Shown here: piece after piece, positions 1 to 64,000 of the stretch
How positions within the stretch are numbered: the stretch's first letter is position 1
Layout of the letters: every line of letters begins with the position of its first letter
Origin: Alphaproteobacteria bacterium
GTDB taxonomy: Bacteria > Pseudomonadota > Alphaproteobacteria > Rs-D84
Assembly: GCA_009783145.1 (NCBI GenBank)
Contig: WRHR01000001.1
Span: 492 to 64,491 of the forward strand
Reading direction: 5' to 3'
Length of the DNA stretch: 64,000 nt
Notes under the pieces: model-generated
What the model saw: the letters and a program-made list of their open reading frames with translations, nothing else
What the model was told of the DNA's origin: nothing
Database searches by the model: none
Program-made: the position numbers and the translations under genes

Positions 1-13
1 GGGTTTTTATCTC

Positions 14-3000
14 TTAGTAGATCCCCATATAGGACGTGCCCGCGACTTCGCCGGCTTCCTTATTCACCAGTATCATATAGTATCCGTCCGCGCCCAGCTC
101 TCCCGCCGTAGGCAATTGAATCACCCTGTCCGCGTCGATTCCGGTGCTGGTCAAGTTCCCGCTTCCATTCAGTCCCGCGATTTTGCCGTCCGTGCCGCCG
201 CCGGTAACTTTATCCGCCTTGCCGCCGACCGCTTCCGAAACCGCCTTGCCGGTGGTCAGACCCGCAGCGGAGCCCGTAACCCCGGTTCCCGCATCAATAA
301 CGCCTTTACCCGTCACAGTCTGGCCGTCCGTGCCCCAGATCGCGACGTTGCCCTCGGACGCCGTCAAATCTTCGGACTTATCCTGTTTATTTCCTGTGAG
401 CGTCTCTACAACCCCAGGAACGACTTCGTTAATCAGAGTCTCCCCATACTGGTACACGGCATGACCGGTGGTAAGACCCGTGGCATTCTCCACAATTCCG
501 GTGCCCGCATTTACAATCGCTAATTGACCGGCCGTGGAGTTCTTGCCATTGCCGTCATCCGCGCCCCAGGTCGCAACCGCGCCGGGCGTCATTCCCACGC
601 CTTTATCCTGCTTGTTCGCGTTATCGCCGCCGGAAAAACCGTCTATTACCTCGTCAACATAAGCCGTCACCGCGCCGCCTTCCACCAGCCAAGACGGATT
701 AGCCTGCATATCCGTTGAATTCGTCGCGACATCCTTGGTGCCGGACGTCTGCTCGCCGGTGCCCGCATCCCACAGCGCAACCTTGCCCTTTGCCGCAGTC
801 GCCGTAGAACCCGTCAGCTTGTCTTGCTTGTTCTTGACCGTGGTATTGTTGTTTATGATAGTATTGATATCCCCAGCATAGTTGTTGACATCAAGGTTTG
901 TTATCTCGTTGGTGACATAGTTATAGACATCTCCGCCTGTTACCAGTCCGGTTTCATTCTCGTCCACGCCGCCGCTTGCCGTTTTAACAAACAATTCGTT
1001 CGTGTCGCCGTCAAGGTCCAAGTGGCGCGCGCCGTCATACAGCACATTGATTGCATTGTCGTTGCCAGCATCTATCGCTATCGCGTCGCCGGCGGTATAA
1101 GTATCTCCGCTGCCGCCGCCGGTAGAGCTGATAACGCCAGCGCTGCTTATATTAATGTTGCTGCCCGCAGTATAAGTCGTACCGACAACCATCTTGCCTT
1201 CATTAGCATCGGTCCCGGGCGTTATGCTTACAAAATCCCCGGCAATATATTCGGCGCCGCTTCCGGGATTGGCGTCGATCAAAGCCTTGACCGCGCCGAT
1301 GGTCGGATAATTGACTTCCTTTTTGGCGCCATTGGCCAAGTCGGCCGCAATGTTCGTGCTGTCGGATTTATTCGCCTTGTCTTCCTTGCCGCTGATGTCC
1401 GTCGTCATCCCGTCCGTGATATTCGTAACAAAGTTATAAACGTTGCCGCCGGTAACCAGCCCGCCTTCTTCGTCGCCGACAGTGCCGGTTTTTACATACA
1501 ATTCCTTGCTGGTGCCGTCGACGCCCAAGTGGCGCGCGCCGTCATATAATACAGTAACCTTGTCGTCCAGCAGGTCCGCGGCGCTGATAGCGGCGCCGGC
1601 TTCCAAGGCGCCCTTGTCAAGCTTGCCCGTAACATCGTTGATTATATTCGTCACGGTCGTGCTGCTGTCTATAAGATTATTAACTTCATCCCCGAAATAG
1701 GTCGCAAAGTTTTCAGTGAGATCATTGGTCACATTGGTGGTGACATTTGTTTCAATCGTGCTCCCATATTCATACACGGCCTTGCCGGACGCATATTGAG
1801 TATCGGTCGCTCCGCTGGTTATGCCGGCTCCGCCGCCGGTTGTTGACTTCAGTTTATTAGTCGCAACTTCGACGCCCGGGACCGCAACGGTATCCTGCAA
1901 TATCGTATTCACATACAAATCCACTGTGCCGTCGGCGCTTCCCGCTTCCAGCCCGACGGAATTCACTACGCCGGCCTCAAACATCACATCCGCAATCGCT
2001 GTCGTAACCGCGCCGCCTTCAACCAGCCAGGAAGGATTGGAAGTCATGTCAGCTTTGCTTGTCGCGATGCCCTTGCCTGTGACAGTCTGGCCGCCCGCGC
2101 CCCAAAGCGCAACGTTGCCGGAGGTCGCCGATGCAGCTGTGGATTTATCCTGCTTGTTGCCGACTTCTTCTATAATGTTCGTTACAGTCGTGCTGTTATC
2201 TATGATATTGTTAATTTCCGTAGAATAGTTGTTGATATCTATGTTATCAATCTCATTCGTAACAAAATTATAAACATCGCCGCCGGTGACAAGCCCTCCG
2301 TTTCCGTCAGCCACGCTGCCGGTTTTGACATTCAGCTTATTATCGACAATGTTCAAATGAGTGTTGTCATACCGCACATTGACTTCATTGCTTGCGTTTA
2401 TATCCGTCGCGATGCCGCCATCGTAAATCTCGCCGCCGCCGAATTCGCTTTTCGCGCTTTGAATCGCTTCATACACGGCCTTGCCGGATGCATATTGAGT
2501 ATCGGTCGCTCCGCTGGTTATGCCAGCCCCGCCGCCGGTTGTTGACTTCAGCTTGTTGGTTACATCTTCCTTGCCGGCGATGTCTGTTTCCATACCGTCC
2601 GTTATATTCGTAACAAAGTTATAGACATTGCCGCCGGTGACCAGTCCAGTGCTTCCGTCGCCAACGCTGCCGGTTTTGACATTCAGCTCGTTCCCCGCAT
2701 TAACTTCCAAGTGAGTAGCATTATACTTCACATTGATTTCGTTGCTTGCGTTTATATTGGTAGCAACGCCGCCATAATAAGTCTCGCCGCCGCCCATCGA
2801 TGCGACATCAAGCAGATTGTTCCAAGTGCCATCAGTCAAACGATATTGAATAAATCCGCCGAAAACGCGCATCTCCACCGACTTGCCGTCGGCGCCGGCC
2901 GGACCCGCATCGCCCTGCAGTTCGGATATCGAAACCAAGTTATTCCAAGTAAGGTCGCCTTCGTACTGCCATTGCAGATATGTGCCGTTGTTCCGGATTA

Positions 3001-3427
3001 TAATCTCGCGAGCGTCCTCGCCGCCTTTTCCGCCCTCGCACTTTCCTTCGCAGGCGCCTTCAAGTTCGTTTATCAAACTTAGCAAGTAATCATATTGTTG
3101 CTGAGAAACGCAATCGACGCAGTTTCCGCCTCCGGCCGTCGGAACCTTTATGCTGGATCCGGGCGTTAATTGATTGGCCGTTGAATTCAGGTATTTGCCG
3201 ATAGAGTTCCGCGCGACAGTTCCGCCGCTGGCGGAACGCGCGGTGCTGGCGCTCGCGCCCGATAGCGCGGTGCCGACCCTTGCCGGCGCAGCAGAACGCG
3301 TAGGCGTGGGCGCGCCGCTAACCGCCGGCGCCCCGGCAGACTTAATGGTAACGGCGGCGCCGGCAGACCAAGCGCCGGTTCCCGCCAATATCATTATCGC
3401 TGCGAATATACCAAAAGACTTCGTCAT
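14..3427 (-). CDS. Large repetitive secreted surface protein (1137 aa) with adhesin-like internal repeats (LVTGGxVYNFVTN, GITSGATDTQYASGKAVYE, NVAxWG..GQTVTGKG, each 3-4x). The N-terminal signal peptide is MTKSFGIFAAIMILAGTGAWSA.
   Basis: Long uninterrupted ORF with internal tandem aa repeats and a signal peptide. No recognisable YadA-type C-terminal anchor. Confidence 0.55.
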   Translation of the reverse strand: MTKSFGIFAAIMILAGTGAWSAGAAVTIKSAGAPAVSGAPTPTRSAAPARVGTALSGASASTARSASGGTVARNSIGKYLNSTANQLTPGSSIKVPTAGGGNCVDCVSQQQYDYLLSLINELEGACEGKCEGGKGGEDAREIIIRNNGTYLQWQYEGDLTWNNLVSISELQGDAGPAGADGKSVEMRVFGGFIQYRLTDGTWNNLLDVASMGGGETYYGGVATNINASNEINVKYNATHLEVNAGNELNVKTGSVGDGSTGLVTGGNVYNFVTNITDGMETDIAGKEDVTNKLKSTTGGGAGITSGATDTQYASGKAVYEAIQSAKSEFGGGEIYDGGIATDINASNEVNVRYDNTHLNIVDNKLNVKTGSVADGNGGLVTGGDVYNFVTNEIDNIDINNYSTEINNIIDNSTTVTNIIEEVGNKQDKSTAASATSGNVALWGAGGQTVTGKGIATSKADMTSNPSWLVEGGAVTTAIADVMFEAGVVNSVGLEAGSADGTVDLYVNTILQDTVAVPGVEVATNKLKSTTGGGAGITSGATDTQYASGKAVYEYGSTIETNVTTNVTNDLTENFATYFGDEVNNLIDSSTTVTNIINDVTGKLDKGALEAGAAISAADLLDDKVTVLYDGARHLGVDGTSKELYVKTGTVGDEEGGLVTGGNVYNFVTNITDGMTTDISGKEDKANKSDSTNIAADLANGAKKEVNYPTIGAVKALIDANPGSGAEYIAGDFVSITPGTDANEGKMVVGTTYTAGSNINISSAGVISSTGGGSGDTYTAGDAIAIDAGNDNAINVLYDGARHLDLDGDTNELFVKTASGGVDENETGLVTGGDVYNYVTNEITNLDVNNYAGDINTIINNNTTVKNKQDKLTGSTATAAKGKVALWDAGTGEQTSGTKDVATNSTDMQANPSWLVEGGAVTAYVDEVIDGFSGGDNANKQDKGVGMTPGAVATWGADDGNGKNSTAGQLAIVNAGTGIVENATGLTTGHAVYQYGETLINEVVPGVVETLTGNKQDKSEDLTASEGNVAIWGTDGQTVTGKGVIDAGTGVTGSAAGLTTGKAVSEAVGGKADKVTGGGTDGKIAGLNGSGNLTSTGIDADRVIQLPTAGELGADGYYMILVNKEAGEVAGTSYMGIY

Positions 3428-3452
3428 TTATTCTCTCTCTCGCCGCCACAAC

Positions 3453-4463
3453 TTAGAAGTAATACCGCAGCCCCAAGCTTATCGCGTTGTTTATCAACCA
3501 GCTTGTTTTATTGGTGAACGTATGTATGTCGGCTGGTGCCGGCGGCGTCAGTTGGAAATCAAGCGACTGCTTGGTTCCGCTGAAAGTATAGAGCTTGTAA
3601 CCCAGGTCCAAAGCGAATCGTTCGTCGATTCTCCATTGATAGCCCGCCATCAACGCAAGCATTGGGGAAGCCACGCGCTCTTTCGAGTTGCCATGCGTAT
3701 TATTCAGGAAAAATATTTCGGTGCCGCCGGCATGAATTTCCGTCGTCGGGAAAGCTATGCCAAGGCCCGGTCCGAAATACAGGCTGCTGCGCGTCGCGCC
3801 GGAAAAATTATACAGCGCGTTGACCGCAAGATACGGCGCGGAAATCGCAAACGACACGTCGTCCGCGTTGGTCGAATATTCGCCGGTATAGCCGCCTTCC
3901 AATTCGAATCGCCATTCGGCGTCATAGTTCATACCCGCGCTTGCGGCAAATCCCAGCATCGGTTTGAAATTAAACTCGTCCGTGCAGTATTCCCCGCCCA
4001 CGCAGAAAACGCCGTCGGTATAATGCTTGGAAGTAAAGCTTGCCAGAGTATGCACATACTTCAGCGCGGCGTACCACTCGCGGCTCACCGGCTCTTCATA
4101 GCGATACATTACGGACGGGCGCACGTCATTTTGCGCGACTGCCACCGGAACGATTTGTTCCTGGTAAACTTCGCGCTGCACGTATGCGGGCTGTGCGACC
4201 ATTGTCGGCTGCGAGGACATCGTAATGGGCTGGTTAGCCGTCGTGGGCTGGCTGACCGTCGCCGGCTGAGTAATCACGACATTGGTGGCTCGCGGTTTGG
4301 GCGGACCATAGCTGAAGTTATTTATGACCATCGTATCGGTGCTTGACCGGACGGGACGATCGACCTGATCGTTGCCGTACACATCGCCGATGTTAGCGCT
4401 GAAAGCGGCGCCAGAAAGGGCAAATATTCCCAATGACAGCGCAGTAAAGAACTTGATTTTCAT
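3453..4463 (-). CDS. Outer-membrane beta-barrel protein of the OmpA-like/porin-family type
   Basis: Signal peptide MKIKFFTALSLGIFALSGAAFS, alternating amphipathic strands, and a C-terminal ...LGLRYYF ending in Phe. Confidence 0.6.
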   Translation of the reverse strand: MKIKFFTALSLGIFALSGAAFSANIGDVYGNDQVDRPVRSSTDTMVINNFSYGPPKPRATNVVITQPATVSQPTTANQPITMSSQPTMVAQPAYVQREVYQEQIVPVAVAQNDVRPSVMYRYEEPVSREWYAALKYVHTLASFTSKHYTDGVFCVGGEYCTDEFNFKPMLGFAASAGMNYDAEWRFELEGGYTGEYSTNADDVSFAISAPYLAVNALYNFSGATRSSLYFGPGLGIAFPTTEIHAGGTEIFFLNNTHGNSKERVASPMLALMAGYQWRIDERFALDLGYKLYTFSGTKQSLDFQLTPPAPADIHTFTNKTSWLINNAISLGLRYYF

Positions 4464-4489
4464 ATTAAATCCTTGTTTTCATTCGTCGC

Positions 4490-4498
4490 ATTATATCA
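4490..4498 (-). promoter_or_regulatory. Candidate extended -10 promoter (TGATATAAT on the minus strand) for the OMP gene
   Basis: The reverse complement of attatatca reads TGnTATAAT about 25-35 nt upstream of the ATG at 4463. Confidence 0.35.
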
Positions 4499-4574
4499 AA
4501 AAATCGAATGCGATAAAACAACTAAATTTAAAAAAATTGTGTTGACTTTGCCCGCGAAATTATATTAGGGCGAT

Positions 4575-5600
4575 TTAATTTTTTTTGGATTTAATCTCGC
4601 GCCATATTTCGCGATTGGCCTTGTGGCTTTCGTAATCGTTGGAGAAATTATGCCCGCCATTGCCGTCCGCCACGAAAAACAAATAATTGGTGTCCGCGGG
4701 ATTCAAGACGGCGGTGATGGCGGCCCAACCCGGATTCGCGATAGGACCGGGCGTCAAGCCATGGTTCTTGTAAGTATTGAACGGATGGTCGATCTGCAAA
4801 TGCACGGTTAACAGCGGAGCGCCCTGCATATCGCCCAGCCGGTCCGTTATGGCATAAACTACGGTTGGATCGGCCTGCAGCCTCATGTTCGAACGCAGAC
4901 GGTTCAGATACACGCTTGCCACCAAAGGCATTTCGCTGGCTTTGGGCGTTTCTTTTTCGACCAAAGACGCAAGGATTATGACTTCGTCCCAAGACTTTAA
5001 TGGGCGCGGCAAACGCCGGCCGGAAATTTCCCACTTGCGTTTTATTTCCTGCATCTTGTCGCTCATTAATTTTACTACGGCCGCGCGATGAACTCCTTTT
5101 GGCACATTATAAGTATCCGGAAACAATTCGCCCTCTTTCGGGCAAGCGGAGGGGCACGCGTCCCCAGTTAAAAATCCGTTCTCGTTCAATAATGAGACTA
5201 TTTGCCGAACGGTAAAGCCTTCGGGAATAACTATGACGGTGCTGGCGATGTGGCCGTTTGCGAACATCTTCGCAATCCGCCATTGGCTGGCGCCGCGGGG
5301 AATATCATACAGACCCGCCTGAACGCGCCCACCATGCAACCGAACCAAAACTTTGAAAGTATCCGCGGAATTTACCCAGCCGCGCTTTTCAAGGGATGCG
5401 GCAACCCCGCCGACTGTCGCGCCCTGGCTTATCTCAAATGAAACCGGCGCGCGCACTCCGCTGCGAATTCCAAGGGACCAGAAAACCATCAGCGCCGCGA
5501 TCAGCGCCAACAATACGGATAACACGATAAACCAGTGCCTGAAATAAAATTTCGCACTGAACCATTTGCTTGTAGATCGCTTTGCTTTGCGTTTTTTCAT
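4575..5600 (-). CDS. mltG: Endolytic murein transglycosylase MltG (YceG family). The start is trimmed to MKKRKAKRS.
   Basis: N-terminal TM helix, then YceG motifs (ASLVEKETPKASEMPLVASVYLNRL...DPTVVYAI...FFVADGNGGHNFS). Confidence 0.8.
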   Translation of the reverse strand: MKKRKAKRSTSKWFSAKFYFRHWFIVLSVLLALIAALMVFWSLGIRSGVRAPVSFEISQGATVGGVAASLEKRGWVNSADTFKVLVRLHGGRVQAGLYDIPRGASQWRIAKMFANGHIASTVIVIPEGFTVRQIVSLLNENGFLTGDACPSACPKEGELFPDTYNVPKGVHRAAVVKLMSDKMQEIKRKWEISGRRLPRPLKSWDEVIILASLVEKETPKASEMPLVASVYLNRLRSNMRLQADPTVVYAITDRLGDMQGAPLLTVHLQIDHPFNTYKNHGLTPGPIANPGWAAITAVLNPADTNYLFFVADGNGGHNFSNDYESHKANREIWREIKSKKN

Positions 5601-5676
5601 ATCGCGCGGTATGATACAGACTTTATTATTGCTTTCCAATGATTTTTTCATTAAATTTTTATCAAAAGGAAAAAAT

Positions 5677-6036
5677 ATGAATCTCACGCAAAAACAAATT
5701 GATTTTATTAATGAAAACGAGTGGGTGGTCTTCGCAACCGCATCAAATACGGGAAATCCTCGCGCTGCCGTGGTTATGCCGTCGCGCGTTGAACCAGACC
5801 GCATAATACTTTCCAACGTTCAAATGGGCAAGTCAGAGAAAAATATCCGCGAAAACGGCCAAGCGTTCATCTCGTCTTACAAAGGCGATACTCAAATCAA
5901 AGTTTCCGGCATGGCGAAATATCAGGATTCCGGTACTTTATTTGAAGAAATCCGCGACTTTGAAGCAACCCGCGATGCAGATGTCAAAGGGATAATTATC
6001 TTAAATATCCAAGAGATTGAGCAAACGGAAGGATAA
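5677..6036 (+). CDS. Pyridoxamine 5'-phosphate oxidase-like FMN-binding protein (general stress protein 26 type)
   Basis: MNLTQKQIDFINENEWVVFATASNTGNPRAAVVMP... fold signature. RBS aaagga lies 7 nt upstream. Confidence 0.55.
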   Translation: MNLTQKQIDFINENEWVVFATASNTGNPRAAVVMPSRVEPDRIILSNVQMGKSEKNIRENGQAFISSYKGDTQIKVSGMAKYQDSGTLFEEIRDFEATRDADVKGIIILNIQEIEQTEG

Positions 6037-6079
6037 TTTCCCAAATAATATTTTAACAAAATTTTTCTTTGAAAAATTT

Positions 6080-6152
6080 TGTCATTCCCGCGTAGGCGGG
6101 AACAGGGTCTATGAACCGCAAGCGCAAGCGAGCCAAAGGTCTTAAAGACCCA
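6080..6152. repeat. Family-B hairpin element (TGTCATTCCCGCGTAGGCGGGAAC ... GCAAGCGCAAGCGAGCC), homologous to the element at 36493-36560
   Basis: Palindrome ttcccgc-gtag-gcgggaa. The same about 70-bp sequence recurs at 36493-36560. Confidence 0.7.
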
Positions 6153-6205
6153 CTCTGGCCTGTGCCGGAGTGACAATTTTTTGTAAAACAAAAAATTGTG
6201 AAAAA

Positions 6206-7456
6206 TTAAACCTTCTTCAAAACTATACTCGCATTCGTGCCGCCGAAGCCGAATGAGTTCGAAAGTGTGACTTCAACTTTGCGTTTTTTCGCCACATTCG
6301 GAACTAAATCGAAATTGCCAACCGCATCTTCCGGATCTTCCAGATTAATTGTCGGCGGAACAATCTGGTCGCGGATTGCCAGAGTGCTGAATATAGCCTC
6401 CACCGCGCCCGCCGCGCCCAGCAAGTGTCCCGTCATCGACTTCGTGCTGGACATTGAAACCGGCGCATCACCAAATAATGTTTTTACCGCTTCCAATTCG
6501 CCCGGATCCCCGACCGGTGTTGATGTTCCGTGCGCGTTGATATAATCCACCGCAGATGGCGCCAGCCCCGCGTCTTTCAGCGCCGCGCGCATTGCGCGCA
6601 AGCCGCCCTCGCCCCCTTCGGCCGGGGCCGTTATATGGCTGGCATCCGCGCTCATTCCGTAACCCGCGACCTCGGCATAAATTTTTGCGCCGCGCGCTTT
6701 TGCATGCTCGTATTCTTCCAACACCAAAATACCCGCGCCTTCGCCCATTACGAATCCATCGCGGCCTTTATCCCAGGGACGCGACGCGCGCGTCGGTTCG
6801 TCATTGCGCGTGGAAAGCGCGCGCATAGCGCAAAATCCCGCCATACCCAATCGTCCGATACCTGCTTCGGCCCCACCGCAAATCATAATATCCGCGTCGC
6901 CGTATTTTATAAGACGCGCAGCTTCGCCGATAGAATGCGTGCCGGTCGCGCAAGCCGTAACAATCGACAGGTTAGGCCCTTTAAGCCCGTACTTTATGGA
7001 AATATGCCCGGCCGCAAGATTTATAATCGACTTTGGCACAAAGAACGGGGAAACGCGACGCGGACCATGTTCTTTTAATTCCAGACTGGTTTCATAAATC
7101 GTAGTCATGCCGCCGATTCCGGAGCCTACATGCACGCCTATGCGTTCAAGGTCGATCGTTTCCAGATTTAAATTTGCATCGCGCACCGCTTCGTCCGCGG
7201 CGACAAGCGCATATACGATAAATTTATCCATTCGGCCCTGTTCTTTTGGAGAAACGATTGCGTCGGGATTATATTCGCCTGGCCCATCGCCGATTGTTAG
7301 CAAGCCCGCGATTTGCACGGGTAAATCCGCGAATTCTTCACCGTCCAGGTTCCGTATGCCGGACCGGCCGGCGACTATATTTTCCCAGGCAAATGAAATG
7401 CCCGTGCCGACTGGGGAGACTATCCCCATGCCGGTAATGACAACTCTGCGCGTCAT
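6206..7456 (-). CDS. fabF: 3-oxoacyl-ACP synthase II
   Basis: MTRRVVITGMGIVSPVGTG..., the KAS II active-site context, and full-length 416-aa conservation. Confidence 0.95.
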   Translation of the reverse strand: MTRRVVITGMGIVSPVGTGISFAWENIVAGRSGIRNLDGEEFADLPVQIAGLLTIGDGPGEYNPDAIVSPKEQGRMDKFIVYALVAADEAVRDANLNLETIDLERIGVHVGSGIGGMTTIYETSLELKEHGPRRVSPFFVPKSIINLAAGHISIKYGLKGPNLSIVTACATGTHSIGEAARLIKYGDADIMICGGAEAGIGRLGMAGFCAMRALSTRNDEPTRASRPWDKGRDGFVMGEGAGILVLEEYEHAKARGAKIYAEVAGYGMSADASHITAPAEGGEGGLRAMRAALKDAGLAPSAVDYINAHGTSTPVGDPGELEAVKTLFGDAPVSMSSTKSMTGHLLGAAGAVEAIFSTLAIRDQIVPPTINLEDPEDAVGNFDLVPNVAKKRKVEVTLSNSFGFGGTNASIVLKKV

Positions 7457-7558
7457 GTTTATTCCTTTCGTTTTATTGAAAACATATTCCAGATATTACA
7501 TATCCAAGGAAAAATTGCAAGGGATTGTAAGAGTATAAACAGAAACGACCCAAAGGGT

Positions 7559-7650
7559 CGTCACCCCGGCGAAGGCCAGGGTCCATTGCGTCGCAGGCAA
7601 TCAATAATGCTGCGCAGCAGTAGGTCCCGGCCTTCGCCGGGATGACGACT
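7559..7650. repeat. Family-B palindromic element with terminal inverted arms (GTCACCCCGGCGAAGGCCAGGGTCC ... GGTCCCGGCCTTCGCCGGGATGACG)
   Basis: Inverted-repeat arms seen directly. Related hairpins occur at 6082, 32018, 36496, 36967, 38416, 59035 and 62330. Confidence 0.7.
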
Positions 7651-7701
7651 GAGTGTGTTTGAATAAAGTGCCAACAAAAATATCCTTGACAAATAATATA
7701 A

Positions 7702-7965
7702 ATGATTTATGATATGATAATAACCGACAAATTAGGAGATAAGAAAATGAAATATCAGGTAAAATTTGATGAAAAACAAATAATTGCAATGATTGATTTA
7801 GTAACTAGAGAGCTAGGCGTTATAGATGGTCAGGCAAATTTCATGTCTGAATCGTATAATTTTGAAAACAGTTTTTCCATTCACTATGACGCAGGCATTG
7901 AAAGAACCAAAAGAAGGAACAATCTTCTGGGAATACGTCATGAGTTGATGCAGATAAAAAGGTAG
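7702..7965 (+). CDS. Small AT-rich hypothetical ORF in the acpP-fabF spacer
   Basis: 87-aa ORF in an atypically AT-rich 580-bp spacer, followed by a terminator hairpin. There is no homology signal. Confidence 0.25.
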   Translation: MIYDMIITDKLGDKKMKYQVKFDEKQIIAMIDLVTRELGVIDGQANFMSESYNFENSFSIHYDAGIERTKRRNNLLGIRHELMQIKR

Positions 7966-8004
7966 AAAGTATATAAAATACAGAAATATGAAAATGATAG
8001 TAAT

Positions 8005-8035
8005 TGTGCCAAAAAAACCGCGCAATGCGCGGTTT
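8005..8035. terminator. Bidirectional rho-independent terminator (ccgcgcaatgcgcgg flanked by A-run and T-run)
   Basis: GC hairpin with poly-T on both strands. It sits immediately 3' of acpP. Confidence 0.7.
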
Positions 8036-8037
8036 TT

Positions 8038-8292
8038 TTACTTTTTCGCCGGAGCGGCTGGCTTTACGTTTGCGTCTATATACTTAACAGCATCGCCCAC
8101 GGTTTGCATTTTCGCGGCGGCATCGTCCGGAATGGTGATGTTGAATTCTTTTTCCACTTCCATAACGAATTCCACAACGTCCAGACTGTCCGCGCCCAGA
8201 TCCGCGACAAATTTGGCTTCCATGGTGACCTTTTCTTTCGCAACGCCAAGTTTATCGACGATGATGGCTTGAACTTTATCAAAAGTACTCAT
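8038..8292 (-). CDS. acpP: Acyl carrier protein
   Basis: ...[26 protein letters not shown]... contains the phosphopantetheine-attachment DSL motif. Confidence 0.95.
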
Positions 8293-8430
8293 TTTTTATC
8301 CTTTTTTTGAGTTTAACTCTGGCGCCCTTTTTTCTCTTATTTTGTTCGGGCAACTTTCCACAAGATACCACCCAAAGCCCCCCCGTGTCAAGATTTATAA
8401 CAAATTATAACAAAGCGGAGTTTGTCAATT

Positions 8431-9468
8431 CTAACCGAGATTATTTAATACGTTATTCATATTTTCGCGCAGATGCTCCCTGTCCGCAGTCCAAGCCAGC
8501 CGCCGCGATAAGAATTTATAAATATCATTCATCTGAATACCGGATAAGCCTGCTGCTGCGGTTAAATTATGCCATGACGCGCGCGGATCGGTCAGATGGC
8601 CTTTGCGCGAAGGAAATACGAATGCGCTCGATTGCGGTATATTGCGCAGCAAGACTACGGCCGGATCGCTTAGTGCCCGCCCGTTCCAAGTATCGCTGTT
8701 GAAATCAAGATCGCGCCAGCGCATTGAAAACACTGCGGACTTTGGCGAGAACCCGAATACCAGCATCAGAAACGCGCTACGGATTGCGGCACTTCTTTCT
8801 TTTTTAATCGCTGACAGCAGCCGCGAGAACTCGGCGGCGGAAAGTTTGCGCGTACGGCGTTTTTCAGCGAACTTTTTCAGATTTTCGGCCGGATTCTCGC
8901 GGATATGGCCGCTCTCGGCGGCAAACTTAAACATGCTTTTCATAATTTCCAGCATGCGGTTTGCCGTGGCGCGTCCGGCGGTTTCCGCGATGTTTTCATG
9001 CACCGCATTCAATTCCGACACGGTGATATCTGCAACAAAACGCGGTATCAAGAACGCCCAATGGCGGGCGACGCTGCGTTCCAGCTTTTTCATACTCGCC
9101 GGCGCGCGGGCGATTTTCTTTGAGGCATAATTTGCGAACAAGCGACCGAATGTAATCTTCGCGCTGCGTTTCACCGCGGGTTTGACCGCAATCGCAATCT
9201 TTTCCGACACCGCATGACGCGCTTCGTCGATCGATACATCGGGATAGCGCCCGATAATTATACGAACATCGCGCCCACTGCCGCGACCTGCCCCCCGAAG
9301 CCCTGGCGAAGGGGGGACGCGTTTTCTGGTAAAAAAAGTCTTGATGCCGCGCGCGGTGACATAAAGGCGAAGACGAGGTTCCGAAATATCTTGCACCACA
9401 TCAAATCCTGCCGCCGGCACGCTCAGGTTATCCAAAATATGCGGCGAAAAGAAGAATTGATGGCTCAT
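8431..9468 (-). CDS. Phage-integrase-family (P4-like tyrosine recombinase) homologue, probably catalytically degenerate
   Basis: Arm-binding-type N-terminus (RLYVTARGIKTFFTRKRV...GRYPDVSIDEARHAVSE) and a core-binding region ending ...HIRENPAENLK. In the C-terminal catalytic region the expected conserved Arg of the first box and the HxLR box are substituted (GFS, WHNLT). Confidence 0.5.
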   Translation of the reverse strand: MSHQFFFSPHILDNLSVPAAGFDVVQDISEPRLRLYVTARGIKTFFTRKRVPPSPGLRGAGRGSGRDVRIIIGRYPDVSIDEARHAVSEKIAIAVKPAVKRSAKITFGRLFANYASKKIARAPASMKKLERSVARHWAFLIPRFVADITVSELNAVHENIAETAGRATANRMLEIMKSMFKFAAESGHIRENPAENLKKFAEKRRTRKLSAAEFSRLLSAIKKERSAAIRSAFLMLVFGFSPKSAVFSMRWRDLDFNSDTWNGRALSDPAVVLLRNIPQSSAFVFPSRKGHLTDPRASWHNLTAAAGLSGIQMNDIYKFLSRRLAWTADREHLRENMNNVLNNLG

Positions 9469-10172
9469 TTTTCTCCGCTGTTCAATATATGAACTTCCGC
9501 GCCCTGTTTGCTGGAAACGAATGACATTTTTCCATCTTCAAAAACAATCGCGGCGCAATTATCAACGCCATAGCACAATATGCCATGCGACTTTGCCAAA
9601 GTTATAATCGCTTGCTTTTCTGTATCCGATTTATCATCCCAATGCGGAAAGCACCAGCCCTTTATGAACCCCAACGCTGAAAAAATCTCCAGCTTTGAGA
9701 AATCGCCGTCAATATGGTCTTCATTATCCGCCCAATCGAACCAGCATACCGCGCCGGCGGATAGACCGGATAAAATTATCCCGCGTTCGCCATATTCTTT
9801 CAGCAGCTTGTCAAACCCGGTCGCGCGCCAGCGTTCCAGCATAAACAGAGTATCGCCGCCGCCCACATAAATTATGTCGGTATTATCTAAAACTTTTCGC
9901 ATTTCTTTTTCTGTCGGCGCTTCGTTTGCCAGAGGGAGTCTTGATATTATACACCCAAGCTCTTGTCCGAAATGCTCATCCACGGCGATTTGATAGCTGG
10001 GCCATTGATATCCGCCGGCCGTATCAACAAACAGCAGCCGCGGATTTTTCTTGCCCGACATTTCAATAATTTTCTTATCTATAGCGGTAGTCTCAACCGG
10101 ATACTGAAACATAACGCCGTCTTTCAAGCGCCTGCTTCCGATGTCTCCGCCGCCGATTGCAATTATTTTCAT
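9465..10172 (-). CDS. pepE: Peptidase S51 family (dipeptidase E, PepE-like)
   Basis: MKIIAIGGGD... LSGLSAGAVCWFDW... matches the S51 Ser-His-Glu fold signature. The start is trimmed to MKIIAIGGG. Confidence 0.7.
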   Translation of the reverse strand: MKIIAIGGGDIGSRRLKDGVMFQYPVETTAIDKKIIEMSGKKNPRLLFVDTAGGYQWPSYQIAVDEHFGQELGCIISRLPLANEAPTEKEMRKVLDNTDIIYVGGGDTLFMLERWRATGFDKLLKEYGERGIILSGLSAGAVCWFDWADNEDHIDGDFSKLEIFSALGFIKGWCFPHWDDKSDTEKQAIITLAKSHGILCYGVDNCAAIVFEDGKMSFVSSKQGAEVHILNSGEK

Positions 10173-10174
10173 AA

Positions 10175-11971
10175 CTAATCCCCTACTTTCAACGCATTTA
10201 TAAACGCGCTTTGCGGGATTTCTACGTTGCCGAAGCTGCGCAGGCGCTTTTTGCCTTCTTTCTGCTTTTCCAGCAATTTCCTCTTTCGCGTTATATCTCC
10301 GCCATAGCATTTCGCCGTAACGTCTTTCCGAAATGCCGCAATCGTTTCGCGCGCTATGATTTTTCCGCCGATTGCCGCCTGCAGCGGAATCTTGAACTGA
10401 TGCCGCGGAATTAAATCTTTCAATTTTTCCACAATCTGACGCCCGCGTTTTTCCGCAAAGCTGCGATGGCACAGGAACGATAAAGGCTCCACAGGCTCCT
10501 CATTCACCAGCACGGAAACTTTTACCAAATCGGAGACTTCATATCCCGCCAGCGCATAGTCGAACGAAGCGTACCCCTGCGACAGAGATTTCACCCGGTC
10601 GTAAAAATCAAAAACTATTTCCGCCAGCGGCAGCTTGTAAACCAAGACCGCGCGATTTCCCACATAGCTGATGTTTTCCTGGACTCCGCGCCGCTCTATA
10701 CACAGCGACATCATCGCGCCAAGGTATTTATCCGGCGCCATTATAGTCGCGCGAACCCAGGGTTCCTCTATATCCGCAATCGTTGTGGGTTCCGGCATAT
10801 CCGCAGGGTTCTCCAAATCAATCGCTTCGCCATTTCGTAAATGCAGTCTGTACAACACCGACGGAATCGTGTTTATTAAATTCAGATTAAATTCGCGTGA
10901 TAACCGCTCTGAAATAATCTCCATATGCAGCAGGCCCAAAAATCCGCAGCGCAGGCCAAACCCCAACGCGGACGATTTCTCTGTCTGAAACACAAACGAA
11001 GCATCATTCAGCGCCAGCTTTTCCGCCCCGTCGCGCAAGTTCGGATAATCGTCGGCCTCCACCGGAAAGAATGAAGAGAACACGACGGGAATGCTTGGTT
11101 TAAATCCGGGCAAGGGCGAAAGATTTTCCGTCCGCGAATCTACAATTGTATCGCCGACCTTGCAATCCCGAATCGTTTTCATACCTGTGATGATAAATCC
11201 GACTTCGCCCGCGTGCAGAGCATCTACATTCACCATTTTCGGAGTGAAGTATCCGATTTTATCAACAGCATATTCCGCGCCAGTGGCCAGGAATTTTATT
11301 TTCTGCCCGCGCCGCAGCGCGCCGTCCACAACTCGCACAAGAACAACAACGCCCAAATACGAATCGTACCAAGAATCCACCAGCAGCGCGCGCGTCGGCG
11401 CACTTGCGTTCCCATGCGGCGCCGGTAACTTTTGCACAATTGTTTCCAGCAATTCCGATACGCCGGTCCCCGTCTTGCCCGAAACACACAGCGCGTCCGC
11501 AGCATCCAGCCCAATCACATCTGCAATCTGCTCTCGCGCGCCGCATACATCCGACGACGGCAAATCGATTTTATTCAAAACAGGCAGAATTTCTAAATCG
11601 TTATCGACCGCCAGATAAGCATTCGCCAGCGTCTGCGCTTGAACGCCTTGGGTTGCATCCACCAGCAGAATCGCGCCCTCGCACGCGGCCAAGCTGCGCG
11701 AGACTTCATAAGTAAAATCTACGTGCCCGGGCGTATCCATTAAATTCAATTGATAAGTATGTCCGTCGCGCGCTTTGTATGACAGGCGCACTGTTTGGGC
11801 CTTTATGGTAATTCCGCGCTCGCGCTCTATATCCATGCTGTCCAGGACTTGCGCTTTCATCTCGCGCGATTGCAGACCGCCGGTGTATTCTATAATCCGG
11901 TCGGACAATGTAGATTTCCCATGGTCGATATGAGCGATTATTGCAAAATTTCTGATGTCTTTCTGAGTCAT
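10175..11971 (-). CDS. lepA: Elongation factor 4 (LepA)
   Basis: [14 protein letters not shown]1 box, [12 protein letters not shown], and the LepA-specific C-terminal domain. Confidence 0.95.
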
Positions 11972-12006
11972 AATTTTTTACTTTCTTTATGTGCGAATTC
12001 AAATCA

Positions 12007-12110
12007 ATTTCTATGCGGCAGATGCGAAGTATTCGCAGACCCGACGTGTATAAAAATACACGAGGCCCTGTGAATACGAGCAGATGCCCATAGAAATTGA
12101 TTTGCGGCAA
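12007..12110. repeat. Large imperfect palindrome of about 100 bp (arms AAATCAATTTCTATG / CATAGAAATTGATTT, centre CGTGTATAAAAATACACG) upstream of lepA
   Basis: Inverted-repeat structure seen directly. Confidence 0.5.
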
Positions 12111-12160
12111 TGATATACCGGTATTCGGCAAAAGTAAAGCGGGGAATTACAGGCGCGAAC

Positions 12161-12367
12161 TTACGCGATTTCTACAAATCGCGGCTGATTGACTCCGGGG
12201 CGGACAATTTGGTCGGACCAATTCTTTGCAAGGCGAACCCAAATGCTGCCGTCGGACAGCTCGCGATAAACGACCAAGTCCTCCAAGGTCTCAGAGTCCT
12301 TGGCAATCATAAGAATTTCTACCTCGCAGCCTTTGAAATGCCGATACTTCGCGCCGACTTTAATCAT
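12161..12367 (-). CDS. DUF1653-family small protein
   Basis: KYRHFKGCEV...VVYRELSDGSIWVRLAKNWSDQIVRPG matches the DUF1653 pattern (YrHyKG...vYr...g..wvRp). Confidence 0.5.
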   Translation of the reverse strand: MIKVGAKYRHFKGCEVEILMIAKDSETLEDLVVYRELSDGSIWVRLAKNWSDQIVRPGVNQPRFVEIA

Positions 12368-12701
12368 GAATCGCCTCCAACAGTTTTTCAATCCTTTCGG
12401 ATTTTTCCAAAGTATCGTCATAGACGAACCTGATATCCGGAACATATTTCTGATCCATTCGCGCAGCCAGCTCGTACCTTATCGCGTTTTTGACCGAGTC
12501 CAATTTTTTTTGCGTCGACGCATCGCCGCCCTGCCAGAATAATTTCACGAATTGCAGGCCGCCATGGCTTTCCGCGCCGACCAGCGACACGCGGACCAGC
12601 AGCGGGTCTTCCGCGTAGTTATCGCGCAGTATTTGCGCCGCCAAGATTTGCACCTTGGACGAAATCTTTTCCGCCCGGTTATTGTTATGTTGTTTTTTCA
12701 T
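12360..12701 (-). CDS. rbfA: Ribosome-binding factor A
   Basis: RAEKISSKVQILAAQILRD...DPLLVRVSLVGAESHGGLQFVKLFWQ...RYELAARMDQKYVPDIRFVYDDT. Confidence 0.8.
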   Translation of the reverse strand: MKKQHNNNRAEKISSKVQILAAQILRDNYAEDPLLVRVSLVGAESHGGLQFVKLFWQGGDASTQKKLDSVKNAIRYELAARMDQKYVPDIRFVYDDTLEKSERIEKLLEAIHD

Positions 12702-12725
12702 ACTCATCAGTCTATAATACGCTTT

Positions 12726-13298
12726 GTGAAGTTGCAACATTATCTTTTAAAGAAATCGGATCATCCGGCGGCGCTGTGGGTGATATTCTTCCTGACGGTG
12801 TGCGAGTCCATTTTCCTGTTCGTCCCGCCCGAAGTATTCATGACCCCGACAATCGTCGCGAACAAGCGCCGCGCGGTCGGCGTCGTAATCGCGGCGTCCC
12901 TCGGCTCTCTTGTCGGCGCGGCAATCGCGTATATGATAGGCGTGTGGCTTTTCGACACGGTCGGGATATGGCTGATCGAACATTTCAGCACTATGGAGAA
13001 ATTCGAAGCCGCGCGGCAGATGTTCATCACGCACGGGCTGCTGATAATTCTTATCGCGGCGTTTACTCCCGTCCCGTTCAAACTGCTGACAATATGCGCG
13101 GGCTTCCTGCGGTTCAACCCGATTTTATATCTGGGAATAACCGCAATCGGGCGAATGATGAGATTCGCGATCGCGGGATTTTTATTGTGGAGGTTTCAAG
13201 AGCAAGCGAACGTAATCGTAAAGAAATATTTTTGGCAATTGATGCTATTCGCGATAATCATCGCGGCGGCGGGACTATGGCTGATGTGGCTGCTTTAA
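12726..13298 (+). CDS. YqaA/DedA-like inner-membrane protein, probable GTG start
   Basis: Multi-TM protein with ...LFVPPEVFMTP...FTPVPFKLLTICAGFL. A TATAAT box at 12713-12718 lies just upstream. Confidence 0.45.
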   Translation: MKLQHYLLKKSDHPAALWVIFFLTVCESIFLFVPPEVFMTPTIVANKRRAVGVVIAASLGSLVGAAIAYMIGVWLFDTVGIWLIEHFSTMEKFEAARQMFITHGLLIILIAAFTPVPFKLLTICAGFLRFNPILYLGITAIGRMMRFAIAGFLLWRFQEQANVIVKKYFWQLMLFAIIIAAAGLWLMWLL

Positions 13299-13804
13299 TC
13301 CGCCTTGGCCGTTTTCCAGGTCGACGCATCCATCAATTTAAAACCCTCGTCTTCCATATCCAGCAACTGCTTGCATCTGAAGTCGTCGTACCAGTTTTTT
13401 GGAGGGCCCATATAGACCCCGACCGCGCGGTTGGCGTTTTGCTGGGGATAAATCGCCACCCAGTCATAGCTTGAATCCATCTTCGCGGCGGAGATGACCG
13501 TAATGCGGTCCCGGTCGAAACCTTTCTGCTCCAAAGCTTTGCGTATCTTATCCGCGCGAGTGTTTCCTATGTTCAGGTTCAACTGCTCGTTTTCGAAATC
13601 GCTGCCCAGGCCGACCAGTATGACATTGGAGCATTGCACGACGGGGACGTCCAGGAACATATCTTCTATCGCGACTTTAGTATCAAGGGAAGTATTGGCC
13701 TTGCCGGCGTCGAAAAGCAACAGCTCTGGCGGAGGATTTTCCTGCACGGCACAAGCAGCCAACGCGCCAACGGCAATTGCGGTGAATAACATTTTTTTCA
13801 GCAT
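13295..13804 (-). CDS. OmpA-family lipoprotein (Pal-like)
   Basis: Lipobox LAAC after the signal peptide, then an OmpA-like C-domain pattern (NVILVGLGSDFENEQLNLNIGNTRADKIRKALEQKGFDRDRITV...NRAVGVYM). Confidence 0.5.
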   Translation of the reverse strand: MLKKMLFTAIAVGALAACAVQENPPPELLLFDAGKANTSLDTKVAIEDMFLDVPVVQCSNVILVGLGSDFENEQLNLNIGNTRADKIRKALEQKGFDRDRITVISAAKMDSSYDWVAIYPQQNANRAVGVYMGPPKNWYDDFRCKQLLDMEDEGFKLMDASTWKTAKAD

Positions 13805-13854
13805 GGCAGTCTCTTTGTACCGTGCCATTGTATCACTTTATTAATAAAAAACAA

Positions 13855-14030
13855 AGTCCGCGATGTGGTGTTCCCCTCCTGTGGAGGGGTGCCCCCGGAG
13901 GGGGCGGGGTGGTTCTTGTAATCTTCAAGAAGTTATGACGATGCACGAACATTACCCGAACCACCCCGCCGCGCGATAACAGCGCGCACCCCTCCACAGG
14001 AGGGGAACCGATGCACGGCCATACAGAAAA
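13855..14030. repeat. About 175-bp element bounded by inverted copies of GTTCCCCTCCTGTGGAGGGG(TG/AA)C, with an inner inverted pair CCCCGGAGGGGGCGGGGTGGTTC / GAACCACCCCGCC
   Basis: Seen directly. The same 22-bp palindrome recurs at 49496-49523. Confidence 0.6.
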
Positions 14031-14060
14031 AATCGCCGCGATTGCGGCGATTTTTTATTT
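14026..14060. terminator. Bidirectional terminator ATCGCCGCGATTGCGGCGAT with flanking A/T runs. An identical stem recurs at 37032.
   Basis: Perfect 20-bp palindrome followed by T-runs on both strands, immediately 3' of the 14055..14549 gene. Confidence 0.7.
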
Positions 14061-14549
14061 TTTCGGAAATACTTTCTGATATTGTCTTTTCCACCATCCG
14101 GGTTTCGCTTCTTGCGCCGGCTGAGCGACTTCGGAAGTCTCCGTTTCTTCGGCGGACGCTATTTCCGCAGTCTCGACGGGTTCTTCCACGATCACTTCTT
14201 TGGGCGCCGGCTTTTCAACCGGAGCTTTTGCCACTTTCGATTTTTCTAGTTCTTGCGCGTCTTTCCAAGCCTGCTTTTTCTGAGCTGCTGCTTCTTCTGC
14301 CTTTTGCGCGGCCAAGGCTTTATCTACCTCTTTCCCCTCGCAAGTGATTTTGTTGCAGTTCTCATGGTAATGGCTGTTGTATTTGCCGCCAACCCAATTC
14401 ACGCAGTGAGACTTGGTGTCGGACACCTGCTGGCAATGGTGGGTTTTGGTCCCGATTTTTTCGTCCGGGTCAGCCTTGTTGTACTCGGCGGGTTTCGAGC
14501 ACGCCGACAGCGCTATAACGGACGCGATTATAAGTAATTTTTTTAGCAT
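14055..14549 (-). CDS. Lipoprotein with a Cys/His-rich motif (THHCQ...HCVNWVGGKYNSHYHENCNKITC) and a Lys/Ala/Glu-rich tail
   Basis: Lipobox LSAC. The motif is shared with the adjacent paralogue at 14668..14937. Confidence 0.5.
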   Translation of the reverse strand: MLKKLLIIASVIALSACSKPAEYNKADPDEKIGTKTHHCQQVSDTKSHCVNWVGGKYNSHYHENCNKITCEGKEVDKALAAQKAEEAAAQKKQAWKDAQELEKSKVAKAPVEKPAPKEVIVEEPVETAEIASAEETETSEVAQPAQEAKPGWWKRQYQKVFPKK

Positions 14550-14562
14550 AGCAGTTCCTTTT

Positions 14563-14683
14563 CATAAGTCGCTAGTCGAAAGTCGTTAGTCGCTAGTAAT
14601 ACTGCGCAACTCATAATAGTTGTCCTTTATAATGGACAATGCTATCAGTTGCTCATGCTGCTAGCGACTAGCGACGATCGCGC
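14563..14683. repeat. Core-palindrome element (TTGTCCTTTATAATGGACAA) flanked by inverted GCTAGTCG/CGACTAGC tandem arms
   Basis: Seen directly. The core is shared with the elements at 35205, 35768 and 61095. Confidence 0.7.
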
Positions 14684-14937
14684 ACAGTCTTGCAAGAGAT
14701 TTCATTGCAGTTTTCGTGATAATGGCTGTTGTATTTGCCGTTAACCCAGTTCACGCAATGAACCTTGCCGTTGCCCAGTTCCTGGCAGTGATGAGTTCTG
14801 GCCGCTCTACTGGTTTCTTCAGTTTGGACCGCACTGCCGGTTGCTTCTTGAGTTCTGGCCGCTCTGCTGACAACTTCTTCAGCAAAAGCCCCGCCCGAAA
14901 TCATAGCCGCAATGGCAACGATAAGTATTTTTTTCAT
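14668..14937 (-). CDS. Small secreted paralogue of the Cys/His-motif protein (ARTHHCQELGNGKVHCVNWVNGKYNSHYHENCNEISC)
   Basis: Signal peptide MKKILIVAIAAMISGGAFA. The conserved HHCQ-x-HCVNWV-GKYNSHYHENCN-I-C block matches 14055..14549. The last codons are encoded by the arm of the adjacent repeat. Confidence 0.5.
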   Translation of the reverse strand: MKKILIVAIAAMISGGAFAEEVVSRAARTQEATGSAVQTEETSRAARTHHCQELGNGKVHCVNWVNGKYNSHYHENCNEISCKTVRDRR

Positions 14938-15140
14938 CTGTTTTCCCCTTTGTTTAGAAGCCTGTTGCAACGCAACGATGTATCCTCACGATGCGCATTA
15001 CAATTTTTTGCTAATAACGCAAAAAATCTAATGCTTTTACGCTCGGATTCATAGTCAGCTCCTTTGGTTCACCTGAGATTATAGACAAAAAGTTTGAGGT
15101 GTCAAGCTTTTTGTTCTATAATCTCATGATTCCGATTGGA

Positions 15141-17144
15141 TTAGAACCCAAAGGTTATACCGGCTCTCCAGCTAACGTTGGCCTTGTCGCCTGTGGCGTA
15201 TGACGCGCCGACATTGACCAAGGTTCCGTTGTTGATGTAGTGGAACGCGCCCAGCGCAACGCCGAAGGCGTCACGATAGCCGCCCGTACCGATGGAGATC
15301 TGAGTATCGCCGCTGGAGCGAGCATTCGGCACCAACGCCGACATCGCCGCCAAGCCTGCGAATCCGGAACGAACTTCCTTGCTCAGGTCATCGACGCGGT
15401 TGTCCAGACGATCGATTTCAGCCAGAGTATATTCATACACATAGTTGATGGAGTTCGTCAGGTTCAAAGCGTAGTCTTTCGCGACCATGCCGGACTGGAT
15501 GTCCGCGCGCAGTTGGCGCACATCGCCGGTTTCCAGAACGGTTGCGACATTGTACGCGCCGTCGGTGGTCGGATCCATTACGTTTTCAGCACCGGTCGCC
15601 AAGTAAGACAAGGTCTTGATGGCTTCGTCTTCCGCACCGACCGCGCCCGAGTTGAACACCAGCGAACCAGTGTCTTCGTCGACGATCACAGAGTTCTGAC
15701 CGATGTGGATTTTGCTGGAGCCCGAATCCTTGCCGCCATCGCGACGGATTATGTCATCGATTTTTTCTTCGGTGGCAAGCAAGGCATCCGTCAGGTTGTC
15801 TATGCCGTCAAGGTGAGAGCGATAGTCGCTGCCATCCGCCGCATCCTGAAGTTTGGACACGTCGCCGATAACACTGTCAAGCGCCAGTATGCCTTCGGTC
15901 AGGTTGGTTGCGTCTTGAACGCCCACGTTGTTAGCAGCGGAGAAGTCCAGGTCGCCTTCGGCAGCCATCGCGCGGTTCTTTTCTTTAAGAACTTCCGCGT
16001 CGGTGTAGGTATTCGCCGCAGTCAAGGTGGCCGCGCCAACGCCGTCAGCATAGGTGTTCGCAGCCGTCAGTGTGGCAGCGTCGCCAGCGTCGGCATAGGT
16101 ATACAGCAAAGCCGCGGATGCCGCAACAGCAGCGTCAGCATAAGTGCTGGAATACGTTATGGCTTCAGCTTTCTTTTGGTCGGCATAGGTATACAGCAAC
16201 AGAGCCGAGTCCGCAACCGCAGCATCAGCATAGGTGTTGGCCGCTGTCAGAGTGCTTGCGCCTACTCCGTCAGCATAGGTGTACAATGCAAGCGTTGTGT
16301 CGGTAAGAGCCGTATCCAAAGCATTCAAGGCGCCCGCGACGCTCGTTTGACCATCAATGGCTCCGCCAGCTTGCAGCACGTCTTTGAAATCCTGGGTTGT
16401 GGAATCAAAGCCCAACTGTTCGCCCATGTAAGCTTCTGCTTTATCCCATGCGGCCGTGCCAAGCGCCATAACTTCGCTCTTGGTATAGTAGTCATCGAAC
16501 GCGGCATCCAAAGCGTTGAGCGCTCCGGCTACAGTTGTTTGACCGTCAATGACGCCACCGGCACTCAGCACATCCTTGAAGTCCTGAGTCGTGGAGTCAA
16601 AGCCCATTTGCGAACCCATATATGCTTCCGCTTTGTCCCAGGCAGCTTCGCCTTCTGCGCGCAGCGTGGATGCAAGAGTGGCCAAGTCAGTCGTGCTGGC
16701 TTTGGTGTCCATCGCGGTGTCCAAAGCATTGATAGCTTCGGCCACATTTTGCGCACCGTCAATGGTTCCGCCAGTGTTCAACACATCTTTGAAGTCTTGA
16801 GTTGTTGAATCATAGCCCATCTGCATGCTCAGTTCGGCTTCCGCAGCGTTCCAAGCGGCCAGACCGGCTGCCATTAACGTTGACTCTAACGAAGCCCCAA
16901 AGGCATCAACTTCAGCCTTGGTGTAAGCATCAGTAATGCCATAACCAGCTAAGGTTGTCGCGGCGTCAGCTTTGCCCGCTAACTGCGCGGTCGTAGCAAG
17001 ATCCGATAATTGTACACCACCGAGGTTGGGCATAGCAGATGCAGAACCATCGTCAACCATTATATCGCCCGCAGCCGCGAATGCGCCGGAATTAAATCCG
17101 ATGCCGACCGCAGCCACAAGTGCGATTAGACTTATTTTTTTCAT
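15141..17144 (-). CDS. Trimeric autotransporter adhesin (YadA-like)
   Basis: Signal peptide, stalk-like repeats (TLTAANTYADAAV..LLYTYAD), and a C-terminal YadA-anchor-like segment ...LSKEVRSGFAGLAAMSAL...GASYATGDKANVSWRAGITFGF. Confidence 0.75.
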   Translation of the reverse strand: MKKISLIALVAAVGIGFNSGAFAAAGDIMVDDGSASAMPNLGGVQLSDLATTAQLAGKADAATTLAGYGITDAYTKAEVDAFGASLESTLMAAGLAAWNAAEAELSMQMGYDSTTQDFKDVLNTGGTIDGAQNVAEAINALDTAMDTKASTTDLATLASTLRAEGEAAWDKAEAYMGSQMGFDSTTQDFKDVLSAGGVIDGQTTVAGALNALDAAFDDYYTKSEVMALGTAAWDKAEAYMGEQLGFDSTTQDFKDVLQAGGAIDGQTSVAGALNALDTALTDTTLALYTYADGVGASTLTAANTYADAAVADSALLLYTYADQKKAEAITYSSTYADAAVAASAALLYTYADAGDAATLTAANTYADGVGAATLTAANTYTDAEVLKEKNRAMAAEGDLDFSAANNVGVQDATNLTEGILALDSVIGDVSKLQDAADGSDYRSHLDGIDNLTDALLATEEKIDDIIRRDGGKDSGSSKIHIGQNSVIVDEDTGSLVFNSGAVGAEDEAIKTLSYLATGAENVMDPTTDGAYNVATVLETGDVRQLRADIQSGMVAKDYALNLTNSINYVYEYTLAEIDRLDNRVDDLSKEVRSGFAGLAAMSALVPNARSSGDTQISIGTGGYRDAFGVALGAFHYINNGTLVNVGASYATGDKANVSWRAGITFGF

Positions 17145-17375
17145 AAGGTTTCTCCTTGTTTTTGTTTAGTAATTCCCTTCCTATTAGGAATATGGCCCCA
17201 GTATTCTATTCCTGATGGCAATAGTCAAGAAAAAAATCCCAATGCATTGCAAATTTATGATGCTTGACATATCAAAATAATGGTTAAACGTGAAAAGCGC
17301 GTAATTTCAGCGTCTTGGCGTAAAATACCGTTGTCCTGTTGGGAATTTTATCCTATATTATGTATTAATCATCAA

Positions 17376-17620
17376 CTGGATTGCTTCGCCCGTTGGGCTC
17401 GCAATGACAATAAGGAGTGTGTTCAAGGCACACAGCCTAAAACAAACGCCGACTTGTCATTGCGAGGAGCGCGTAAGCGCGACGCGGCAATCCAGTCAAT
17501 AAAAAGGAATCATACACTATTCACTGGATTGCTTCGTCCGTCTTCGCTTCGCTACGCCGCGACTCGCAATGACAATAAGGAGTGGATTGCGGAGCACAGC
17601 GAACAATGACAAGGGAGAGA
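17376..17620. repeat. Cluster of family-A MITE-like elements (TIR CTGGATTGCTTCGC...GCTCGCAATGACAA / TTGTCATTGCGAG...GCAATCCAG). One full copy and further half copies.
   Basis: Seen directly. Full copies also occur at 17941-18095, 29338-29455, 59300-59415 and 60186-60292. Confidence 0.75.
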
Positions 17621-17626
17621 ATAAAT

Positions 17627-17935
17627 ATGAAAGAACATCATTACTATGTCTATATTCTTTTCAACAAACGCAACGGGACTCTTTACACCGGCGTGACGCG
17701 CGACATATTTCGCAGAACTGAAGAGCACAAAAGCAAAAAGCCTTTTGGATTCGCAGAAAAACACGGGGCGGACAAATTAGGCTATATTGAAAGCTATCAA
17801 TATGTTAACGATGCCATCTTCCGTGAAAAACAAATCAAGGCCGGATCGCGAAAAAATAAGCTGAAACTAATCGAATCGATGAATCCCGAATGGAAAGACC
17901 TGTGGTACGAGCTTGGGAATTTTGTTTGGAGTTAG
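17627..17935 (+). CDS. Small GIY-YIG nuclease-family protein (URI-domain type)
   Basis: HYYVYILFNKRNGTLYTGVTRDIFRRTEEH... carries the GIY-YIG signature. It is a paralogue of 36548..36928. Confidence 0.7.
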   Translation: MKEHHYYVYILFNKRNGTLYTGVTRDIFRRTEEHKSKKPFGFAEKHGADKLGYIESYQYVNDAIFREKQIKAGSRKNKLKLIESMNPEWKDLWYELGNFVWS

Positions 17936-17940
17936 CAATA

Positions 17941-18095
17941 GTATTGTCATCGCGAGGCGCGAAGCAGCCGTGGCGACTGGATTGCCGCGCCCTGCGGGCT
18001 CGCAATGACAATTCGGTGTTTGTTTTAGGCTGTGTGCCCTTTTTGCTCTTCATTGTCATTGCGAGGAGCGCAAGCGACGAAGCAATCCAGTGAAT
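17941..18095. repeat. Family-A MITE-like element
   Basis: ...GACTGGATTGCCGCG...GCTCGCAATGACAATTCGGTGTTTGTTTTAGGCTGTGTGCCC...TTGTCATTGCGAGGAGCG...GCAATCCAGTG. Confidence 0.75.
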
Positions 18096-18123
18096 AACAA
18101 TATGCAAAATTTATATTTACTAA

Positions 18124-19005
18124 TTGTTATTTACTTCCTATACTGCGCGCGTGGAACAAAATACCGTGATTTCTTTCGCAAACGTTGCGGCGCGGTACGA
18201 AGGCGGGCGAGAGGTCCTGTCCGACGTATCCTTTAATATCAGCAACGGCGCTTTCTATTTCCTGTCCGGCGCGTCGGGGGCGGGCAAGACCACCCTTTTG
18301 CGCCTTATATATATGCTGCACCCCGCATCACGCGGCCAGATAAAGTTATTCGGAAAGACCACAACCGGAATGTCGCGAGACGACATCACCGCGCTTCGCC
18401 GCAAGATGGCCATCGTGTTCCAAGAGTACTCGCTGGTGTCGCACCTGTCGGTCTTCGACAATATCGCCCTGCCCTTGCGCGTTCGCGGCGCAGATGAAAA
18501 GTATGTGAAGAAACTTGTCGCGAAAACTTTGGAATGGGTGGGACTTGCGCAGTACGCAAACCAGCGCCCGCTGAATCTTTCCGGCGGACAGCAGCAGCGC
18601 GTTTCGGTCGCGCGCGCTATCATTACTCAGCCCGAAATCTTACTCGCGGACGAGCCGACCGGAAACCTGGACGACGATTCGGCCGCGCGACTGATGGAAT
18701 TATTCTTGCAGATGAACAAGAACTTCGGCACTGCCATCATTCTTGCAACGCACAGCCAGCGCCTGATGGACACTTACAAGTTCCCAAAGATTTATGTCGA
18801 AAACCAGCATGTGCGATTCGAGACGCGAGACGCGAAACGCGAAACGCGTGTCGATGATACAGAACCAACTGAAAAAAAATCTAAATCTCAAAATTCTGGC
18901 GCGTCTCGCGTCTCGCGTCTCGCGTCTCGCGATAAAAGTTATTTCGAAGAGCTATCGGGAAAACTTGAATTGGAATTTTCAAAACTGGCGGGAGAAGAAA
19001 AATGA
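18124..19005 (+). CDS. ftsE: Cell-division ABC ATPase FtsE, with a C-terminal extension created by an in-frame repeat-element insertion. A GTG at 18166 is a possible alternative start.
   Basis: Walker A GASGAGKTT, LSGGQQQRV signature and Walker B ILLADEPTGNLD. After ...YVENQHV the frame reads through the heptamer-arm element (ETRDAKRETR...SRVSRLASR). The stop overlaps the ftsX ATG (ATGA). Confidence 0.85.
   Translation: MLFTSYTARVEQNTVISFANVAARYEGGREVLSDVSFNISNGAFYFLSGASGAGKTTLLRLIYMLHPASRGQIKLFGKTTTGMSRDDITALRRKMAIVFQEYSLVSHLSVFDNIALPLRVRGADEKYVKKLVAKTLEWVGLAQYANQRPLNLSGGQQQRVSVARAIITQPEILLADEPTGNLDDDSAARLMELFLQMNKNFGTAIILATHSQRLMDTYKFPKIYVENQHVRFETRDAKRETRVDDTEPTEKKSKSQNSGASRVSRLASRDKSYFEELSGKLELEFSKLAGEEK
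18815..18940. repeat. Heptamer-arm palindromic element (GAGACGC/GAAACGC x4 ... GCGTCTC x4) inside the ftsE reading frame
   Basis: Seen directly. Translated as ETRDAKRETR...ASRVSRLASR. Confidence 0.8.
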
Positions 19006-19838
19006 GGAACAAACGGCCCCTGGTTTTTTCCTTCGTGCGCGAGCAAGCCATATTCTTGACGGCTTTGATAGCATTGCTGACTTTCCTTGCGACGCTTGCG
19101 TTGGGCGTTACCGTCGGAATCGGCGCCGGAGTCGCGCAATGGAACGCGCGGTGGGATACTTTCGCGACGGTTCAGGTCTTGCCGGGCGGAGACTTCGACG
19201 CCGCGCAAAAACTGTCCAGGAACGCAAAGCATGCAAACGTCGTTCCGGACGAGGAAGTTGCGAAAATGCTGCGCCCTTGGCTGGGCAGCAGCGATGCGTT
19301 ATCCGCTTATTTGCCGAAGATGATAGAAGTCGAGTTCGCGAACTCATCCGACTTGCGCAGCTTCGGCGATGCTGCGAAAAACCTGCAGGGCGCGCGCTTC
19401 ATCACGCATGCCGCCGGAGCAAGAAATATTACTCGCGCCGGATGGCAGATTATGGGAATCTCGGTCTTGGTCATGATTATGGTTCTGGGCGCCATAGGCC
19501 TCTGCATTTCATACATCACGCGCAATATAACTCTGATTCACAAGCGCGAGTTGGAAATATTAACTCAAATCGGCGCAAGCGATTCGTTCGTGGCAACCCA
19601 GATGCAAATTATCATCACTAAAATCAGCGCGATGGCGGCCGGCATCGGCCTGATTGTCGCAGTACCGATGATTTTCTTGATAACATCCATGGCTCAAGGG
19701 ACCCGAATCGGGTTGATGGCGCAAATGCATGTGCCAGCGATGGGATGGACCCTGATCGTATTGCTGCCCGTCCTAATAATCGCGCTGACGGCATGGTTGG
19801 CGCGCCGCACAACGATGAAGATTTTGGGCGATAAATAA
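19002..19838 (+). CDS. ftsX: Cell-division permease-like protein FtsX
   Basis: MRNKRPLVFSFVREQAIFLTALIAL..., four TM segments and a periplasmic loop. Translationally coupled to ftsE. Confidence 0.85.
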   Translation: MRNKRPLVFSFVREQAIFLTALIALLTFLATLALGVTVGIGAGVAQWNARWDTFATVQVLPGGDFDAAQKLSRNAKHANVVPDEEVAKMLRPWLGSSDALSAYLPKMIEVEFANSSDLRSFGDAAKNLQGARFITHAAGARNITRAGWQIMGISVLVMIMVLGAIGLCISYITRNITLIHKRELEILTQIGASDSFVATQMQIIITKISAMAAGIGLIVAVPMIFLITSMAQGTRIGLMAQMHVPAMGWTLIVLLPVLIIALTAWLARRTTMKILGDK

Positions 19839-19845
19839 TTTACGA

Positions 19846-19905
19846 TTTACAAATTACGATTTGTTGGGAGTAAAATCGTAAATCGTAAATCGTAAATCGT
19901 AAATC
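19846..19905. repeat. Hairpin built from the tandem heptamer TACGATT / AATCGTA (x4)
   Basis: Seen directly in the intergenic region between ftsX and the DUF218 gene. Confidence 0.7.
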
Positions 19906-19906
19906 A

Positions 19907-20440
19907 ATGAAATTACTTACCCCATCTTTACTAATCCTACTCATCATCGCCGGCGGCGCGGTGGCGTTCAAGCTGGGCACTCCCACAAAATGCGCGAATG
20001 TCCGCGGCGACGATACATTGTTCGCTCTGACCGGCGACGTGCGCAGGATTCCTTATGCGATGAAGCTGCTGGAATACCGCACCGATCGCAAACTGCAGAT
20101 AGTCGGCGTCGGAGGGCATCAATACGCGGAGCTTATCCCGGCACAATTCAAAAACCGCGTGGATATAGAAGTAGAATCGAAATCGACTTATGAAAACTCG
20201 CTGGCCGTGCGGGAAATTGCGATTGAAAAAAATCTGAAACGCATAGTAATCGTCACGACCGAAGATCATATGAACCGGTCTCTGCTGCTGATACGTCGCC
20301 AACTGCCGGATGCGACTGTAATCCCGTGCCCGGTAAGACTGCAAAAAATGCCCCCTTCTGAACGCCTTTGGCGCTGGGGCATGGAATACGCGAAATATAT
20401 CGCGACATGGTTGGGAATGGAAAAGCGGCGTACCGAATAA
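19907..20440 (+). CDS. DUF218 (ElyC/YdcF/SanA-family) protein
   Basis: N-terminal TM segment, then ...SKSTYENSLAVREIAIEKNLKRIVIVTTEDHMNRS... Confidence 0.65.
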   Translation: MKLLTPSLLILLIIAGGAVAFKLGTPTKCANVRGDDTLFALTGDVRRIPYAMKLLEYRTDRKLQIVGVGGHQYAELIPAQFKNRVDIEVESKSTYENSLAVREIAIEKNLKRIVIVTTEDHMNRSLLLIRRQLPDATVIPCPVRLQKMPPSERLWRWGMEYAKYIATWLGMEKRRTE

Positions 20441-20515
20441 TAATCTCCAATACAATACTAATCCCCATACACGCGTCATTACGGCCGCATAGACGGTCGC
20501 CATCACAAATGTATT

Positions 20516-20550
20516 GACAAGTGTAAATACACTGGTATAGTGACTTGTAT
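20516..20550 (+). promoter_or_regulatory. Sigma70-type promoter TTGACA-N17-TATAGT with the palindrome GTGTAAATACAC in the spacer (candidate operator)
   Basis: Near-consensus -35 and -10 boxes 25 nt upstream of the brnA-like ATG. Confidence 0.6.
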
Positions 20551-20574
20551 CGTCATCAGTATAGGAGTCTGTAT

Positions 20575-20808
20575 ATGCCAAACGTTATGCAGCAATTATT
20601 CGTAATGAATATTGAATCCTTGTTAAAGGAGTACGCCGTTTATCGCGCCTTTAACAAATCTAATTGCGTCATTAATATGCGAATTCCGGAAGAGATTTTG
20701 ACGCGCATAAAAAAGCTGGCGGACGAGCAGCATGTGCCCTATCAGTCGCTTATATCCTCGGTCCTGTTTTCATTGGCCAATATAGAAGAAACAAAAAAAT
20801 CCGCTTAG
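20575..20808 (+). CDS. BrnA-like antitoxin with a ribbon-helix-helix-type C-terminus. It is an orphan: no brnT is present upstream.
   Basis: ...MRIPEEILTRIKKLADEQHVPYQSLISSVLFSLA matches the BrnA pattern (IRld.dvl..lK.A.e.GipYQtlinsiL). RBS aggag lies 7 nt upstream. Confidence 0.5.
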   Translation: MPNVMQQLFVMNIESLLKEYAVYRAFNKSNCVINMRIPEEILTRIKKLADEQHVPYQSLISSVLFSLANIEETKKSA

Positions 20809-21254
20809 TCGCACCAGGGCTGGCGTTTGCCGCCGGAATATGGAATTGCCATATTTTCGCGCAGCATTATTTCGCCAACATCGCGCCCATCGCTAAGTTT
20901 TACATTCGCATCAATCCTTCCCAGATATTTATCGTCTTTTACATTAACTAAGTATATTTCCGAGTTTTCGGGCAACAATTCAACCAACCTATTCCGTGAT
21001 CTATGCGCCCATTCAGTTTCTTTGTCGCATTCGCCCGACAATTCCGGCGCGTCTATTCCCAGTATTCTAACGCGTACCGACACACTCGCATCGTTTTCAA
21101 GTTTTACTTTGGCCGAGAAAGTATCGCCGTCAATTATATATCCCGCAATTGCCGGCACGGGCGGCAGCGGCTCGGCCTTGACCCGCGCCGCAATAGCAAC
21201 AGAATGGCAGAACAAAAGAGCGGCTGACAATAATAATATCGGCAATTTCTTCAT
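20805..21254 (-). CDS. Secreted thermonuclease (SNase-like) homologue
   Basis: Signal peptide, then GYIIDGDTFSAKV...VRILGIDAPEL... Confidence 0.7.
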   Translation of the reverse strand: MKKLPILLLSAALLFCHSVAIAARVKAEPLPPVPAIAGYIIDGDTFSAKVKLENDASVSVRVRILGIDAPELSGECDKETEWAHRSRNRLVELLPENSEIYLVNVKDDKYLGRIDANVKLSDGRDVGEIMLRENMAIPYSGGKRQPWCD

Positions 21255-21259
21255 TTGGC

Positions 21260-22633
21260 CTAGGGGAGTTTCGGCGACCAGGTCGGCTCCAGCCCGTTGA
21301 CGCCTTCGGGCAGCTTTATATCATATGTGTTGTGCCCCATTATATCCACGCTGCGGATATGGCTGACGCGCTCGGTATCGCTGTATTTTTCCGTTTCGTA
21401 ATAGACGACGCGGCGACTGCCCGGCGCCCAGCTTGGGGCCTCCATATACCATCCTCCGGCAAGGATTTTCTCGTTCTTTCCCTTCGGCGACATCACTCCG
21501 ATGAAAAAGGTATCGTCCGCTATCTTCGTGAACGCGATATAGTTCCCGTCGGGGCTCCACGCGGGCGTGGCATAGCGCCCGTTGCCGAATGTTATGCGCT
21601 GCTCGGACAAGTCGCCCAGGTCCATCACATGAATCTGCTGGCTGCCCGACCGGTTCGAATTGAACGCCAGCTTTTTCCCGTCCGGGGAATACGAAGGCGA
21701 AGTATTGATATTATCGCCGAACGTCAATTGGCGCAGCTTGCTGTTTTCCAAGTCGTATTCGTAAAGGTTCGTGGCGCCGTTCTTGACAAGGGATATCGCG
21801 ACCTTGCCGCCATCCGGCGAAAAGCGCGGCGCGAATGTCATCCCGCCGAACTGCCCCAGCTTGCGCTGCGCGCCGGTATTCATATCCAGCGTCCAGACCA
21901 TCGGATTATCGTCGCGATAGGATAGGAATACTATGGTCTGCATGTTCGGCGAAAAGTGCGGCGACATAACCATGGTTTTCGCATCCGAGATATAGCGGAA
22001 TCCGAATCCGTCGCTGTCCATTATCGCAAGGCGCTTGGTTCGGTTGCCCATCTCCCCGGTCTCGGTCGTCATGGCTATCTGAGTATCGAAATACCCGACT
22101 TCGCCGGTCAATCTTTCATAAATGCTGTCCGCCATGATATGCGCGAGACGCCGGGCGGATTTCTTAGGCGCGACCAGGACTTGGGCTTCGATCTGTTCTT
22201 TGCCCTGGATATCCCAGACATAGAACTGCAGGCTGTATTTTCCGTCGGCGGTTTCCGTAAGCCGGCTTTGCACCATGACCTGGGTTTTTATCGCTTCCCA
22301 GTCTCGCCAAACCGGCATTTCGTCCATTTTTACGAGTTTAGGATGCGCGGCCTGCTTTACGATATGGAACAAGCCGGTGGATTTCAGGTCGTTTTCCACA
22401 ACTTCGCGCAGGGTCGCGGCCAGTTTCGCGTCTTTGGCCTCGAACTTTTGAATCGCGATCGGTATGGGCGAGACGTTGCCGGCGATAATATCGACCTTTA
22501 ATTCGGCGCGTGCCGCGCCGATAAAGAATAAAGAATAAAGAATAAAGAATCCGAGTTGGCAATTTATTGCCTTTACGAGGATACGCGCAGACGCGAAGCG
22601 TCGAGCGAATAAATTCTTTGCTTTTTTTAACAT
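21260..22633 (-). CDS. tolB: Tol-Pal system beta-propeller protein TolB. The start is trimmed to MLKKAKNLF.
   Basis: N-terminal TolB domain plus repeated WSPDG beta-propeller blades (SPDGGKVA, SPDGKKLAF, AWSPDGNYIAF). The signal peptide contains the tandem heptamer AAAGAAT x4. Confidence 0.9.
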   Translation of the reverse strand: MLKKAKNLFARRFASARILVKAINCQLGFFILYSLFFIGAARAELKVDIIAGNVSPIPIAIQKFEAKDAKLAATLREVVENDLKSTGLFHIVKQAAHPKLVKMDEMPVWRDWEAIKTQVMVQSRLTETADGKYSLQFYVWDIQGKEQIEAQVLVAPKKSARRLAHIMADSIYERLTGEVGYFDTQIAMTTETGEMGNRTKRLAIMDSDGFGFRYISDAKTMVMSPHFSPNMQTIVFLSYRDDNPMVWTLDMNTGAQRKLGQFGGMTFAPRFSPDGGKVAISLVKNGATNLYEYDLENSKLRQLTFGDNINTSPSYSPDGKKLAFNSNRSGSQQIHVMDLGDLSEQRITFGNGRYATPAWSPDGNYIAFTKIADDTFFIGVMSPKGKNEKILAGGWYMEAPSWAPGSRRVVYYETEKYSDTERVSHIRSVDIMGHNTYDIKLPEGVNGLEPTWSPKLP

Positions 22634-22765
22634 AATGTTTCCTTTCCTTAGGCACGGCGATTTTATCTTATAACAAATAAAAAGCAAACAAAATAAAAAC
22701 TCCACTGGACACGATTCGCGCATTTTGATAGAATTCAGAGACTAATATTTAGGAATGGATGCCCT

Positions 22766-25700
22766 GTGAAGAGAGAAGGCCGGAAAATCAGCTTGGTCGC
22801 GTTAATTATCGCCGCGTTCGTCGCGCCGGCAATGGGCGCCGATATAAACATAGTTACCTCCAAGCAATACGTCGACGCCAGGTTCAACCCTGCCGACGCC
22901 GCGACCAAGATTGCGGTCGTGACGCTTGACGCCAATAATCGCCCCATCGTAAAGAATGATAAGAGCATTTCAGACATACTCGGCGGCATAACTACAACGA
23001 CCACCGGTGCCGGTAATGCGGTTACAAGCATTTCCGACGACGGCGCGGGCCATATCACTGCGACCAAGGGCTCGACTTTCTTGACCGGCGAAACCGACCC
23101 GTCCATCGATACCACTGTCATGGGCACTGCGGCGACTGCCGCGGGAACGACTGGCACCGCGGGCAAGGTTTATACGGTTCAGAAAAATGCGGCCGGGAAA
23201 GCAGTCGTCAGCGTGCCTTGGATGGATAACAATACGACTTACACCGGCACCGCGCCAATTGATGTAACCGGTACTGTCGTGTCTCATAATACTTCCGGCG
23301 TAACAGCCGCAGCATATGGGCCCAGCGCTCCCGCGACTTTGACATCTGGCGGAACGTTTACCGTTCCCAGCGTGACTGTAGACGCAAGAGGACATGTCAC
23401 TGCTGCTGCTGCGCAAACCATGACTATGCCAAGCATACCTGCGGCTGCAAATAATGCCGCGATTAAAATAGCATATGCGACGACCGGCATAACGGCTGCA
23501 GGGAACTTTGCGACCGTCAATCAAGCGGCCGATAGTACTTTGACCTTGCATACTGTGGCAAGCACCGGAAGCTATAACGATCTGGGCAACAAGCCGTCGA
23601 TACCAGCGGCTCAGGTTAATAGCGATTGGAATGCAGGCAGTGGCGTTGCGCAGATACTGAACAAGCCGACAATACCGACTATAACTATGAACAACGCTGG
23701 GACTACGACGCCGAGCTTTTATGCTCCGACAGCAGGAGGCACTTCGGGTAATGTTCTGAAATCCACCGGGGCGACCAGCGCTCCGACTTGGGGGACATTG
23801 TCTTACTCTGATATTACTGGCACCCTGCCGCAGGTGCAATCTGACTGGGCTCAGGCGACAACGGGTGCGGCTGATTATATTAAGAACAAACCGACGATAC
23901 CAAATACTGCTGGCACTGGCATCAACATAACCGGCGCGACCATAACTAATACCGCGCCGAATTTGCAAACGAAGAATATTGTCGGAGCGGCGACCGGCGC
24001 GACTGCGAATGCGGCCTCTACGAACGGCAATACGTATTTGAATGCTGTTGAGAACGGCGCTGTGGTCAGCACTCACAAAATCGCTGGAGGCGGCGCGACT
24101 ACTGTTACTTCCGACGCTTCCGGAAACATAACCATCAGCAGCACGGATACGCCTCCTACGACATATACCGGCACCGCGCCTATTAATGTGACCGGTACTG
24201 TTGTATCTCATAATACTTCCGGCGTTACGGCGGCAACTTATGGTCCCGGCGCGAATGCGACATTGGCTTCGGGCGGAACATTTACTGTTCCGGAAGTTAC
24301 GCTCAATGCGACAGGACATGCGACCGGCGCCGCGACAAGAACATTTACCTTGCCGACTATATTAACCCATCCGGCCGGCGCGAACGGCACTTTCGGACCG
24401 GCTGCGAACGCGACACTGACTTATGGCGGCACATTCACAGTTCCGCAAGTAACCGTCGATGCGAACGGGCATACGACAACAGGCGCGACAAGAACATTTA
24501 CCATGCCGGCCGCGCCGACCGCTTATACTCACCCCAACGACGGCGGGGCTGGAACGTACGGTCCGGGAGCAGATGCAACATTAGTAAGCGGCGGCACGTT
24601 TACAGTTCCACAAGTAACCGTCAACGCTGCCGGGCACACGACTTCGGGCGCGACCAGAACGTTTACTATGCCCTCGATTCCCGCGGCTGCAAACAATGCA
24701 GCGATTAATATTGCATATGGCGCAACCGCAACAGCTCCGGGACAATTTGCGACTGTTGATCAATCAGCTGCTACAACTCTTACTTTGCATACTGTGGCAA
24801 GAACAGGAAGTTATGATGACCTGACTAACAGGCCGACTATTACGGATACTAAGATCAAGGCGTTCAACGGCAACGTTACTGCAGGCACGGCGGCGGCATA
24901 TACTCTTGCGACCACATATCCTGCGTTCACGGCGGCGGATATGGCTGACGGAACGGTAGTGTTTGCGACTCCGAACCAAACGAACTCCGCCGGCGCGACG
25001 TTATCCGTTGGCGGGCAGACAGCGCGTCCGATTTGGAATTCCGCGACCGGCGCGACTGTGGCGGCAAGCGCTTTGGTTGCGAACATGGCTTACTCGTTCA
25101 CGTATGACGCCACGAATAACAGATGGCATGCAAAGCAGCTGGATACAAACACGGTTTATACTCATCCGACCGGTGGTGCGAACGCTACGCTTGGTCCGGG
25201 GGCGAATGCGACGTTGACATTCGGCGGCACATTTACCGTTCCGCAAGTAACTGTCGATGCGAGCGGGCACACGACTTCTGGCGCGACAAGAACATTCACT
25301 ATGCCTGCGACGCCGACGGCTACGGGCACTGCGGGCGGCGATTTGACCGGAACTTATCCTAACCCGACTTTGACCACGACTGGCGCGGCTGCCGGAACTT
25401 ACGGCATTACGGCGGATGCGTCCGGATCCGGAGCAAGCTTTAAAGTTCCGAAATTCACTGTCGATACCAAGGGTCGTTTGAGCATGGCGGGAGAGAATAC
25501 CGTCACTATGCCGACGACAACGACTTATGCCGGCACCGCGCCAATTACCGTAAGCGGAAGCAGCATAACTCATGACGACTCCGGCGTAACGGCCGCAGCA
25601 TACGGGCCCAGCGCGCCCGCGACCTTGACATCCGGCGGAACGTTTACGATTCCGTCAGTTACCGTTAATGCAAAGGGCCACGTCACGGCGGCAGCAACTC

Positions 25701-28700
25701 AGACCATGACCATGCCTACGATACCGGCGGCGTTCACTCATCCGGCCGGCGCGAACGGCACATTCGGTCCGGCTGCGAATGCGACTTTGACTTATGGCGG
25801 CACATTTACAGTTCCGCAGGTAACAGTTGATGCGAATGGGCATACGACCACCGGCGCGACCAGAACATTCACTATGCCGGCGATTTACACTCATCCCAAT
25901 GACGGCGGAGCTGGAACATACGGTCCGGGCGCGGATGCTACTTTGGCAAGCGGCGGCACATTCACGGTTCCGTATGTAACGGTCAATGCGGCCGGTCATA
26001 CGACCGCCGGCGGAGTCAGAACATTTACCATGCCGACTTTATCGCCGAACTTGCAGACAAAAAATATCGTCGGCGCGACAACGGGGGCAACCGCGAACGC
26101 GGCTTCTACGAACGGCAACACATATTTGAACGCCGTTGAGAACGGCGCAGTGGTAAGCACTCACAAAATCGCGGGCAGCGGCGCGACTACCGTCATATCG
26201 GATGCGTCTGGCAATATAACTATCAACAGTCCCGCCGCCACGACATATACCGGAACTGCGCCGATTACCGTAAGCGGAAGCAGCATCACTCATGACAACT
26301 CCACCGTCACGGCTGGAAATTACGGTCCGGCGGCGAATGCGACGTTGACTTCCGGGGGAACATTTACAGTGCCGTATATCTCCGTCGACGCGAAGGGCCA
26401 TACAATCACAGGCACGGCGACAAGAACGTTTACGATGCCGACTATTACGGATACTAAGATCAAGGCGTTCAACGGGAATGTTACCGCGGGCACGGCGGCG
26501 GCTTACACTCTGGCAACTACATACCCGTCGTTTACGGCGGCAGATATGGCTGACGGAACGGTTGTGTTCGCAACTGTGAACCAGACGAACTCCGCAGGTG
26601 CGACGCTGGCTGTTGGCGGACAGACTGCAAGGCCGATTTTCAATACTGCGACTGGGGCTGCTGTGGCGGCGAGCGCGCTGATAGCGAACACGGCTTACTC
26701 GTTCACGTATGACGCCACGAATAACAGATGGCATGCCAAGCAGCTTGATACGAATACGTTAACGCGGGTTAATCTGAACAACGCGGGATTGAACAGCGGC
26801 GACATTACGGCGTTCTATGCTCCGACCGGGGGCGGCACGTCAGGCAACGTTCTGAAATCCACCGGGGCGACCAGTGCTCCGACTTGGGGGACTTTGAGCA
26901 CCAGCGACATCACCGATATAAATACATATGTTACGACGAACGCGGCCAAATCATTCAACGGGGCAACTACTACCTTGGCGACTAACGCTTACTCGCTCGC
27001 GGCAACGCAGCCGACGTTTGCGGCGGGGAATTTGGTCGCAGGCGCGGTGGTGTTCGCTACATTGAACGCGACGAATCCGTCGGCTGCTCCGACTTTGAAT
27101 GTGAATTCTACCGGCGCGAAGACCATCATGCTGAACGGCGCGGCGACGGGGGCGAGCGCTTTGGTTGCGAATGTCGCCTACTCATTCACTTACGACGGCA
27201 CGAACTGGAGCGCAAAGCAGCTTGATACGAATACGTTAACGCGGGTTAATCTGAACAACGCGGGATTGAACAGCGGAGATATTACGGCGTTCTATGCTCC
27301 GACCGGGGGCGGCACATCTGGCAATGTCTTGAAATCCACCGGAGCAACCAGTGCGCCGACTTGGGGGACGTTGTCTTATTCGGATATAACTGGAACTGCT
27401 CCGGACACCAAGATTAAGGCGTTTAATGGGAACCTTACCGCAGGCACGGCGGCGGCTTACACTCTGGCGACCACATATCCGACGTTTACAGCGGCGGATA
27501 TGGCTGACGGAACGGTTGTGTTCGCTACTGTGAACCAGATGAACTCCGCCAGTGCGACATTGTCTGTTGGCGGACAGACCGCGAGGCCGATTTTCCATAC
27601 TGAGACTGGCGCGGCCGTGAATGCGGGCTCATTGGGGACGTACAGGGCACATTCATTCACTTACGATGGCACGAACAACAGATGGTACGCAAAGCAACTT
27701 GATACGTACGAACATTCCGCATCAGGCAATCCTGGGCAATACGGTCCGACTTCCGGCGGAACATTGGCCTTCGGCGGCACATTTACCGTTCCATATATAG
27801 AGGGAAATGATCAAGGACATGTCATTGATTCTGGGGAAGTTACATTTACTCTGCCGGCGGCGCCGACTGTCACTGAAACCGATCCGCTGTTCAACGCCCT
27901 TGACGGGACAGCTGGGGCGACCACCGGGACTGCCCCGACATACCTTCTTACCACCGCCGCTGCAAAGAAGATAACTCTGACGACCGGCGCGCGCGTCATT
28001 ACGAAGATACATGCCGCCGCAACGGCCGCAGCCACTTTGAATGTAACCTCGAACAGTGTCGCTCTGGGGGCAAAGGCCATCTTTGTGAACGGTGCGGCGG
28101 TCAGCTCTACCAATCCGTTGAAAGCGAACGCGGTTTACGAATTCATATATGACGGGACTCAGTGGCAAGCGATTGGCACGGATACTATTCCGGATTTGAG
28201 CACAGTTGTTCCGACATACGAAACCGATCCGAAGTTCAACTACTTCGACGGCACGATTAGCGGAATGGCGCCGAGCTATACTCTTACCACGTCAAAAGTC
28301 ATACCTTCGCCATTGGCGGCTGGTGCCCGCGTGGTTGCAAAAATCCAAGGAACCGCAACATCTGCCGCAACTTTGACCGTTATTGCGAATGGCGTCAATC
28401 TCACTGCAAAGAACATATTTGTAAACGGCGCTGCAATCAGCTCGACCAATCCGTTGAAAGGCGCTGTTTACGAGTTCATCTATGATGGAACCCAATGGCA
28501 GATTATTGGCGCGATTCAAGATGTTGCAACAAATGAAGCCGACCCGAGGTTCTTCTTCTACGATGGGCAGACCGGCGGAACCGCGCCGAATTATACTCTT
28601 ACAACGACAAAGATCGTGCCCACCATGGTATCGGGCCCAGGCGCGCGCTTGGTCGTGAAATTTCATGCCGGCACGACATCCGCCGCGGCTTTGAACTTAA

Positions 28701-29293
28701 CCAGCGGAGTTAAACTCCTCGGCCAATATCCGATATTTGTGAACGCCGCCGCGGTAAGTCCGTCCAATCCGCTGAATGCCGCAGTTTACGAGCTCATCTT
28801 CGACGGCACTCAATGGCAGGCAATCGGTTCCGGCAGCGGCGGAGGCATATCTGCCGCGACGACGACTAAACTGGGCGGCGGAAAATTATTCTTTAATCCT
28901 TATCCTGGTATAGATCTGGGCGCAACAGAGACCGATTGTCTTGTGGACGAGACAGGGATGAAGGGTGAATGTCGTGCTTATCCGATCCAGCTTAATGACA
29001 CCGACGACAAAATGTATGTTGCAGTTCCGGATGCGTACACAGTAGTTAATAACGAATTTTATAACAACATACTTCCAAGCATTCCTGTCGCCACCATTGA
29101 ATACAGCGCGGGCAACGGAGGTTCGAACGGTATGATTCCAAAGATACCGTATGCCTGCCGCGCGGGACAGAATCCAAAGGTTACCTGCATGCTCGGATAT
29201 GGCGAATTTACCAGCAACGGCGCGAACGGCACGGGCGTTGATGCCGCCGGCGGATCCGGCACCGGATTCTATTGGGAAAAAGTCACACGTTGA
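22766..29293 (+). CDS. Giant repetitive secreted protein (2175 aa, GTG start). It carries more than 15 tandem repeats of about 45 aa (YGPxANATLTxGGTFTVPQVTVDANGHTTxGATRTFTMP) and C-terminal repeats of about 80 aa (...AKxIFVNGAAxSSTNPLKxAVYEFIYDGTQWQ).
   Basis: Single 6.5-kb ORF with a signal peptide and highly periodic Thr/Gly/Ala-rich repeats. Shadow ORFs on both strands are rejected. Confidence 0.7.
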   Translation: MKREGRKISLVALIIAAFVAPAMGADINIVTSKQYVDARFNPADAATKIAVVTLDANNRPIVKNDKSISDILGGITTTTTGAGNAVTSISDDGAGHITATKGSTFLTGETDPSIDTTVMGTAATAAGTTGTAGKVYTVQKNAAGKAVVSVPWMDNNTTYTGTAPIDVTGTVVSHNTSGVTAAAYGPSAPATLTSGGTFTVPSVTVDARGHVTAAAAQTMTMPSIPAAANNAAIKIAYATTGITAAGNFATVNQAADSTLTLHTVASTGSYNDLGNKPSIPAAQVNSDWNAGSGVAQILNKPTIPTITMNNAGTTTPSFYAPTAGGTSGNVLKSTGATSAPTWGTLSYSDITGTLPQVQSDWAQATTGAADYIKNKPTIPNTAGTGINITGATITNTAPNLQTKNIVGAATGATANAASTNGNTYLNAVENGAVVSTHKIAGGGATTVTSDASGNITISSTDTPPTTYTGTAPINVTGTVVSHNTSGVTAATYGPGANATLASGGTFTVPEVTLNATGHATGAATRTFTLPTILTHPAGANGTFGPAANATLTYGGTFTVPQVTVDANGHTTTGATRTFTMPAAPTAYTHPNDGGAGTYGPGADATLVSGGTFTVPQVTVNAAGHTTSGATRTFTMPSIPAAANNAAINIAYGATATAPGQFATVDQSAATTLTLHTVARTGSYDDLTNRPTITDTKIKAFNGNVTAGTAAAYTLATTYPAFTAADMADGTVVFATPNQTNSAGATLSVGGQTARPIWNSATGATVAASALVANMAYSFTYDATNNRWHAKQLDTNTVYTHPTGGANATLGPGANATLTFGGTFTVPQVTVDASGHTTSGATRTFTMPATPTATGTAGGDLTGTYPNPTLTTTGAAAGTYGITADASGSGASFKVPKFTVDTKGRLSMAGENTVTMPTTTTYAGTAPITVSGSSITHDDSGVTAAAYGPSAPATLTSGGTFTIPSVTVNAKGHVTAAATQTMTMPTIPAAFTHPAGANGTFGPAANATLTYGGTFTVPQVTVDANGHTTTGATRTFTMPAIYTHPNDGGAGTYGPGADATLASGGTFTVPYVTVNAAGHTTAGGVRTFTMPTLSPNLQTKNIVGATTGATANAASTNGNTYLNAVENGAVVSTHKIAGSGATTVISDASGNITINSPAATTYTGTAPITVSGSSITHDNSTVTAGNYGPAANATLTSGGTFTVPYISVDAKGHTITGTATRTFTMPTITDTKIKAFNGNVTAGTAAAYTLATTYPSFTAADMADGTVVFATVNQTNSAGATLAVGGQTARPIFNTATGAAVAASALIANTAYSFTYDATNNRWHAKQLDTNTLTRVNLNNAGLNSGDITAFYAPTGGGTSGNVLKSTGATSAPTWGTLSTSDITDINTYVTTNAAKSFNGATTTLATNAYSLAATQPTFAAGNLVAGAVVFATLNATNPSAAPTLNVNSTGAKTIMLNGAATGASALVANVAYSFTYDGTNWSAKQLDTNTLTRVNLNNAGLNSGDITAFYAPTGGGTSGNVLKSTGATSAPTWGTLSYSDITGTAPDTKIKAFNGNLTAGTAAAYTLATTYPTFTAADMADGTVVFATVNQMNSASATLSVGGQTARPIFHTETGAAVNAGSLGTYRAHSFTYDGTNNRWYAKQLDTYEHSASGNPGQYGPTSGGTLAFGGTFTVPYIEGNDQGHVIDSGEVTFTLPAAPTVTETDPLFNALDGTAGATTGTAPTYLLTTAAAKKITLTTGARVITKIHAAATAAATLNVTSNSVALGAKAIFVNGAAVSSTNPLKANAVYEFIYDGTQWQAIGTDTIPDLSTVVPTYETDPKFNYFDGTISGMAPSYTLTTSKVIPSPLAAGARVVAKIQGTATSAATLTVIANGVNLTAKNIFVNGAAISSTNPLKGAVYEFIYDGTQWQIIGAIQDVATNEADPRFFFYDGQTGGTAPNYTLTTTKIVPTMVSGPGARLVVKFHAGTTSAAALNLTSGVKLLGQYPIFVNAAAVSPSNPLNAAVYELIFDGTQWQAIGSGSGGGISAATTTKLGGGKLFFNPYPGIDLGATETDCLVDETGMKGECRAYPIQLNDTDDKMYVAVPDAYTVVNNEFYNNILPSIPVATIEYSAGNGGSNGMIPKIPYACRAGQNPKVTCMLGYGEFTSNGANGTGVDAAGGSGTGFYWEKVTR

Positions 29294-29337
29294 TGGCAAA
29301 TGGAAAAAAGTGTAGGCTTCGCCGATACTTTTTTTTA

Positions 29338-29455
29338 ACTGGATTGCCGCGTCGCCCTTCGGGCTCCTCGCAATGACAATTCGGTGTTTGTTTCAGGCTC
29401 TGCACCTTGTTCTACTCTTCCTTGTCATTGCGAGCGCAGCGAAGCAATCCAGTTT
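29338..29455. repeat. Family-A MITE-like element
   Basis: CTGGATTGCCGCG...CTCGCAATGACAATTCGGTGTTTGTTTCAGGC...TTGTCATTGCGAGCGCAGCGAAGCAATCCAG. Confidence 0.75.
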
Positions 29456-29511
29456 ATTAAATAACAACATTATTCTTCCCTCTCCGCTTTTTTTCCTTTA
29501 TAATTTCCATC

Positions 29512-30219
29512 ATGTTACGAACAATTTTATTTAATCTTCTTCTTTTTATCTTGTTCCTGCTTTGGACGCCGGCGATACTGCTTGCGCTTCCATTAAAAGA
29601 TTTGCTCGGCCGCGTGGCTGTCGGCGTTGCTTTCAGCGTGCTGTGGCTGTTGCGCGTTGCCGCCGGCATCAAGTATGAAATTCATCATCCCGCGGCAAGC
29701 ATCGACGGCATACCGGTCAAGCCCAACAACCACAATCGCGCCGACGGAAAGGCCATAATCGCGTCAAAGCACATGTCGATAATGGAGGCCGCTGTTCTGA
29801 TGGCTCATATTCCGAACCCGTTCTTTATCATAAAGCGCGAGCTGATGTGGATACCGATTTACGGCTGGGCTTTCTGGCGTCTGGGTATGCAGCCCGTCAA
29901 CCGCAAGCAAGGCGCGACTTATATGCGCCGGCTTTCGGATAGCGTGGCGGAAAAAATCAAGTCCGGAATGACGCTGGTAATCTTTCCCGAAGGCACGCGG
30001 ACGCGGCCCGGCGCAGGCATCAAGCTGCGGCGCGGCCTGCTGTTCATTGCGGAAAGCTTGAAGCTGCCGATTGTGCCGGTCGGATTGGATACGGGGCTTT
30101 ATTGGCCAAAAAAAGGAAGAATGCATTCCGGTACGGCGAACATATGGTTCGAATCTCCGCTGCCCAGCACAGCATCGCTTGAAGAAATCGCGGAAGCGAT
30201 TCAAAGACACAGCGCGTAA
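29512..30219 (+). CDS. plsC: Lysophospholipid (1-acyl-sn-glycerol-3-phosphate) acyltransferase family protein
   Basis: N-terminal TM segment, then the SKHMSIMEA (HX4E/D-type) and FPEGTRT motifs. Confidence 0.6.
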   Translation: MLRTILFNLLLFILFLLWTPAILLALPLKDLLGRVAVGVAFSVLWLLRVAAGIKYEIHHPAASIDGIPVKPNNHNRADGKAIIASKHMSIMEAAVLMAHIPNPFFIIKRELMWIPIYGWAFWRLGMQPVNRKQGATYMRRLSDSVAEKIKSGMTLVIFPEGTRTRPGAGIKLRRGLLFIAESLKLPIVPVGLDTGLYWPKKGRMHSGTANIWFESPLPSTASLEEIAEAIQRHSA

Positions 30220-30254
30220 GCAAACGCTTTGCGTTTGCTAGAGTATTCGCTCGC

Positions 30255-30345
30255 TTCGCTCGCAGAGTAAGAGAGTAGAAGAGTTGTAGATATTTTTTTT
30301 ACTCTATTACTCTCTTACTCTGCGAGCGAAGCGAGCGTTACTCTT
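30255..30345. repeat. Hairpin element with inverted arms CGCTCGCTTCGCTCGCAGAGTAAGAGAGTAG / CTATTACTCTCTTACTCTGCGAGCGAAGCGAGCG, sitting between the convergent genes plsC and asmA
   Basis: Seen directly. It probably acts as a bidirectional terminator. Confidence 0.65.
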
Positions 30346-32463
30346 TTACTTTATCATCTCAGCAACTAATTCCGACAGCGGGCGGTTTATGAATTCCGGA
30401 TCGCCTTTGATTTCCGGCGCGCCTTTTTTAATCGCGGTATCGCATGGATGATCGTCTTCCAGCCAGTTGCTCAGCAGGTCCCCTGCCAGAAATCCTATGC
30501 CCGCGCCTGCGACCAAGGACAGCCCTCCGGTAAAAGGCGCAAGCAATATCATTCCGATGCCGGTCGTGGCGGCGGTGCGCTCTATAAGGCTGCGGCCGTT
30601 GAACTTGATATCGGGCTCGGCCATGTTTCCGGTGAACTCCATAGAATTCACTATATTGCCGGTAAAGCTGATTTTCAACCCCCGCACCGGCGTCGATACC
30701 ATCGACGCGTCCAAAGTTTCTTTTCCCAAATCCGCCCTGCCCGCCGCGCGCATATTCACGGCAGAGGTTTGCAAGGCGATTCCGCGCTCGGTCTCGACAA
30801 CTCCGCGACGGATTTTCAAGTTTACGACGGCGCATGAAACATCGACTTTGTCATACTTGTTCTTGGCGGTCACCATATCTTGCACGCTATGGCGCAGAGA
30901 TGTCAGAAAGTCCTGGCCGTACAAGTATTCCGCCGCGTCCGGCAGTGCGGTTCCGGCCCCAACGCTGCGCACTTGGAGGGGGCCGGCGACGCTTGCCATC
31001 AATTCGGACAAGTCCTTTCCGCGTCCTTGCAGATAAAACTCGAAGTCCGCCGGAAGGCCTGTTATGATATTTTTTTCGCCCACGCTTTCCAGTATCTTTC
31101 CCGCCTGAATGCCTTGCCCCATCCCCGCTCCGCGCGCGACAACCGCGCCTTCGTCGTCATAGGCGAGCAAAGCGGCGCGAACTTTTCCGCCCGCGAATCC
31201 GGCGTCCATACGAACGGAAAGCTCGCCGTCCTTAACATTCGCGCGCGCGCTTATATTCTCAACCGACAAGTTGCGATACATGACCAAGCTTGCGAGATCG
31301 ACCGCAATATCCGCGTTCGCAAGGTTCAGGTATTCGGAATAAAGCGGCGTATCCTTGAACACGTTCAGCGGCCGGTTCGGGCGCTTCCAAGGCGTCTTCG
31401 CGGTGCCGTACAGCTCTGTGAAAACTTCGCCCAATATGAATTTTTTAGATCTCAGCTTCGCGGATATCATGGGCTTCTTGCCGCCCCAACTGATATTGCC
31501 CGAAACCGACAAGTCGCTTTTTCCGAACGATATCGAAGACTGATGCAGCGTTAGCTTGCTGTGCCCCATACCGCCGGAAATGTTCAACGTCATCGGAGCA
31601 ATCTTCGGAACATCCGGATCAAAGCGTTTTAAAATCGCCTGGGCGTCCGCAATCTTTCCTTTGACTATAAAATCTATGGGCAGCTTTGACGTCTGCTCCA
31701 GCGCCAAGTTCGCGATAACCGGCGTCAGCTTGTTCGCGATCGCGACGCGCACGGGATAAACCTTGCGCGCCGCGTCCAAAGGCAGCAATGACGCGATGAA
31801 CGAATATTCCTGCCCGTCGTCCAGCGCGACACGCCCGACGTATTCTATATATCCGTCGGTCTTCTTATACCGCAGAAAGATTTCTTCCGCCTCGAACTCC
31901 GTCTTTCCGCCCGCGTCGATGAATACGAACTTCGGGTTTTCCATTTTGACGGAATCGATGCCCCAATCCGAATCAAAGGGAAATTTTGCCGGGCCGTCTT
32001 CTTGATTAGTCGTATTTGTCATTCCCGCGAAGGCGGGAACGCGCGAAGACTCCAAGGAATATTCGCCCTCGGCGTTTTCCTCCAGATATACCAGCGGGTT
32101 TACAAGTGTCAAATCGCTGACGGACGCCGTCGTACCCAAAAGCGAAAGAAGATTTATTCTCGCCTCGACCTGATCTATGCGGACGCCGTCTTCATTGGCG
32201 GCCCAATCCTTTGCCGGAATCGCTACGTCGGACAAGACGACGCGAGGCGTCAGCGAGAACTTCCAATGAATCTCGCCGCGGATTTCGACGGGCAGCCCGG
32301 TGGCGCTTGATAGAGCATGCGCGACCTCGCCGCGAAGGGTTTCAAGATTCACCCGCGACAGAGCGACAAACAGCGAAACGACCAGCCCGACAAGAACTAT
32401 CGCGAAGATGCGCGCAAAGCGAAAGAAGTCGCGCTTAAAAAATCGCATCAGTACAAATTTCAT
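30346..32463 (-). CDS. asmA: AsmA-family outer-membrane assembly protein
   Basis: N-terminal TM anchor, then the AsmA-like N-domain (SRVNLETLRGEVAHALSSATGLPVEIRGEIHWKFSLTPRVVLSDV) and a long beta-rich body. A family-B hairpin sits in frame at 32018-32044 (RVPAFAGMTN). Confidence 0.55.
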   Translation of the reverse strand: MKFVLMRFFKRDFFRFARIFAIVLVGLVVSLFVALSRVNLETLRGEVAHALSSATGLPVEIRGEIHWKFSLTPRVVLSDVAIPAKDWAANEDGVRIDQVEARINLLSLLGTTASVSDLTLVNPLVYLEENAEGEYSLESSRVPAFAGMTNTTNQEDGPAKFPFDSDWGIDSVKMENPKFVFIDAGGKTEFEAEEIFLRYKKTDGYIEYVGRVALDDGQEYSFIASLLPLDAARKVYPVRVAIANKLTPVIANLALEQTSKLPIDFIVKGKIADAQAILKRFDPDVPKIAPMTLNISGGMGHSKLTLHQSSISFGKSDLSVSGNISWGGKKPMISAKLRSKKFILGEVFTELYGTAKTPWKRPNRPLNVFKDTPLYSEYLNLANADIAVDLASLVMYRNLSVENISARANVKDGELSVRMDAGFAGGKVRAALLAYDDEGAVVARGAGMGQGIQAGKILESVGEKNIITGLPADFEFYLQGRGKDLSELMASVAGPLQVRSVGAGTALPDAAEYLYGQDFLTSLRHSVQDMVTAKNKYDKVDVSCAVVNLKIRRGVVETERGIALQTSAVNMRAAGRADLGKETLDASMVSTPVRGLKISFTGNIVNSMEFTGNMAEPDIKFNGRSLIERTAATTGIGMILLAPFTGGLSLVAGAGIGFLAGDLLSNWLEDDHPCDTAIKKGAPEIKGDPEFINRPLSELVAEMIK

Positions 32464-32465
32464 TT

Positions 32466-33464
32466 TTATTCTGTCTTAAACTCCAAAAACTTCGCGACGT
32501 TCGCCATAAAGTTCGGCATCTGCGCGCGAATTGTCACTATCTTTTTCGTTACCGGATGCCTCAGCGACAGCTTGTGCGCGAACAGGAACAATTTGTTGGA
32601 ATCCAGCATGGAATCCAAGATTGTGTTATCTGTGCTCTGTGCTCTGTGCTCTGTGCTCTGGCGATACAAAGTATCGCCGACTATCGGGGCGCCCAGCGCG
32701 AATGCCGAATGCAGGCGCAACTGGTGCGTGCGTCCGGTCTGCGGCGCAAACCGCACCCAGGTCAGGACTCCGGGCAGTCGTCCCAAGACCTCGTACTTCG
32801 TAATCGCGCGCTGCGGGCGAGTGCCACTCAAGCGCTGAAATTCATCCGCCTCATCCGACGACAGGACTTTTCCTTTCGCCATAAAGGTATCCAAAACGCC
32901 GCGGCCGACCGGAATGCTTCCGCGCAGCAGCGCCAGGTATTCTTTTGCCGCGGACTTGTCCCTGAACTGGGCCGCCAGGTGCTGAGCGGCGCGCTGATTC
33001 TTGGCGAAGACTATCACTCCGCTTGTCTCGCGATCCAGGCGGTGCACGGGAAGAATCGTGTCATAAGGGAACAATGCCGCCGCCATTTTATCAAGCGATT
33101 TTTTTATCCCGGTTCCGCCCTGCACCGCCAGACCCGCTGGCTTGTCGAACGCGACGAAGTCCGGATCGTCATGGATTATCAGCTTGCGTAATTTTTCCAG
33201 GTCGGCCAGAGAAAATTTAATTCCGGATTCCTGGCTTTTCGCTTGAGGGGACTGCTGCAGCGCGGCAAGAAAAGGCGGAATGCGCAAGTCGTCGCCCGAA
33301 TGCAGAATTTCATCGCCATGGCACCTCGCGGAGTTCACGCGCATCTGGCCTGATCGGCACAGCTTGTGAAATTCTCCGTCAGAAACTCGCGGATAGTGCC
33401 TCTTGACCCATCTTTTCAGACGGATTCCGTCTTCAGTGGAAGAGATTACAGTTTGTGTGCGCAT
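32466..33464 (-). CDS. RluA-family 23S rRNA pseudouridine synthase (RluC/RluD-like) with an S4 domain
   Basis: HRLDRETSGVIVFAKN catalytic motif and an S4-like N-terminus. The tandem heptamer GTGCTCT x4 in the 3' region is translated as HRAQSTEHRAQST. Confidence 0.85.
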   Translation of the reverse strand: MRTQTVISSTEDGIRLKRWVKRHYPRVSDGEFHKLCRSGQMRVNSARCHGDEILHSGDDLRIPPFLAALQQSPQAKSQESGIKFSLADLEKLRKLIIHDDPDFVAFDKPAGLAVQGGTGIKKSLDKMAAALFPYDTILPVHRLDRETSGVIVFAKNQRAAQHLAAQFRDKSAAKEYLALLRGSIPVGRGVLDTFMAKGKVLSSDEADEFQRLSGTRPQRAITKYEVLGRLPGVLTWVRFAPQTGRTHQLRLHSAFALGAPIVGDTLYRQSTEHRAQSTDNTILDSMLDSNKLFLFAHKLSLRHPVTKKIVTIRAQMPNFMANVAKFLEFKTE

Positions 33465-33473
33465 AGTTAAGGT

Positions 33474-33553
33474 AGAAAGTAGGAAGTAGGAAGTAGGAGG
33501 TGGGATATCTGCATTCTTTACTTCCTACCTCCTACTTTCTACTTCCTACCTGT
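33474..33553. repeat. Hairpin with tandem-heptamer arms (AGGAAGT)n / (ACTTCCT)n
   Basis: Seen directly between the pilin stop and the rluC start. Confidence 0.65.
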
Positions 33554-33554
33554 T

Positions 33555-34085
33555 TTATTCCCCATATACTATATGAACCGCGTTCTGCCCTGCGGGCCCC
33601 TTGCAATCGTTCGGGATGGCGGTCGCGCCGCCGGACCGGCCGTTGGACGCCTGGTACCCGACAGAATCAGACCAAGCCTTTACTCTGAAGTACTCGCAGT
33701 CGGACGGGTTAAGGCCGTCTATGGTCAGAATGAACTGGCGCAAGTCCGACGGATTCACGGACAGCAAGTATTTTCCGCCGTACGGATTCTTGTCCGACAT
33801 GCCGATGGCGGCGAATATGGTACCGTTGTCCAGATTTGAAAAGTCGTCGTATTCGCCCAGGATGGTGCGAACGCCGGTGACTATCTGCGCAACTTCGTCC
33901 TGCAGCGCGGTGCGCTTTTGGCTGCGCATGGCGGCGGTAATCATAGTAATAGCGCCGACGGTTATAACGCCCATTATGGCCAGAACGCCCAGCATTTCAA
34001 TCATGCTTCTGCCAGATTCGCTGTCAGAAGTCGAAACGCGAAACGCGAAACGCGAAACGCGTAGTGAATCATATAATTTTCTCAT
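33555..34085 (-). CDS. Type IV prepilin/pseudopilin with a long leader of about 27 aa (type IVb-like)
   Basis: ...SESG|RSMIEMLGVLAIMGVITVGAI has the class III signal, with Gly at -1, Glu at +5 and a hydrophobic helix. The leader residues RVSRFAFRVS come from the heptamer arms of the element at 34020-34150. Confidence 0.65.
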   Translation of the reverse strand: MRKLYDSLRVSRFAFRVSTSDSESGRSMIEMLGVLAIMGVITVGAITMITAAMRSQKRTALQDEVAQIVTGVRTILGEYDDFSNLDNGTIFAAIGMSDKNPYGGKYLLSVNPSDLRQFILTIDGLNPSDCEYFRVKAWSDSVGYQASNGRSGGATAIPNDCKGPAGQNAVHIVYGE

Positions 34086-34150
34086 ATCAAACCTTTTTGT
34101 TGCGCCAACCCACGCGTCGCGCATCTCGCGTTTCGCGTTTCGATTTGCTT
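34020..34150. repeat. Heptamer-arm palindromic element (GAAACGC x4 ... CGCGTTTCG x2) spanning the pilin start codon
   Basis: Seen directly. Confidence 0.75.
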
Positions 34151-34179
34151 TTTACTTACAAGATTGTATCATAAAAGCG

Positions 34180-35706
34180 ATGATTATTCAATTTAGCAAT
34201 CTTATAGAACATAGTCCTAAATCGCCGGGCGTATATATGATGTACGACGCGACTGGGGTCTTGTTATATGTGGGCAAGGCAAAGAACTTGAACGCGCGCC
34301 TGCGCCAGTATCTGGACATATCGCAGCTGGAATGGCACAAAAGAGTAATGCGCAGCCTGGTCGCGCGCGTGGAATGGCAAAGATGCGCGACGGAATCCGA
34401 GGCGCTGGTGCTGGAGCAAGAGCTGATAAAAACCCAAAAGCCGAAATATAATATAATGCTGACGGACGGGAAGATGTACCCGATGCTGGCGCTGACGAAG
34501 CACCAATTTCCTCGGCTGGTGAAGTTCCGCGGCAAGATATCGCAAAAGAAAGACGTGTTCGGGCCGTACCCGTCGGCGGGCGCCCTGAACGACGCGATAA
34601 AGACGATACAGAAAGTATGCCAGGTGCGCACCTGCACGGACGGGTTTATGAGAAACCGGGCGCGCCCTTGCCTGTTGCATCAGATCGGGCGGTGCAGCGC
34701 GCCATGCGCGCTTTGCGCGCAGAGCATAGATTATGATAATAATGTAAAACTCGCGCGGCGTATCTTATCCGGCGACATTCAATCGGCGACGAAAGAATTA
34801 TCAAAGGAAATGCAGGCGGCGTCGGACAGGATGGACTTTGAAAAAGCGGCCGAGCTGCGCGATAAGATATCCGCGTTAAGCGCGACCGCGACCCGCGGCC
34901 GTATGCGGGCACAAAAGGCTGACGACTTTTCCGAATCGTTCGCGGCGCTGGAAAAATGGCTGAGGATGAAAATTGAAAAAGCGTTCGTGTTCGACAACTC
35001 GCACTTGTTCGGGAAAAGCCCGGTCGGCGCGATGATAGCCTTCGACCGCGCGGGCTTTGTGAAATCGGAATATCGGCATTTCAAATTAAAGGATAACGCG
35101 CGCGCCGGGAACGACATCGCGATGATGGAAGAATTCCTTTTGCGCTTCGCGCAAAAGGACGAAACGCGAAACGCGAAACGCGAAACGCGGGATTCAGAAA
35201 ATATGAATAATACTGTCCATTATAATGGACAATGCACGTCGTTATACGACCTGCGCGTCTCGCGTCTCGCGTCTCGCGTCTCGCTTATCATCGTGGACGG
35301 CGGGAAAGCGCAATGGAATATCGCAAAGAAAACACTTGGGGACGCGGCGGCAATACTTGGCGTGACCAAGGGCATCGTGCGCGACGGGGACGAGCATTTT
35401 ATTATGCCGGACGGCGACGAAGACCGCGGCTTGGCCAAAAATTCGCCTGTGTTTTTATTTCTGCGGCGCGTGCGGGACGAAGCGCATAGGTTTGCGATTT
35501 CGTTCCATCGCCGCAGCCGGGGCAAGTCCGCGATAACCAGCGCATTGGACGAGATAGAGGGCATCGGCGCGGCGCGCAAGAAAGCACTGCTGCATCACTT
35601 TGGTTCCGTAAGGCAAATTGCGGATTCGACTGCGGCGGATATAGCGCGCGCGCCCGGGATATCGAAAACAATCGCGGAAAAGATTTACTTGCACTTTCAT
35701 CCTTAA
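34180..35706 (+). CDS. uvrC: Excinuclease ABC subunit C, carrying a 47-aa in-frame repeat-element insertion
   Basis: GIY-YIG N-domain (GVYMMYDATGVLLYVGKAKNLNARLRQY), UvrB-interaction region, RNaseH-like domain (IIVDGGKAQ) and C-terminal HhH (GIGAARKKALLHHFGS). The insertion ETRNAKRETRDSENMNNTVHYNGQCTSLYDLRVSRLASRVSL lies between ...LRFAQKD and IIVDGG. Confidence 0.9.
   Translation: MIIQFSNLIEHSPKSPGVYMMYDATGVLLYVGKAKNLNARLRQYLDISQLEWHKRVMRSLVARVEWQRCATESEALVLEQELIKTQKPKYNIMLTDGKMYPMLALTKHQFPRLVKFRGKISQKKDVFGPYPSAGALNDAIKTIQKVCQVRTCTDGFMRNRARPCLLHQIGRCSAPCALCAQSIDYDNNVKLARRILSGDIQSATKELSKEMQAASDRMDFEKAAELRDKISALSATATRGRMRAQKADDFSESFAALEKWLRMKIEKAFVFDNSHLFGKSPVGAMIAFDRAGFVKSEYRHFKLKDNARAGNDIAMMEEFLLRFAQKDETRNAKRETRDSENMNNTVHYNGQCTSLYDLRVSRLASRVSLIIVDGGKAQWNIAKKTLGDAAAILGVTKGIVRDGDEHFIMPDGDEDRGLAKNSPVFLFLRRVRDEAHRFAISFHRRSRGKSAITSALDEIEGIGAARKKALLHHFGSVRQIADSTAADIARAPGISKTIAEKIYLHFHP
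35150..35290. repeat. Composite element inside uvrC: arms GAAACGC x4 / GCGTCTC x4 around the core AATAATACTGTCCATTATAATGGACAATG
   Basis: Seen directly. It sits in frame within the CDS. Confidence 0.85.
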
Positions 35707-35737
35707 TCTTTATAATCGGGCGGAAAAATCGTGAAAG

Positions 35738-35840
35738 TGCAGGTGCAGGTGTATTAGAGTATATGAATAATATTGTCCTTTATAAAGGACAACCTATATT
35801 GTTGCACTGATTCACCTGCACTTGCACCTGCACGATTTGC
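35738..35840. repeat. Composite element in the efp leader: arms GTGCAGGTGCAGGTG / CACCTGCACTTGCACCTGCAC around the core AATAATATTGTCCTTTATAAAGGACAA
   Basis: Seen directly. Confidence 0.8.
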
Positions 35841-35856
35841 GACGAAGGAGCAACAA

Positions 35857-36423
35857 ATGGCAAGCTATACGGCAAACGATATGCGCGTGGGATGGGCGAT
35901 TTCGCATAACGGGAAAAGATATTCGGTGACAAGCATTACAAAGGTAAAGCCGGGCAAAGGCGGCGCGTTCGTCCAGGCGGACTTGCGCGATATCGACACG
36001 GGGAACAAGGGCGGCGACCGCTGGCGGTCCGAGGACAAGGTTGAAAAGCTGATGGTGGAAGACGTGGAGTGCCAGTTCCTGTACGGCGACGGGACGGACA
36101 GCTATTTTATGAACTTGTCGGATTACGAGCAATTTACGATGCCGTCTGAGGCGCTGGGGGAACAAGTGAAGTTCCTGCAGCCCGAGATGAAGGTCAAGGC
36201 TAATTTTGTGGAAGGCCACCCGATATCGATAACTCTGCCGAAAACGGTTATCGCGACGGTGGAAGAGACCGAGCCTGCGTTAAAAGGCCAGACTGCGGCG
36301 GGCGGGGGCAAGCCGGCCATATTGGACAACGGCATCCGCATAACAGTTCCTGTATTCGTGGAGATGGGCGAAAAAGTTGTGGTTAATACCGAAACTTTGG
36401 AGTACGTGGAGAGAGCGAAATAG
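35857..36423 (+). CDS. efp: Elongation factor P
   Basis: MASYTANDMRVGWAISHNGKRYSVTS...KPGKGGAFV...KVV. RBS gaaggag. Followed by a terminator. Confidence 0.9.
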   Translation: MASYTANDMRVGWAISHNGKRYSVTSITKVKPGKGGAFVQADLRDIDTGNKGGDRWRSEDKVEKLMVEDVECQFLYGDGTDSYFMNLSDYEQFTMPSEALGEQVKFLQPEMKVKANFVEGHPISITLPKTVIATVEETEPALKGQTAAGGGKPAILDNGIRITVPVFVEMGEKVVVNTETLEYVERAK

Positions 36424-36424
36424 G

Positions 36425-36452
36425 AAGCCCGCGCAAACGCGCGGGTTTTTTT
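36425..36452 (+). terminator. Rho-independent terminator GCCCGCGCAAACGCGCGGG followed by TTTTTTTG
   Basis: Seen directly 3' of efp. Confidence 0.75.
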
Positions 36453-36495
36453 GTTGGGGTGTTTTTATTTTTAACAAAAGTTTAAAAAAACTTTT

Positions 36496-36993
36496 GTCAC
36501 TCCTGCGTAGGCAGGAGTGGGCCCAGACAGTGCAAGCGTAAGCGAGCCTATAAACCTTTCACTATTATTTCCCCACAATCCAGCTTTCTAAAAAATTCTT
36601 CAGTCATTCCTTCTTTGGGCAAGATTTCATCCAATTCCGCCGCCAAATCCTTCCATTCCGGATTCATCGTTTCAATTAATCTATACTTCCAAGCCCGTTT
36701 CCATTTTTTAAGCGCTTTTTCTCTATCAATCGCCTTATCAACATATTGAAACCATTCGTAATAACCAAGTTTCTTCGTATTGTGTTCTTGCGAGTTTCCT
36801 TTTATCAATCCCAGTTTATGCTCCATAACACGACGTTCTAAATCGTTGGTCATACCGATGTACGTTGCCTGAGCGCGTTCATTGAACATGATATAAACCC
36901 AAAAATTGTATTCTTTGAATTCTTTCATAAAAAGAGAATAGCGAAGTTCGGAAATATTTTCAAGACCCACTCCTGCCTACGCAGGAGTGACAA
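36496..36993. mobile_element. Candidate mobile cassette: a GIY-YIG gene bounded by perfect 27-bp terminal inverted repeats TGTCACTCCTGCGTAGGCAGGAGTGGG. Each repeat is itself a family-B hairpin.
   Basis: The left TIR lies at 36496-36522. The right TIR at 36967-36993 is its exact reverse complement. The gene's start and stop codons abut the repeats. Confidence 0.45.
36548..36928 (-). CDS. Small GIY-YIG nuclease-family protein (URI-domain type)
   Basis: NFWVYIMFNERAQATYIGMTNDLERRVMEH...NPEWKDL. Paralogue of 17627..17935. Confidence 0.7.
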   Translation of the reverse strand: MKEFKEYNFWVYIMFNERAQATYIGMTNDLERRVMEHKLGLIKGNSQEHNTKKLGYYEWFQYVDKAIDREKALKKWKRAWKYRLIETMNPEWKDLAAELDEILPKEGMTEEFFRKLDCGEIIVKGL

Positions 36994-37024
36994 AAATTTT
37001 TCTTACGAAAAATTTTCTAAAATA

Positions 37025-37062
37025 AAAAATCGCCGCGATTGCGGCGATTTTTCATTCCGGTT
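37025..37062. terminator. Bidirectional terminator with the stem ATCGCCGCGATTGCGGCGAT, identical to 14032-14051. It lies just 3' of the DGR target gene.
   Basis: Seen directly. Confidence 0.7.
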
Positions 37063-37075
37063 ACTGTTTTTTCGT

Positions 37076-37810
37076 TTACCGTTTTCTCGCGTTCAGTTCT
37101 TTTACACGTTGCTCGACGAACCGGCGAACGCCCGCCCAGAGATCCGCGCCCTCGTTCAGGTTGCGCGACGAGTGGTCCAGCGCGATCTGCGCGCAATCCG
37201 AACGGGCCCTGTTCCAAGCGCCCAGCGAAACATCCTCATCTTTATCCTCAAACAATCTTGCTATCTCGCCTGTCTTCGTGTTATACAAATAATACATCGC
37301 TACTGCGCCGTCCGATTCCCCCAGCTTTGTCTTCTTTACTTTCTTTGCGTATGTGCTTTCCTTGATACCAATCCCAGGGCCGGCGGTTATTCCGCACAGT
37401 TTCCAATCTGAATCTTTCAGCTCCGGCTGATTATCCACGAACTTCTTCGCACGCTTCATTTCCGCCTGGTCTTTATATATGGTATGGTTATTGTCGCCAT
37501 ACGCCGTGTTCAGGTAGAAATTATCCGCATTGTTGCTGTATACTCCATCCCCACCGTTAATGATATCGTACGCATAGCCCACAAGTTGGCTGTTCTGGTT
37601 GATGATCGTCGTCATCTTTGCCATTGTTTCTTTCAGATCAAGGGGTTTTACCTGGGATTCCAACCGCTCTAACCTTGCGGCCAATTCTTTGTTTTGAATT
37701 TCCAAATTTTTGACTTTAATGCTCAAGCTTTTATGACCGCGAAAAAAGAACTCGTAAACTTTATTTTCCGCAATCTGCTGCTTCAACGTTTTCGGCTTTT
37801 CATTAGACAT
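37076..37810 (-). CDS. DGR variable (target) protein: coiled-coil N-terminus, with the C-terminal VR encoding an Asn-rich CLec/FGE-sulfatase-like ligand-binding tip
   Basis: The C-terminal 40 codons (LGAWNRARSDCAQIALDHSSRNLNEGADLWAGVRRFVEQ) form a 120-bp VR matching the TR at 38055-38174. All differences sit at TR adenines. Confidence 0.8.
   Translation of the reverse strand: MSNEKPKTLKQQIAENKVYEFFFRGHKSLSIKVKNLEIQNKELAARLERLESQVKPLDLKETMAKMTTIINQNSQLVGYAYDIINGGDGVYSNNADNFYLNTAYGDNNHTIYKDQAEMKRAKKFVDNQPELKDSDWKLCGITAGPGIGIKESTYAKKVKKTKLGESDGAVAMYYLYNTKTGEIARLFEDKDEDVSLGAWNRARSDCAQIALDHSSRNLNEGADLWAGVRRFVEQRVKELNARKR
37113..37232 (-). repeat. DGR variable repeat (VR), 120 bp, at the 3' end of the target gene
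   Basis: Reverse complement is 110/120 identical to the TR. The 10 mismatches all correspond to A in the TR (A to C/G/T). Confidence 0.85.
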
Positions 37811-38054
37811 TTTTATATCCTTTGGTTGTTTGCCCGCGAATTGTACCGCAACTTATTATTTTGTCAAGCAATTTTTGCCGTTTATTTTTGTCATTCCCAA
37901 AAATTCGCGCAAATTCCCCATTTTGACGGCTTTAATAATAAACATCTATAGAATTGTTTGTCAAATCGCAAAATATATCGCTGGCGCGAATCGGACTAAA
38001 TTCCCAGACTGGGCCACAGGCCGTATATCGCAAAAAACCGTTGGTTTGCCGCCG

Positions 38055-38174
38055 TGTTTCGCTGGGCGATTGGAACAGGAACCGTTCGAATTGCGCGCAG
38101 AACGCGCTGAACCACTCGTCGAACAACCTGAACGAGGGCACGAATCTCTGGGCGGGCGTTCGCCGGTTCGTCGA
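38055..38174 (+). repeat. DGR template repeat (TR), 120 bp and AAC-rich, in sense orientation with the RT
   Basis: TGTTTCGCTGGGCGATTGGAACAGGAACCGTTCGAATTGCGCGCAGAACGCGCTGAACCACTCGTCGAACAACCTGAACGAGGGCACGAATCTCTGGGCGGGCGTTCGCCGGTTCGTCGA. It encodes GDWNRNRSNCAQNALNHSSNNLNEGTNLWAGVRRF. Confidence 0.85.
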
Positions 38175-38509
38175 TACTTGTTGTCAAAAGTTTAGCCAAC
38201 CCGGGGGACGCGGGGTTTCCCCGCCATAGCCGACACACAAGGCTGGATATGCGACCTTCTTGGGGCCAGGCCCCGGGAAAACACGATAACCGGGAAAGCC
38301 GCCACCCTTCGCGCTGGCGCGCTACGGGTGGCAGGCCCCCTGTGGTGCAATAACGCAAACGGCCGCGGCTTTGATTCATTTTTACAAAATCGCAAAGTGA
38401 TTTTGTCATTGCGGTTCCGGCCTTCGCCGGAATGACAAACCGGGTCCGCAATGACAATTTTTTGTTTTACAAAAAATTGCAAAAATAAAAAACAAAAAAA
38501 GAACCAACT

Positions 38510-38809
38510 ATGACCGATGAAATCCATTCCTTTTCTGACTTCGCCGACAGCCGCCCTGCCCTGGACGGCAGAAAGCGCCGCATCGACGAAGTCCTGAACA
38601 AGCCCATCACCGTTCGCGGGCACAAAATCATCGCTTCGAAAAAAAACGCGGGCGAAATGTGCCTGCACTTGCAATTCGAAATGGACGGCGAGCTGTGCAT
38701 ACTCTTCACCGGCAGCGCCGTTCTTATCGACCAATGCGAAAAGTACGCCGATAAAATCCCGTTCCGCACCAGCATCGTCCGCATAGATAAATATTTTTCG
38801 TTCTCGTGA
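38510..38809 (+). CDS. DGR-associated accessory ORF (99 aa), translationally coupled to the RT. It is not obviously Avd-like.
   Basis: Its stop overlaps the RT ATG (ATGA). It lies between the TR and the RT, where accessory genes usually sit. The sequence looks beta-rich rather than a helical bundle. Confidence 0.4.
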   Translation: MTDEIHSFSDFADSRPALDGRKRRIDEVLNKPITVRGHKIIASKKNAGEMCLHLQFEMDGELCILFTGSAVLIDQCEKYADKIPFRTSIVRIDKYFSFS

Positions 38810-39822
38810 CTTCGCTTTGGTCTGATTTTATATCCCATGAAAATTTCGCGCTTGCGCTGAAAAATGCAACCCGCGGGCGCAAGACCAAGCCTTCTATCGC
38901 GCATTTCTTGAAAAACGCGGACGAGAATTTGGAAAACCTGCGCCAGCTTGTCATCGCCGGAGGGTTCAAGACCTCGCCCTATCGCACCATGGAAATCACG
39001 GATCCCAAGCGCCGCACAATATACATTCTTCCTTTCTGCCCCGACCGATTGCTTCATCACGCCTTGATGAATATTCTTGCCCCGATATGGGAGGCCGGAT
39101 TCATCCGAGATTCTTATGCCTGCATCACGGGACGCGGCCTGCACTCCGCCAGCCGGCGCACCATGCAATTCGTACGCCGGAATCAATACGTGCTGAAATG
39201 CGACATCAGAAAATTCTATCCCAGCATCGATCATAATATAATGTATGAAATCGTGAAGAAGTCTCTTCCGCCCGGCAACGAGAATATCCTGGCCATCCTG
39301 CATGACATTATATACTCAACTGCAGGCGGCAAGAACCTTCCCATAGGAAACCTCTGCAGCCAATGGATGGGAAACCTGTACCTGCACGAAATGGATATAT
39401 ATATAAAGCATGAATTGCGCGTGCGAGATTATTTGCGATACAGCGACGACTTTTGCCTGTTTTCAAACGACAATGCCCAACTGCGCGGGTGGCGCGACAA
39501 AATCCGAGAATTTCTGGCCGCGCGATTGGGGCTGATATTTTCCAAGGCCGAGATTTTTCCAGTGTCGAACGGCCTGGACTTTGTCGGATACCGGCATTTC
39601 AAGGATTTCGTCCTTTTGCGCAAGCGCACGTTGAAAAAGATAAAGTCGCGCATGCTGGAAATCGGCGAGATGAAAAATATAGCACCCGCAAACGCGGAGC
39701 GCATTCGCGGCCAGGTTGCCGCGGCGCACGGCTGGCTGAAATTCGCGTGCTCTTATAACCTGCGCAAAAAGCTGCGGTTCGAAACACTAAAGAAAAAAGT
39801 CGGGATTATTGTTTCCAGTTGA
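38806..39822 (+). CDS. Diversity-generating retroelement reverse transcriptase
   Basis: RT motifs 1-5 are present: RRTIYILPFCPDRLLHHAL, SYACITGRGLHSA, YVLKCDIRKFYPSIDH, the DGR-specific LPIGNLCSQWMGNLYLHEMD, and YLRYSDDFCLF (YxDD). Confidence 0.9.
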   Translation: MTSLWSDFISHENFALALKNATRGRKTKPSIAHFLKNADENLENLRQLVIAGGFKTSPYRTMEITDPKRRTIYILPFCPDRLLHHALMNILAPIWEAGFIRDSYACITGRGLHSASRRTMQFVRRNQYVLKCDIRKFYPSIDHNIMYEIVKKSLPPGNENILAILHDIIYSTAGGKNLPIGNLCSQWMGNLYLHEMDIYIKHELRVRDYLRYSDDFCLFSNDNAQLRGWRDKIREFLAARLGLIFSKAEIFPVSNGLDFVGYRHFKDFVLLRKRTLKKIKSRMLEIGEMKNIAPANAERIRGQVAAAHGWLKFACSYNLRKKLRFETLKKKVGIIVSS

Positions 39823-39870
39823 CAAATCATATTTATTTGCTAACTTGTTCGAAAACAAAGGATCAAACAG

Positions 39871-40563
39871 ATGCAATTAACATACGGTCCGTTCCAGGCG
39901 CTGGAACAGCAGGAATTCAAACAAGGGAACGGGAGCTTTGAAATCGAGGCTTTAAGATTCGCCAGATTGTTGCACAAACTGTCATTCGAAAGAAAAATCA
40001 ATTTCAACCACATTTTCAAGTTCTTATCCGCCAGGCCCGATAACGAATATTGGTTCGCCGACAACAACGGCAACCCTTTCGCCGGCATCATCGCCTTGGA
40101 ATACCACACCAAGGCCTTGGCGGACTCGCGATTCGAAATGCACAAGAAGTATGACGATCTGCGATTGGTTTTATCCGGAGAAACAACCATACTTCTTTTG
40201 GATAAAAGCCTGCTTAAATGGGGCAAATTCAATCAGGCGGACGATGTGGCCTTATCCGAAGAAAATTGCTTGGAAGCGCTTTGGCCGCGCAGCTTGCAAT
40301 TCGAGAAAATTCACACGTCGCCCGCGAATCAAAAGATTGACTCTGTCAAGCTTACGGCAAACGGGCTGAACGTTGGCGCGGAAGCGGGCTTGTTATACCA
40401 TATCCCCGCCGGGATGCCTCATGCGCCGGGAATGAATCCGGATAAGCTCGGCGCCTTTGATAAAGTAAGAGAACTGGTCGTAAAATACGACGCGCGGAAA
40501 AGAACTACTCATGACTGGCAAGACAAAGAAATAGGTTATTTTATCTCGGAAGTGAAACGTTAA
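39871..40563 (+). CDS. Hypothetical protein (230 aa) immediately downstream of the DGR RT
   Basis: Clean ORF with a terminator at 40565-40592. No family recognised. Confidence 0.4.
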   Translation: MQLTYGPFQALEQQEFKQGNGSFEIEALRFARLLHKLSFERKINFNHIFKFLSARPDNEYWFADNNGNPFAGIIALEYHTKALADSRFEMHKKYDDLRLVLSGETTILLLDKSLLKWGKFNQADDVALSEENCLEALWPRSLQFEKIHTSPANQKIDSVKLTANGLNVGAEAGLLYHIPAGMPHAPGMNPDKLGAFDKVRELVVKYDARKRTTHDWQDKEIGYFISEVKR

Positions 40564-40648
40564 AAATCCGTCGCGGCGCGACGGATTTTTTCTATTTGCC
40601 CACCCCTCGCCTTTATGCTATGCTTTCCCCGCTTATAAAGGAAAAAAT

Positions 40649-41542
40649 ATGAACGACGTTATAATTCTTGGCAGCGGGCCGGCCGGCCTAACCGCGGCCT
40701 TATACTGCGCGCGCGGCGGAAAAAGCGCGCTTGTCTTGGGCGGAAATACGCTTGGCGGGCAAATGGCGACAATTGCGGAATTGGAAAACTATCCCGGATT
40801 TTTGGGCAGCGGATTGGAACTTGCCGAGAAAATGAAACTTCAAGCCGAAAAATTCGGCGCAAAGGTCATCCTTGCTTCCGCGAAAGCGATCAAAACCAAA
40901 GACTCCGGATTTGCCGTCATAACCGACGACGGCAAGGAATGTGAGTCTCGCGCCGTCATCATCGCGACCGGCGCAAGTCCCAGAAAGCTGGAAATCGCCG
41001 GCGCGCGCGAATTCTTGGGCCGCGGGGTTTCCTATTGCGCGACCTGCGACGGATTCTTTTACAGCGGCCGCGACGTGATCGTCATCGGCGGCGGAAACGC
41101 CGCGCTGAACGATGCCTTGTACCTTGCCAACATCGCAAAGTCCGTCAAGATCGTATATCGCAAGGATTCTTTCGCCCGTGCCGAGAAAATCTTGGTAGAT
41201 CGCATAAACGCGACCGGCAATATATTCGTCCTTTGGAATACCGAACTGGCCGAGGTCGGCGGCGACGAGTCAGGAGTAACTTTTGCAATAACAACGGGCG
41301 GAGATAAAATCGCAGCGAGCGGGGTTTTCGTCGCAATCGGGCACGAGGCAAATACCGATTATCTGACCGAAGATATAAAGCGCGACGCAATGGGCCGCTT
41401 GGCGCCGAACGCCCTGCCCCAGGGGATTTTCGTCGCAGGCGACGTGCGCTCTGAGCTAAAAATGCAAATCGCGACCGCCGTCGGCACGGGCTGCGAATGC
41501 GCAATGGACGCGGTGGCGTATTTGAATTCAATTGAAAATTAA
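40649..41542 (+). CDS. trxB: Thioredoxin-disulfide reductase
   Basis: GSGPAGLTAALY FAD motif, CATCDG redox-active disulfide, and GGGNAA NADPH motif. Confidence 0.9.
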   Translation: MNDVIILGSGPAGLTAALYCARGGKSALVLGGNTLGGQMATIAELENYPGFLGSGLELAEKMKLQAEKFGAKVILASAKAIKTKDSGFAVITDDGKECESRAVIIATGASPRKLEIAGAREFLGRGVSYCATCDGFFYSGRDVIVIGGGNAALNDALYLANIAKSVKIVYRKDSFARAEKILVDRINATGNIFVLWNTELAEVGGDESGVTFAITTGGDKIAASGVFVAIGHEANTDYLTEDIKRDAMGRLAPNALPQGIFVAGDVRSELKMQIATAVGTGCECAMDAVAYLNSIEN

Positions 41543-41642
41543 AAAATTCGCCGGCTTTGCCGGCGGATTTTTTACCCTTGCCCCGAATCGGCGTTTTTTG
41601 TAAAATCTCCCTCAGGATATACTTATATAATAGGAGTTTAGT

Positions 41643-42761
41643 ATGGAATTCTCAGTATTTCGCCAAGTTCTGATAAAGGCGCTGGGGCATATGCAGTCTA
41701 TCGTGGAAAAACGCGCGACTCTGCCAATCTTGATGAATGTGAAGATGGAGGTCTCGGACGACTTGGTGCTTTCCGCGACTAATGTAGACTTGGAATTGAT
41801 CGAGCATGTTCCGGCCGACATCACGCTGGCGGGGAAAATCACCGTGCCTGTGCAGATGCTGTACGACATCACGCGCAAACTGCCCGAAGATGCGGAAATC
41901 AAGTTCAAGCAATCCGGCGACCAACTGGTCGTATCATCCGGGCGCGCGGTGTTCCGCTTGCCCACGCTGCCGGCAGAAAACTTCCCCATGATGGCGAACG
42001 CCAATCTGACGACCAAGTTCGCTATGACCACCGGGGATCTGGCGCACCTTATCAATCAGACGAAGTTTGCGATTCCGACCGACGACGTGCGTTATCACCT
42101 TGGCGGGATTTACTTTCATATTACCGAGGAAGGCAAGCACAAGATGCTTACCGCGGTCGCGACGGATTCCCAGCGCTTGGCGTTATGCCAGATGGCGGCG
42201 CCGGAGGGAAGCGCGGAAATGCCCGCGGTTATCTTGCCGCGCCGCGTTATCGGAGAGCTGTCAAAACTGCTTGAAGACGCAACTGTTGATGATGTCACGG
42301 TGGAGTTGTCGGATACCAAGGCGCGCTTTACAGTTGGCGCCGCGACGCTTACCAGCAAGCTGGTCGACGCGCAGTATCCGAACTATCGCGTGGTGATTCC
42401 AAAGGGCAACGACAAAATCGCAACCATCGACAGAAAGCAATTTATCAGCGCGGTTGATTTGGTATCCATCGCCAGCCAGGATAAAACAAAGTCCGTGCAG
42501 TTGGAATTCTCCATGAACCGGCTGGTTATCAACGCGTCCAGCCCGGATGCTGGTGCGGCGACGCAGGAAATAGATATTGAATATAACGGCGACGATACGT
42601 TTGCGATCGCGTTCAATGTGAAGTTCTTGCTGGATATCGCGAACCAGGTCGAAGGCGACAAGTTCCAGATAGAAATGCAGGAACCGCTGAGCCCGACGAT
42701 CATAAAGTCCAAGGACAAGAAAACGGACGCATTATTCATCCTTATGCCGATACGTATGTAA
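41643..42761 (+). CDS. dnaN: DNA polymerase III beta sliding clamp
   Basis: Three-domain beta-clamp architecture, 372 aa, with an N-terminus of the MEFSVFRQVLIKAL... type. Confidence 0.85.
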   Translation: MEFSVFRQVLIKALGHMQSIVEKRATLPILMNVKMEVSDDLVLSATNVDLELIEHVPADITLAGKITVPVQMLYDITRKLPEDAEIKFKQSGDQLVVSSGRAVFRLPTLPAENFPMMANANLTTKFAMTTGDLAHLINQTKFAIPTDDVRYHLGGIYFHITEEGKHKMLTAVATDSQRLALCQMAAPEGSAEMPAVILPRRVIGELSKLLEDATVDDVTVELSDTKARFTVGAATLTSKLVDAQYPNYRVVIPKGNDKIATIDRKQFISAVDLVSIASQDKTKSVQLEFSMNRLVINASSPDAGAATQEIDIEYNGDDTFAIAFNVKFLLDIANQVEGDKFQIEMQEPLSPTIIKSKDKKTDALFILMPIRM

Positions 42762-42867
42762 TATAATCCCGCAAATGCGGGATTATTTATTTATCTTTAC
42801 AATATAGGAAATAAAATTTTAGCGCGGGCGCGTCGTTTGTGATATCATTCCAAAAAAAGGAACCACA

Positions 42868-43398
42868 ATGAGCATCGAACACATCAAGCCCGGCAAGGAG
42901 CCGCCCAAAATTATGACCGCCGTCATAGAAGTGCCCGAAAACGGCACCGTGAAATATGAAATCGATAAGGAAACGGGCTTGCTGCGCGTCGACAGAATCC
43001 TGCACACGCCGCTGGCCTATCCGGCGAACTATGGATATTTCCCAGGAACCTTGGGCGATGATGGCGACCCGCTGGACTGCGTGGTCGTATGCAACGCCGC
43101 CCTGCGCCCCGGCGTTCTAATCGAAGTCCGCCCCATCGGCGCGCTGATAATGGAAGACAATGCCGGCGGCGACGAGAAAATCATCTGCGTGCCCACGGAC
43201 AAAATCGACCCGTTTCATACGCGAACTTCGCATACCGAATGGCTGCCGCCGATACTGCGCGCCAAAATCGAGTACTTCTTCCAGCATTACAAAGACCTAG
43301 AGCCGAAATCCTGGTCGAAAGTCATCGGCTGGGCCGACCGCGAAACCGCGGACAAGATTATCATGGACAGCATAAAGAGATATAAGAAAAAGAAATAA
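42868..43398 (+). CDS. ppa: Inorganic pyrophosphatase (family I)
   Basis: DPLDCVVV...EDNAGGDEKIICVP matches the family I PPase signature. Confidence 0.9.
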   Translation: MSIEHIKPGKEPPKIMTAVIEVPENGTVKYEIDKETGLLRVDRILHTPLAYPANYGYFPGTLGDDGDPLDCVVVCNAALRPGVLIEVRPIGALIMEDNAGGDEKIICVPTDKIDPFHTRTSHTEWLPPILRAKIEYFFQHYKDLEPKSWSKVIGWADRETADKIIMDSIKRYKKKK

Positions 43399-43434
43399 TA
43401 TGATATAATTCTTTTACACAAAAGGAGTGGGCTA

Positions 43435-44040
43435 ATGAAAGCACTTGTAAATTCACTATCAATTTTTCGCATCGTCGCGGCGTTCGCGATAATTCCGGCA
43501 TTCTTGTTCCAAATGCATTGGACGCTGTTCGTACTTTTCTCGCTTGCGGGAATCAGCGATTTCTTTGACGGGTATCTGGCCAAGAAATACAAGGTCGTCA
43601 CCAAAATCGGCGGGGTTCTGGATCACATCGGCGACAAGCTGCTGGTAATCAACTCCATGATTATCCTGGCGGTGGTGATGCGTATGTGGTTCGTTCTGAT
43701 TCCGATCATACTGATGGTATCGCGTGAGATTTATGTCAGCGGCCTGCGCGAGTTCCTGGGCTCGCAGAAAATAGAAATGCCGGTGGACAGCAAAAACGGA
43801 TATTTTTCTATGGCAAAGGTAAAAACATTTTTGCAGATGGTGTCTGTCGGAGCGTTTTTCCTGCTAATCGCGTTGGGCTCCAGCATTACCGGGCCGATTT
43901 CAGGCAAGGCGTTGCTTTACTTCCTGATAGCGTTGCCGTATATATGCATCTGGGGATTGTGGCTGTCGTTTGCCGCCAGTTGGTGGTCGGGGGGAACTTA
44001 CACATACGACTTTATAAAGAAAATAAAAAAGCTGAAATAA
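43435..44040 (+). CDS. pgsA: CDP-alcohol phosphatidyltransferase (PgsA-like)
   Basis: DFFDGYLAKKYKVVTKIGGVLDHIGDK matches the D-G-x2-A-R-x8-G-x3-D-x3-D motif. Multi-TM protein. Confidence 0.75.
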   Translation: MKALVNSLSIFRIVAAFAIIPAFLFQMHWTLFVLFSLAGISDFFDGYLAKKYKVVTKIGGVLDHIGDKLLVINSMIILAVVMRMWFVLIPIILMVSREIYVSGLREFLGSQKIEMPVDSKNGYFSMAKVKTFLQMVSVGAFFLLIALGSSITGPISGKALLYFLIALPYICIWGLWLSFAASWWSGGTYTYDFIKKIKKLK

Positions 44041-44068
44041 AAAACCGCCCAACGGGCGGTTTTTTATT
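44041..44068. terminator. Bidirectional terminator AAAAACCGCCCAACGGGCGGTTTTTT between pgsA and dnaA
   Basis: Seen directly. Confidence 0.75.
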
Positions 44069-45356
44069 TGCATTCGTTTATCATCTGTTCCAGTTCAGCA
44101 TTCAGGATCAAGTCGGTCTTGCGCGCGGATTCAATTTGGGCGATTCCATACAGCACCGTCGCATGATCTCGGTCGCCCATCAAGCGCCCTATTTCAGACA
44201 AAGACAATTTCGTCGCGGATTTCAGTGCGAACATCATTATCTGCCGCGCGCGGACTATGGCGCGCGTCCTTGCCGGACTGCATACCGCATCGAACGAAAC
44301 CCCCGTCTTGTCGCACATCGCACGAACCATCCCCGTTGGGGTTTTGTTTTTCTGCAGCGAATCAGACAGCAGCCTTTCCGCGACTTCAACCGTGACTTTT
44401 TCATCCATCAACTCACTATATGCGCTGATTTTTTTAAGCACCCCCGCAACCAGATGCCCGTCCGCCGCAATGCGCCCGGACAAAGCGTCCGCGACATCCG
44501 CGGGCGCGCCCGCGCGTCCCAGCATCAGCCTGCGCACCGTCCGGTTCGGCGCCGTCAGATCCGCCGTCAGCCCGCTGGCCAAGACCGATTGCACGCGGCG
44601 GTCGAATCCCCCCAGACTCGCGGGAGCCGCGTTCGCGGTCAGGACAACGTTTGTTCCATTCCGAATCAAGTCCAAAACCAGCGACAGGAATTCGTCAGTG
44701 CAGGCGCGCTTGCCGGAGAGACACTGCACATCGTCCAGTATAAAAGTGTCGCAATTGCGGCAGAAATCCTTAAAAGCGAAAACGGACTTTTCGTTTATAG
44801 CGCGCAGGAATTCGGATACGAACCCGGCGCCCGTCATCATCAGCACTTGGCCGTTCGCGGCCGTATTTATGCAATTCGCCAGCAAGGTTTTGCCAGAACC
44901 CGGCGCGCCGTAAATGAAAAGGGGCGAAAAACTGACCGTACCGCTCGCCAATTTTTTCGCCGCCGAAACCACGAAAGAGTTCTCTTCCGAAACGATAAAA
45001 TCGTCAAAAGCATTCTTAACCTCGGCGACGACGCGAAGCGGCCGCGACGGGCGAAACTCCGAAACATTATTATCATTGACCGATGTCGTGACCGTTTGCG
45101 CGGCGCGCCCCACCCCAATGGATAATGCCAGTCCCAAATCCGCCGCGACGGATTCCAGAATATTAAGATAAGTTCTTTTGATAAAATCGGCGGAGAATTG
45201 ATTTTGAGCGACGATATTCAGATTATTTTCGAAGACGGAGACTTTCAGCGGGGCGATCCAAGATTCATAAACGCCAGCGGGCATTTTTGCTGCGATAGCT
45301 TTTCGGATAGATTCCGGGTTTGTCGCCCGAACCTGTATCGAAGCCGCTGCCTGCAT
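44064..45356 (-). CDS. dnaA: Chromosomal replication initiator DnaA
   Basis: AAA+ Walker A GAPGSGKT, and domain IV ...LSLSEIGRLMGDRDHATVLYGIAQIE... Confidence 0.9.
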   Translation of the reverse strand: MQAAASIQVRATNPESIRKAIAAKMPAGVYESWIAPLKVSVFENNLNIVAQNQFSADFIKRTYLNILESVAADLGLALSIGVGRAAQTVTTSVNDNNVSEFRPSRPLRVVAEVKNAFDDFIVSEENSFVVSAAKKLASGTVSFSPLFIYGAPGSGKTLLANCINTAANGQVLMMTGAGFVSEFLRAINEKSVFAFKDFCRNCDTFILDDVQCLSGKRACTDEFLSLVLDLIRNGTNVVLTANAAPASLGGFDRRVQSVLASGLTADLTAPNRTVRRLMLGRAGAPADVADALSGRIAADGHLVAGVLKKISAYSELMDEKVTVEVAERLLSDSLQKNKTPTGMVRAMCDKTGVSFDAVCSPARTRAIVRARQIMMFALKSATKLSLSEIGRLMGDRDHATVLYGIAQIESARKTDLILNAELEQMINECK

Positions 45357-45563
45357 AACAAGTCTCCTTTCCTTCCCCGAAAGAGTTATTTGTCCCGCTA
45401 ATTAGCGATTTGTGTTTCGTTGTGTTACGAATGGAATTTATATCAAAAAAACCGAATAGCAAATTTTTTTAACGTTTTTTTGAAAAATTTTTTTCTTGTG
45501 TCCGATTCGGTTTTTTGCCGGTTTTCCGCGCATTGTATAGACACTGTATTGACATCCGACGGA

Positions 45564-46580
45564 TTATATTTTCACATATCCCGTATCCAGTTTTTTAATT
45601 CTTCCAGACAGTTCCAAGGCGACCAATTCGCTCTTGATTTCGGATATCGGTTTTTTGACAAGTTCGGTCAATACAGACTCGGATACGGGAACTGTTCCTA
45701 TCTTATCAAGAACGTCGTTATCCGTCATTTGCGATTTATGTCTTATGCTTTCAGTTTTCTCGATATCGTCGAAAAAATCGGAAATTCCCATGCAAAGCCT
45801 CGCCTTGCCATCCTTTATCAACTGATTCGGACCGCGAGAGCGTTCGTCAGACGGATGCCCTGGAATCGCAAAGACCGAGCGCCCGTATTCCAGCGCAAAT
45901 CCGGCGGTCGCCATGCTGCCTGATTTCAAATCCGCCTCGCCCAATATCAGTTTTTCGGAAATTGCCGCGATTCCCCTATTTCGTCGAATAAAGTTGCTTG
46001 CGACCGGAACGGTGCCGACCGGCATTCTGCTTATTATCGCGCCTCGCTCGCATATATAGTGATACAGACGCTCGTTTTCAAGGGGCCAGATATAATCAAC
46101 TCCGCCGGCCAAGACCGCGATAGTTTGCTGGTCGCCTGCTGCGCGCAAAGCGCCGCTATGCGCGGCCGTATCCGTGCCCATTGCCATGCCGGATGCCACC
46201 GCATAGCCGTTTGATGCGAAAGCCTCCGCAAGTTCCGACATAAACCGCAGGCCGGCGGCGGTCGCGTTACGCGTGCCGACCATTGCGACGGCAGTCTTTG
46301 CCAAGGTCGCAAGATTCCCGCGCGCAGTGAAAATCGGCGGATGATTTTTTATCTCGCGAAATAACTTCGGATACTCTTCGCTGTCGTCGCATATATATGT
46401 CACGCCAATCCGGTGCGCCAAGTCCATCTCACGCGCTACCTGCTCAACCAGCGTTTGGTCGGTCAGCAAAGATTCGGCCGCCGCGGCCGCGGAGCCGAAT
46501 TGTTCTATAAGCTGCGCATATTTCACAGGTCCGATTCCCGGCGTCCTTAAGATTAAAAGCTTATGAAACAAATCAGACAT
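45564..46580 (-). CDS. dprA: DNA-processing protein DprA (Smf)
   Basis: Rossmann-like DprA core VGTRNATAAGLRFMSELAEAFASNGYAVASGMAMGTDTAAHSGAL. Confidence 0.85.
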   Translation of the reverse strand: MSDLFHKLLILRTPGIGPVKYAQLIEQFGSAAAAAESLLTDQTLVEQVAREMDLAHRIGVTYICDDSEEYPKLFREIKNHPPIFTARGNLATLAKTAVAMVGTRNATAAGLRFMSELAEAFASNGYAVASGMAMGTDTAAHSGALRAAGDQQTIAVLAGGVDYIWPLENERLYHYICERGAIISRMPVGTVPVASNFIRRNRGIAAISEKLILGEADLKSGSMATAGFALEYGRSVFAIPGHPSDERSRGPNQLIKDGKARLCMGISDFFDDIEKTESIRHKSQMTDNDVLDKIGTVPVSESVLTELVKKPISEIKSELVALELSGRIKKLDTGYVKI

Positions 46581-47223
46581 TTATTGCAATCATTATCCCG
46601 GTCAGAATCAATCCGACTATAACCAGCACAATCGCCAGCTTTTTTATATTCATCTGCATCTTCGATTCCGTGCCGGCCAACAACCTTTTTATATTCTCGC
46701 GATGCTGGAACAGACACAGCGCGGCAATAGCAACGAAAACCAAGCCCATATTAAAACCGACCGCAAACCCCAAAAGCGGCATGACAAGAAATCCGACTAT
46801 CGCCCCAAGGCTGGAATACCTTGTAGTAATGGCAACCAGCAGCCATTCGATTCCGACCACGATGAACATAATCGGGTTTACAGCCAGCAGAACGCCGAAC
46901 ATGCCGGCGTTTCCCTTGCCGCCGCGGAACTTCAGCCATATCGGAAAGCAATGCCCGAAGATGGCGAAAAATCCGCATAGCGCGCCGAATGCGGGAGATA
47001 TGAAATGCGCGCCAATCATAACGGCGGCGATCGTCTTTGCCATATCAAGCGCCCAGACGCCGACAAAGCCGGAAAGTCCCAAGACTCTGCCGACATTGGT
47101 TGCGCCGGTACCGCCGCTGCCGATTTTACGCAAATCGCCCCGCCCCAGCAGTTTTACCAATAACCATCCGAACGGAATGCTGCCCAGCAGATAGGCGGCC
47201 GCCAACAAAATTGCATAAATCAT
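46573..47223 (-). CDS. plsY: Glycerol-3-phosphate acyltransferase PlsY
   Basis: MIYAILLAAAYLLGSIPFGWLL...GSGGTGATNV... matches PlsY motifs. Confidence 0.9.
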   Translation of the reverse strand: MIYAILLAAAYLLGSIPFGWLLVKLLGRGDLRKIGSGGTGATNVGRVLGLSGFVGVWALDMAKTIAAVMIGAHFISPAFGALCGFFAIFGHCFPIWLKFRGGKGNAGMFGVLLAVNPIMFIVVGIEWLLVAITTRYSSLGAIVGFLVMPLLGFAVGFNMGLVFVAIAALCLFQHRENIKRLLAGTESKMQMNIKKLAIVLVIVGLILTGIMIAINV

Positions 47224-47286
47224 TTGCTTTTCTCCTTTGTTGAATATAGAATAGCACCGAACTTGCAACAAATAAAAGGACAAAAA

Positions 47287-47547
47287 GTGGCAAATCATAA
47301 ATCATCCAAGAAACGTATTCTGATAACGGTAAAGAAGAACGCCGTTAATACGGCGCGCCGCACGGCTACGAAAACAGCGGTGAAAAAGGCAGTGAAAGCG
47401 ATCGAAAGCGGCGATAAGCAGCTCGCGACCGCGGCGACCCGCGCAGCGGAAAGCAAGCTGATGAAGGCGGCGAAAAAAACTATGCCGAAAAAGCGCGCCA
47501 GCCGCAAAGTCTCGCGCCTGACCAAGAAAGCGAATGCGATCAAATAA
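47287..47547 (+). CDS. rpsT: 30S ribosomal protein S20 (GTG start)
   Basis: ANHKSSKKRILITVKKNAVNTARRTATKTAVKKAVKAIESGDK.... RBS aaagga. Terminator at 47548-47576. Confidence 0.9.
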   Translation: MANHKSSKKRILITVKKNAVNTARRTATKTAVKKAVKAIESGDKQLATAATRAAESKLMKAAKKTMPKKRASRKVSRLTKKANAIK

Positions 47548-47590
47548 AAATCCCGCCAACCGCGGGATTTTTTGTTAAATCTTTATTCTT

Positions 47591-48757
47591 TTATCCTTTC
47601 TGCCTTGCCGCAGCGGCCAGTCTTGCGATCTCGTCTTTCATTTCAGGATATTTTCCTTTAAGCGCCAAGATTTTGTCCGAGATTTTCTTTTTATCGCCGC
47701 TTGCGATAACGGCGTCGATTCCTTCGTTTATTTTCTGTTTAAGTCCGGCTATCGCCTTTTCGGCCCTTTGGTCCGCCTCTACGGCGCCGAATTTGTTAGA
47801 GCCGGTGCCGACATTAGCCTTGGCCCGCGCCCGAAGCAATTCCGTTTTATACTCGGCCGGGTCTTGGCCCAATAAATTTCCAAGCTTTTTATAATCCAGC
47901 TTGTACTTGGCCAGATATTCGCCGACCGTTTTTTCATTTTCTTTTTTCGCATTGGCGATGGCGTTGTTATATCCACTTTCGATGGTTTTCAGATTAGCGC
48001 CTTTCAAAAGTTCTTCCCCGACGGTCTTGCACAGCTCTTTGTCTTTCAATCCTTTCAAATGTTTATCCGCCGTATCGTTGAATCCTTTGATTTTAAGCTT
48101 CAAGGTTTCGCGGCGCAATTTCGTGGATTTCAGCAAGCCGGCTTTTTCCGTTTTCATACCCAGCGGCCGCCTGTTCGCCATCATGTCGCCCAGCGCTTTT
48201 ACCCCTGTGGACGTGGTGAGATCCGAGATATTATCTTTGGTAAATATATTCGGCGCGAGCTTCCTCAATTCGTCAGTCAGGGCGAAGAACAGCTTTTTAT
48301 CTTGTTCTATTACCGGAATATTTTTATCTTGGGGCATCTTGCTGATTATTTCATTAAGCCTGGCCTGCACCTTGGCGCTGTATTCGTTATACTCGTCCAC
48401 TATCGGCTTTGTCTTGGCGATTAGCATCGGGGCATTGGTCGAATGACCTTCTTTCACCAAGTCGTTCCAATAATCAAGAGATAATTGCATTTGCTCGAAT
48501 AATTCTTTCAAGGCGACGACATCCCCGCCGGTGATTCCGGCATTTTTCAATTCATCCCAGAATTGCTGTAATTTATTAAACGAGATTTCGCCGCTTGCCG
48601 TGGTTCCCGCCTCGGCCCAGTTATATATAATATGATTGGCCCCTATCCCCCGCTGCCTTGGTTCCACTTTGTATTTTTTATCCACCGCATGCTTCATCAG
48701 CGCGTATATCTGCAAATCATCATGAATTATCCCAAAGGCTTCCAAATTGTCTTTCAT
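47591..48757 (-). CDS. Hypothetical Lys-rich protein (about 389 aa)
   Basis: Long clean ORF with no signal peptide and no recognised family. Confidence 0.4.
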   Translation of the reverse strand: MKDNLEAFGIIHDDLQIYALMKHAVDKKYKVEPRQRGIGANHIIYNWAEAGTTASGEISFNKLQQFWDELKNAGITGGDVVALKELFEQMQLSLDYWNDLVKEGHSTNAPMLIAKTKPIVDEYNEYSAKVQARLNEIISKMPQDKNIPVIEQDKKLFFALTDELRKLAPNIFTKDNISDLTTSTGVKALGDMMANRRPLGMKTEKAGLLKSTKLRRETLKLKIKGFNDTADKHLKGLKDKELCKTVGEELLKGANLKTIESGYNNAIANAKKENEKTVGEYLAKYKLDYKKLGNLLGQDPAEYKTELLRARAKANVGTGSNKFGAVEADQRAEKAIAGLKQKINEGIDAVIASGDKKKISDKILALKGKYPEMKDEIARLAAAARQKG

Positions 48758-49001
48758 TTTTTGTCCTTTTATAATAAAAACCTTCTCTCCTTTGTTTAAG
48801 ATTATATCATAAATTGTCAAAAAAGAAAATCGCGGCAACGCCGCGACAAAAAATCGAATTATTCACATTCAGTGTATCAAATGCGTGCGGGGAAAGATGG
48901 TGTAGCGTACAAAGACGTACGTGAGCCATCCCGGGCCCCAACGAAATCGAAGATTTCGGTGGGTGGATATTTCCCCGCGCGCAGGTGTTCCGGTGAGATA
49001 A

Positions 49002-49478
49002 TTACTTCTTCACCCCGTACTGGGCGACGCCGATTGTCAGCCCGCCGGGAATCTGATATATTCCGAATTTCATACCGGCCGCATATTCGCCGACCAGCAT
49101 CGCGGTTGCGCCGTCCGCAATAATTTTCGCATGCGTCGCATCATAATCTTTCACGGTTAGATATACCATCGTATGGGGAGGCACCTTCGCCTCTATCGGC
49201 AATTTGGTCACATCCATAACACCCGCGAAAGGCCAGAATTGTCCCTTTGCCTTCAGGCTGAAATAATCCATTCCGTTGTTTTCCGCCCCGTCCGCAAATT
49301 TTTCAGCCCCAATTCCAAAATTATCGGCCAAGAACTTCATCGTTTCCGCCGGCGCATCGGAATAGAATTCCGTCCAGGATGCCGCGCCTTCGTTTTTCAT
49401 CGGATTGGCGCGTATGAACACCCACACGCCGGCGATGACGATTGCCAATAAAACGTAAAATCCTATTTTGTAGAACAT
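49002..49478 (-). CDS. Hypothetical protein anchored by an N-terminal TM segment
   Basis: MFYKIGFYVLLAIVIAGVWVFI... followed by a soluble domain. Unknown family. Confidence 0.4.
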   Translation of the reverse strand: MFYKIGFYVLLAIVIAGVWVFIRANPMKNEGAASWTEFYSDAPAETMKFLADNFGIGAEKFADGAENNGMDYFSLKAKGQFWPFAGVMDVTKLPIEAKVPPHTMVYLTVKDYDATHAKIIADGATAMLVGEYAAGMKFGIYQIPGGLTIGVAQYGVKK

Positions 49479-49495
49479 GGTTTATCCTTTTTGGT

Positions 49496-49523
49496 GTTCC
49501 CCTCCTGTGGAGGGGAATCGCGA
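49496..49523. repeat. Palindrome GTTCCCCTCCTGTGGAGGGGAA, a copy of the 13860/14005 element ends
   Basis: Seen directly. Confidence 0.6.
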
Positions 49524-49533
49524 CCCCACCTAA

Positions 49534-51102
49534 TTAATTCAACGGTGCGCCCCAGTGCTGTTGTATTCTGCGTTCCGCATCAAGCGGAGATATCAATACC
49601 TGCGGCGTCAGAATCACGACCAGCACGTCGCGCGTGCTGCTGGAATCGCGGCTTCCCGACAACGCTATGAAGTCCGGATCGCCGATGCCATAGCGCGTAT
49701 CGTTATTAGCATGCCGTTCGAATCCCGACAGAACCAGAATCTGGCCGGATTCCATGACCACTTCCTGCATAAAGCTGCGCTCTTCCACTTCGGGCAATTG
49801 CAGCGTTACGGCGCCTATCGTCTCGTTCCTAAGCGCTATCAATTCCCGTATGCTCATTTTGAACAGCAGCAAGACCTTGCCGTTATCCAATACGTTCGGC
49901 AGCAGCTGCATCGAGAATCCGGTTTCCAAATCTTCCTGGTCCACTGTGGAGCTTTCCACAGTCGTAAAGTTGCGCGATTCAAACCGTTTGATGTATCCGC
50001 GCTTTCTGGTGTTGGATACCGGCGCGATGCGGTTGTTGCGCGTGGTGACTCCGACATTGGTCACAAGCGAAACTTTGCCTTGCGTCGACAAGGCCGTAAT
50101 CAGCGCCTTGCTGCCTTGTATGGTGTCCAGGCTGCCGTTGGCCGTTCCTGCTGCATTGGCCCCCAGAACCGCGATATTCAACGTATTCGCATTGGATACG
50201 GCTCCTAAGGTATTTGACGGCTCCGCCGCAATGGTAAGGCCGGATGCCGCATTAATCGCCGCGGCCAGATTCAGGCCGAACGCCGATCCGTTATTTATCG
50301 ATACCTGCAAGACTTTCACGTCGATCGTTATCAACTGCGCCAAGCGCCTGTTCTGTCTTGTTATATAATCGCCGACGCGGTTCAACACGCTTGGGGGCGC
50401 CGTCACCGTGATCGTGCCAAGTGCGCGCGACACCGTGAACTTGGCGTCGGCAGCTCCGTCAACGATTGATTCCAAAGTCTTTTCAACTTCTTCCCACTCG
50501 CGCAGGTTCGATTCCAAGGATACCTGGTTTCCGTCATCCGTGCGTATCGCCGACTGATAGCTTACGTCGGTCCCCAAGGCGAACAAGGCAAAAGTCCTGG
50601 TCTCGGTCTCGTAAAACACTATGTTGGTTTTGTCATAGTACCACAGCAGGTCCAAGTCCGTCGCGACCTGGGACAGCAGTCCGGACAAGCGCCCCGTATA
50701 GGCGACGCCCATCGTGCGTTTTAATTTTTCCTGATTTATCTGGCTGTCTATCTTGATCGGCAAGCCCGTGATGGAGTATATATTGTTGGCCAATATCTGC
50801 AGAGTCACCGGCTCGTTCAACATAATCGTGATTCCGGCGTCGTTCTCGAACTTGCGCGGCAGATTGTTTCTGTGCTCCAAGACTGTCGACCTGTTGCCCA
50901 GCCAGACGCCTTCGGAAGCGGACACGGTATCGTTGGAAATTTTCGCTTTCGGATTTTTAGACATCTCGAAAGCGTCGAACGCATTGATGAAATCCTGATC
51001 GATTGTCGACGCGACCTGAGCGCTTTCCTTTTTGGCGCAGCCGCCAAGCCAGAGCACAGAGCATAGAGCACAGAGCACAGATATTTTTATAATTTTTTTC
51101 AT
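49534..51102 (-). CDS. Secretin-family outer-membrane lipoprotein (type IV pilus / T2SS secretin)
   Basis: Lipobox LGGC. C-terminal secretin domain: ...TLQLPEVEERSFMQEVVMESGQILVLSGFERHANNDTRYGIGDPDFIALSGSRDSSSTRDVLVVILTPQVL. The signal peptide is built from the tandem heptamer AGAGCAC. Confidence 0.7.
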   Translation of the reverse strand: MKKIIKISVLCALCSVLWLGGCAKKESAQVASTIDQDFINAFDAFEMSKNPKAKISNDTVSASEGVWLGNRSTVLEHRNNLPRKFENDAGITIMLNEPVTLQILANNIYSITGLPIKIDSQINQEKLKRTMGVAYTGRLSGLLSQVATDLDLLWYYDKTNIVFYETETRTFALFALGTDVSYQSAIRTDDGNQVSLESNLREWEEVEKTLESIVDGAADAKFTVSRALGTITVTAPPSVLNRVGDYITRQNRRLAQLITIDVKVLQVSINNGSAFGLNLAAAINAASGLTIAAEPSNTLGAVSNANTLNIAVLGANAAGTANGSLDTIQGSKALITALSTQGKVSLVTNVGVTTRNNRIAPVSNTRKRGYIKRFESRNFTTVESSTVDQEDLETGFSMQLLPNVLDNGKVLLLFKMSIRELIALRNETIGAVTLQLPEVEERSFMQEVVMESGQILVLSGFERHANNDTRYGIGDPDFIALSGSRDSSSTRDVLVVILTPQVLISPLDAERRIQQHWGAPLN

Positions 51103-51143
51103 ATATCTCTCCCTACTAGCGACTAACGACTAGCTACTAGTGA

Positions 51144-52355
51144 CTATTCTTCGTTCGTCGTCACGACCAGAACGCGGTTGCCTTTAAAGAACTTTGCGTA
51201 TGGCACCGGATCCGCGCGGCTGAAATTTCGCACCAGCGCGGATGCCACGTCCATAAAGCGTCCTTTGAACACCGCCGAAGCCTGGATTGGATATTCGCGC
51301 GCGGTGCTCCATACCAGATCCCAGCCTTCCTTGTCGCTCCATTCCTGCAGGATGCTGCGCAAGGTCTGCCCGCTGGCGACGACCCACGAACGCACCTGGT
51401 CGTTTGCCGCGCTCCGCGCCATTGCCCCGCCCATGGATTCCTCGACCTCTATCTCGCCATAGTTCGATATGCCCGGCGCGCTTCTTTCTTCGTCCGCGAA
51501 GCCGTAAAATTCTCCGCTGTCGTCTTCGAACTCGTCATACGAACCGTCCGAGATATAGTCTCCGAACTCATCGAACGCACCGCCCATGCCGATCATGCTG
51601 TCGTCAAACGATCTGGCGCCGCCCAGCCTTATCTCATTTCCGGATTCATCGAACAGCTTGCCTCCGCCCGCCATGACATCATTCAGCGTTCTTCTGGCGA
51701 CTTTCGCATTCGTTTCATTGCCGAATTCATCGAACGAGCCGACCATGATATCATCAGGTATCGGGCCAGCGCCCGTCCATACTTCATCGCCGAATTCATC
51801 GAACACTCTGCCGTTGCTTGCCAAGACATCGGCCAGCGATATTCCGCCGGTCTCGTTGCCGAATTCATCGAACGCCCCGCTCATACCCGTGATATTATCC
51901 ATCGAACCTGCGGCGCGCTTATTCCCGACTCTTTTCACTTTTCCGCTTTTTGTGATTTTGCCTCTATCGGACCGAGACATGGCCAGAACGGCGCTGCCGT
52001 CGTCTTCCAGCATTTCCGCGTGCATCAGCGGCATTTCCGCGCGACCTTCGAACATATTGAACCCGGCGGGCGCTTGAAACGGATGAGTCATATCCGCGCC
52101 GCCTGAAAAGACATTGCGCATGCCGCCGCCCAGATTGAAGTTATTTTCCACGACAAGGTCCGCGCCAATTTTTGAAACTATGCGGACGTTTTCGGGATCT
52201 TCGGCCTGAACGACGGGATAGATTGAATCATAGAATTGAATGTCGGCCTCGGACCCCGGTGCGGGCCAAACATCGTACTGCGCCGTGGAATCTGCCGCGA
52301 AGACATACCCGCAGGCTGTCGCGAATAGCGCGAAAATCAAGAACTTTCGGAACAT
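51144..52355 (-). CDS. Secreted protein with FDEFGNE repeats and a C-terminal TcpQ-like domain. It is a type IVb pilus/secretin-associated protein.
   Basis: The C-terminus VRSWVVASGQTLRSILQEWSDKEGWDLVWSTAREYPIQASAVFKGRFMDVASALVRNF...GNRVLVVTT matches the TcpQ C-domain pattern. The gene is adjacent to the secretin. Confidence 0.55.
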   Translation of the reverse strand: MFRKFLIFALFATACGYVFAADSTAQYDVWPAPGSEADIQFYDSIYPVVQAEDPENVRIVSKIGADLVVENNFNLGGGMRNVFSGGADMTHPFQAPAGFNMFEGRAEMPLMHAEMLEDDGSAVLAMSRSDRGKITKSGKVKRVGNKRAAGSMDNITGMSGAFDEFGNETGGISLADVLASNGRVFDEFGDEVWTGAGPIPDDIMVGSFDEFGNETNAKVARRTLNDVMAGGGKLFDESGNEIRLGGARSFDDSMIGMGGAFDEFGDYISDGSYDEFEDDSGEFYGFADEERSAPGISNYGEIEVEESMGGAMARSAANDQVRSWVVASGQTLRSILQEWSDKEGWDLVWSTAREYPIQASAVFKGRFMDVASALVRNFSRADPVPYAKFFKGNRVLVVTTNEE

Positions 52356-52424
52356 TATCCTTATCCTTACCTTTTATATAGGTCTATTATAGCAATTTGT
52401 GCGAATCGCCGTCAAGGGTTATTA

Positions 52425-52535
52425 CGTGACGCGAAACGCGAAATGCGAAACGCGCGCATAATGCAACACTATATATCGTTGCACAATTTACGCATCTCGC
52501 ATTTCGCGTCACGCGTTTCGTTTTTGCATTTGCAA
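52425..52535. repeat. Heptamer-arm palindromic element (GACGCGAAACGCGAAATGCGAAACGCG ... CGCATCTCGCATTTCGCGTCACGCGTTTCG) with an inner palindrome TGCAACACTATATATCGTTGCA
   Basis: Seen directly. Confidence 0.75.
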
Positions 52536-52570
52536 AAATTTGTGTTAGAATCCACCAAAAGGATTTCTCC

Positions 52571-53104
52571 ATGGAAATGAATATCGATATTTTTTCAGTC
52601 GTCTTGATCGTGATAGGGTTTCTGACAATCGTAATGATCGCGTTGCTTTTCCGCAAGATCAATACGCTTGGGGCAAAGCTGAGCTTGCAGACGGCCGTGA
52701 TTTCAAGAATGCAAAGCGCGCTGAAATCCCGCGCGGCGACGAACGCGGTCGCTCAGAACTCCGAAATAATTTACCAGGATTTGCTGCAACATCTGATTCC
52801 AGTCGCGACGGCGGCAGGGATCGCTCCGCGCGAAACGCCCGAGCATCCTCTGTGGCAATGGGCCGGCGGACTGATGGACGAATACTCAAAAAATCCGTAC
52901 GTGCTGGAGCAAATCCGCCAGGCGATAAAATTGGACGGGGGCATCGCGCGGGCGGCGGATATTTATTCGGATCACGCGTCGAAGTTTTTGACTTACCTGA
53001 CGGCGACGGATCCGGAAGGATTGCTGGCGTCGGCGTTTTCTGACGGACTGCTGGGCCAGACGATGACCTTGCTGGCACAAGCGCGACAGCTGGCAGACAA
53101 CTAA
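52571..53104 (+). CDS. Hypothetical membrane-anchored protein
   Basis: N-terminal TM helix. Terminator at 53105-53130. Confidence 0.4.
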   Translation: MEMNIDIFSVVLIVIGFLTIVMIALLFRKINTLGAKLSLQTAVISRMQSALKSRAATNAVAQNSEIIYQDLLQHLIPVATAAGIAPRETPEHPLWQWAGGLMDEYSKNPYVLEQIRQAIKLDGGIARAADIYSDHASKFLTYLTATDPEGLLASAFSDGLLGQTMTLLAQARQLADN

Positions 53105-53140
53105 AAAACGCCCGAACGGGCGTTTTGCATAATTCAATCT

Positions 53141-53515
53141 TTATTTTAATCTATACCTTCTTACCGCATCCCTTTGGAATCGGCGGAATTCGCGTTTGGC
53201 GTCTCTGTATTCTTTTTTTGCATCTTTTGCTATCTCGCAGTTGTATCCATGTGATTGCAGTTTGCATTCCTCGTCCCAGTAAATCATCTGTTCCCGTGCA
53301 GTGTTTACTTTGTCTTCAAGACGTTTAAATGTGCGCGGTGCATCATCTTTGGCAATGTTGATGTTTTTTTCATTAAGGATAACCGGACGCATAGACGGAT
53401 CTTTTATCGTGAATATGGTATAATACAGCAATACTATCGCCGGAGAACAAATCAGCACTTGCCACCCTAAAGAAAGGTTAGCAAATTTTTTCATCGGGTT
53501 TGTTTTGTTTGACAT
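53141..53515 (-). CDS. Hypothetical small protein with a TM anchor and a basic C-terminus
   Basis: MSNKTNPMKKFANLSLGWQVLICSPAIVLLYYTIF... Confidence 0.35.
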   Translation of the reverse strand: MSNKTNPMKKFANLSLGWQVLICSPAIVLLYYTIFTIKDPSMRPVILNEKNINIAKDDAPRTFKRLEDKVNTAREQMIYWDEECKLQSHGYNCEIAKDAKKEYRDAKREFRRFQRDAVRRYRLK

Positions 53516-53605
53516 TTTTAATCCCTTTTCAATTCGGACTAACGATAGCACAACAAAGCAATTTGTCAATCGGTTTCTTGCCCGCTTTATTTTTTTGTTT
53601 TTTGA

Positions 53606-54922
53606 GTGTATGGTTATTGTGTGTTGAACAAAAAAACTATTATTTCTATCTCGCAAAAACGCAACGAGCCAAAGTGGCTGTTGGATTGGCGTCTGGCCGC
53701 GTATGATGCTTGGGAAAAAATGAGTGAGCCTCATTGGGGCGAAATTGATTATGCTCCGATTGATTATGACTCATTAAATTATTACAAGGAAGCCGCGCCG
53801 GTCGACAATTCCGACTTGGAAAAGATTTATGATAAGATGGGGCTTCCTTTGGTCGAGAAAAAAGCGCTGATGGGCATGGCGACGGATACGGTAATAGACA
53901 GCCGCAGCGTGCATACCAGCTATACTGCGGAATTGGAAAAACTGGGAATCATCTTTCTGCCGTTTTCCGAAGCAGTGGAAAAGCATCCGGACCTGGTAAA
54001 AAAATATCTGGGCATGGTGGTGCCGGCCGCGGATAATTTTTTCGCAGGCCTGAACGCGGCGGTATTTTCGGACGGGACTTTCGTTTATGTTCCAAAAAAT
54101 ACGAAATGCCCGATTGATCTGGCGTCATATTTTCGCATAGAAACCGCAAAAATCGGCCAGTTCGAACGCACTCTTATCATTGCCGATGAAGGCGCGGAAT
54201 TATCTTATCTTGAAGGCTGCAGCGCGCCGCGGCGCACAGGCCATCAACTGCACAGCGGCGTTGTGGAGGTTATCGCGCATGCAGGCGCGATTGTAAAATA
54301 TGCGACCGTGCAGAACTGGGCGCAAAGCATTTATAACTTCGTCACAAAGCGCGGGCAGTGCGATGCGGGCGCAAAACTTCTTTGGACCCAAGTTGAAATC
54401 GGCAGCGCGAAGACTTGGAAATATCCTTCGACTATTCTGACCGGTGATGGCGCGCACAGTGATTTTTACTCGCTATCAATTACTCGCGGAACGCAGCAAG
54501 CCGATACCGGCACGAAAATGATTCACATCGGAAACGATACCACGTCCAATATAGTCTCTTACGGGGTGGCGTTGGAAGAATCCGTGCAGACATTCCGTTC
54601 GCTGGTTTCATTCGGCCCAAAAACGCATGGCGGAAAAAACGCAAGCAAGTGCGACAGCCGGCTTATTGGCTCGTCCGCGGTATTGAATACCTTGCCAACA
54701 ATAATCCATGGGAACGGGGAAAATGATCAAAGCCACGAGGCAACAACCGGCGCGATTTCCGCGGACGCCCTGCTCTATCTGAATTGCGCCGGCATTGCCG
54801 AGGACGAAGCGACCGCATTAATCGTTGGCGGAATGGCGTCGCCGGTAATTTCCCGCCTGCCGATGGAGTTCTTGGTGGAATCGAAACAGCTTATACAAAT
54901 GGCTCTCGGCGCTGCCAAATAA
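53606..54922 (+). CDS. sufB: Fe-S cluster assembly protein SufB
   Basis: SufB/SufD beta-helix core ...ERTLIIADEGAELSYLEGCSAP...GAIVKYATVQNW... Confidence 0.85.
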   Translation: MYGYCVLNKKTIISISQKRNEPKWLLDWRLAAYDAWEKMSEPHWGEIDYAPIDYDSLNYYKEAAPVDNSDLEKIYDKMGLPLVEKKALMGMATDTVIDSRSVHTSYTAELEKLGIIFLPFSEAVEKHPDLVKKYLGMVVPAADNFFAGLNAAVFSDGTFVYVPKNTKCPIDLASYFRIETAKIGQFERTLIIADEGAELSYLEGCSAPRRTGHQLHSGVVEVIAHAGAIVKYATVQNWAQSIYNFVTKRGQCDAGAKLLWTQVEIGSAKTWKYPSTILTGDGAHSDFYSLSITRGTQQADTGTKMIHIGNDTTSNIVSYGVALEESVQTFRSLVSFGPKTHGGKNASKCDSRLIGSSAVLNTLPTIIHGNGENDQSHEATTGAISADALLYLNCAGIAEDEATALIVGGMASPVISRLPMEFLVESKQLIQMALGAAK

Positions 54923-54937
54923 ATCCTTTGGAATTTT

Positions 54938-56011
54938 TTATCTCATCTTTTCTGCTTTATCCGATCCGCATGCAGAAACAAAACCGCTTTCTTCTTTTCG
55001 CCTTGCGAAGGGATTATACGGCCTGTGGAGTTTCGACAGAACCTTAAGCCTGGCCCTTAAGATTGTCTTCGAGGGCGATAAAAGCGATTCATATTTATTC
55101 CACTCCGGCAATAACGCATTTCTTATGTAAAATGCGTGGGCGGGATATTTCTTTTCTTTTTCGAAAAACTCGGCAGCGGCCAAAGCGGCGCGCTTATGAC
55201 TCAAAGGAATTATTTTCCGTAAAGCCTCTTTATAGTCATCGCTAAAATCTTCCAAGACTACATACTTTACATCTTTATTCAGCGCCATATAGTGATATTC
55301 CAGATAGCTATTCTGTTTGTTCTCAATGCGCGCCAACTCGGACATCAAATCTATCGTCGTCTGAGTGTCAAAGGTTTCTCCCCTGCTTCCGACAGATTCC
55401 AAAAACTCGTCGATTTCCGCAAAATTCTTGAATTTCTTCGCGCCGAATATTTTGTCGCTTATCTTTTCAAGGCGGTTTTTTTTCTTAACAGGAATCTGTG
55501 CGTACTTAATCTGCTGGAATGAAGTTTTTTGTTCGGCCAGTTTTTTAAGATTTTTATTTTCCTTCAGCTCTTTGCCTGCGAAATCAAGCATCTGGGAAAA
55601 AACGCCGCTGAAATATGCAGCAGCATTTTTAGTATAGCCCAGGCCCTTATAAGCCCTGGCGTCGCCTACCATAAAATTCAGAACTCTCAAAGCTGATAAA
55701 ACATTTTCATCAACTGGTAACCGCAATACCAGTTCTTTATCCTTGTTCATCTTGAATGCTATTTGAAGCAATATTCCATAAATCGTCTTTCTGATTTTTT
55801 TGCGGTATTTTCCCCAGCCTTCTTTCAGCGCGGCCTTCATATCTTTACTATAACCTTTGGGCTTATAATCATCCTCCACGAATACCATTGTGATTTGCTG
55901 CAGAGTATATTTCTGTTCGATTATATTTTCCGCAAATTTCGCTGTTGGTTCAGACCTATCCTTCTTTTTTGCAACGACAATTTTCAAAGCATCATAAATA
56001 ATGTCCGCCAT
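54938..56011 (-). CDS. Hypothetical protein (357 aa, AT-rich), inserted antisense between sufB and sufC
   Basis: Clean ORF of atypically low GC. It interrupts the usual sufBC adjacency. Confidence 0.45.
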   Translation of the reverse strand: MADIIYDALKIVVAKKKDRSEPTAKFAENIIEQKYTLQQITMVFVEDDYKPKGYSKDMKAALKEGWGKYRKKIRKTIYGILLQIAFKMNKDKELVLRLPVDENVLSALRVLNFMVGDARAYKGLGYTKNAAAYFSGVFSQMLDFAGKELKENKNLKKLAEQKTSFQQIKYAQIPVKKKNRLEKISDKIFGAKKFKNFAEIDEFLESVGSRGETFDTQTTIDLMSELARIENKQNSYLEYHYMALNKDVKYVVLEDFSDDYKEALRKIIPLSHKRAALAAAEFFEKEKKYPAHAFYIRNALLPEWNKYESLLSPSKTILRARLKVLSKLHRPYNPFARRKEESGFVSACGSDKAEKMR

Positions 56012-56105
56012 TTTAAACTCCTGTTTATTATGCTATAATAACATAAATTTAAAATGACAAAAAGGATATTCTTTTGTACAATATTAAAAATACCAAGGAT
56101 ATAAA

Positions 56106-56783
56106 ATGATTCTGTCAATCAAGAACCTTACCGTTTCTTATCAAGGGAAAATCCTGCTGCATGATATTAATATGACGGTCGCGGACGGCGCGAGGCACCT
56201 GCTGCGCGGGCGCAACGGCAGCGGCAAGACCACGCTGGCCCAAACCGTCGCCGGCAACCCGGATTATAAAATAGAATCGGGCTCCATCACTTTCGAAGGC
56301 CGCAACATCACGAATGAAAACGCGACGACCCGCGCCCTGTTGGGGATATTCATCGGCGCGCAGAACGTGCCGGAAATTCCGGGCCTGACCGTAATCAGCT
56401 TTTTGAAGCATTCGGCCGCGGCGCATGCGCATTTCCAAACGGGGAAAGAATTATCGATGGGCGAATTTTTAGAGCGGCTGGAAACTGCGCGGACGCGCCT
56501 GGATATTCCAAAGGAATGGCTGAACCGCAGCATTAACGTGGGCTTCAGCGGGGGCGAAAGGAAACGTCTGATGTTCCTGCGCCTGGCTTTGACTGCGCCA
56601 AAGCTGGCGATTCTGGACGAGCCTGATTCCGGCGCGGACGCAAGCGCCCAAAAATTGTTCGCGGGGCTTATGAATGAAATGCCAAAGACAACATTCCTAT
56701 TTATTTCCCACCAGGAAAAATTCACGGAATTGGCCTGTCCGACCGCAATCACGACTTTGGATAAAGGCAAAATTGTGATATAA
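56106..56783 (+). CDS. sufC: Fe-S cluster assembly ATPase SufC
   Basis: Walker A GRNGSGKTT, signature FSGGERKR, and Walker B LAILDEPDSG. Confidence 0.9.
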   Translation: MILSIKNLTVSYQGKILLHDINMTVADGARHLLRGRNGSGKTTLAQTVAGNPDYKIESGSITFEGRNITNENATTRALLGIFIGAQNVPEIPGLTVISFLKHSAAAHAHFQTGKELSMGEFLERLETARTRLDIPKEWLNRSINVGFSGGERKRLMFLRLALTAPKLAILDEPDSGADASAQKLFAGLMNEMPKTTFLFISHQEKFTELACPTAITTLDKGKIVI

Positions 56784-56827
56784 TGATAAAGCAATAAATA
56801 AAGGATTCGTCATGCCAACAAAACAAA

Positions 56828-56935
56828 AACGTGACGCGAAACGCGAAACGCGAAACGCGAAAAATAATAAAGAAATAAAAAAGACCGTAACACATTCCGA
56901 ACCACGCGTCTCGCATCTCGCGTCTCGCGTCTCGA
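56828..56935. repeat. Heptamer-arm palindromic element (GAAACGC x4 ... GCGTCTC x3-4) at the 5' end of a membrane-protein gene
   Basis: Seen directly. Confidence 0.75.
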
Positions 56936-56943
56936 ACAATAAA

Positions 56944-57825
56944 ATGATAACCTGGCTATTTTGGGCCCCGCTGAAATTCACGGTGCTGTTCGCGGTATTG
57001 TTCGGAATAACTATGGTTATAACCAACCTCATATTCCGCACGCCGTCCCTGGCGGCGATCATCTGGGCGCCCAGGATTATACTTGCGGCCGTCGCGGCGA
57101 TTTCCGCGTTTTCCGTTTACAAGCTGATTCGCTGGACGCATGACGACCCGCTGGATCAGAAAAGCTTCGTCATGCTGAACATAGCCAAAAGCCTGCTGTC
57201 CTTGGTGCTGATAGCGGCGGCCGGCGCGGTAGCCTTGCAGACGCAGGCCGCCGCCACGTTCGAGCAACTGATGGCCCTGGGCCTTAGCACTCTTCTTCTG
57301 CTGATTTATCTGGGCGGCATCGGTCTGTTGGAAATCAAGCTGCTGTTCGTCCGCGCGCGGGCCCAGGGCGCGGCCAAATGGAAGCTGTGGCTTTCCATAC
57401 CTTTTGGGATAGGCCTGTTTTGGTACTCGGGATTTTTGGTTGCCGACAGCGCGAAGAAGAATCAGGTCGTAAGCGCGAAGTCGAAATTCTGGAACGGGCT
57501 GTCGGGATGGATAACGGCAAGCCGGAGAAATACACTAATCGCGTTCGTGGTGATACTTGCGGTCGGAATGGCGCTTATGAGTTCCCAACTTACGAATATG
57601 ATATTGTTCGGCGTTATATCCGCAATTATCATTTTATGCCTGAGGTATTGGAAAAGACTGCGCGACAATCTTGGCGGGTTGTACGCCTCAATCGCTATGA
57701 TTTTAAATATAGTCGTTATCCTGGGCCTGCTGGGCAAAAGCGCGTATGATTATCAAAAGCAACCGACAATGATACAAGAACAGATTGAAATAACGGAAGT
57801 AATGCCGGCTTTGCCGGCAGAGTAG
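56944..57825 (+). CDS. Polytopic membrane protein of unknown function. A possible upstream start at 56812 reads through the repeat element.
   Basis: 6-8 hydrophobic helices. The alternative N-terminal extension MPTKQKRDAKRETRNAK...PRVSHLASRVS is encoded by the repeat. Confidence 0.45.
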   Translation: MITWLFWAPLKFTVLFAVLFGITMVITNLIFRTPSLAAIIWAPRIILAAVAAISAFSVYKLIRWTHDDPLDQKSFVMLNIAKSLLSLVLIAAAGAVALQTQAAATFEQLMALGLSTLLLLIYLGGIGLLEIKLLFVRARAQGAAKWKLWLSIPFGIGLFWYSGFLVADSAKKNQVVSAKSKFWNGLSGWITASRRNTLIAFVVILAVGMALMSSQLTNMILFGVISAIIILCLRYWKRLRDNLGGLYASIAMILNIVVILGLLGKSAYDYQKQPTMIQEQIEITEVMPALPAE

Positions 57826-57948
57826 CGTGCGCTTCGCGCACAGAGTAGAAGATTAAGAGAGTATCAGATTATTCTCCTACTCTTTTACTCTCCTACTCTG
57901 ATTTTTCGGCTTTGCCGAAAAATCTTTACTCTAGCTCGCGGAGAGAGC

Positions 57949-59010
57949 ATGAACGGATTAATTATTTTTCTGGGGATTTTGTTTCTGCTGTTTGTGGGGC
58001 GGGCTTTGTTCGTGCCCTTGCTGATCGCGGGTTTTCTGTGGTATTTGATAAACGCCATCGCGGCTTATTATAGAAAAGTCATGCCTTTCAGCCGGGAATG
58101 CAAACTGACGAAGTTCTCGCATTTCATATCGCCCGTGACCTGCCGCATTTTCGACGGAGTGGCATTTCTGCTGTCTCTGGCGACCTTTGGCGGATTGGTC
58201 TATGCTTTTACAACCCAGATACGCCCGATGGCGCAGCAACTGACCATGCGCCTGCCCGAGATTCAATTCAAGATACACATGCTGCTGAATTATTTAACGG
58301 GAGCGCTGGGGATTGCGATAGACGCGGACCGCCTGCCGGATCTGACGCGCATCGCGGCGTATATCGGCGCTTCGGCGGCCAGCATGACAATGACCTTGGG
58401 CCTTGTGCTTATATATATATTGTTTATGTTCATAGAGCAAAGCACGTTCGGCAAAAAGCTGGCGGCATTATTCCCTGAGAAAAAACAATTCGGAAAAATG
58501 CGCTTCATTCTGGCCAGCATCGACGAGAACATGAAGAAATACATGTTTATGAAGACCTTTATTTCGATTGCGACGGCGCTGTGTTCCTATTTATGGCTGC
58601 GCTATATGGGGATAGAGTTCGCGGGCGTCTGGGCGTTTATCATATTCCTCTTTAATTACATACCAACATTTGGGTCTATTCTGGCGGTTACGCTGCCTAT
58701 TCTTTATTCGCTTGCGATGTCGTCCACGCTTAACACGCCGATAATGGTTGCGCTGGGGCTGATAGCATTGCAGATAGTATTCAGCAATCTGCTGGAACCG
58801 AGACTGACCGGCAAAACGCTGAACCTGTCGACCTTGGCAATATTGGTGAATCTGGTATTTTGGGGAATGCTTTGGGGCATCGCCGGGGCGTTCTTCAGCG
58901 TGCCTCTGCTGGTGGCGACATTCATAATCACGGCGCAGTTCGACCGGACAAGATGGATAGCTGTGCTGCTGAGCGCCAATGGAGAGATTCCAGAGAAGGA
59001 AGAGGATTAA
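57949..59010 (+). CDS. AI-2E family (UPF0118, PerM/TqsA-like) transporter
   Basis: 8-TM profile. The C-terminal region ...FFSVPLLVATFIITAQF fits the AI-2E family pattern. Confidence 0.55.
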   Translation: MNGLIIFLGILFLLFVGRALFVPLLIAGFLWYLINAIAAYYRKVMPFSRECKLTKFSHFISPVTCRIFDGVAFLLSLATFGGLVYAFTTQIRPMAQQLTMRLPEIQFKIHMLLNYLTGALGIAIDADRLPDLTRIAAYIGASAASMTMTLGLVLIYILFMFIEQSTFGKKLAALFPEKKQFGKMRFILASIDENMKKYMFMKTFISIATALCSYLWLRYMGIEFAGVWAFIIFLFNYIPTFGSILAVTLPILYSLAMSSTLNTPIMVALGLIALQIVFSNLLEPRLTGKTLNLSTLAILVNLVFWGMLWGIAGAFFSVPLLVATFIITAQFDRTRWIAVLLSANGEIPEKEED

Positions 59011-59299
59011 ATCATAGGTCGAACAGGAACAGCGCCGTTGTCACCCCGGCGCAGGCCGGGGCCTGAAAAGGAAGAAGACTGACAATGGCGGAGACAAAGA
59101 AAAAACTTGGGCCGAAACTGCTTTATACCGTGCGCCTAAAAATCGCCGGGTTGTTTAATAAGCGCAAGCCCGACAGACATTTCGGCAAGAATTTCATCAA
59201 TACCGTGCAGCAAGTCGTGGAGAAAAACAGCGCCGAACATCCGCGTTAGTTTTACTTGGTCCAAATATCTTTCCCGCCGCGGAAACTTATCCCTTTTTA

Positions 59300-59415
59300 T
59301 ACTGGATTGCTTCGCTCTGCTCGCAATGACAATTCGGTGTTTGTTTTAGACTGCGTGCCCCGGGCACCCTCTCCCTTGTCATTGCGAGGAGCGGTAGCGA
59401 CGAAGCAATCCAGTC
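59300..59415. repeat. Family-A MITE-like element
   Basis: CTGGATTGCTTCGCTCTGCTCGCAATGACAATTCGGTGTTTGTTTTAGAC...TTGTCATTGCGAGGAGCGGTAGCGACGAAGCAATCCAG. Confidence 0.75.
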
Positions 59416-59517
59416 AATTAATTTTGACAAACAATTTTCCTATTGTAATGCGTTTCCGCAATTGATAATATTCCTATTAACTATCCGAGCGATAGTCAAA
59501 ATAAAAAAGGAATAATC

Positions 59518-60144
59518 ATGAAGAAACTTCTCTTAACATCTGCAATCATTCTGGCCGCTGGCGCGGCGCAGGCGGCGGTTGCGCCGTATGTATCGCTGAA
59601 GGGCGGAATCGCCGACGGCGGTATGAACTTTTACTACACAAACGGAGACCCCGATAACGGCTACATAGACGGATACAGAAATATGAGCGGATTTACCGGT
59701 GCGTTCGCCGGCGGTATCGCTTACGATGTAGATACATCAATGACGCTCCGCGCGGAATTGGAATATACTTTCAGCAAGACCAATGGGTGGAATTGGGGCA
59801 GATTCGATATGGTCAATCATACTATTCTGCTGAACGGCTATGCCGACTTTGGCAGCAAAGAATGGGCGATACGTCCGTATGTCGGCGCCGGATTTGGCTA
59901 TGGGCTTGGCAACCGTTTGAAATGGACAGACTGGGCTGGCAATGATTGGGTCAATGTTGGCGGCGGAATTGCCTATGCGGGAATGTTCGGCGCGGCATGG
60001 GCAGCCACAGACTATCTTGCATTCGACCTAGGCTTTAAATATGCGGTCATCGACGGAGTAAATAGCCAAGACTGGTGGGGCGGCGAAAGCAGCGCGGACC
60101 TTATCAACAGAACCGTCACGCTTGGCGCAAGGTATTCGTTCTAA
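59518..60144 (+). CDS. Small outer-membrane beta-barrel protein (OmpA-like/Omp25-opacity porin family)
   Basis: Signal peptide MKKLLLTSAIILAAGAAQA and a C-terminal ...LGARYSF. Paralogue of 60423..61025. Confidence 0.65.
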   Translation: MKKLLLTSAIILAAGAAQAAVAPYVSLKGGIADGGMNFYYTNGDPDNGYIDGYRNMSGFTGAFAGGIAYDVDTSMTLRAELEYTFSKTNGWNWGRFDMVNHTILLNGYADFGSKEWAIRPYVGAGFGYGLGNRLKWTDWAGNDWVNVGGGIAYAGMFGAAWAATDYLAFDLGFKYAVIDGVNSQDWWGGESSADLINRTVTLGARYSF

Positions 60145-60185
60145 TAATAGAGTGTTAATGCAAGGACGGCGGCCCAGCGGCCGCT

Positions 60186-60292
60186 GTTTTTTTGACTGGA
60201 TTGCTTCGCTTCGCTCGCAATGACAATTTGTGTTTGTTTGTTCTCCCTTGTCATTGCGAGTCACGAAGTGGCGAAGCAATCCAGTCAAATAA
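60186..60292. repeat. Family-A MITE-like element
   Basis: CTGGATTGCTTCGCTTCGCTCGCAATGACAATTTGTGTTTGTTTG...TTGTCATTGCGAGTCACGAAGTGGCGAAGCAATCCAG. Confidence 0.75.
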
Positions 60293-60422
60293 TCTTGCGA
60301 ACGCAACCATTTTGACAAACGATTCTTTAACTACAAGCTAACTATTAACTTGCAATACTTTTTCGTCACTGATAGAATTCCTATCGGTTATCCAAAGATA
60401 ACCGCAACCAAAAGGAATTCTT

Positions 60423-61025
60423 ATGAAAAAACTTCTCTTAACATCCGCAATAATTATGGCGGCGGGCGCCGCGCAAGCAATGACGCCTTATGCTTCCATA
60501 AAAATGGGCTATATGGACAATTCTGTGCAAGCACACATGCCGGGCGTGCCTGTTGACGGATTTGTGGGCTATGCCGGCTTTGACGGGTTTGCCGGTTCGG
60601 TCGCCGGCGGATTGGGATTTGATGTAGAATCATTCCTGACACTGCGCGGCGAATTGGAATATTCCTATGCCAGAACCAGCCTTTCGTTTGGTGGCGATAA
60701 AGTGAACCTGAACGCGAATGCCGTCATGGTCAATGGCTATGCCGACATTGGAGATGCGGCATGGGTTGTAAAGCCGTATGTCGGATTCGGCCTGGGCTAT
60801 AGCTTTGGCAGCATATCTGAACCTGGCCACCCCTCCGAGAGTGGCGACGGCGGATTTGCATATTCAGGCATGATTGGCGCGGCATGGCACATCAACTCCA
60901 ACTTTGCGCTGGATGTCAGTGCGAAACGCTGGGTCAATAATGGCGGTATACCCAATGGCGGTGGTTCGCTTGACACCAAATATATCGGCACGTCATATAT
61001 GCTTGGCGCAAGGTATTCGTTTTAA
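60423..61025 (+). CDS. Small outer-membrane beta-barrel protein, tandem paralogue
   Basis: MKKLLLTSAIIMAAGAAQA...LGARYSF. Terminator at 61026-61056. Confidence 0.65.
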   Translation: MKKLLLTSAIIMAAGAAQAMTPYASIKMGYMDNSVQAHMPGVPVDGFVGYAGFDGFAGSVAGGLGFDVESFLTLRGELEYSYARTSLSFGGDKVNLNANAVMVNGYADIGDAAWVVKPYVGFGLGYSFGSISEPGHPSESGDGGFAYSGMIGAAWHINSNFALDVSAKRWVNNGGIPNGGGSLDTKYIGTSYMLGARYSF

Positions 61026-61057
61026 AAAACGCGGGGCAAAGCCCGCGTTTTTAATTA

Positions 61058-61190
61058 GCAATTATCAATTAGCGATTAGCGGGATGGATGCAACAATAAA
61101 TATTGTCCATTATAATGGACAACATTATTCTTTAATCTGCCAAACTTTAATTGATAATTGCTAATCGCTAATTGCTAATTGCTAATTAAA
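61058..61190. repeat. Composite element: arms TTAGCAATTATCAATTAGCGATTAGC / GCTAATCGCTAATTGCTAATTGCTAA around the core AATAAATATTGTCCATTATAATGGACAACATTATTC
   Basis: Seen directly between the convergent OMP and dnaJ genes. Confidence 0.8.
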
Positions 61191-62315
61191 AAATCCGCGT
61201 TTCTTTTTTCCGCCTGTGCCCGCGAATTCTTCCAACGCTTTTTTCTGCTTATCCGTCAGCTTCGTCGGAACTTCCGTTCCGATCTCCACGAATAAATCGC
61301 CTCCGGGAAATCCGCGGCCGCGTATGCGCATACGGGTTCCGACTTGCGTCCCCGATGGAATTTTCACGCTCAATTTTTTATCGTCGATCGTTTCAATCTC
61401 AATATCTCCGCCCAGCGCAAGCGTCGGATAAGGCACCGCGGCACGCGTTAATAAATCATTGTCCGCGCGCTCGAACCGCGGATCCGGGCGAATATGAACA
61501 TCCACGAAGAAGTCGCCGCTTGGGGCGCCCAGAATGCCGGCCTCCCCCTGCCCGCGAAGGCGCAAACGCGCGCCGTCTTGGACGCCCGCCGGAATTTCAA
61601 CTTTAATCTCGCGGCGCTGATTCTGTACGCCCATGCCATCGCAAGCCGCGCATTTCTTGGAAATCTTGCGACCCAGACCAGCGCAATCGGGACAAGCGGA
61701 TTCCATCGCGAACAAGCCGCGTCGCTGCCGCACGACGCCTGAGCCGCCGCAAGTCTTGCATACCGGAGCGGGCTTTGCGTCAGCGGTTCCATGTCCGCCG
61801 CATTTTTCACATTTCACATTGCTGGAGAATTTTATTGTTTCGATTTTGCCGGTAAAAGCTTCTTTTAAGGATATGACGACCTCGTGCAATAAATCCCGCC
61901 CTGCATGCGAAGCCTCGGCGCGGCTTTGCCGCGACGGGCCAAAATCGTCCATACCGCCGAATCCGAAATTACGCATAGCCTCGCGGATGACATCCTCCAT
62001 ATTTCCGCCGCCCATGTTAAAGCGGAACGCGCCGCCGCCCATGCCTTCGAACGGATTTCCGCCAAATCCCGCGCCGGCGGACGCACCGTTGCCGCCTGAA
62101 AACGCGGCGTCGCCGAATTGGTCGTAAGCCGCCCTCTTCTGCGGGTCTTTGAGAATATCGAAAGCGTTGTTGATTTCCTTGAATTTTTCTTCCGCGGACT
62201 TGTCGCCGGGATTCTTGTCGGGATGATGCTTCATAACCAGCTTGTGATAAGCCTTTTTGATGTCGGCATCGGACGAGTTTTTCGCCACGCCCAAGATTTC
62301 ATAAGGATTCCCCAT
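61182..62315 (-). CDS. dnaJ: Molecular chaperone DnaJ
   Basis: J-domain ([32 protein letters not shown]), G/F region, four CxxCxGxG zinc-finger repeats, and a C-terminal domain. Confidence 0.9.
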
Positions 62316-62329
62316 AGTCAAATTTTCCT

Positions 62330-62440
62330 TAAATGTCATTCCCGGAATTTTTGCAGTGGCGCGAAGCGTCACGCAATAAATTGTCACCCCGGGCAAAGCG
62401 AAGCGATGACCCGGGGCGGGAATCCAATCCGATTTATGCC
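62330..62440. repeat. Family-B-related hairpin element (TGTCATTCCCGG...GTCACCCCGGGCAAAGCGAAGCGATGACCCGGGGCGGGAAT)
   Basis: Seen directly in the dnaJ 5' region. Confidence 0.6.
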
Positions 62441-62568
62441 CCTCAATATAATGCCCGGCGCAAAAAAATCAAGCCCGGCAAAATAAACCTATAAAAAATT
62501 GTGCCATCTTCTTTAAAGAGCTTGACAAACGCTATTCGTCGTCTAGAATGTGGAAAAACGGACATATA

Positions 62569-63135
62569 ATGTACATTCTAATATTCGGTTCCAATGACAG
62601 CGGCAAAACCAGGACTATTTTCGGGCGCGACGGCAAGCCGGGCCTGCTGCACTTGTTGCCCGGGTACCAGTACATATCCGTCAGCAATTATTACAGAGAA
62701 AAAATCATCTCGGGGGCCGAAATCGGAAAAAGCATCAAAGCCTATATGGAAAAGGGCCGCCTTGTCCCGGACGAGCTGACCTTTAAGGCAATCATCGACA
62801 TGAACCTGCAATACAACGGGAACTATATTTGCGACGGGGTTCCGCGTAATATCTCACAAGCCCAATGGTTCGAGCAACGCGCCGAAGACATAGTCATCAT
62901 AAAACTGATTCTGCCGGAAAAAATCGCGTGGGAACGGGCGCAGAAACGCAAACGGGCGGACGACACCCCGCAGGCTTTCCGCCGTCGGATGAAAATCTAT
63001 AACACCCAAACCAAGCCGGCGATTAAATATCTGAAAGAAAAATATCCGTTTTTAGCCATCAGCTCGCATAAAATGGAAGCCGACAAGCGCGCGAAAGTAA
63101 TCTTCGAATTTGTAAAGCAGCATCAGGGATTGTAA
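62569..63135 (+). CDS. adk: Adenylate kinase-like protein (divergent)
   Basis: Walker A-like GSNDSGKT, the NMP-binding/LID-like block ...ICDGVPRNISQAQ...KRKRADDTPQAFRRRMKIY, and a terminator at 63136-63168. Confidence 0.55.
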   Translation: MYILIFGSNDSGKTRTIFGRDGKPGLLHLLPGYQYISVSNYYREKIISGAEIGKSIKAYMEKGRLVPDELTFKAIIDMNLQYNGNYICDGVPRNISQAQWFEQRAEDIVIIKLILPEKIAWERAQKRKRADDTPQAFRRRMKIYNTQTKPAIKYLKEKYPFLAISSHKMEADKRAKVIFEFVKQHQGL

Positions 63136-63162
63136 AAAATAAAAACTCCCGCGTGGGAGTTT

Positions 63163-63462
63163 TTATTTAACCATCTGTTTTCTTCCATGCCAAAATAATA
63201 TTCCACATGCTATAAAGATCCCGCCAAAGCTTGCGCGCTGGCCTTGACTATCCAGCCCATTTGCAACAAGTCCGGATTCCTGCCTGTCTTTGGACCAATA
63301 AATTTGCTTATCCAGCTCTGGATTATTTGCAGCCACAATCATATCGTCTGCCATGACGCTGGTACCAAGCACACTTGCGAACATGCCCCATGCGATAAGA
63401 AAACGTTCAAACCTGGTCGCCATTTTTAATCCTTTGTTCGTTTCGGACGAACGATAGCACAA
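63163..63462 (-). CDS. Hypothetical small membrane protein
   Basis: 99-aa ORF with two hydrophobic segments. No family recognised. Confidence 0.3.
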   Translation of the reverse strand: MCYRSSETNKGLKMATRFERFLIAWGMFASVLGTSVMADDMIVAANNPELDKQIYWSKDRQESGLVANGLDSQGQRASFGGIFIACGILFWHGRKQMVK

Positions 63463-63540
63463 TAATACTATTTGTCAAGATATTTTGTCTAAAAAGGCAG
63501 TGGCTTGCATTTTTTTTTATTTTCAGCTACCCTGCCCGCC

Positions 63541-64000
63541 GTGGCACAAAAAAGTCTGAATTCTTATAATGCATCCGATATCCAAGTCCTTGAAGGGCTG
63601 GAGCCCGTTCGCCTGCGCCCCGGGATGTATATCGGCGGCACGGACGAGAAAGCCTGGCATCACCTGCCTACCGAGATAATAGACAACGCTATCGACGAAG
63701 CTGTCGCGGGCTTTGCAAAAAAAATCATAGTTTCCCTGATTGATGCCAAGACTATCGAGATTTACGACGACGGCCGCGGAATCCCAACGGGACAGCATCC
63801 GAAATTCCCCGGAAAATCGGCGCTGGAAATAATCTTTACGACTCTTCATTCCGGCGGAAAGTTCAATAACGACGTTTATAAGACGTCGGGCGGATTGCAC
63901 GGGGTCGGCGCGGCGGTTGTGAACGCGCTGTCGGCGGAGACGATCGTCACGGTCGCGCGGGACGGATTTTTCTGGACTCAGCGGTTTTCCCGCGGTGTCA
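63541..64000 (+). CDS. gyrB: DNA gyrase subunit B (or topo IV ParE), N-terminal fragment with a GTG start. The gene runs off the window.
   Basis: ...SYNASDIQVLEGLEPVRLRPGMYIGGTDEKAWHHLPTEIIDNAIDEAVAGF...DDGRGIPTG...LHSGGKF...SGGLHGVGAAVVNALS is the GHKL ATPase N-domain. It is absent from the ORF track because no stop falls inside the window. Confidence 0.8.
   Translation, partial: MAQKSLNSYNASDIQVLEGLEPVRLRPGMYIGGTDEKAWHHLPTEIIDNAIDEAVAGFAKKIIVSLIDAKTIEIYDDGRGIPTGQHPKFPGKSALEIIFTTLHSGGKFNNDVYKTSGGLHGVGAAVVNALSAETIVTVARDGFFWTQRFSRGV

Follow-up and report, generated by a model that had tools for sequence, protein, structure and literature searches.

A tandem-heptamer hairpin repeat around the start codon of a type IV pilin-like gene in a termite-gut alphaproteobacterium

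Rickettsia palindromic elements (RPEs), reportedly the subject of Ogata et al. in 2000, are elements of 100-150 bp with a conserved consensus, and their arms are not tandem heptamers. Heptamers of the STRR type are carried by heterocystous cyanobacteria, and Elhai et al. are said to have reported in 2008 that small dispersed repeats of Nostoc nest in heptamer repeats. In the opa genes of Neisseria, CTCTT repeats in the signal-peptide region bring about phase variation. Polymerase slippage has been proposed as the source of heptanucleotide long simple-sequence repeats (LSSRs; Mrazek et al. 2007, as summarised in PMC4679880). Beggiatoaceae, cyanobacteria and Bacteroidetes carry TAACTGA direct repeats close upstream of their start codons, in sets of 2-6 copies concentrated within a few nt of the start codon, and a role in translation has been suggested only (PMC4679880). 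REPINs are REP doublets that form hairpins (PMC3116915), and in Haemophilus a 5' UTR element targeted by RNase III acts together with heptameric repeats (PMC12721329).

In the present analysis a hairpin was found around the start codon of a type IV pilin-like gene, together with similar elements elsewhere in the window (the whole 64-kb stretch of DNA that was analysed). As with RPEs, these are small palindromic repeats in a reduced alphaproteobacterial genome which lie in frame in genes, housekeeping genes included, and add a peptide segment at permissive sites; UvrC was longer by 42 aa in a linker and the pilin leader by 10 aa. We know of no RPE that brackets a start codon and lengthens a prepilin leader. 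As in REPINs and MITEs, inverted short repeats with a spacer fold as a hairpin and occur in many copies, and the single orientation of the five copies of the GAAACGC type would suit a single-strand mechanism. Unlike REPINs, which are extragenic, the elements have no conserved REP sequence, their arms are made of many different units and several copies are intragenic; neither a Y1 transposase nor a RAYT was found within the 64-kb window. The best inverted repeat at the pilin gene has 35-nt arms (34028-34062 / 34112-34146, 86% complementary, 49 nt between), comparable to the terminal inverted repeats of a MITE. In other respects the MITE pattern was absent: no direct repeat indicative of a target-site duplication flanks E7, E8, E2, E11 or E13, each of the five GAAACGC-type copies has a loop unrelated to the others, and a Pfam scan of 46 window ORFs turned up neither a transposase nor a RAYT. 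In several elements the flanks extend the palindrome.

With the heptanucleotide LSSRs and with cyanobacterial STRR the arrays share the 7-nt tandem period, a frequency far above chance and a scatter through the genome; they differ from both in forming, for the most part, inverted pairs with long hairpins, in their length of ~30 nt, in the number of different units and in lying inside ORFs despite a unit that is not a multiple of 3. Heptamer tandem repeats near start codons are likewise shared with the TAACTGA repeats, but TAACTGA is one fixed heptamer in direct repeats, with one indirect set among 170 (PMC4679880), whereas the units here vary, the pairs are inverted and one arm lies within coding sequence. 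A unit that is not a multiple of 3 in the 5' region of a surface-structure gene is also a feature of opa CTCTT and of the 7-bp repeats of Haemophilus (PMC12721329); unlike these, the pilin tract has about 4 units, showed no length polymorphism, and has counterparts in housekeeping genes. Heptamer-arm hairpins in Rs-D84 or Enterousia were not described in the literature searched.

The pilin-like gene (33555..34085, minus strand, from the ORF list; 176 aa) belongs to a termite-gut alphaproteobacterium of a family related to Candidatus Enterousia, which one paper places in the order Rs-D84. Its product is 100% identical to NCBI MCL1891696.1, and the mature part begins RSMIEMLGVLAIMG. The sequence has a class III signal, with G25/RSMIE30 (Gly at -1, Glu at +5) followed by hydrophobic MLGVLAIMGVITVGAITMITAAM as the N-terminal helix. 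The motif G/RSM(I or V)E is conserved in the 598 homologues and was found in 119 of 120 homologues among the matches listed; G, R, S, M (+3) and E were invariant in the alignment (n = 27 sequences). The best solved relative of the family profile was TcpA (8uhf, E = 2.8e-6), with a match spanning helix and globular domain, and PilE1 was matched with E = 1.4e-3. A Pfam search of the pilin gave no match, and its NCBIfam matches were all well under their cut-offs. Genes for a secretin (49534-51102) and a TcpQ-like protein (51144-52355) both lie within the window, whose 46 ORFs scanned against Pfam gave no gene for a prepilin peptidase, an assembly ATPase or a platform protein.

By sequence, the pilin ATG (34085-34083, minus strand) lies in the loop of the hairpin and one arm is translated within the leader, which bears out the structure proposed in the first-pass annotation. 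The downstream arm (34032..34061, minus strand, 30 nt, in frame) reads (GCGTTTC)x4.3 in mRNA sense, or (GAAACGC)x4.3 on the plus strand, and takes up exactly codons 9-18, so that the earlier assignment of the leader residues RVSRFAFRVS to the arm was correct. The repeat itself was likewise present where it had been placed; its other arm, given there as one CGCGTTTCG, turned out to hold ~2.3 perfect units and two degenerate ones (CGCGTTTCGCGTTTCG at 34127-34142, then two degenerate units back to 34112). This upstream arm, TCGAAACGCGAAACGCGAGATGCGCGACGCG (34113..34143, minus strand), is in the 5' UTR and contains an ATG (34124) from which a longer ORF of 189 aa runs, without a Shine-Dalgarno (SD) sequence; further upstream the frame is shut by an in-frame TAA (34154-34152). 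The 50-nt loop (34062..34111, minus strand) contains an SD-like AAAGG (34096-34092), a 6-nt spacing, the ATG and codons 1-8, with 26 nt before the AUG and 21 nt after it. Leader codons 1-25, MRKLYDSLRVSRFAFRVSTSDSESG (34011..34085, minus strand), were read directly and the motif was aligned with those of 119 homologues; with the Gly-1 codon at 34013-34011, the leader before RSMIE is 25 aa including Gly-1 and not 27 aa as first counted. An alternative start downstream, which the same annotation had suggested looking for, was not found: past the ATG at 34085 and up to the Gly-1 codon, the frame contains no further ATG and no GTG or TTG.

RNA folding of the pilin 5' region gave -73.5 kcal/mol (z = -6.5), with the SD mostly unpaired in the predicted ensemble (P = 0.8). 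Three of the four differences between the pilin-element arms are wobble-compatible in the pilin sense. This G-U asymmetry was considered as a sign of selection on the pilin mRNA and rejected, since for each of the five GAAACGC copies minus-strand RNA gives the better fold, irrespective of gene strand, and the asymmetry is thus a trait of the family. An Rfam scan of 33300-36000 returned only sub-threshold matches to miRNA-like hairpins. An intrinsic terminator was also considered; no U-tract follows the stem and a terminator scan found none.

The reading that we favour, with a probability of about 0.62, is that the pilin hairpin is a tolerated repeat at a permissive site and that any effect on the mRNA is a by-product. 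The element would be one copy of a genome-wide class of hairpin repeats, each arm a heptamer array of ~30 nt, and would bracket a native initiation region, with the upstream arm in the 5' UTR just past a conserved promoter and the other in the leader codons. Because the downstream arm is stop-free, 30 nt long and begins on a codon boundary, it would be translated as RVSRFAFRVS and yield the 25-aa leader. Prepilin peptidase, acting at the conserved motif, would cut G/RSMIE and discard the leader, so that the mature pilin would be unchanged and the insertion tolerated; to this extent we infer that the insertion was neutral. The transcript is predicted to fold as a stem of ~30 bp that leaves the ribosome-binding site in the 50-nt loop, and any consequence for translation, mRNA stability or RNase III sensitivity would be a by-product and not the cause of the element's presence. 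The arms may have arisen by transposition of a foldback element with a target preference, or by slippage producing an array and subsequent template switching producing its inverted copy.

The tolerated-repeat reading draws on the abundance of such elements in the window. The 14-mer GAAACGCGAAACGC was matched 13 times with at most one mismatch (0.09 expected), and 22 period-7 arrays (threshold at least 2.6 copies) were found, as against 0-5 in 20 shuffles (mostly 0-2; about 1). Other repeat periods were at noise level, one hexamer pair excepted. The 22 arrays make up about 13 elements with various units, five of them of the GAAACGC type; array length is nearly constant at ~30 nt, many different units occur in the one genome and most arrays stand in inverted pairs. 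Within ORFs only units that are stop-free on the coding strand were found, and all stop-creating units are intergenic. All five GAAACGC copies have one chromosomal orientation. A replication origin was examined as the explanation of this common orientation; dnaA and dnaN are in the window, yet the cumulative GC skew has no turn.

Several of these elements lie outside protein-coding sequence. E1 (14567..14675) is an (AGTCGCT)/(CTAGCGA) hairpin with a core palindrome in the 5' UTR of a lipoprotein gene, and E13 (35731..35833) has hexamer arms, (GTGCAG)/(CACCTG), around a core palindrome in the efp 5' UTR. The (ATTTACG)/(AAATCGT) hairpin E3 (19838..19905) fills a stop-to-start gap exactly, and the (GTAGGAA)/(TACTTCC) hairpin E6 (33469..33549) fills the gap from the pilin stop to the rluC-like start. 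E10 (52425..52507), a GAAACGC-family hairpin, occupies a divergent intergenic region, and E12 (61053..61187), (AATTAGC)/(TAATTGC) with a core palindrome, lies between convergent genes. A conserved loop palindrome, TTGTCCWTTATAAWGGACAA, was considered as a part of the pilin element as well; it is absent there and present in E1, E8, E12 and E13.

Other elements lie in genes or at their starts. E2 (18815..18931), a GAGACGC/GAAACGC hairpin, is in frame in the C-terminal part of an ftsE-like ABC ATPase, and E8 (35160..35284), a GAAACGC-family hairpin, is in frame in uvrC, where it accounts for the extra residues; in comparison with the relative L001, which has no array at the pilin start, the domains that flank the linker align. 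The GAAACGC-family hairpin E11 (56830..56934) is at the 5' end of the gene 56812-57825. Two arrays are solo: E4 (22521..22550), (ATAAAGA)x4.3, encodes GFFILYSLFFIG in the TolB signal peptide, and E5 (32624..32660), (TCTGTGC)x4.6, gives the rluC-like product a net 5 aa more than in L001. In E9 (51050..51146) two non-complementary arrays stand on either side of the secretin gene's SD and ATG, and the downstream array encodes the core of the secretin signal peptide, SVLCALCSVLW. The copies in uvrC, the ftsE-like and rluC-like genes, TolB, the secretin, the efp 5' UTR and the gaps are accounted for by tolerance only, and not by regulation of the pilin.

Among relatives, the same architecture with the same heptamer was found on an independent contig (L002), where the hairpin has the same position to within about 3 nt and a predicted 5' fold of -59.5 kcal/mol (z = -5.4). 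UvrC identity was 65% for L002 and 75.5% for array-free L001, which makes L002 the more distant; the same hairpin in L002 therefore requires that the site was hit twice independently or that the element was kept for a long time with its arms almost intact, and each of these hints at site preference or selection. Heptamer arrays in the pilin leader were found in at least four further relatives (L003, L139, L140 and L135), and some leader arrays of termite-gut Rs-D84 relatives use different units. The leader array is solo, with no partner arm, in L003 and L139, and in L140 the pilin SD and ATG are flanked by two arrays that form a non-complementary pair. Hairpins with different units stand just past the pilin stop in four lineages (L086, L002 and L004 included). 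This recurrence of arrays at pilus-gene boundaries may reflect more than permissiveness.

Were the hairpin a selected cis-regulatory structure, its 30-bp stem would stabilise the pilin mRNA or recruit RNase III and tune access to the ribosome-binding site. The very stable predicted folds here and in L002, a loop around SD and AUG of about the size of the 30S ribosome footprint, and the occurrence, in several lineages, of arrays or hairpins of different sequence at both ends of the pilin gene would all agree with this, and the Haemophilus 5' UTR element with its heptameric repeats offers a precedent (PMC12721329). We nevertheless regard such regulation as unlikely. Equally strong hairpins of the same family are found in uvrC and in the ftsE-like gene, where control of this sort is not plausible, and the strand asymmetry is independent of the direction of transcription. 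The solo arrays of L003 and L139 and the non-complementary pairs of L140 and of the secretin gene indicate that base pairing is not the conserved feature. Arrays at the pilin start were, moreover, found neither in the closest array-free relatives nor in any vertebrate-gut member examined.

Comparably tentative is the idea that the elements form an undescribed class of bacterial foldback repeats, so far restricted to termite-gut members of this lineage, with strand-specific spread and with control of the pilus at the RNA level or by phase variation. The arm sequence would then be free, and the 7-nt period, the length of ~30 nt and the inverted pairing would be maintained; the elements would be made or spread either by slippage plus template switching or by single-strand transposition, with repeated landing at the translation-start and stop boundaries of pilus genes (pilin and secretin).

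Phase variation taken by itself is improbable. Slipped-strand gain or loss of 7-nt units in the leader codons would shift the frame and switch the pilin off; units of 7 nt are not divisible by 3, they occupy 5' codons of a gene for a surface structure, and a reading of the sequence with one unit more or fewer meets a TGA within about 10 codons. The signal-peptide codons of the secretin also hold an array, and repeats in heptamer-rich genomes have been put down to polymerase slippage (Mrazek 2007, as summarised in PMC4679880). The tract, however, has just 4.3 units, and in-frame arrays are found in the housekeeping genes uvrC, rluC-like, ftsE-like and tolB, where on/off switching would be harmful. 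The orthologous leader arrays of P0014 and P0019, whose proteins are 89% identical, are of equal length and differ by point changes only. No length variant was seen: L134, an ENA contig and the only other assembly with the pilin locus, is 100% identical over 3570 nt and may share the same reads, and the 90% protein cluster contains nothing beyond the 189-aa call of identical sequence. In a metagenome scan the pilin locus was not recovered from another sample, the best matches being 77-83% identical.

The two explanations put forward in the first-pass annotation fared worse, and we consider both highly improbable: that the element supplied a new promoter and 5' end for the pilin, or that an ancestral long IVb-type leader was captured by the repeat. 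The pilin promoter candidate (34163..34191, minus strand) consists of a sigma-70-like -35 TTGAAT (34191-34186), a 17-nt spacer and a TG-extended -10 TACAAT (34168-34163); it overlaps the start codon of the divergent uvrC and would have transcription begin near 34156. Its -10 core TTATGATA does not vary among the five aligned loci, and the -35 reads TTGAAT in the window, in L002 and in array-free L001, L005, L085, L086 and L107, and TTGCAT in L003 and L004. Since the candidate precedes the upstream arm and so falls outside the element, and since array-free relatives have it too, the element did not supply it. The upstream arm is a discrete block of 30-31 nt flanked by AGCAAA(T) and TGGG; in L001, L085 and L086 these two flanks adjoin each other directly. 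Within the loop, the SD, ATG and first codons agree at 22/28 nt with the native start region of array-free L087, the two ATGs falling in register, a short match equalled by only 4 of 500 shuffles (p ~0.01). This homology makes a new 5' end from the element unlikely, and the start codon was probably not supplied by the repeat; on the other side, the SD used here is AAAGG and unlike the GGGG of L001 and L086.

An inherited long leader would have some basis in the TcpQ-like and secretin genes of the window and in TcpA, a type IVb pilin, as the best solved relative. The leader of TcpA in Vibrio cholerae is 25 aa, and the pilin shares with TcpA-type IVb pilins the G(-1)/E(+5) class III signal and a leader length within the IVb range. 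It differs from them in an Arg at residue +1 and in the leader of its own family, which is 6 aa as in type IVa pilins and pseudopilins. Among the matches listed, the 119 homologues with a recognisable motif had leaders of 6 aa in 49 cases (M, K or R, Q or Y, then ESG) and of 7-10 aa in 30, and 25 aa was the longest credible leader; the modal length is thus 6 aa, and the nearest relatives have leaders of 9-13 aa as against 25 aa here. Ten of the extra residues are the arm itself, and without the 30-nt arm the leader would be 15 aa and resemble MKRIYSFTRQQSG of P0016 and L087. As read from these homologues, the ancestral pilin leader is short, and the long leader here is secondary and repeat-encoded.

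That the arms are recombination sites of an invertible switch, flipping a 50-bp segment with the pilin SD and ATG, is almost certainly not the case: inverted repeats do flank the start signals and pilin genes are classic targets of inversion switches, but the segment has just 50 bp, no gene for a recombinase lies close by (the window's one integrase-like ORF, 8431-9468, is 25 kb from the pilin element), the same arms occur in frame inside uvrC, and a single orientation was found in the window, L134 and L002.

For annotation, the long pilin leader is to be taken as genuine coding sequence, and not as the product of a wrongly called start or as a pseudogene; heptamer-derived peptides such as RVSRFAF, ETRNAKR and ITNHESR in these genomes are marks of repeat insertion and not protein motifs. 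The pilin is a clean example of a small repeat absorbed into a discarded part of a protein, and cleaved leaders and signal peptides accept such insertions here in the pilin, the secretin and TolB. The repeats are possibly an undescribed class of foldback hairpin, with tandem-heptamer arms that vary in sequence, and they occur in reduced genomes, in which little junk would be expected. Should the hairpins prove to influence expression of the pilus, or to vary in length, this would provide a handle on the control of the pilus, likely a DNA-uptake or adhesion pilus, in uncultured gut epibionts.

The pilin-like ORF (176 aa; 33555-34085, minus strand) was read on both strands as MRKLYDSLRVSRFAFRVSTSDSESG/RSMIEMLGVLAIMGVITVGAITMITAAM..., where the slash marks the cleavage site, and its frame was closed upstream by an in-frame TAA (34154-34152). 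Gly-1 was counted from the sequence as codon 25, giving a leader of 25 aa rather than the 27 aa of the first-pass annotation. The ATG (34085-34083, the NCBI start) and codons 1-8 were located within the loop of a heptamer hairpin, along with an SD-like AAAGG (34096-34092) separated from the ATG by 6 spacer bases. The 189-aa version of the pilin resulted from one gene caller's choice of a second ATG, without Shine-Dalgarno sequence, at 34124 in the upstream arm. The downstream arm, (GAAACGC)x4.3 on the plus strand (34032-34061), corresponded to codons 9-18, its ten codons reading RVSRFAFRVS from exactly codon 9. The opposite arm comprised CGCGTTTCGCGTTTCG at 34127-34142 plus two degenerate units reaching 34112. 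The best inverted repeat had arms of 35 nt (34028-34062 and 34112-34146, 86% complementary, 49 nt apart), with the upstream arm at 34143-34113 and the loop at 34111-34062 in mRNA sense. The placement of the ATG in the loop and the coding of RVSRFAFRVS by the arm, both reported at first pass, were thus borne out. An alternative downstream start was sought, and no in-frame ATG, GTG or TTG was present between 34085 and Gly-1; the downstream arm must therefore be translated for a cleavable prepilin to be made. It contributed 3 arginines among its 10 residues, and the net charge of the whole leader remained positive.

The repeat at the pilin start was confirmed and exceeded chance expectation. A 14-mer of the repeat had 13 matches in the window (0.09 expected), and 22 period-7 arrays were counted against 0-5 (mostly 0-2) in shuffles, with other periods at noise level. 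The predicted fold of the pilin 5' region had an energy of -73.5 kcal/mol (z = -6.5). A second assembly of the locus, possibly from the same reads, was 100% identical across 3570 nt, and contig L002 of a relative, from a different sample, had the same architecture, providing independent support.

About 13 elements in the window shared a common plan of a ~30-nt tandem array, a loop of 10-70 nt and an inverted array, with a unit of 7 nt (6 nt in one element) that varied by element: GAAACGC/GAGACGC (five copies), AGTCGCT, ATTTACG, GTAGGAA, AATTAGC, CAGAGCA, ATAAAGA and GTGCAG. In-frame repeat peptides were found in three housekeeping genes: uvrC (E8, 35160-35284; 42 extra aa relative to L001, ETRNAKRETR...RVSRLASRVS), the ftsE-like gene (E2, 18815-18931) and the rluC-like gene (E5, 32624-32660; net +5 aa). 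At the linker site used in the window, the UvrC of L003 had an insert resembling a degenerate array (RYSHHESQITNH), and L002 had a different hairpin elsewhere in UvrC. Arrays also supplied the hydrophobic core of the signal peptide in two proteins, TolB (E4, 22521-22550; GFFILYSLFFIG) and the secretin, whose start was flanked by arrays (E9), the downstream one (51050-51081) encoding SVLCALCSVLW followed by a lipobox-like LGGC; repeat DNA doubles as functional signal-peptide sequence in both. Elsewhere, E13 lay in the efp 5' UTR, E3 and E6 exactly filled stop-to-start gaps, and E12 lay between convergent genes. Because 7 x 3 = 21, any frame of a heptamer array gives the same cyclic 7-aa peptide. 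When the units were read directly, arrays within ORFs were exactly those whose coding-strand unit is free of stops, and the stop-generating units (AGTCGCT, GTAGGAA, AATTAGC and the reverse complement of ATTTACG) were all intergenic.

Two further palindromes were present in the window. The first, TTGTCCWTTATAAWGGACAA, is 20 bp long, has a perfect TATAAT in the middle and was found at 14620-14639, 35213-35232, 35773-35792 and 61103-61122 (4 matches, 0 expected), occupying the loops of E1, E8, E13 and E12, whose arms are unrelated; two of the four copies shared the left flank TATGAATAATA, and the pilin element lacked the palindrome. It has the look of another small element, one that either nests in hairpin loops or has arms form around it. 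The other, GTTCCCGCCTTCGCGGGAATGAC and variants, occurred three times in the window (6106, 32018 and 38425), the copy at 32018 lying within asmA in frame and encoding PAFAGMT; in L135 two copies of this type broke up the pilin-leader heptamer array.

Gene order at the locus was conserved among relatives, with uvrC divergent from pilin and the latter followed by rluC-like, asmA and DAC. In vertebrate-gut genomes the leader was short and heptamer arrays near pilin were essentially absent. The closest array-free relative, L001 (pilin 83%, UvrC 75.5%), had a uvrC-pilin gap of 47 nt and no array across 8.5 kb. Termite-gut relatives had many such hairpins with their own units, several with arrays in the pilin leader. 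At the pilin start, L002 had a GAAACGC-type hairpin as in the window, its loop holding an SD (AAGGAG), the ATG and MKFYNT; L003 and L139 had solo arrays, (CGAATCA)x4 and (CACGATT)x3; and L140 had (GTGCAG)n in the 5' UTR and a non-complementary (ACGAATC)n in the leader. Directly 3' of the pilin stop, four lineages had a tandem-repeat-arm hairpin, each with a different unit (window, 33469-33549, GTAGGAA; L086, 1972-2049, AACTAAC; L002, 1472-1521, GGTTTGA; L004, ~3490-3600, the 8-mer ACAAAGTG); relatives without arrays had the rluC-like gene overlapping pilin or abutting it. The recurrence of the post-stop hairpin may reflect a role as 3' stabiliser or attenuator, or a hot spot for insertion.

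The pilin mRNA would carry a stem of ~30 bp. In the predicted fold the SD was mostly unpaired (P = 0.8) and the AUG lay in a weak inner AU-rich helix, with 26 nt of loop upstream and 21 nt downstream, about one 30S footprint. Ribosomes are evidently able to deal with such stems, as hairpins of equal strength lie within the ftsE-like gene and uvrC; pilin output might possibly be altered via RNase III, 5'-end stability or initiation rate. The recurrence of arrays at pilus-gene boundaries and the same arrangement in L002 would fit a hairpin selected as a regulatory element of pilin, but with copies in housekeeping genes and solo or non-complementary arrays in relatives this was considered unlikely. 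Phase variation through the heptamer tract was judged clearly improbable: the frame logic fits, but the tract has only 4.3 units, the same arrays are found in essential genes, and tract length was equal in two pilin homologues that are 89% identical (P0014 and P0019).

A promoter motif (-35 TTGAAT and TG-extended -10 TACAAT; 34191-34163, minus strand) was located upstream of the upstream arm. The -10 core TTATGATA was invariant in 5/5 aligned loci, and the -35 was TTGAAT in the window, L001, L002, L005, L085, L086 and L107 and TTGCAT in L003 and L004. Transcription is predicted to start near 34156, whereby the whole element would be transcribed. L001, L085 and L086 read AAAAGCAAATGGGGAT(T)AAAATG, and the upstream arm of the window placed 30-31 nt precisely between AGCAAA(T) and TGGG. 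The loop matched the start region of array-free L087 at 22/28 nt with the ATGs in register (MRKLYDSL and MKRIYSFT; 4/500 shuffles as good), and the L002 leader minus its arm, MKFYN..EQSG, was near MKFINQESG of L001. Together, the promoter motif shared with array-free relatives, the loop match and the L002 leader indicate that a native initiation region gained arms on either side; the promoter was not imported by the element, and probably neither was the start codon. Leaders measured 6 aa (M[KR][QY]ESG) in 49 of the 119 homologues whose motif was recognisable, 7-10 aa in a further 30, 11-16 aa in 22 and at least 17 aa in 18, several of the longest being mis-called starts. The structural part of the first-pass reading stood, and neither proposed origin did: a promoter or 5' end supplied by the element, or an ancestral long IVb-type leader captured by the repeat, is very improbable given the conserved upstream promoter and the prevalence of short leaders. 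An invertible DNA switch formed by the arms was given almost no credence. The pilin -35 box (34163-34191 region) overlaps the divergent uvrC start codon, and in array-free relatives the two starts are just ~35-47 nt apart; uvrC may therefore be transcribed with almost no leader, from a promoter placed back to back with that of pilin in the palindromic TTATGATACAAT region.

The five GAAACGC-family hairpins (18815-18931, 34028-34146, 35160-35284, 52425-52507 and 56830-56934) had one chromosomal orientation, with the GAAACGC arm left and a GCGTCTC-type arm right, giving A.C mismatches on the plus strand and G.U pairs on the minus. The G-U pairs were tried as a sign of selection on the pilin mRNA and rejected, as 5/5 copies fold better as minus-strand RNA whatever the gene strand. 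The shared orientation, statistically weak at 5/5, suggests a strand-specific origin, by single-strand transposition or a replication-linked process; GC skew showed no replication origin within the window. Spread of the arms by copy-and-paste mobility is one candidate, favoured by the arm units and left/right asymmetry common to five copies, their single orientation, and the variant first unit CGTGAC in E10, E11 and L002. Generation in situ is the other, favoured by loops unrelated from copy to copy (that of pilin being native), solo arrays, different units at the orthologous post-stop site in other lineages, and the absence of target-site duplications. In a two-step route, slippage would create the heptamer array and a short replication template switch would write its reverse complement nearby, a route consistent with a native loop as well as with the discrete inverted block of 30 nt. 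Template switching is a known process of hairpin creation.

The pilin-like protein had no Pfam match, only weak pilin/pseudopilin matches in NCBIfam, and 598 homologues. The motif G/RSM[IV]EMLGV was present in 119 of the 120 best, and its G, R, S, M and E were invariant in a 27-sequence alignment. The family profile matched the type IVb pilin TcpA (8uhf) at E = 2.8e-6, spanning helix and globular domain, and a secretin, a TcpQ-like protein and DprA were also encoded in the window. A type IVb-like pilus is plausible in this bacterium, perhaps with a role in DNA uptake. The dnaA, DprA, secretin and TcpQ-like genes were clustered at 44064-52355, ~10-18 kb away from pilin; scanning of 46 window ORFs turned up no gene for a prepilin peptidase, ATPase or platform protein. 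The lineage belongs to gut Alphaproteobacteria related to Candidatus Enterousia, which has been placed in order Rs-D84 with genomes described as reduced (PMC12306168), and a TcpA-like pilin together with DprA points to a pilus of the competence type within such a genome. Two ORFs are probable surface adhesins: one of 2175 aa (22766-29293), without Pfam matches and with a 477-nt tandem repeat (26446-27706, 2.6 copies), and one of 667 aa (15141-17144), which combines a YadA-like anchor with a 45-nt repeat (15997-16102). The ~4 kb from efp to a thioredoxin-reductase-like gene (36548-40563), without counterpart in L001, included, besides several ORFs that Pfam did not match, a free-standing GIY-YIG nuclease of 140 aa (36548-36970), and may be an inserted island.

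Three known kinds of repeat share features with the element, RPE-like in-frame inserts being one. The others are heptanucleotide long simple-sequence repeats (Mrazek 2007, as summarised in PMC4679880) and REPIN/MITE-like hairpin doublets (PMC3116915). A MITE was rejected for want of a target-site duplication and a shared interior, and a REPIN because there was no conserved REP sequence, copies lay inside genes, and the scan of 46 window ORFs revealed no RAYT (nor any transposase domain). The nearest positional analogue is the TAACTGA repeats beside start codons (PMC4679880), which, unlike the pilin element, have one fixed unit in direct orientation. A literature search found no description of variable tandem-heptamer-arm hairpins in this lineage. 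Since prepilin peptidase would cut the leader off, ten added residues would cost little, as would a block in the 5' UTR. The pilin case is in itself unremarkable, a peptide due to be discarded having tolerated a repeat; what is unusual is the class of heptamer-arm repeats and how it recurs at the boundaries of pilus genes.

Follow-up and report, generated by a model that had tools for sequence, protein, structure and literature searches.

The window considered here, a 64-kb stretch of alphaproteobacterial DNA, carries a uvrC gene whose product of 508 amino acids retains the GIY-YIG, UVR, RNase H-like and HhH domains, as well as the invariant catalytic columns of UvrC. Its reading frame (34180–35706) is open throughout and contains two arrays of heptanucleotides, GAAACGC and GCGTCTC, on either side of a centre that includes the perfect 18-nt palindrome TGTCCATTATAATGGACA (Table 1). 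The first-pass annotation of this DNA had described the same succession of arrays and core, all of it in frame, and had written out a peptide with which the translation agrees. It put the size of the element at 141 bp; the repeat unit proper measures 122 nt (35161–35282), and the larger figure is approached when the adjoining flank hairpin, with its 11-bp stem, is added. The left arm of this flank hairpin consists of the native FLLR codons, and its right arm, coding AQKD, is an inverted copy of the left.

The uvrC element is far from a chance arrangement. With up to two mismatches, the 14-mer GAAACGCGAAACGC has 26 matches in the window versus 2.1 expected, a number that none of 100 shuffles reached. 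The arms form an inverted repeat of 30 nt with 87% complementarity, in which GAAACGC lies opposite GAGACGC, so that each unit has one A·C mismatch on the + strand and a G·U pair on the − strand. RNA folding gave z = −7.1 for the + strand and z = −11.7 for the − strand, whose RNA contains an uninterrupted 30-bp stem (−96.7 kcal/mol, versus −76.8 on the + strand). An intein or a self-splicing intron was rejected, as no Rfam family reached its gathering score and Pfam returned UvrC domains alone. Nothing in the whole window passed the Rfam gathering thresholds, and a sensitive scan of 35100–35320 gave sub-threshold matches only, namely a plant miRNA precursor (30.8 bits, threshold 70) and Wolbachia sRNA 46 (18.7 bits, threshold 65.3), which we treated as generic similarity to long hairpins.

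At the protein level, the insert comprises residues 328–369 and lies within the RNase H-like domain (Pfam UvrC_RNaseH_dom, PF08459, matching residues 265–440), after the helix NDIAMMEEFLLR and before the strand IIVDGG, not between the UvrBC-interaction region and the endonuclease domain as initially proposed. Solved C-terminal halves of UvrC in the PDB match the query in two pieces, 270–322 and 368–507, which in the crystal chains are linked by only ~13 residues. The insert peptide is of low complexity, includes ETRNAKRETRDSENMNNTVHYNGQ and has 42 residues, also as written out in the first-pass annotation, which had counted 47; the gene exceeds its orthologue in a syntenic relative (L002) by 123 nt, or 41 codons. 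Most UvrC orthologues, at 463–475 aa, are without the segment, and none was found to carry the same residues without the repeat features. The element occupies a naturally variable linker, since the distance from EEFLxR to IVDGG ranges from 5 to 13 aa even among repeat-free orthologues. In a moderate-quality AlphaFold2 model (mean pLDDT 67.8, pTM 0.39), residues 340–365 have pLDDT values below 50, between better-modelled elements on both sides; the ~41 extra residues are predicted to form a helix extension and a disordered loop that leave the catalytic motifs intact. Read-through of the element by the ribosome would be expected, given the open frame and the avoidance of in-frame stops.

Table 1. 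Heptamer elements and associated features of the window (positions counted from its first nucleotide; strand given where assigned).
Feature	Position	Strand	Context
AGTCGCT-type arms with core copy	14567–14675		intergenic, just upstream of gene 14055–14549
GAGACGC/GAAACGC arms	18820–18931	+	in frame, FtsE C-terminal linker, aa 233–270
ATTTACG / AAATCGT arms, 10-nt centre	19838–19905		fills spacer between ftsX and next gene
ATAAAGA ×4.3 array	22521–22550	−	codes FFILYSLFFI, hydrophobic core of TolB signal peptide
Single TCTGTGC ×4.6 array	32629–32660	−	in frame, RluC-like pseudouridine synthase, aa 269–279
GTAGGAA / TTCCTAC arms	33472–33549		fills rluC–prepilin spacer
GAAACGC-type arm pair	34032–34142		arms 34032–34061 and ~34114–34142; start of prepilin-like gene
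uvrC	34180–35706	+	host gene of the element
Flank hairpin TCCTTTTGCGC-TTC-GCGCAAAAGGA	35135–35159	+	adjoins repeat unit
Left arm, GAAACGC ×4	35161–35188	+	in uvrC frame, translation ETRNAKRETR
Centre of uvrC element	35189–35254	+	three small hairpins: 35192–35208, core 35214–35231, 35234–35254
Core palindrome	35214–35231		dispersed 20–22-bp module; further window copies at 14621, 35774, 61104
Right arm, GCGTCTC ×4	35255–35282	+	in uvrC frame, translation RVSRLASRVS
Hexamer arms GTGCAG / CTGCAC with core variant TGTCCTTTATAAAGGACA	35735–35835		uvrC–efp spacer; not in L002
Two non-complementary arrays	51050–51146		either side of secretin start codon
Decayed GAAACGC-family member	52426–52519		divergent intergenic region; unit variants common to both arms
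GAAACGC / GCGTCTC family member	56831–56934	+	N-terminal region, possibly 5' UTR, of ORF 56812–57825
AATTAGC / GCTAATT arms with core copy	61053–61187		between convergent genes

The uvrC copy is not alone, since the window holds ~13 similar elements built from at least seven different heptamers. In each, a variable centre of 10–66 nt is flanked by two arrays, inverted relative to each other, with about four 7-nt units in tandem. Among window arrays of at least three copies, 14 have period 7, versus 0–1 at each of periods 5, 6 and 8–11, and both arms have about four copies in every pair (3.4–5.7 over the paired arrays of the window and related loci, mostly 4.0–4.7). Arms of the GAAACGC type occur on five elements, the centres of which are unrelated to one another; CAGAGCA units and AGTCGCT-type units are found twice each. 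The perfection of the arms ranges from 100% to decayed, and the contexts include 3' ends, 5' ends, convergent gaps and at least five unrelated proteins, with no common orientation or partner gene seen. Seven elements lie wholly or partly in apparent ORFs, those of UvrC, FtsE, RluC, TolB, the secretin, the prepilin leader and ORF 56812, and in-frame copies exist in other genes of the window. An orthologue of TolB has a 20-aa signal peptide without the ATAAAGA array, and in L002 the rluC and prepilin genes overlap where the window has an element. Near the secretin start, CAGAGCA ×4.6 (51050–51081) codes the core of the lipoprotein signal peptide, with an ACTAGCG-type array (51115–51146) upstream. 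At the prepilin gene, one arm codes 14 additional leader-peptide residues, and the two arms enclose native sequence, homologous to that of arm-less relatives, which comprises the ribosome-binding site, the start codon and the first eight codons; arms plus centre are therefore not always one inserted unit.

The core palindrome, in turn, is clearly dispersed separately from the arms. Allowing three mismatches, it has four matches in the window versus 0.03 expected, and these four copies carry four different arm types. It lies inside heptamer arms at 14621, 35214 and 61104 of the window and at related loci L020, L031, L039, L062 and L078; L031 and L039 have two adjacent cores each. Across the fetched loci there are 54 distinct copies, and only the termite-gut Alphaproteobacteria of the 'Rs-B50 group' have the core in multiple copies. 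Over the 54 copies, only position ±2 covaries (46% Watson–Crick pairs versus 29% expected) and pairing beyond it is at background, so the core is a palindrome of 20–22 bp and an extended stem around it was rejected. Many copies resemble terminators, their hairpin lying between an A-run and a T-run, and the core scores as terminator-like on the − strand; it has no GTAG or CGTC tag.

Comparison with related genomes shows the same sites both empty and differently filled. In the syntenic relative L002, all five elements of 32.4–36.5 kb are missing and 21 kb hold no heptamer arrays; L108 is array-free as well. The closest empty sites, at ~72% identity, are too diverged for the junctions to be defined, and the copies in the window have no obvious direct repeats beside them. 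In four other lineages, the same UvrC loop carries heptamer hairpins made of different heptamers: GAGACAG (L003), GTTAGCA (L109), AAGAGCA/GATAGCA (L110) and AGTAAAG/ACTCTCT (L231). Each of these follows a flank hairpin whose right arm covaries with the left, matching that lineage's own FLLR or FLSR codons. Other arrays stand at the equivalent place of the RluC loop in L231 and L109. The prepilin gene of L110, like that of the window, has its ribosome-binding site and start codon between two arms; in L109 both corresponding positions also bear arrays, but the second repeats every 13 nt and lacks complementarity to the first. Unit variants that avoid stop codons are evidence of selection for an open frame: in L109, TAG is avoided by the third unit, GAGAGCA, and TAA by the right-arm unit, TGCGGGC, and in L231 the unit TCAATTA avoids TAG. 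In total, the 66 arrays in 378 kb of related loci represent 46 heptamer families; most families are confined to a single element, and AATTAGC arms were found in three different genomes. In a neighbour-joining tree, which has no support values, the carriers are non-monophyletic, and both one ancient insertion with turnover of the arms and repeated gains fit. Between contigs of the same organisms identity was 100%, with no empty-site or unit-number alleles among them.

These data bear on the notion that there was no insertion, the segment being either an ancestral hypervariable low-complexity linker lost elsewhere or a product of sequencing or assembly error. The variable length of the EEFLxR–IVDGG linker in repeat-free orthologues would agree with an ancestral linker, as would the FtsE linker of L031, which is free of repeats and of similar length (28 versus 38 aa). 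Nevertheless, the modules recur at ~12 other places of the window, intergenic ones included, and the arrays are 100% perfect although the neutral sequence flanking them is saturated between lineages. An assembly artefact, a concern that the first-pass annotation had raised, is rejected, as the identical UvrC protein is present in an NCBI metagenome-assembled genome (MCL1891697.1) and on independently assembled ENA contigs, one of which is 100% identical to the window across 21,470 nt. The notion is therefore highly improbable.

We consider it probable that the uvrC insert belongs to a class of hairpin repeats specific to its lineage, selfish or neutral in nature and built by slippage, with the ORF kept by selection. 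The class is found in the small (~0.9 Mb) genomes of the termite-gut Rs-B50 group. Strand slippage during replication, in steps of 7 nt, would generate the arrays and homogenize them, and complementarity and equal length of the arms would be maintained by template switching inside the hairpin; the latter would also account for the inverted copy of the native FLLR codons. In E. coli, template switching at quasi-palindromes, a subject of the Lovett laboratory, is said to perfect imperfect inverted repeats and to copy the changes of one arm into the other, and the behaviour of the flank hairpin and the unit variants common to both arms of some elements are similar to this. Its known products are point mutations or short patches, and it is not known to build arrays of 4 × 7 nt. 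The core may be a second, nested module that lands in the centres of hairpins. Purifying selection on the protein would then act as a filter, so that arrays in genes persist only if their heptamers are free of stops or a unit variant occupies the very place of a would-be stop. The element DNA probably has no sequence-specific role in UvrC, and it looks like selfish or neutral structural DNA. Purely local genesis is difficult to reconcile with GAAACGC/GAGACGC on 5 of ~13 elements and with the CAGAGCA and AGTCGCT-type units that appear twice each; the sharing of these units suggests some form of dispersal, and the core, with 54 distinct copies, is clearly dispersed. In addition, slippage by one 7-nt unit within a gene shifts the frame, which makes homogenization by slippage only awkward for arrays inside ORFs.

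Dispersal could also be the work of a transposase encoded elsewhere, with the element as a non-autonomous, MITE- or RPE-like transposable element, the arms as its terminal inverted repeats and the uvrC copy as the product of a recent in-frame jump into a loop that tolerates it. In favour of transposition are the five copies with GAAACGC arms in the window, a core dispersed in many genomes of the clade, AATTAGC arms in three genomes, a syntenic relative without any of the elements, and arms that range from perfect (100%) to decayed, a pattern that bursts of activity would leave behind. On the other hand, there is no full-length consensus, and copies with the same arms have unrelated centres; no one sequence-specific transposase could recognize all of the 46 heptamer families among 66 arrays. 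Arms that enclose native sequence at the prepilin gene speak against it as well, as would the lack of a discernible target-site duplication, at junctions that the diverged empty sites leave ill-defined, and a 64-kb window with no transposase, Y1 transposases included, and only a partial tyrosine-recombinase-like ORF and the reverse transcriptase of a diversity-generating retroelement (DGR). We regard transposition as unlikely, if worth keeping in view.

Unlikely as well is a more radical proposal, in which a structure-driven, sequence-independent process with a 7-nt step, due to an uncharacterized enzyme or to a peculiarity of replication or repair in the clade, makes the arrays. If it were true, hairpins would be rebuilt at the same positions, and the UvrC loop, the prepilin start and the RluC loop would keep their architecture while the heptamers turn over. 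In a stronger version, some pairs would be very small invertible switches or switches that occlude a start site, for which the prepilin start, the secretin start and uvrC are candidates. A functional role of this or another kind (RNase III or stability site, antisense terminator, translational pause, start-site occlusion, invertible on/off switch) would suit the long − strand stem, the terminator-like core on that strand, the arrays that enclose or bracket the prepilin and secretin start sites, and an architecture and arm complementarity that are kept while the sequence changes between lineages. It would also suit an on/off switch that flipping the uvrC centre introduces a stop at codon 348, so that full-length UvrC is encoded in one orientation only. 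However, the elements occur in every kind of context with no shared orientation or partner gene, no Rfam family matches at its gathering score, and stem formation does not need tandem repeats of such perfection. The independent contigs examined all show a single orientation, and centres of 10–66 nt seem too short for recombinase synapsis. A functional role is thus quite improbable.

The hairpin class has precedents elsewhere. The cyanobacterial STRRs, as Mazel in 1990 and Elhai et al. in 2008 are said to have described them, are tandem heptamers of several types, often in hairpin-forming pairs; SDRs are reportedly small palindromic units of 21–27 nt embedded in STRR centres, sometimes nested twice, and STRRs are said to occur also inside a functional gene, that of RNase P RNA. 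The elements of the window likewise show dominance of period 7 among short repeats and a small palindromic core, at times doubled, nested within heptamer arms, but their host is a termite-gut alphaproteobacterium and not one of the Nostocaceae, and the heptamers and core sequence differ. CCCCAGT, TTGGTCA and CAACAGT, which we take to be STRR units, are not among the heptamers found here. To our knowledge, neither frequent in-frame occupation of essential protein genes nor recurrent use of one protein loop has been described for STRR/SDR. The elements further resemble REP/REPIN, MITEs and SPRITE in being small dispersed palindromes, often in 3' intergenic positions and with a terminator-like core, and differ from REP/REPIN by copies inside ORFs, a core without the GTAG/CGTC tag, and no RAYT or other transposase in the window.

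In Xanthomonas, GGGAATC arrays mostly have four units, form 70–75 convergent inverted pairs per genome that are able to fold into stem-loops, and are 89–93% intergenic, with length and position varying between related species (Rehm et al. 2015, PMC4692102). The number of units and the convergent inverted pairing are alike; there, however, a single G-rich, quadruplex-prone heptamer is used and no core is nested, whereas here the heptamers are many, none is of the G4 type, none in the window has a GGG tract of that sort, and roughly half of the elements reach into ORFs. TAACTGA repeats of Beggiatoaceae and Cyanobacteria (2–6 copies) are concentrated beside start codons, and the stop-codon content of the unit sets the place and orientation of the arrays that survive in ORFs (MacGregor 2015, PMC4679880). 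Both features recur in the present elements, but the TAACTGA arrays are direct repeats of one heptamer, with only one inverted pair reported; according to the same study, the long simple-sequence repeats of bacteria are most often heptanucleotides, which have been ascribed to polymerase slippage (PMC4679880). The first-pass annotation had drawn a parallel with Rickettsia palindromic elements (RPEs), families with a conserved consensus of ~100–150 bp that codes a conserved peptide, many of which lie in frame in housekeeping genes of unrelated function, where they are tolerated as additional peptides at the protein surface (PMC10969869). The parallel extends to short, multi-copy, hairpin-forming palindromes in a reduced alphaproteobacterial genome, with predicted read-through in frame at permissive sites of unrelated proteins (UvrC, FtsE, RluC, TolB, secretin). 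It does not extend to a full-length consensus or conserved peptide, as copies share modules alone; here, tandem heptamers of many sequences make up the arms, a variable or even native centre lies between them, and the host belongs to a group other than Rickettsia. The element hence resembles RPEs in outcome, and is anatomically closer to Nostoc STRR/SDR and Xanthomonas GGGAATC pairs, the closest systems.

Bacterial heptanucleotide arrays have been known since 1990, when STRRs were described. With ~0.9 Mb genomes, sister lineages with and without arrays, and the same sites bearing different heptamers, the Rs-B50 clade may be a tractable comparative system for their origin, for the recurrence of about four units and for the inverted pairing. 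Outside Rickettsia, too, hairpin DNA appears to be written into essential proteins, here the FtsE linker, a loop in the nuclease domain of UvrC and the hydrophobic cores of two signal peptides; if so, repeat DNA would be a source of new peptide material. In metagenome-assembled genomes, such elements displace the called start codons and make ORFs longer, and annotation pipelines could take them for frameshifts or assembly errors. Our literature search found no paper pairing termite-gut Alphaproteobacteria with palindromic or heptamer elements, and the insert peptide as a query gave no candidates from the protein index. A metagenome scan for GAAACGC ×3, the sample of which lay outside the relevant genomes, returned at least 119 loci from very diverse environments; among the matches listed, 116 of 119 loci had no inverted partner within 260 nt, and L119 and L224, from unrelated organisms, carry inverted GAAACGC arrays. 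As to other features of the window, the reverse transcriptase gene (38806–39822) is part of the DGR, which has its own template/variable repeat pair, and we therefore do not connect it with the heptamer elements.

The element within uvrC is a member of an element family and not a single element. Tandem-repeat finding in the window revealed many arrays with a period of 7 nt and about four copies each, and by our own count arrays of at least three copies number 14 at period 7, versus 0–1 at periods 5, 6 and 8–11. The majority form inverted complementary pairs lying 10–70 nt apart, with units that differ between sites, and about 13 such elements make up roughly 2% of the window. The centres of the five GAAACGC-armed elements are unrelated, and the four copies of the core, a separately dispersed palindrome (14621, 35214, 35774, 61104), have ~45 nt around the palindrome in common and four different arm types. 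The first-pass annotation described the uvrC element as four GAAACGC repeats, a core and four GCGTCTC repeats, and this architecture was borne out, with the palindrome lying between the arms (see table). Its sequence features are not due to chance: the 14-mer GAAACGCGAAACGC, with two mismatches allowed, matches the window 26 times versus 2.1 expected, and the core, with three mismatches allowed, four times versus 0.03. The 171-nt region folds at −76.8 kcal/mol on the + strand (z = −7.1 versus shuffles) and at −96.7 kcal/mol on the − strand (z = −11.7), where the stem is unbroken because each A·C mismatch of the + strand turns into a G·U pair. That such a fold has been selected for a structural or switch function is a reading we regard as improbable. 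Inverted GCGTTTC/GAAACGC arrays ~110–140 nt apart also occur in two metagenome contigs of unrelated organisms (L119, 887–1065; L224, 1500–1730; 43% and 57% GC), so that pairs of arrays of this unit exist outside the termite-gut clade as well.

The UvrC protein, encoded from the ATG at 34180 to 35706, is 508 aa long and contains GIY-YIG, UVR, RNase H-like and HhH domains. It is homologous to UvrC proteins from uncultured Alphaproteobacteria or 'Rickettsiales' MAGs, most of these proteins measuring 463–475 aa. In an alignment with 19 homologues, a check that the first-pass annotation had proposed, the invariant catalytic columns were all retained and the extra segment was confined to the linker between the conserved helix NDIAMMEEFLxR and the strand IVDGG, at ~41–44 residues; the insert measures about 41–42 aa instead of the 47 aa initially given. 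Nor does it lie between domains, as had been supposed. Several results place it inside the RNase H-like nuclease domain, since residues 328–369 fall within the Pfam UvrC_RNaseH_dom match (265–440). Two solved structures of the C-terminal half, 3C65 and 2NRT, align in two pieces (query 270–322 and 368–507), joined by only ~13 residues in the crystal chains, and in a moderate-quality AlphaFold2 model (mean pLDDT 67.8, pTM 0.39) the preceding helix continues into ETRNAKRETR and residues 340–365 have pLDDT <50. A sequencing or assembly artefact was ruled out by an identical 508-aa protein from a MAG (NCBI MCL1891697.1) and by two ENA contigs carrying the same insert, one of which (L232) aligns with the window across 21,470 nt at 100% identity.

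The syntenic relative L002 shares the gene order AsmA-RluC-prepilin-UvrC-EF-P with the window, at ~72% nucleotide identity; none of the five elements of window 32.4–36.5 kb is present there, and its genes accordingly overlap or are separated by short spacers. That the uvrC segment is not an insertion at all is scarcely credible. Among the related loci, heptamer arrays are absent from L002 (21 kb) and L108 (13 kb) and abundant in L003, L109, L110, L111 and L231. The UvrC linker holds heptamer hairpins with other units at the same place in four further lineages. In L111 this linker contains a palindromic, GC-rich element of a different type, which belongs to the repeat class CCCCGCCC...GGGGCGGGG; this class also encircles many core copies in the MAG Hm464_bin176 (L016, L023, L037, L049, L054). 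A flank hairpin precedes the array in every UvrC carrier; its left arm is native FLLR or FLSR coding sequence, and its right arm (AQK, ARK or AKK) agrees with each lineage's own left-arm version. This hairpin is degenerate in the element-free L108 and absent in L002. Carriers are not monophyletic in a neighbour-joining tree without support values, and their distribution is compatible both with a single old insertion, followed by arm turnover and losses, and with repeated gains. To judge from the loci compared, the pattern is repeated at the RluC loop, with GCACAGA ×4.6 in the window, another heptamer at the same place in L231, some insert there in L109 and nothing inserted in the remaining loci. 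Elsewhere in the protein, the UvrC orthologues of L110, L111, L231 and L003 hold further heptamer-encoded or repeat inserts, those after SAPC in L111 and L231 giving similar peptides at the same site.

Arms plus centre are not always one inserted unit, since the arms of the prepilin-like gene flank native sequence and the secretin arrays bracket the start codon. In the prepilin-like gene, two GAAACGC-type arms surround a 52-nt segment comprising the ribosome-binding site, the ATG and the first eight codons, which is homologous to the L111 5' region without arms, and one arm lengthens the leader peptide by 14 residues (DSLRVSRFAFRVST). In the prepilin gene of L110, both of these positions are occupied by arms built from another heptamer, and in that of L109 by arrays, the second with a 13-nt period and not complementary to the first; the two arrays flanking the secretin start codon are also non-complementary. 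In TolB and the secretin, native signal-peptide sequence appears to have been replaced by repeat DNA. In both, the array encodes the hydrophobic core, and the TolB signal peptide is 43 aa versus 20 aa in L002. The true start of ORF 56812 may lie downstream of its element, which would put that copy in the 5' UTR.

A run of three tandem heptamers takes in all three reading frames. Within genes, an array can remain perfect only if its unit lacks stop codons on the coding strand. GAAACGC/GCGTCTC and GCACAGA have no stops on either strand, units with a stop lie mostly in intergenic DNA, and a stop-containing unit inside an ORF is mutated precisely in the unit that would give an in-frame stop (L109, left arm GTTAGCA GTTAGCA GAGAGCA and right arm TGCTAAC TGCGGGC; L231, GCAATTA ×3, then TCAATTA). 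We regard this as direct sequence evidence that selection maintains an open frame across the arrays, and it implies that the in-ORF segments are translated.

The core was scanned for with the 19-mer pattern TGTCCWTTATAAWGGACAA in one genome per species, about 600 Gb. Single matches occurred in many phyla, in a number roughly as expected by chance, and repeated matches per genome only in termite-gut MAGs, namely Hm464_bin176 (at least 14 loci), Pcl387_bin15, Emb289P1bin35, Lab288P3bin136, Lab288P3bin109, Nt197P3bin78, Nt197P3bin44 and Cu122P5bin52. Four of these that were looked up had been assigned by their authors to the Alphaproteobacteria, Rs-B50 group, 'Termite group', and the three more complete bins have 0.8–0.9 Mb assembled at 75–90% completeness (PMC7024585 supplement). 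Among 54 distinct copies, the core is accompanied by many different heptamer arms, other repeat types or none, adjoins a second, related palindrome within one arm pair in two cases, and frequently has an A-run on one side and a T-run on the other, an arrangement resembling a bidirectional terminator; a consensus scan also flagged it as terminator-like.

Any account of origin starts from what is directly observed, that is, the anatomy, the period of seven, the approximately four copies, the arm complementarity, the arm/centre modularity, the absence in some relatives, the same-site recurrence with other units, the lineage-specific flank-hairpin matching and the avoidance of in-frame stops within ORFs. 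The explanation we lean towards is a composite one, in which replication slippage would make and homogenise the arrays, template switching inside the hairpin (quasi-palindrome correction, known from E. coli) would symmetrise the two arms, the core would be a nested module of its own, and the resulting insert would merely be tolerated by the protein. The high heptamer diversity, with 66 arrays falling into 46 families, speaks for local genesis, as do the arms that enclose native sequence. That GAAACGC arms recur in five elements and that the core is dispersed shows that some dispersal also occurs. Classical trans-mobilised transposition is unlikely, and no transposase was found within the 64-kb window.

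The parallel with Rickettsia palindromic elements drawn at first holds for the outcome but not for their defining conserved full-length consensus, which is missing here. Closest in anatomy are the Nostoc STRR heptamers, which reportedly contain nested small dispersed repeats. We know of no earlier description of frequent in-frame residence in essential genes, or of one protein loop recurrently occupied by different heptamers. A literature search did not find such elements described for termite-gut Alphaproteobacteria, and they are known ingredients combined in a new lineage. Xanthomonas GGGAATC arrays mostly have four units, with 70–75 convergent pairs per genome (PMC4692102), and Beggiatoaceae TAACTGA repeats are concentrated at start codons, with constraints imposed by the stop codons that they contain (PMC4679880).

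Locations of repeat elements and other features (window coordinates unless a related locus is named)
Feature	Location	Detail
uvrC left arm	35161-35188	GAAACGC ×4
uvrC right arm	35255-35282	GCGTCTC ×4
uvrC core	35214-35231	perfect palindrome TGTCCATTATAATGGACA
Small hairpins in centre	35192-35208, 35214-35231, 35234-35254	
Flank hairpin	35135-35159	TCCTTTTGCGC-TTC-GCGCAAAAGGA; 11-bp stem touching left arm
Flank hairpin arms	window, L109	CTTTTGCGC / GCGCAAAAG
Flank hairpin arms	L003	CTTTCGCGC / GCGCGAAAG
Flank hairpin arms	L231	TTTTGCGTGC / GCACGCAAAA
Array unit	14567	AGTCGCT
Array unit	18820, 34032, 35161, 52426, 56831	GAGACGC / GAAACGC
Array unit	19838	ATTTACG
Array unit	22521	ATAAAGA
Array unit	32629, 51050	GCACAGA
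Array unit	33472	GTAGGAA
Array unit	61053	AATTAGC
Array unit	35735	GTGCAG (hexamer version)
FtsE	residues 233-270	in-frame element
RluC	residues 269-279	in-frame array
TolB signal peptide	22508-22640	MLKK + 23 extra residues incl. FFILYSLFFI; L002 counterpart MLKKLLLSVCFCLLPLWAHA
Secretin lipoprotein signal peptide	51050-51102	SVLCALCSVLW before LGGC lipobox
Prepilin leader		in-frame array
ORF 56812	N-terminus	in-frame element
UvrC linker	L003	GAGACAG
UvrC linker	L109	GTTAGCA
UvrC linker	L110	AAGAGCA / GATAGCA
UvrC linker	L231	AGTAAAG / ACTCTCT, 11-nt centre
UvrC linker	L111 about 7000-7170	GC-rich palindromic element
Other UvrC insert	L110 1849-1877	CCTCATC ×4.1
Other UvrC insert, after SAPC	L111 6535-6565	CAGCTAT ×4.4; QLSAISYQLS
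Other UvrC insert, after SAPC	L231 6534-6568	GCAATTA ×5; QLAISNYQLA
Other UvrC insert	L003 about 5059-5140	separate SIVIPRQNSVVIPR
DGR	37076-39822	reverse transcriptase gene 38806-39822 (+)
DGR template repeat	38055-38174	120 nt
DGR variable repeat	37113-37232	C-terminal end of ORF 37076-37810 (−)
GIY-YIG nuclease gene	36548-36970 (−)	within 36486-37001
dnaN	41643-42761	+
dnaA	44064-45356	−
dprA	45564-46580	−

The window also holds a diversity-generating retroelement (DGR), whose two repeats differ at 10 positions, always with A in the template against C, G or T in its variable counterpart; the 99-aa ORF 38511-38810 may be its accessory protein, and the entire 36.5–40.6 kb island is missing from L002. 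The small GIY-YIG nuclease gene lies between 36-nt inverted repeats (97% complementary), each a REP-like hairpin CACTCCTGC-GTAG-GCAGGAGTG with a GTAG loop, of which the window has only these two copies. A 345-aa ORF (8431-9468) resembles phage-type tyrosine integrases in their arm-binding and central domains only; no catalytic-domain match was found there, and it may therefore be a degraded integrase. The 2175-aa ORF at 22766-29293, with a 477-nt tandem repeat ×2.6 (26446-27706), and the 667-aa protein at 15141-17144, with a YadA-like anchor and 45-nt repeats (15997-16102), are probably surface proteins. Finally, the presence of dnaN, dnaA and dprA indicates that the window adjoins a likely replication origin, and the dnaA-dprA spacer contains TGTATAGACAC ×2 at 45534-45554, conserved in L002 at 19202-19222.

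Follow-up and report, generated by a model that had tools for sequence, protein, structure and literature searches.

A GIY-YIG nuclease gene between inverted TGTC-tagged hairpins: a probable Ssn/SRM module in an uncultured alphaproteobacterium

The cassette, its arms and its protein

We analysed a 64-kb stretch of alphaproteobacterial DNA, referred to below as the window, in which a small cassette lies, as initially annotated, between efp (35857-36423) and the target gene of a DGR (37076-37810, minus strand). As was also noted at that stage, the two arms of this cassette enclose a single gene, an open reading frame for a GIY-YIG protein of 126 aa, read from an ATG on the minus strand (36548-36928; Pfam PF01541, E 2e-16). 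An alternative reading of 140 aa starts at a GTG at 36970, inside the right hairpin. The arms are copies of TGTCACTCCTGCGTAGGCAGGAGTGGG, of which the window has exactly two, at 36495-36521 on the plus strand and 36966-36992 on the minus strand (27/27 identical), and which had no match in 100 dinucleotide shuffles with up to three mismatches allowed. The perfect 27-bp inverted repeat is thus confirmed, at coordinates 1 nt lower than those first given. It extends to 36 nt at 97% identity (36486-36521/36966-37001) and, with small gaps, to about 60 nt (36462-36521/36966-37028). The start and stop codons had been described as abutting the repeats; in fact 26 nt separate the left arm from the stop codon, and 37 nt lie between the ATG and the right arm.

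Each 27-nt arm is itself palindromic (CACTCCTGC-GTAG-GCAGGAGTG), its orientation being set only by the TGTC tag, the loop and the GGG tail, and consists of a 9-bp hairpin and an unpaired TGTC tag with an AT-rich hairpin before it. The left arm, an SRM-like hairpin (TGTC-ACTCCTGC-GTAG-GCAGGAGT-GGG) recognised by exact matching and the shuffle control, is located 3' of the gene with its tag outward and folds as DNA into a 9-bp stem (z -6.5). The left AT-rich hairpin, ACAAAAGTTT-AAAA-AAACTTTTGT (36474-36497, plus strand), was found as an inverted repeat and by folding, and abuts and overlaps the TGTC tag. The right arm, the exact reverse complement of the left, is located 5' of the gene, again with its tag outward (fold z -8.5), and outside it the right AT-rich hairpin, AAAATTTTTC-TTAC-GAAAAATTTT (36993-37016, minus strand), was found by the same two means. 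A consensus scan placed a promoter-like site (-35 TTGAAA, -10 TATTCT) at 36935-36963 on the minus strand, inside the motif GGGTCTTGAAAA, which is conserved beside the upstream arm in the homologous loci L006, L009, L010, L014 and L018. Rfam gave nothing above gathering score around the cassette, and a known structured RNA was thereby ruled out as its explanation.

The 126-aa protein is 100% identical to one from an Alphaproteobacteria MAG (P0001). PF01541 (residues 23-96) is its sole Pfam match, and profile searches of NCBIfam, PADLOC and PHROGs gave sub-threshold matches only. TIGR01453 scored 18.7 bits against a cutoff of 56, covering the first 37 residues of the domain only, and no extra domain was seen in Pfam or in the structural model; a homing endonuclease of the I-TevI type was therefore rejected. 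A REPtron (RAYT + REP) was rejected as well, since there is no HUH/Y1 tyrosine transposase between the repeats and Y1_Tnp had no match to the cassette protein in Pfam or NCBIfam. The AlphaFold2 model (pLDDT 90) suggests a GIY-YIG fold, its best PDB matches being 1zg2, Slx1 and the UvrC N-terminal domain. A sequence search found no solved structure of the family, the best GIY-YIG match again being 1zg2 (E 0.64).

Ssn enzymes are single-stranded-DNA (ssDNA) nucleases with a single GIY-YIG domain, typically encoded between copies of the hairpins that they recognise, SRM or NTS (Chenal et al., Nat Commun 2025, PMC11893778). SsnA, an enzyme of 94 aa in which Y6, Y17 and E64 are essential, cuts ssDNA 5' of the NTS CGTCATTCCCGCGMAVGCGGGAATCYRG (PMC11893778). 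In the window protein Y12, Y23 and E70 have the same spacings, 11 and 58 residues, and are invariant or nearly so in the alignment of homologs. Its last 27 residues form a variable C-terminal tail, an extension that the 94-aa enzymes lack. A Sideroxydans homolog of 94 aa, which has Y6, Y17 and E64 exactly and is bordered on both sides by exact copies of the N. meningitidis NTS consensus, shares 47% identity with the window protein (E 1e-27). For homology to N. meningitidis SsnA, the published threshold is E < 1e-10 (PMC11893778). With this homolog as a proxy for N. meningitidis SsnA and CDD cd10448, the protein can be assigned to the Ssn family with good probability, and the region is very likely an Ssn/SRM module, namely an Ssn-family GIY-YIG endonuclease gene with two copies of its cognate hairpin repeat. 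To the initial annotation the unit had looked like a minimal mobile or homing cassette. The layout is however the published "NTS-ssnA-NTS", which has been discussed as IS-like (PMC11893778), and the cassette is a new example of the known Ssn arrangement and no new kind of cassette.

Other hairpins and a second nuclease gene in the window

Five further sites in the window hold hairpins of the family to which the cassette arms belong, with no gene between them (6080-6175, 7559-7647, 32014-32040, 38404-38479 and 59039-59065). The first belongs to a gene-less, two-ended derivative at 6050-6200, with an AT hairpin and an SRM at each end (6080-6107, plus strand; 6149-6175, minus strand; fold z -7.5). 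Aligned with the cassette, it retains the 3'-UTR piece GCAAGCGNAAGCGAGC, present in the window only at 6118 and 36532, and the 5' piece GGGTCTTnAA. The left end of the cassette had been thought homologous to a solo element at 6080-6152; the homology holds, but the element is a dimer whose two ends are homologous to both ends of the cassette. A second gene-less dimer, at 7559-7647, is formed by the canonical SRMs CGTCACCCCGGCGAAGGCCAGGGTCCAT (plus strand) and CGTCATCCCGGCGAAGGCCGGGACCTAC (minus strand), both of which match the published SRM pattern (fold z -9.6); the tail of the hairpin at 7559 is CCA-like, whereas that of the cassette arms is GGG. The hairpin at 32014-32040 (plus strand) is a single SRM inside an AsmA-family gene (30346-32463, minus strand), where it is read in frame as VPAFAGMTN. 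Two AsmA orthologs lack it, with protein alignment gaps of 9 residues (L083) and 7 residues (L086), and the case suggests a sharp insertion boundary 3 nt 5' of the tag. Between the TR and the RT operon of the DGR, the spacer holds a composite hairpin (38404-38479, minus strand; fold z -6.0) made up of an outer TGTCATTGCGG...CCGCAATGACA, an inner canonical SRM (38437-38411) and an AT hairpin. The fifth, at 59039-59065 (plus strand), is the solo canonical SRM TGTCACCCCGGCGCAGGCCGGGGCCTG, which also matches the published pattern.

The cassette arms differ from every other hairpin copy in the window. The published SRM pattern, HGTCWYN(0-2)YYVSBRHN(0-5)WNVSBRGN(0-2)RNCYNB, has six matches in the window against 0.2 expected, five of them being other, non-cassette hairpins and one probably due to chance. 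The arms escape it through a T at the V position (a T:A pair in the stem) and through the tail GGG. The base most important for SsnA binding is the C directly after the palindrome (PMC11893778), and in the cassette arms this base is G. SRM/NTS hairpins are CGTC/TGTC-tagged REPs (Di Nocera et al., BMC Genomics 2013, PMC3733652), and the cassette arms have the features of that class, with a TGTC tag, a 9-bp stem and a GTAG loop, and with inverted dimers in the window.

A second Ssn module was located at 17376-18090 (plus strand), where a paralogous gene (17627-17935) is flanked by a different and longer class of hairpin, TGTCATTGCGAGG...CAATCCAG, at 17376-17409 (minus), 17455-17495 (plus), 17524-17574 (minus), 17945-18010 and 18054-18090 (plus). 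An extra inverted repeat joins 17426-17448 and 18018-18038. The paralog, of 102 aa, is 48% identical to the cassette protein and 52% identical to the NTS-flanked Sideroxydans homolog (E 2e-30).

The cassette is 85 bp from the VR end of the DGR, which is evidently active (10/10 TR/VR differences at TR adenines), and a related hairpin composite is present in the TR-RT spacer. The cassette might be regarded as an accessory of the DGR, for example as a nuclease acting on its single-stranded cDNA or target site, and the joint absence of the two in the relative L083 would agree with this. We give this explanation almost no credence: within 5 kb of 80 homologous loci there was no RT and no homolog of the target gene (0/80), on which ground the link was rejected, the second paralog and all relatives are without a DGR, and the Ssn family is explained without one.

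The gene and its hairpins in other genomes

In 78 homologous loci we scored the best inverted repeat joining the two 300-bp flanks of the gene against shifted-position controls. It exceeded their 95th percentile in 56/78 loci from many phyla, with a median score of 18 compared with 9 in the controls, and in these loci the gene stands between tag-bearing hairpins in inverted orientation. The flanking arm is almost always (T/C)GTCAT-stem-loop-stem, and its tag points outward in 35 loci and inward in 5. Published figures for Ssn homolog genes are 71% with at least one SRM nearby and 42% with SRMs on both sides (PMC11893778). In the closest clade (L001-L018) arms that pair with each other in a locus have the same stem variant, variants differ from locus to locus, and the published SRM pattern matches none of the 18 loci. 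We read the arms of the cassette subclade as a clade-specific SRM variant, comparable to the NTSvar of that paper (PMC11893778).

These data also bear on the possibility that the arms are independent REP-type hairpins, with a role in termination or mRNA stabilisation, and stand only by chance around an unrelated small gene. The initial annotation had named hairpins without an intervening gene as one observation that would undo the cassette; they do exist, at the five window sites given above, and the genes around the cassette are convergent and tandem, a usual setting for REPs (PMC3733652). Nevertheless, this explanation is very improbable and is already contradicted by the conserved association of gene and hairpins. 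The arms are identical to each other and unlike any other copy in the window, arms co-vary within loci, matching inverted hairpins accompany the same gene family across phyla, and a genome-wide screen picked out this family among all N. meningitidis proteins (PMC11893778). The association is clearly non-random, and the hairpins are therefore not independent of the gene.

An empty site was sought in the efp contexts of relatives with 85-89% identical EF-P (L083-L088 and L151-L157). The relatives in this analysis come from animal-gut metagenomes. All three contigs of the same species, found with an identical EF-P, have the cassette at the same site, while none of the examined relatives has a GIY-YIG gene beside efp, in agreement with the expectation that the cassette would not be syntenic among relatives. 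In L083, the closest syntenic relative and a fully syntenic one, efp is followed directly by trxB, and a whole 4.1-kb block including the DGR is missing; with the DGR inside the indel, no edge can be seen at the repeats. The other relatives are rearranged around efp, and no repeat-bounded excision or insertion was seen among the relatives with 85-89% identical EF-P. The hairpins are lineage-specific, with almost none per 8 to 10 kb in relatives compared with at least 10 in the 64-kb window. Among 2.9 million viral contigs only about 22 good homologs were found, which leaves carriage of the cassette by phages unsupported.

Is the cassette mobile? The initial annotation took it for a mobile or homing unit, and the IS-like layout of hairpin, gene and inverted hairpin on which this was based is real and recurrent, yet there is no sign of self-movement. 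Of the marks of an insertion sequence or autonomous transposon it has the inverted repeats, but a recognised transposase is missing, the borders of the cassette and the dimers show neither a direct repeat nor a target-site duplication, and there is no identical second copy, the nearest relatives being the closest homolog (78% identical) and the paralog (48% identical). The unit (~570 bp) could still be a currently active autonomous element, a GIY-YIG counterpart of RAYT/REPIN, whose nuclease mobilises itself and, in trans, the dimers and single hairpins. Its layout and ~60-nt inverted repeat, the gene-less element at 6050-6200 that retains both cassette ends and non-hairpin internal sequence, the 27-nt hairpin inserted in frame in AsmA and missing from two orthologs, the lineage-specific presence of cassette and hairpins, and a gene neighbourhood that differs among most of L001-L018 are all in line with such activity. 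However, the single copy and the distance to its homologs give no sign of recent transposition, the site is the same throughout the species, and the indel in L083 is not repeat-bounded. In several sub-lineages the gene has kept a syntenic place, which points to vertical descent. DNA hydrolysis by GIY-YIG enzymes involves no covalent intermediate, so that strand transfer by the nuclease alone is impossible. Moreover, SsnA cuts only the sense strand of its motif (PMC11893778), and inverted arms would give one cut per strand instead of two on one strand. We consequently consider present-day activity unlikely.

It is also possible, although doubtful, that the hairpin-ssn-hairpin unit is, or until recently was, an autonomous master copy, with the nuclease generating and spreading the gene-less dimers and the 27-nt units, including in-frame insertions. 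The dimer with sequence from inside the cassette, the clean gain of 27 nt in AsmA and the lineage-specific expansion of the hairpins are compatible with this. Spread of repeats driven by a GIY-YIG enzyme is only a hypothesis in PMC11893778. If true, this reading would supply the "missing enzyme" of CGTC/TGTC-tagged REPs. Overall, mobility of the cassette is no more than historically plausible, and the IS-like layout may be the relic of an ancestrally mobile element that is now maintained by its host.

Proposed function and relation to known systems

Returning to the Ssn/SRM module, we infer its working by analogy with the four characterised Ssn enzymes (PMC11893778). The window protein would bind the hairpin only when the DNA is single-stranded, would read the TGTC tag together with the stem sequence, and would cut the tag strand a few nt 5' of the tag, here inside the AT-rich hairpins just outside the cassette. 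On the left side, the hairpin at 36474-36497 would cover the cut position predicted from the published enzymes, a few nt 5' of the motif (PMC11893778). The same hairpins are scattered in the genome as gene-less dimers and single units, and the enzyme would therefore have many chromosomal targets. Its most likely role is to process or restrict ssDNA that bears the hairpin, for instance strands that enter the cell or are being replicated, and thereby to control recombination.

With this locus the Ssn family gains an uncultured alphaproteobacterial lineage. In addition, a whole subclade, with variable stems and the tail AGGG (the TTT-TGTCAT-stem-AAT-AGGG variant), escapes the published SRM pattern, and genome surveys based on this pattern will under-count. 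Two divergent nuclease/hairpin pairs in one window could provide orthogonal ssDNA-cutting specificities, which is where the biotechnological interest of the family lies. How such hairpins spread has been a question since CGTC-tagged REPs were reported without a dedicated enzyme (PMC3733652), and concrete cases for it are the 6050-6200 dimer, in which the two ends of the cassette are retained, and the AsmA gene with its in-frame insertion of 27 nt.

Among known systems, GIY-YIG homing endonucleases (I-TevI, Seg proteins) resemble the cassette in their catalytic domain and in that a small gene seems to have been inserted among those of the host. Unlike them, the cassette protein has no DNA-binding domain and the locus no intron or phage context, and Ssn members cut repeat-bearing ssDNA, not the empty allele. 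Since the characterised Ssn enzymes cut ssDNA only, and one motif strand only, they do not fit classical homing of a double-stranded target. IS200/IS605 elements likewise have hairpin ends that are recognised as ssDNA and cleaved at a distance from the hairpin, but the cassette has neither a Y1 transposase nor multiple identical copies, and its ends are inverted copies of one hairpin, so that the recognised strands differ at the two ends.

REPtrons, with their RAYT, REPs and REPIN dimers, resemble the cassette in that one single-copy nuclease gene stands between inverted copies of the hairpin repeat of its genome, with further inverted dimers that enclose no gene at other sites, a largely vertical mode of inheritance and lineage-specific expansion of the repeat. 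In contrast, the nuclease here is a hydrolytic GIY-YIG enzyme and not an HUH/Y1 transposase, it lacks covalent strand-transfer chemistry, and the tag is TGTC instead of GTAG. The CGTC/TGTC-tagged REPs (PMC3733652) have the same unpaired tag, a stem of 8 to 9 bp, a loop of 4 nt (4 to 5 nt in the family) and inverted dimers; they are found mainly in Alphaproteobacteria and occasionally in frame within genes. The cassette arms lack their usual CCA tail, and whereas that paper found no dedicated enzyme, the repeats here flank a GIY-YIG gene, as they do in PMC11893778.

From SsnA and the other Ssn systems the locus differs in its hairpin tail (GGG/AGGG instead of CYRG) and the T:A pair in the stem, through which it escapes the published search, in the AT-rich hairpins beside the tag, in the 27-aa C-terminal extension, and in the two divergent Ssn/hairpin pairs within one 64-kb stretch. 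Its host is an uncultured gut-type alphaproteobacterium, and the transformation-limiting role of Ssn has been shown in Neisseria only. On the other hand, the cassette shares with the Ssn systems a small GIY-YIG protein of one domain in which the catalytic Tyr, Tyr and Glu are spaced identically, a gene placed between inverted, tag-outward hairpins of the form (T/C)GTCA-stem-loop-stem-tail, the dispersal of these hairpins through the genome, and clear homology to proteins flanked by the exact NTS. The locus should accordingly be annotated as an Ssn/SRM module, neither as a transposon nor as a homing endonuclease.

Anatomy of the cassette

Two exact copies of the 27-mer TGTCACTCCTGCGTAGGCAGGAGTGGG are present in the 64-kb window, one at 36495-36521 (plus strand) and one at 36966-36992 (minus strand); no further copy was seen there at up to three mismatches, and none in 100 dinucleotide-preserving shuffles. 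The exact inverted repeat reported in the initial annotation was thus recovered at the sites named there, although the numbers given were 1 nt too high. The repeat extends outward to 36 nt at 97% (36486-36521 and 36966-37001) and, with short gaps, to about 60 nt (36462-36521 and 36966-37028). Either arm alone forms a hairpin, CACTCCTGC-GTAG-GCAGGAGTG, which takes its orientation solely from its loop, its GGG tail and an unpaired TGTC tag. Directly outside the left and right arms are AT-rich 10-bp hairpins (36474-36497 and 36993-37016), and as single-stranded DNA the cassette ends fold into two adjacent hairpins each, with z-scores of -6.5 and -8.5.

As the same annotation had it, a single gene lies between the arms (36548-36928, minus strand), and the whole is placed between efp (35857-36423) on the left and the target gene of a diversity-generating element (DGR; 37076-37810, minus strand) on the right. 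The gene encodes a 126-aa protein whose sole domain is GIY-YIG (PF01541, E 2e-16). Its start and stop codons had been described as abutting the repeats; in fact 37 nt separate the ATG from the right arm and 26 nt the stop codon from the left arm. In two other assemblies of the same species (L081 4692-5114 and L082 1294-1716) the called start is a GTG inside the right hairpin, giving 140 aa; judged by the N-termini of homologs, the ATG is the probable start. A candidate promoter, recognized by consensus match, lies within the conserved segment GGGTCTTGAAAA adjoining the upstream arm (-35 TTGAAA at 36963; the -10 box ends at 36935) and may be the reason why this segment is conserved.

Relationship to the Ssn nucleases and flanking hairpins of homologs

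Di Nocera et al. (PMC3733652) grouped palindromic repeats with a CGTC or TGTC tag into a superfamily; these repeats are predominant in Alphaproteobacteria, often form inverted dimers, are sometimes intragenic and “apparently lack a dedicated transposase”. In Neisseria meningitidis, the single-domain GIY-YIG enzyme SsnA (NMV_0044, 94 aa, cd10448) binds its hairpin repeat, the NTS (CGTCATTCCCGCGMAVGCGGGAATCYRG), exclusively in single-stranded DNA, cuts a few nucleotides upstream of it on the motif sense strand only, depends on residues Y6, Y17 and E64, and reduces transformation by NTS-bearing DNA (Chenal et al., PMC11893778). One or more Ssn-related motifs (SRMs) lie near 71% of the homolog genes, with 42% having them on both sides, and the homologs of three further species cleave their respective motifs (PMC11893778).

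Comparison with SsnA was made by proxy through a Sideroxydans homolog (L072): this 94-aa protein has Y6, Y17 and E64, and its gene lies between exact matches to the NTS consensus. It shares 47% identity (E 1e-27) with the window protein and 52% (E 2e-30) with a second GIY-YIG protein of the window (17627-17935, plus strand), which is itself 48% identical to the first. In the window protein, residues Y12, Y23 and E70 are spaced as published for Y6, Y17 and E64 of SsnA, and its AlphaFold2 model (pLDDT 90) best matched solved structures of GIY-YIG domains (1zg2, Slx1 and the UvrC N-terminal domain). A T:A stem pair and the GGG tail place the two arms outside the published SRM pattern, which 0 of the 18 closest loci fit. 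We conclude that the cassette is an Ssn-family module with a putative clade-specific motif variant, comparable to “NTSvar” (PMC11893778). SsnA binding depends critically on the base that follows the palindrome; at the cassette this base is not C, so the binding specificity may differ from that of SsnA.

The window protein is 100% identical to one from an Alphaproteobacteria MAG (129-kb contig); many other homologs, typically of 106-109 aa, have 50 to 78% identity, the closest non-identical one having 78%, and share the motifs vYIL, YiGvTnDL, EHK and REK-lKkWkRaWKyrLIE-mNP-W-DL. More than 556 loci were obtained by scanning GTDB species representatives. The best 80 (L001-L080) are spread over Alphaproteobacteria, Chloroflexota, Acidobacteriota, Zixibacteria, KSB1, TM6, CPR groups, Bacteroidota and other groups. 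For the 78 loci with sufficient flank, we took 300 bp on either side of the gene and scored the best inverted repeat linking the two flanks, with identical geometry displaced 2 to 4 kb in the same loci as a control. The median score was 18 at the genes versus 9 in the controls, and 56 of the 78 loci exceeded the control 95th percentile. The recurrent arm is nearly always (T/C)GTCAT-stem-loop-stem-tail (for example GTCATTCCCGCGAAGGCGGGAATCCA), with the tag directed outward in 35 of these 56 loci, inward in five and not recognizable in 16. At the window paralog the bracketing hairpins are longer and of another class (TGTCATTGCGAGG...CAATCCAG, also present as its complement), with an extra inverted repeat at 17426-17448 and 18018-18038. 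The paralog module (17376-18090) has several of these long hairpins, distributed over both sides of the gene, and in the protein the KKWKRAWK motif reads KAGSRKNK.

Arms of the form TTT-TGTCAT-stem-AAT-AGGGyCT are seen in the closest clade (L001-L018), which consists of gut-type Alphaproteobacteria, Ca. Enterousia among them. Paired arms in one locus carry one stem variant (TCCTGCG, TCCCGCG, TGCGGAC or GGCGGGC), and the variants differ between loci. Gene neighbourhoods differ among most of these loci, while some sub-groups are syntenic. Among L003, L004, L005, L008 and L011, shared neighbour genes switch sides with respect to the ssn gene or are inverted relative to it, a pattern suggestive of rearrangements that broke at this hairpin-flanked gene; the downstream hairpins in these five loci are direct, not inverted. 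The downstream arm is tandemly duplicated with its adjoining flank in L014 (5333-5440), L015 (2899-3010) and L016 (5366-5500). Five loci of Bosea, Chelatococcus and related Rhizobiales (L029, L039, L056, L071 and L075) have a flanking inverted repeat without the TGTC tag, AGAACCCGGAACCCACGACCGGG, which may be another motif class escaping the published pattern. In a Saccharibacteria MAG (L066 5001-5894) an Ssn homolog lies immediately upstream of efp (EF-P 31% identical), probably by coincidence.

Gene-less hairpins in the window

A hairpin scan of the window identified TGTCA-tagged pairs at 6080-6107 (+) with 6149-6175 (-) and at 7559-7586 (+) with 7620-7647 (-), and single hairpins at 32017-32041 (+), 38411-38437 (-) and 59039-59065 (+); the published SRM pattern gave six matches against 0.2 expected. 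The hairpin at 38411-38437 lies within a nested composite (38404-38479) in the DGR spacer between the template repeat (TR) and the ORF99/RT operon; on the outside the composite has TGTCATTGCGG...CCGCAATGACA, with a canonical SRM nested inside, and it also includes an AT-rich hairpin. The element near 6080 is homologous to the left end of the cassette, as first proposed, but it is two-ended and not solo: the two halves of 6080-6175 align with the two cassette ends, with the AT-rich leader in common (alignment A2). Beyond the hairpins it retains the 5' piece GGGTCTTnAA and the 3'-UTR piece GCAAGCGNAAGCGAGC, found in the window only at 6118 and 36532. With both ends matched and internal pieces shared, this element looks like a cassette minus its ORF.

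The hairpin at 32017-32041 lies inside an AsmA-family gene (30346-32463, minus strand), where nine extra residues, VPAFAGMTN, are encoded by 32014-32040, an in-frame 27-nt unit made up of ATT and TGTCATTCCCGCGAAGGCGGGAAC, that is, the hairpin and the 3 nt preceding the tag. The orthologs of two relatives have a gap at that spot (nine residues in L083, seven in L086), so the hairpin was gained in the window lineage. The unit appears to begin close to the published Ssn cut position, 3 nt 5' of the tag, with gap placement uncertain by a codon or two. The clearest gain is this single hairpin and not the cassette.

Synteny at efp and the proposed mechanism

The cassette is at the same place in L081 and L082, which have identical EF-P. 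Among relatives with 85-89% identical EF-P, L083 is the one fully syntenic locus (AsmA, pseudouridine synthase, pilin-like gene, uvrC, efp, 119 bp, trxB, dnaN, ppa). The window counterpart (36424-40648) of its efp-trxB junction (4568-4686) carries a 4.1-kb block of cassette, DGR and a DUF386-like ORF (39871-40563). In the other such relatives, rearranged around efp, no GIY-YIG gene or DGR was found beside efp. Tagged hairpins were almost absent from the 85-89% relatives, of which 6 to 10 kb each was covered. The DGR itself looks active: all 10 differences between its variable repeat (VR, 37113-37232) and TR (38055-38174), 120 nt each, are at TR adenines. The TR is on the RT strand and the VR on the opposite strand, an inverted orientation.

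The initial annotation read the unit of about 500 bp as a minimal mobile or homing cassette. Its architecture and lineage-specific presence were borne out, but it belongs to a family already published in 2025. That the cassette is currently mobile on its own is argued against by its single copy, with the closest non-identical homolog only 78% identical, and by the absence of a visible target-site duplication at the cassette. L083 does provide a junction without the cassette, but this empty site is not bounded by the cassette repeats. In addition, GIY-YIG nucleases are hydrolytic, and strand transfer is beyond them. With inverted arms and sense-strand cutting, moreover, the predicted cuts fall one per strand, just outside the cassette, whereas in IS200/IS605 elements the two cuts are on one strand.

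Apart from the anatomy, family relationship and conserved gene-hairpin association, which the analysis shows, a mechanism can be proposed by analogy with characterized homologs. Where the region becomes single-stranded, each arm would fold, and the protein would bind the hairpin, reading the TGTC tag and the stem. It would then cut a few nucleotides 5' of the tag. The predicted sites, near 36488-36494 (plus strand) and near 36993-36999 (minus strand), are both inside the AT-rich hairpins. The remaining genome hairpins would be targets of one or other paralog, and hairpin-bearing single-stranded DNA would thus be fragmented, which could modulate recombination or restrict incoming DNA. We regard it as rather doubtful that cassettes of this kind are master copies driving the spread of gene-less hairpins.
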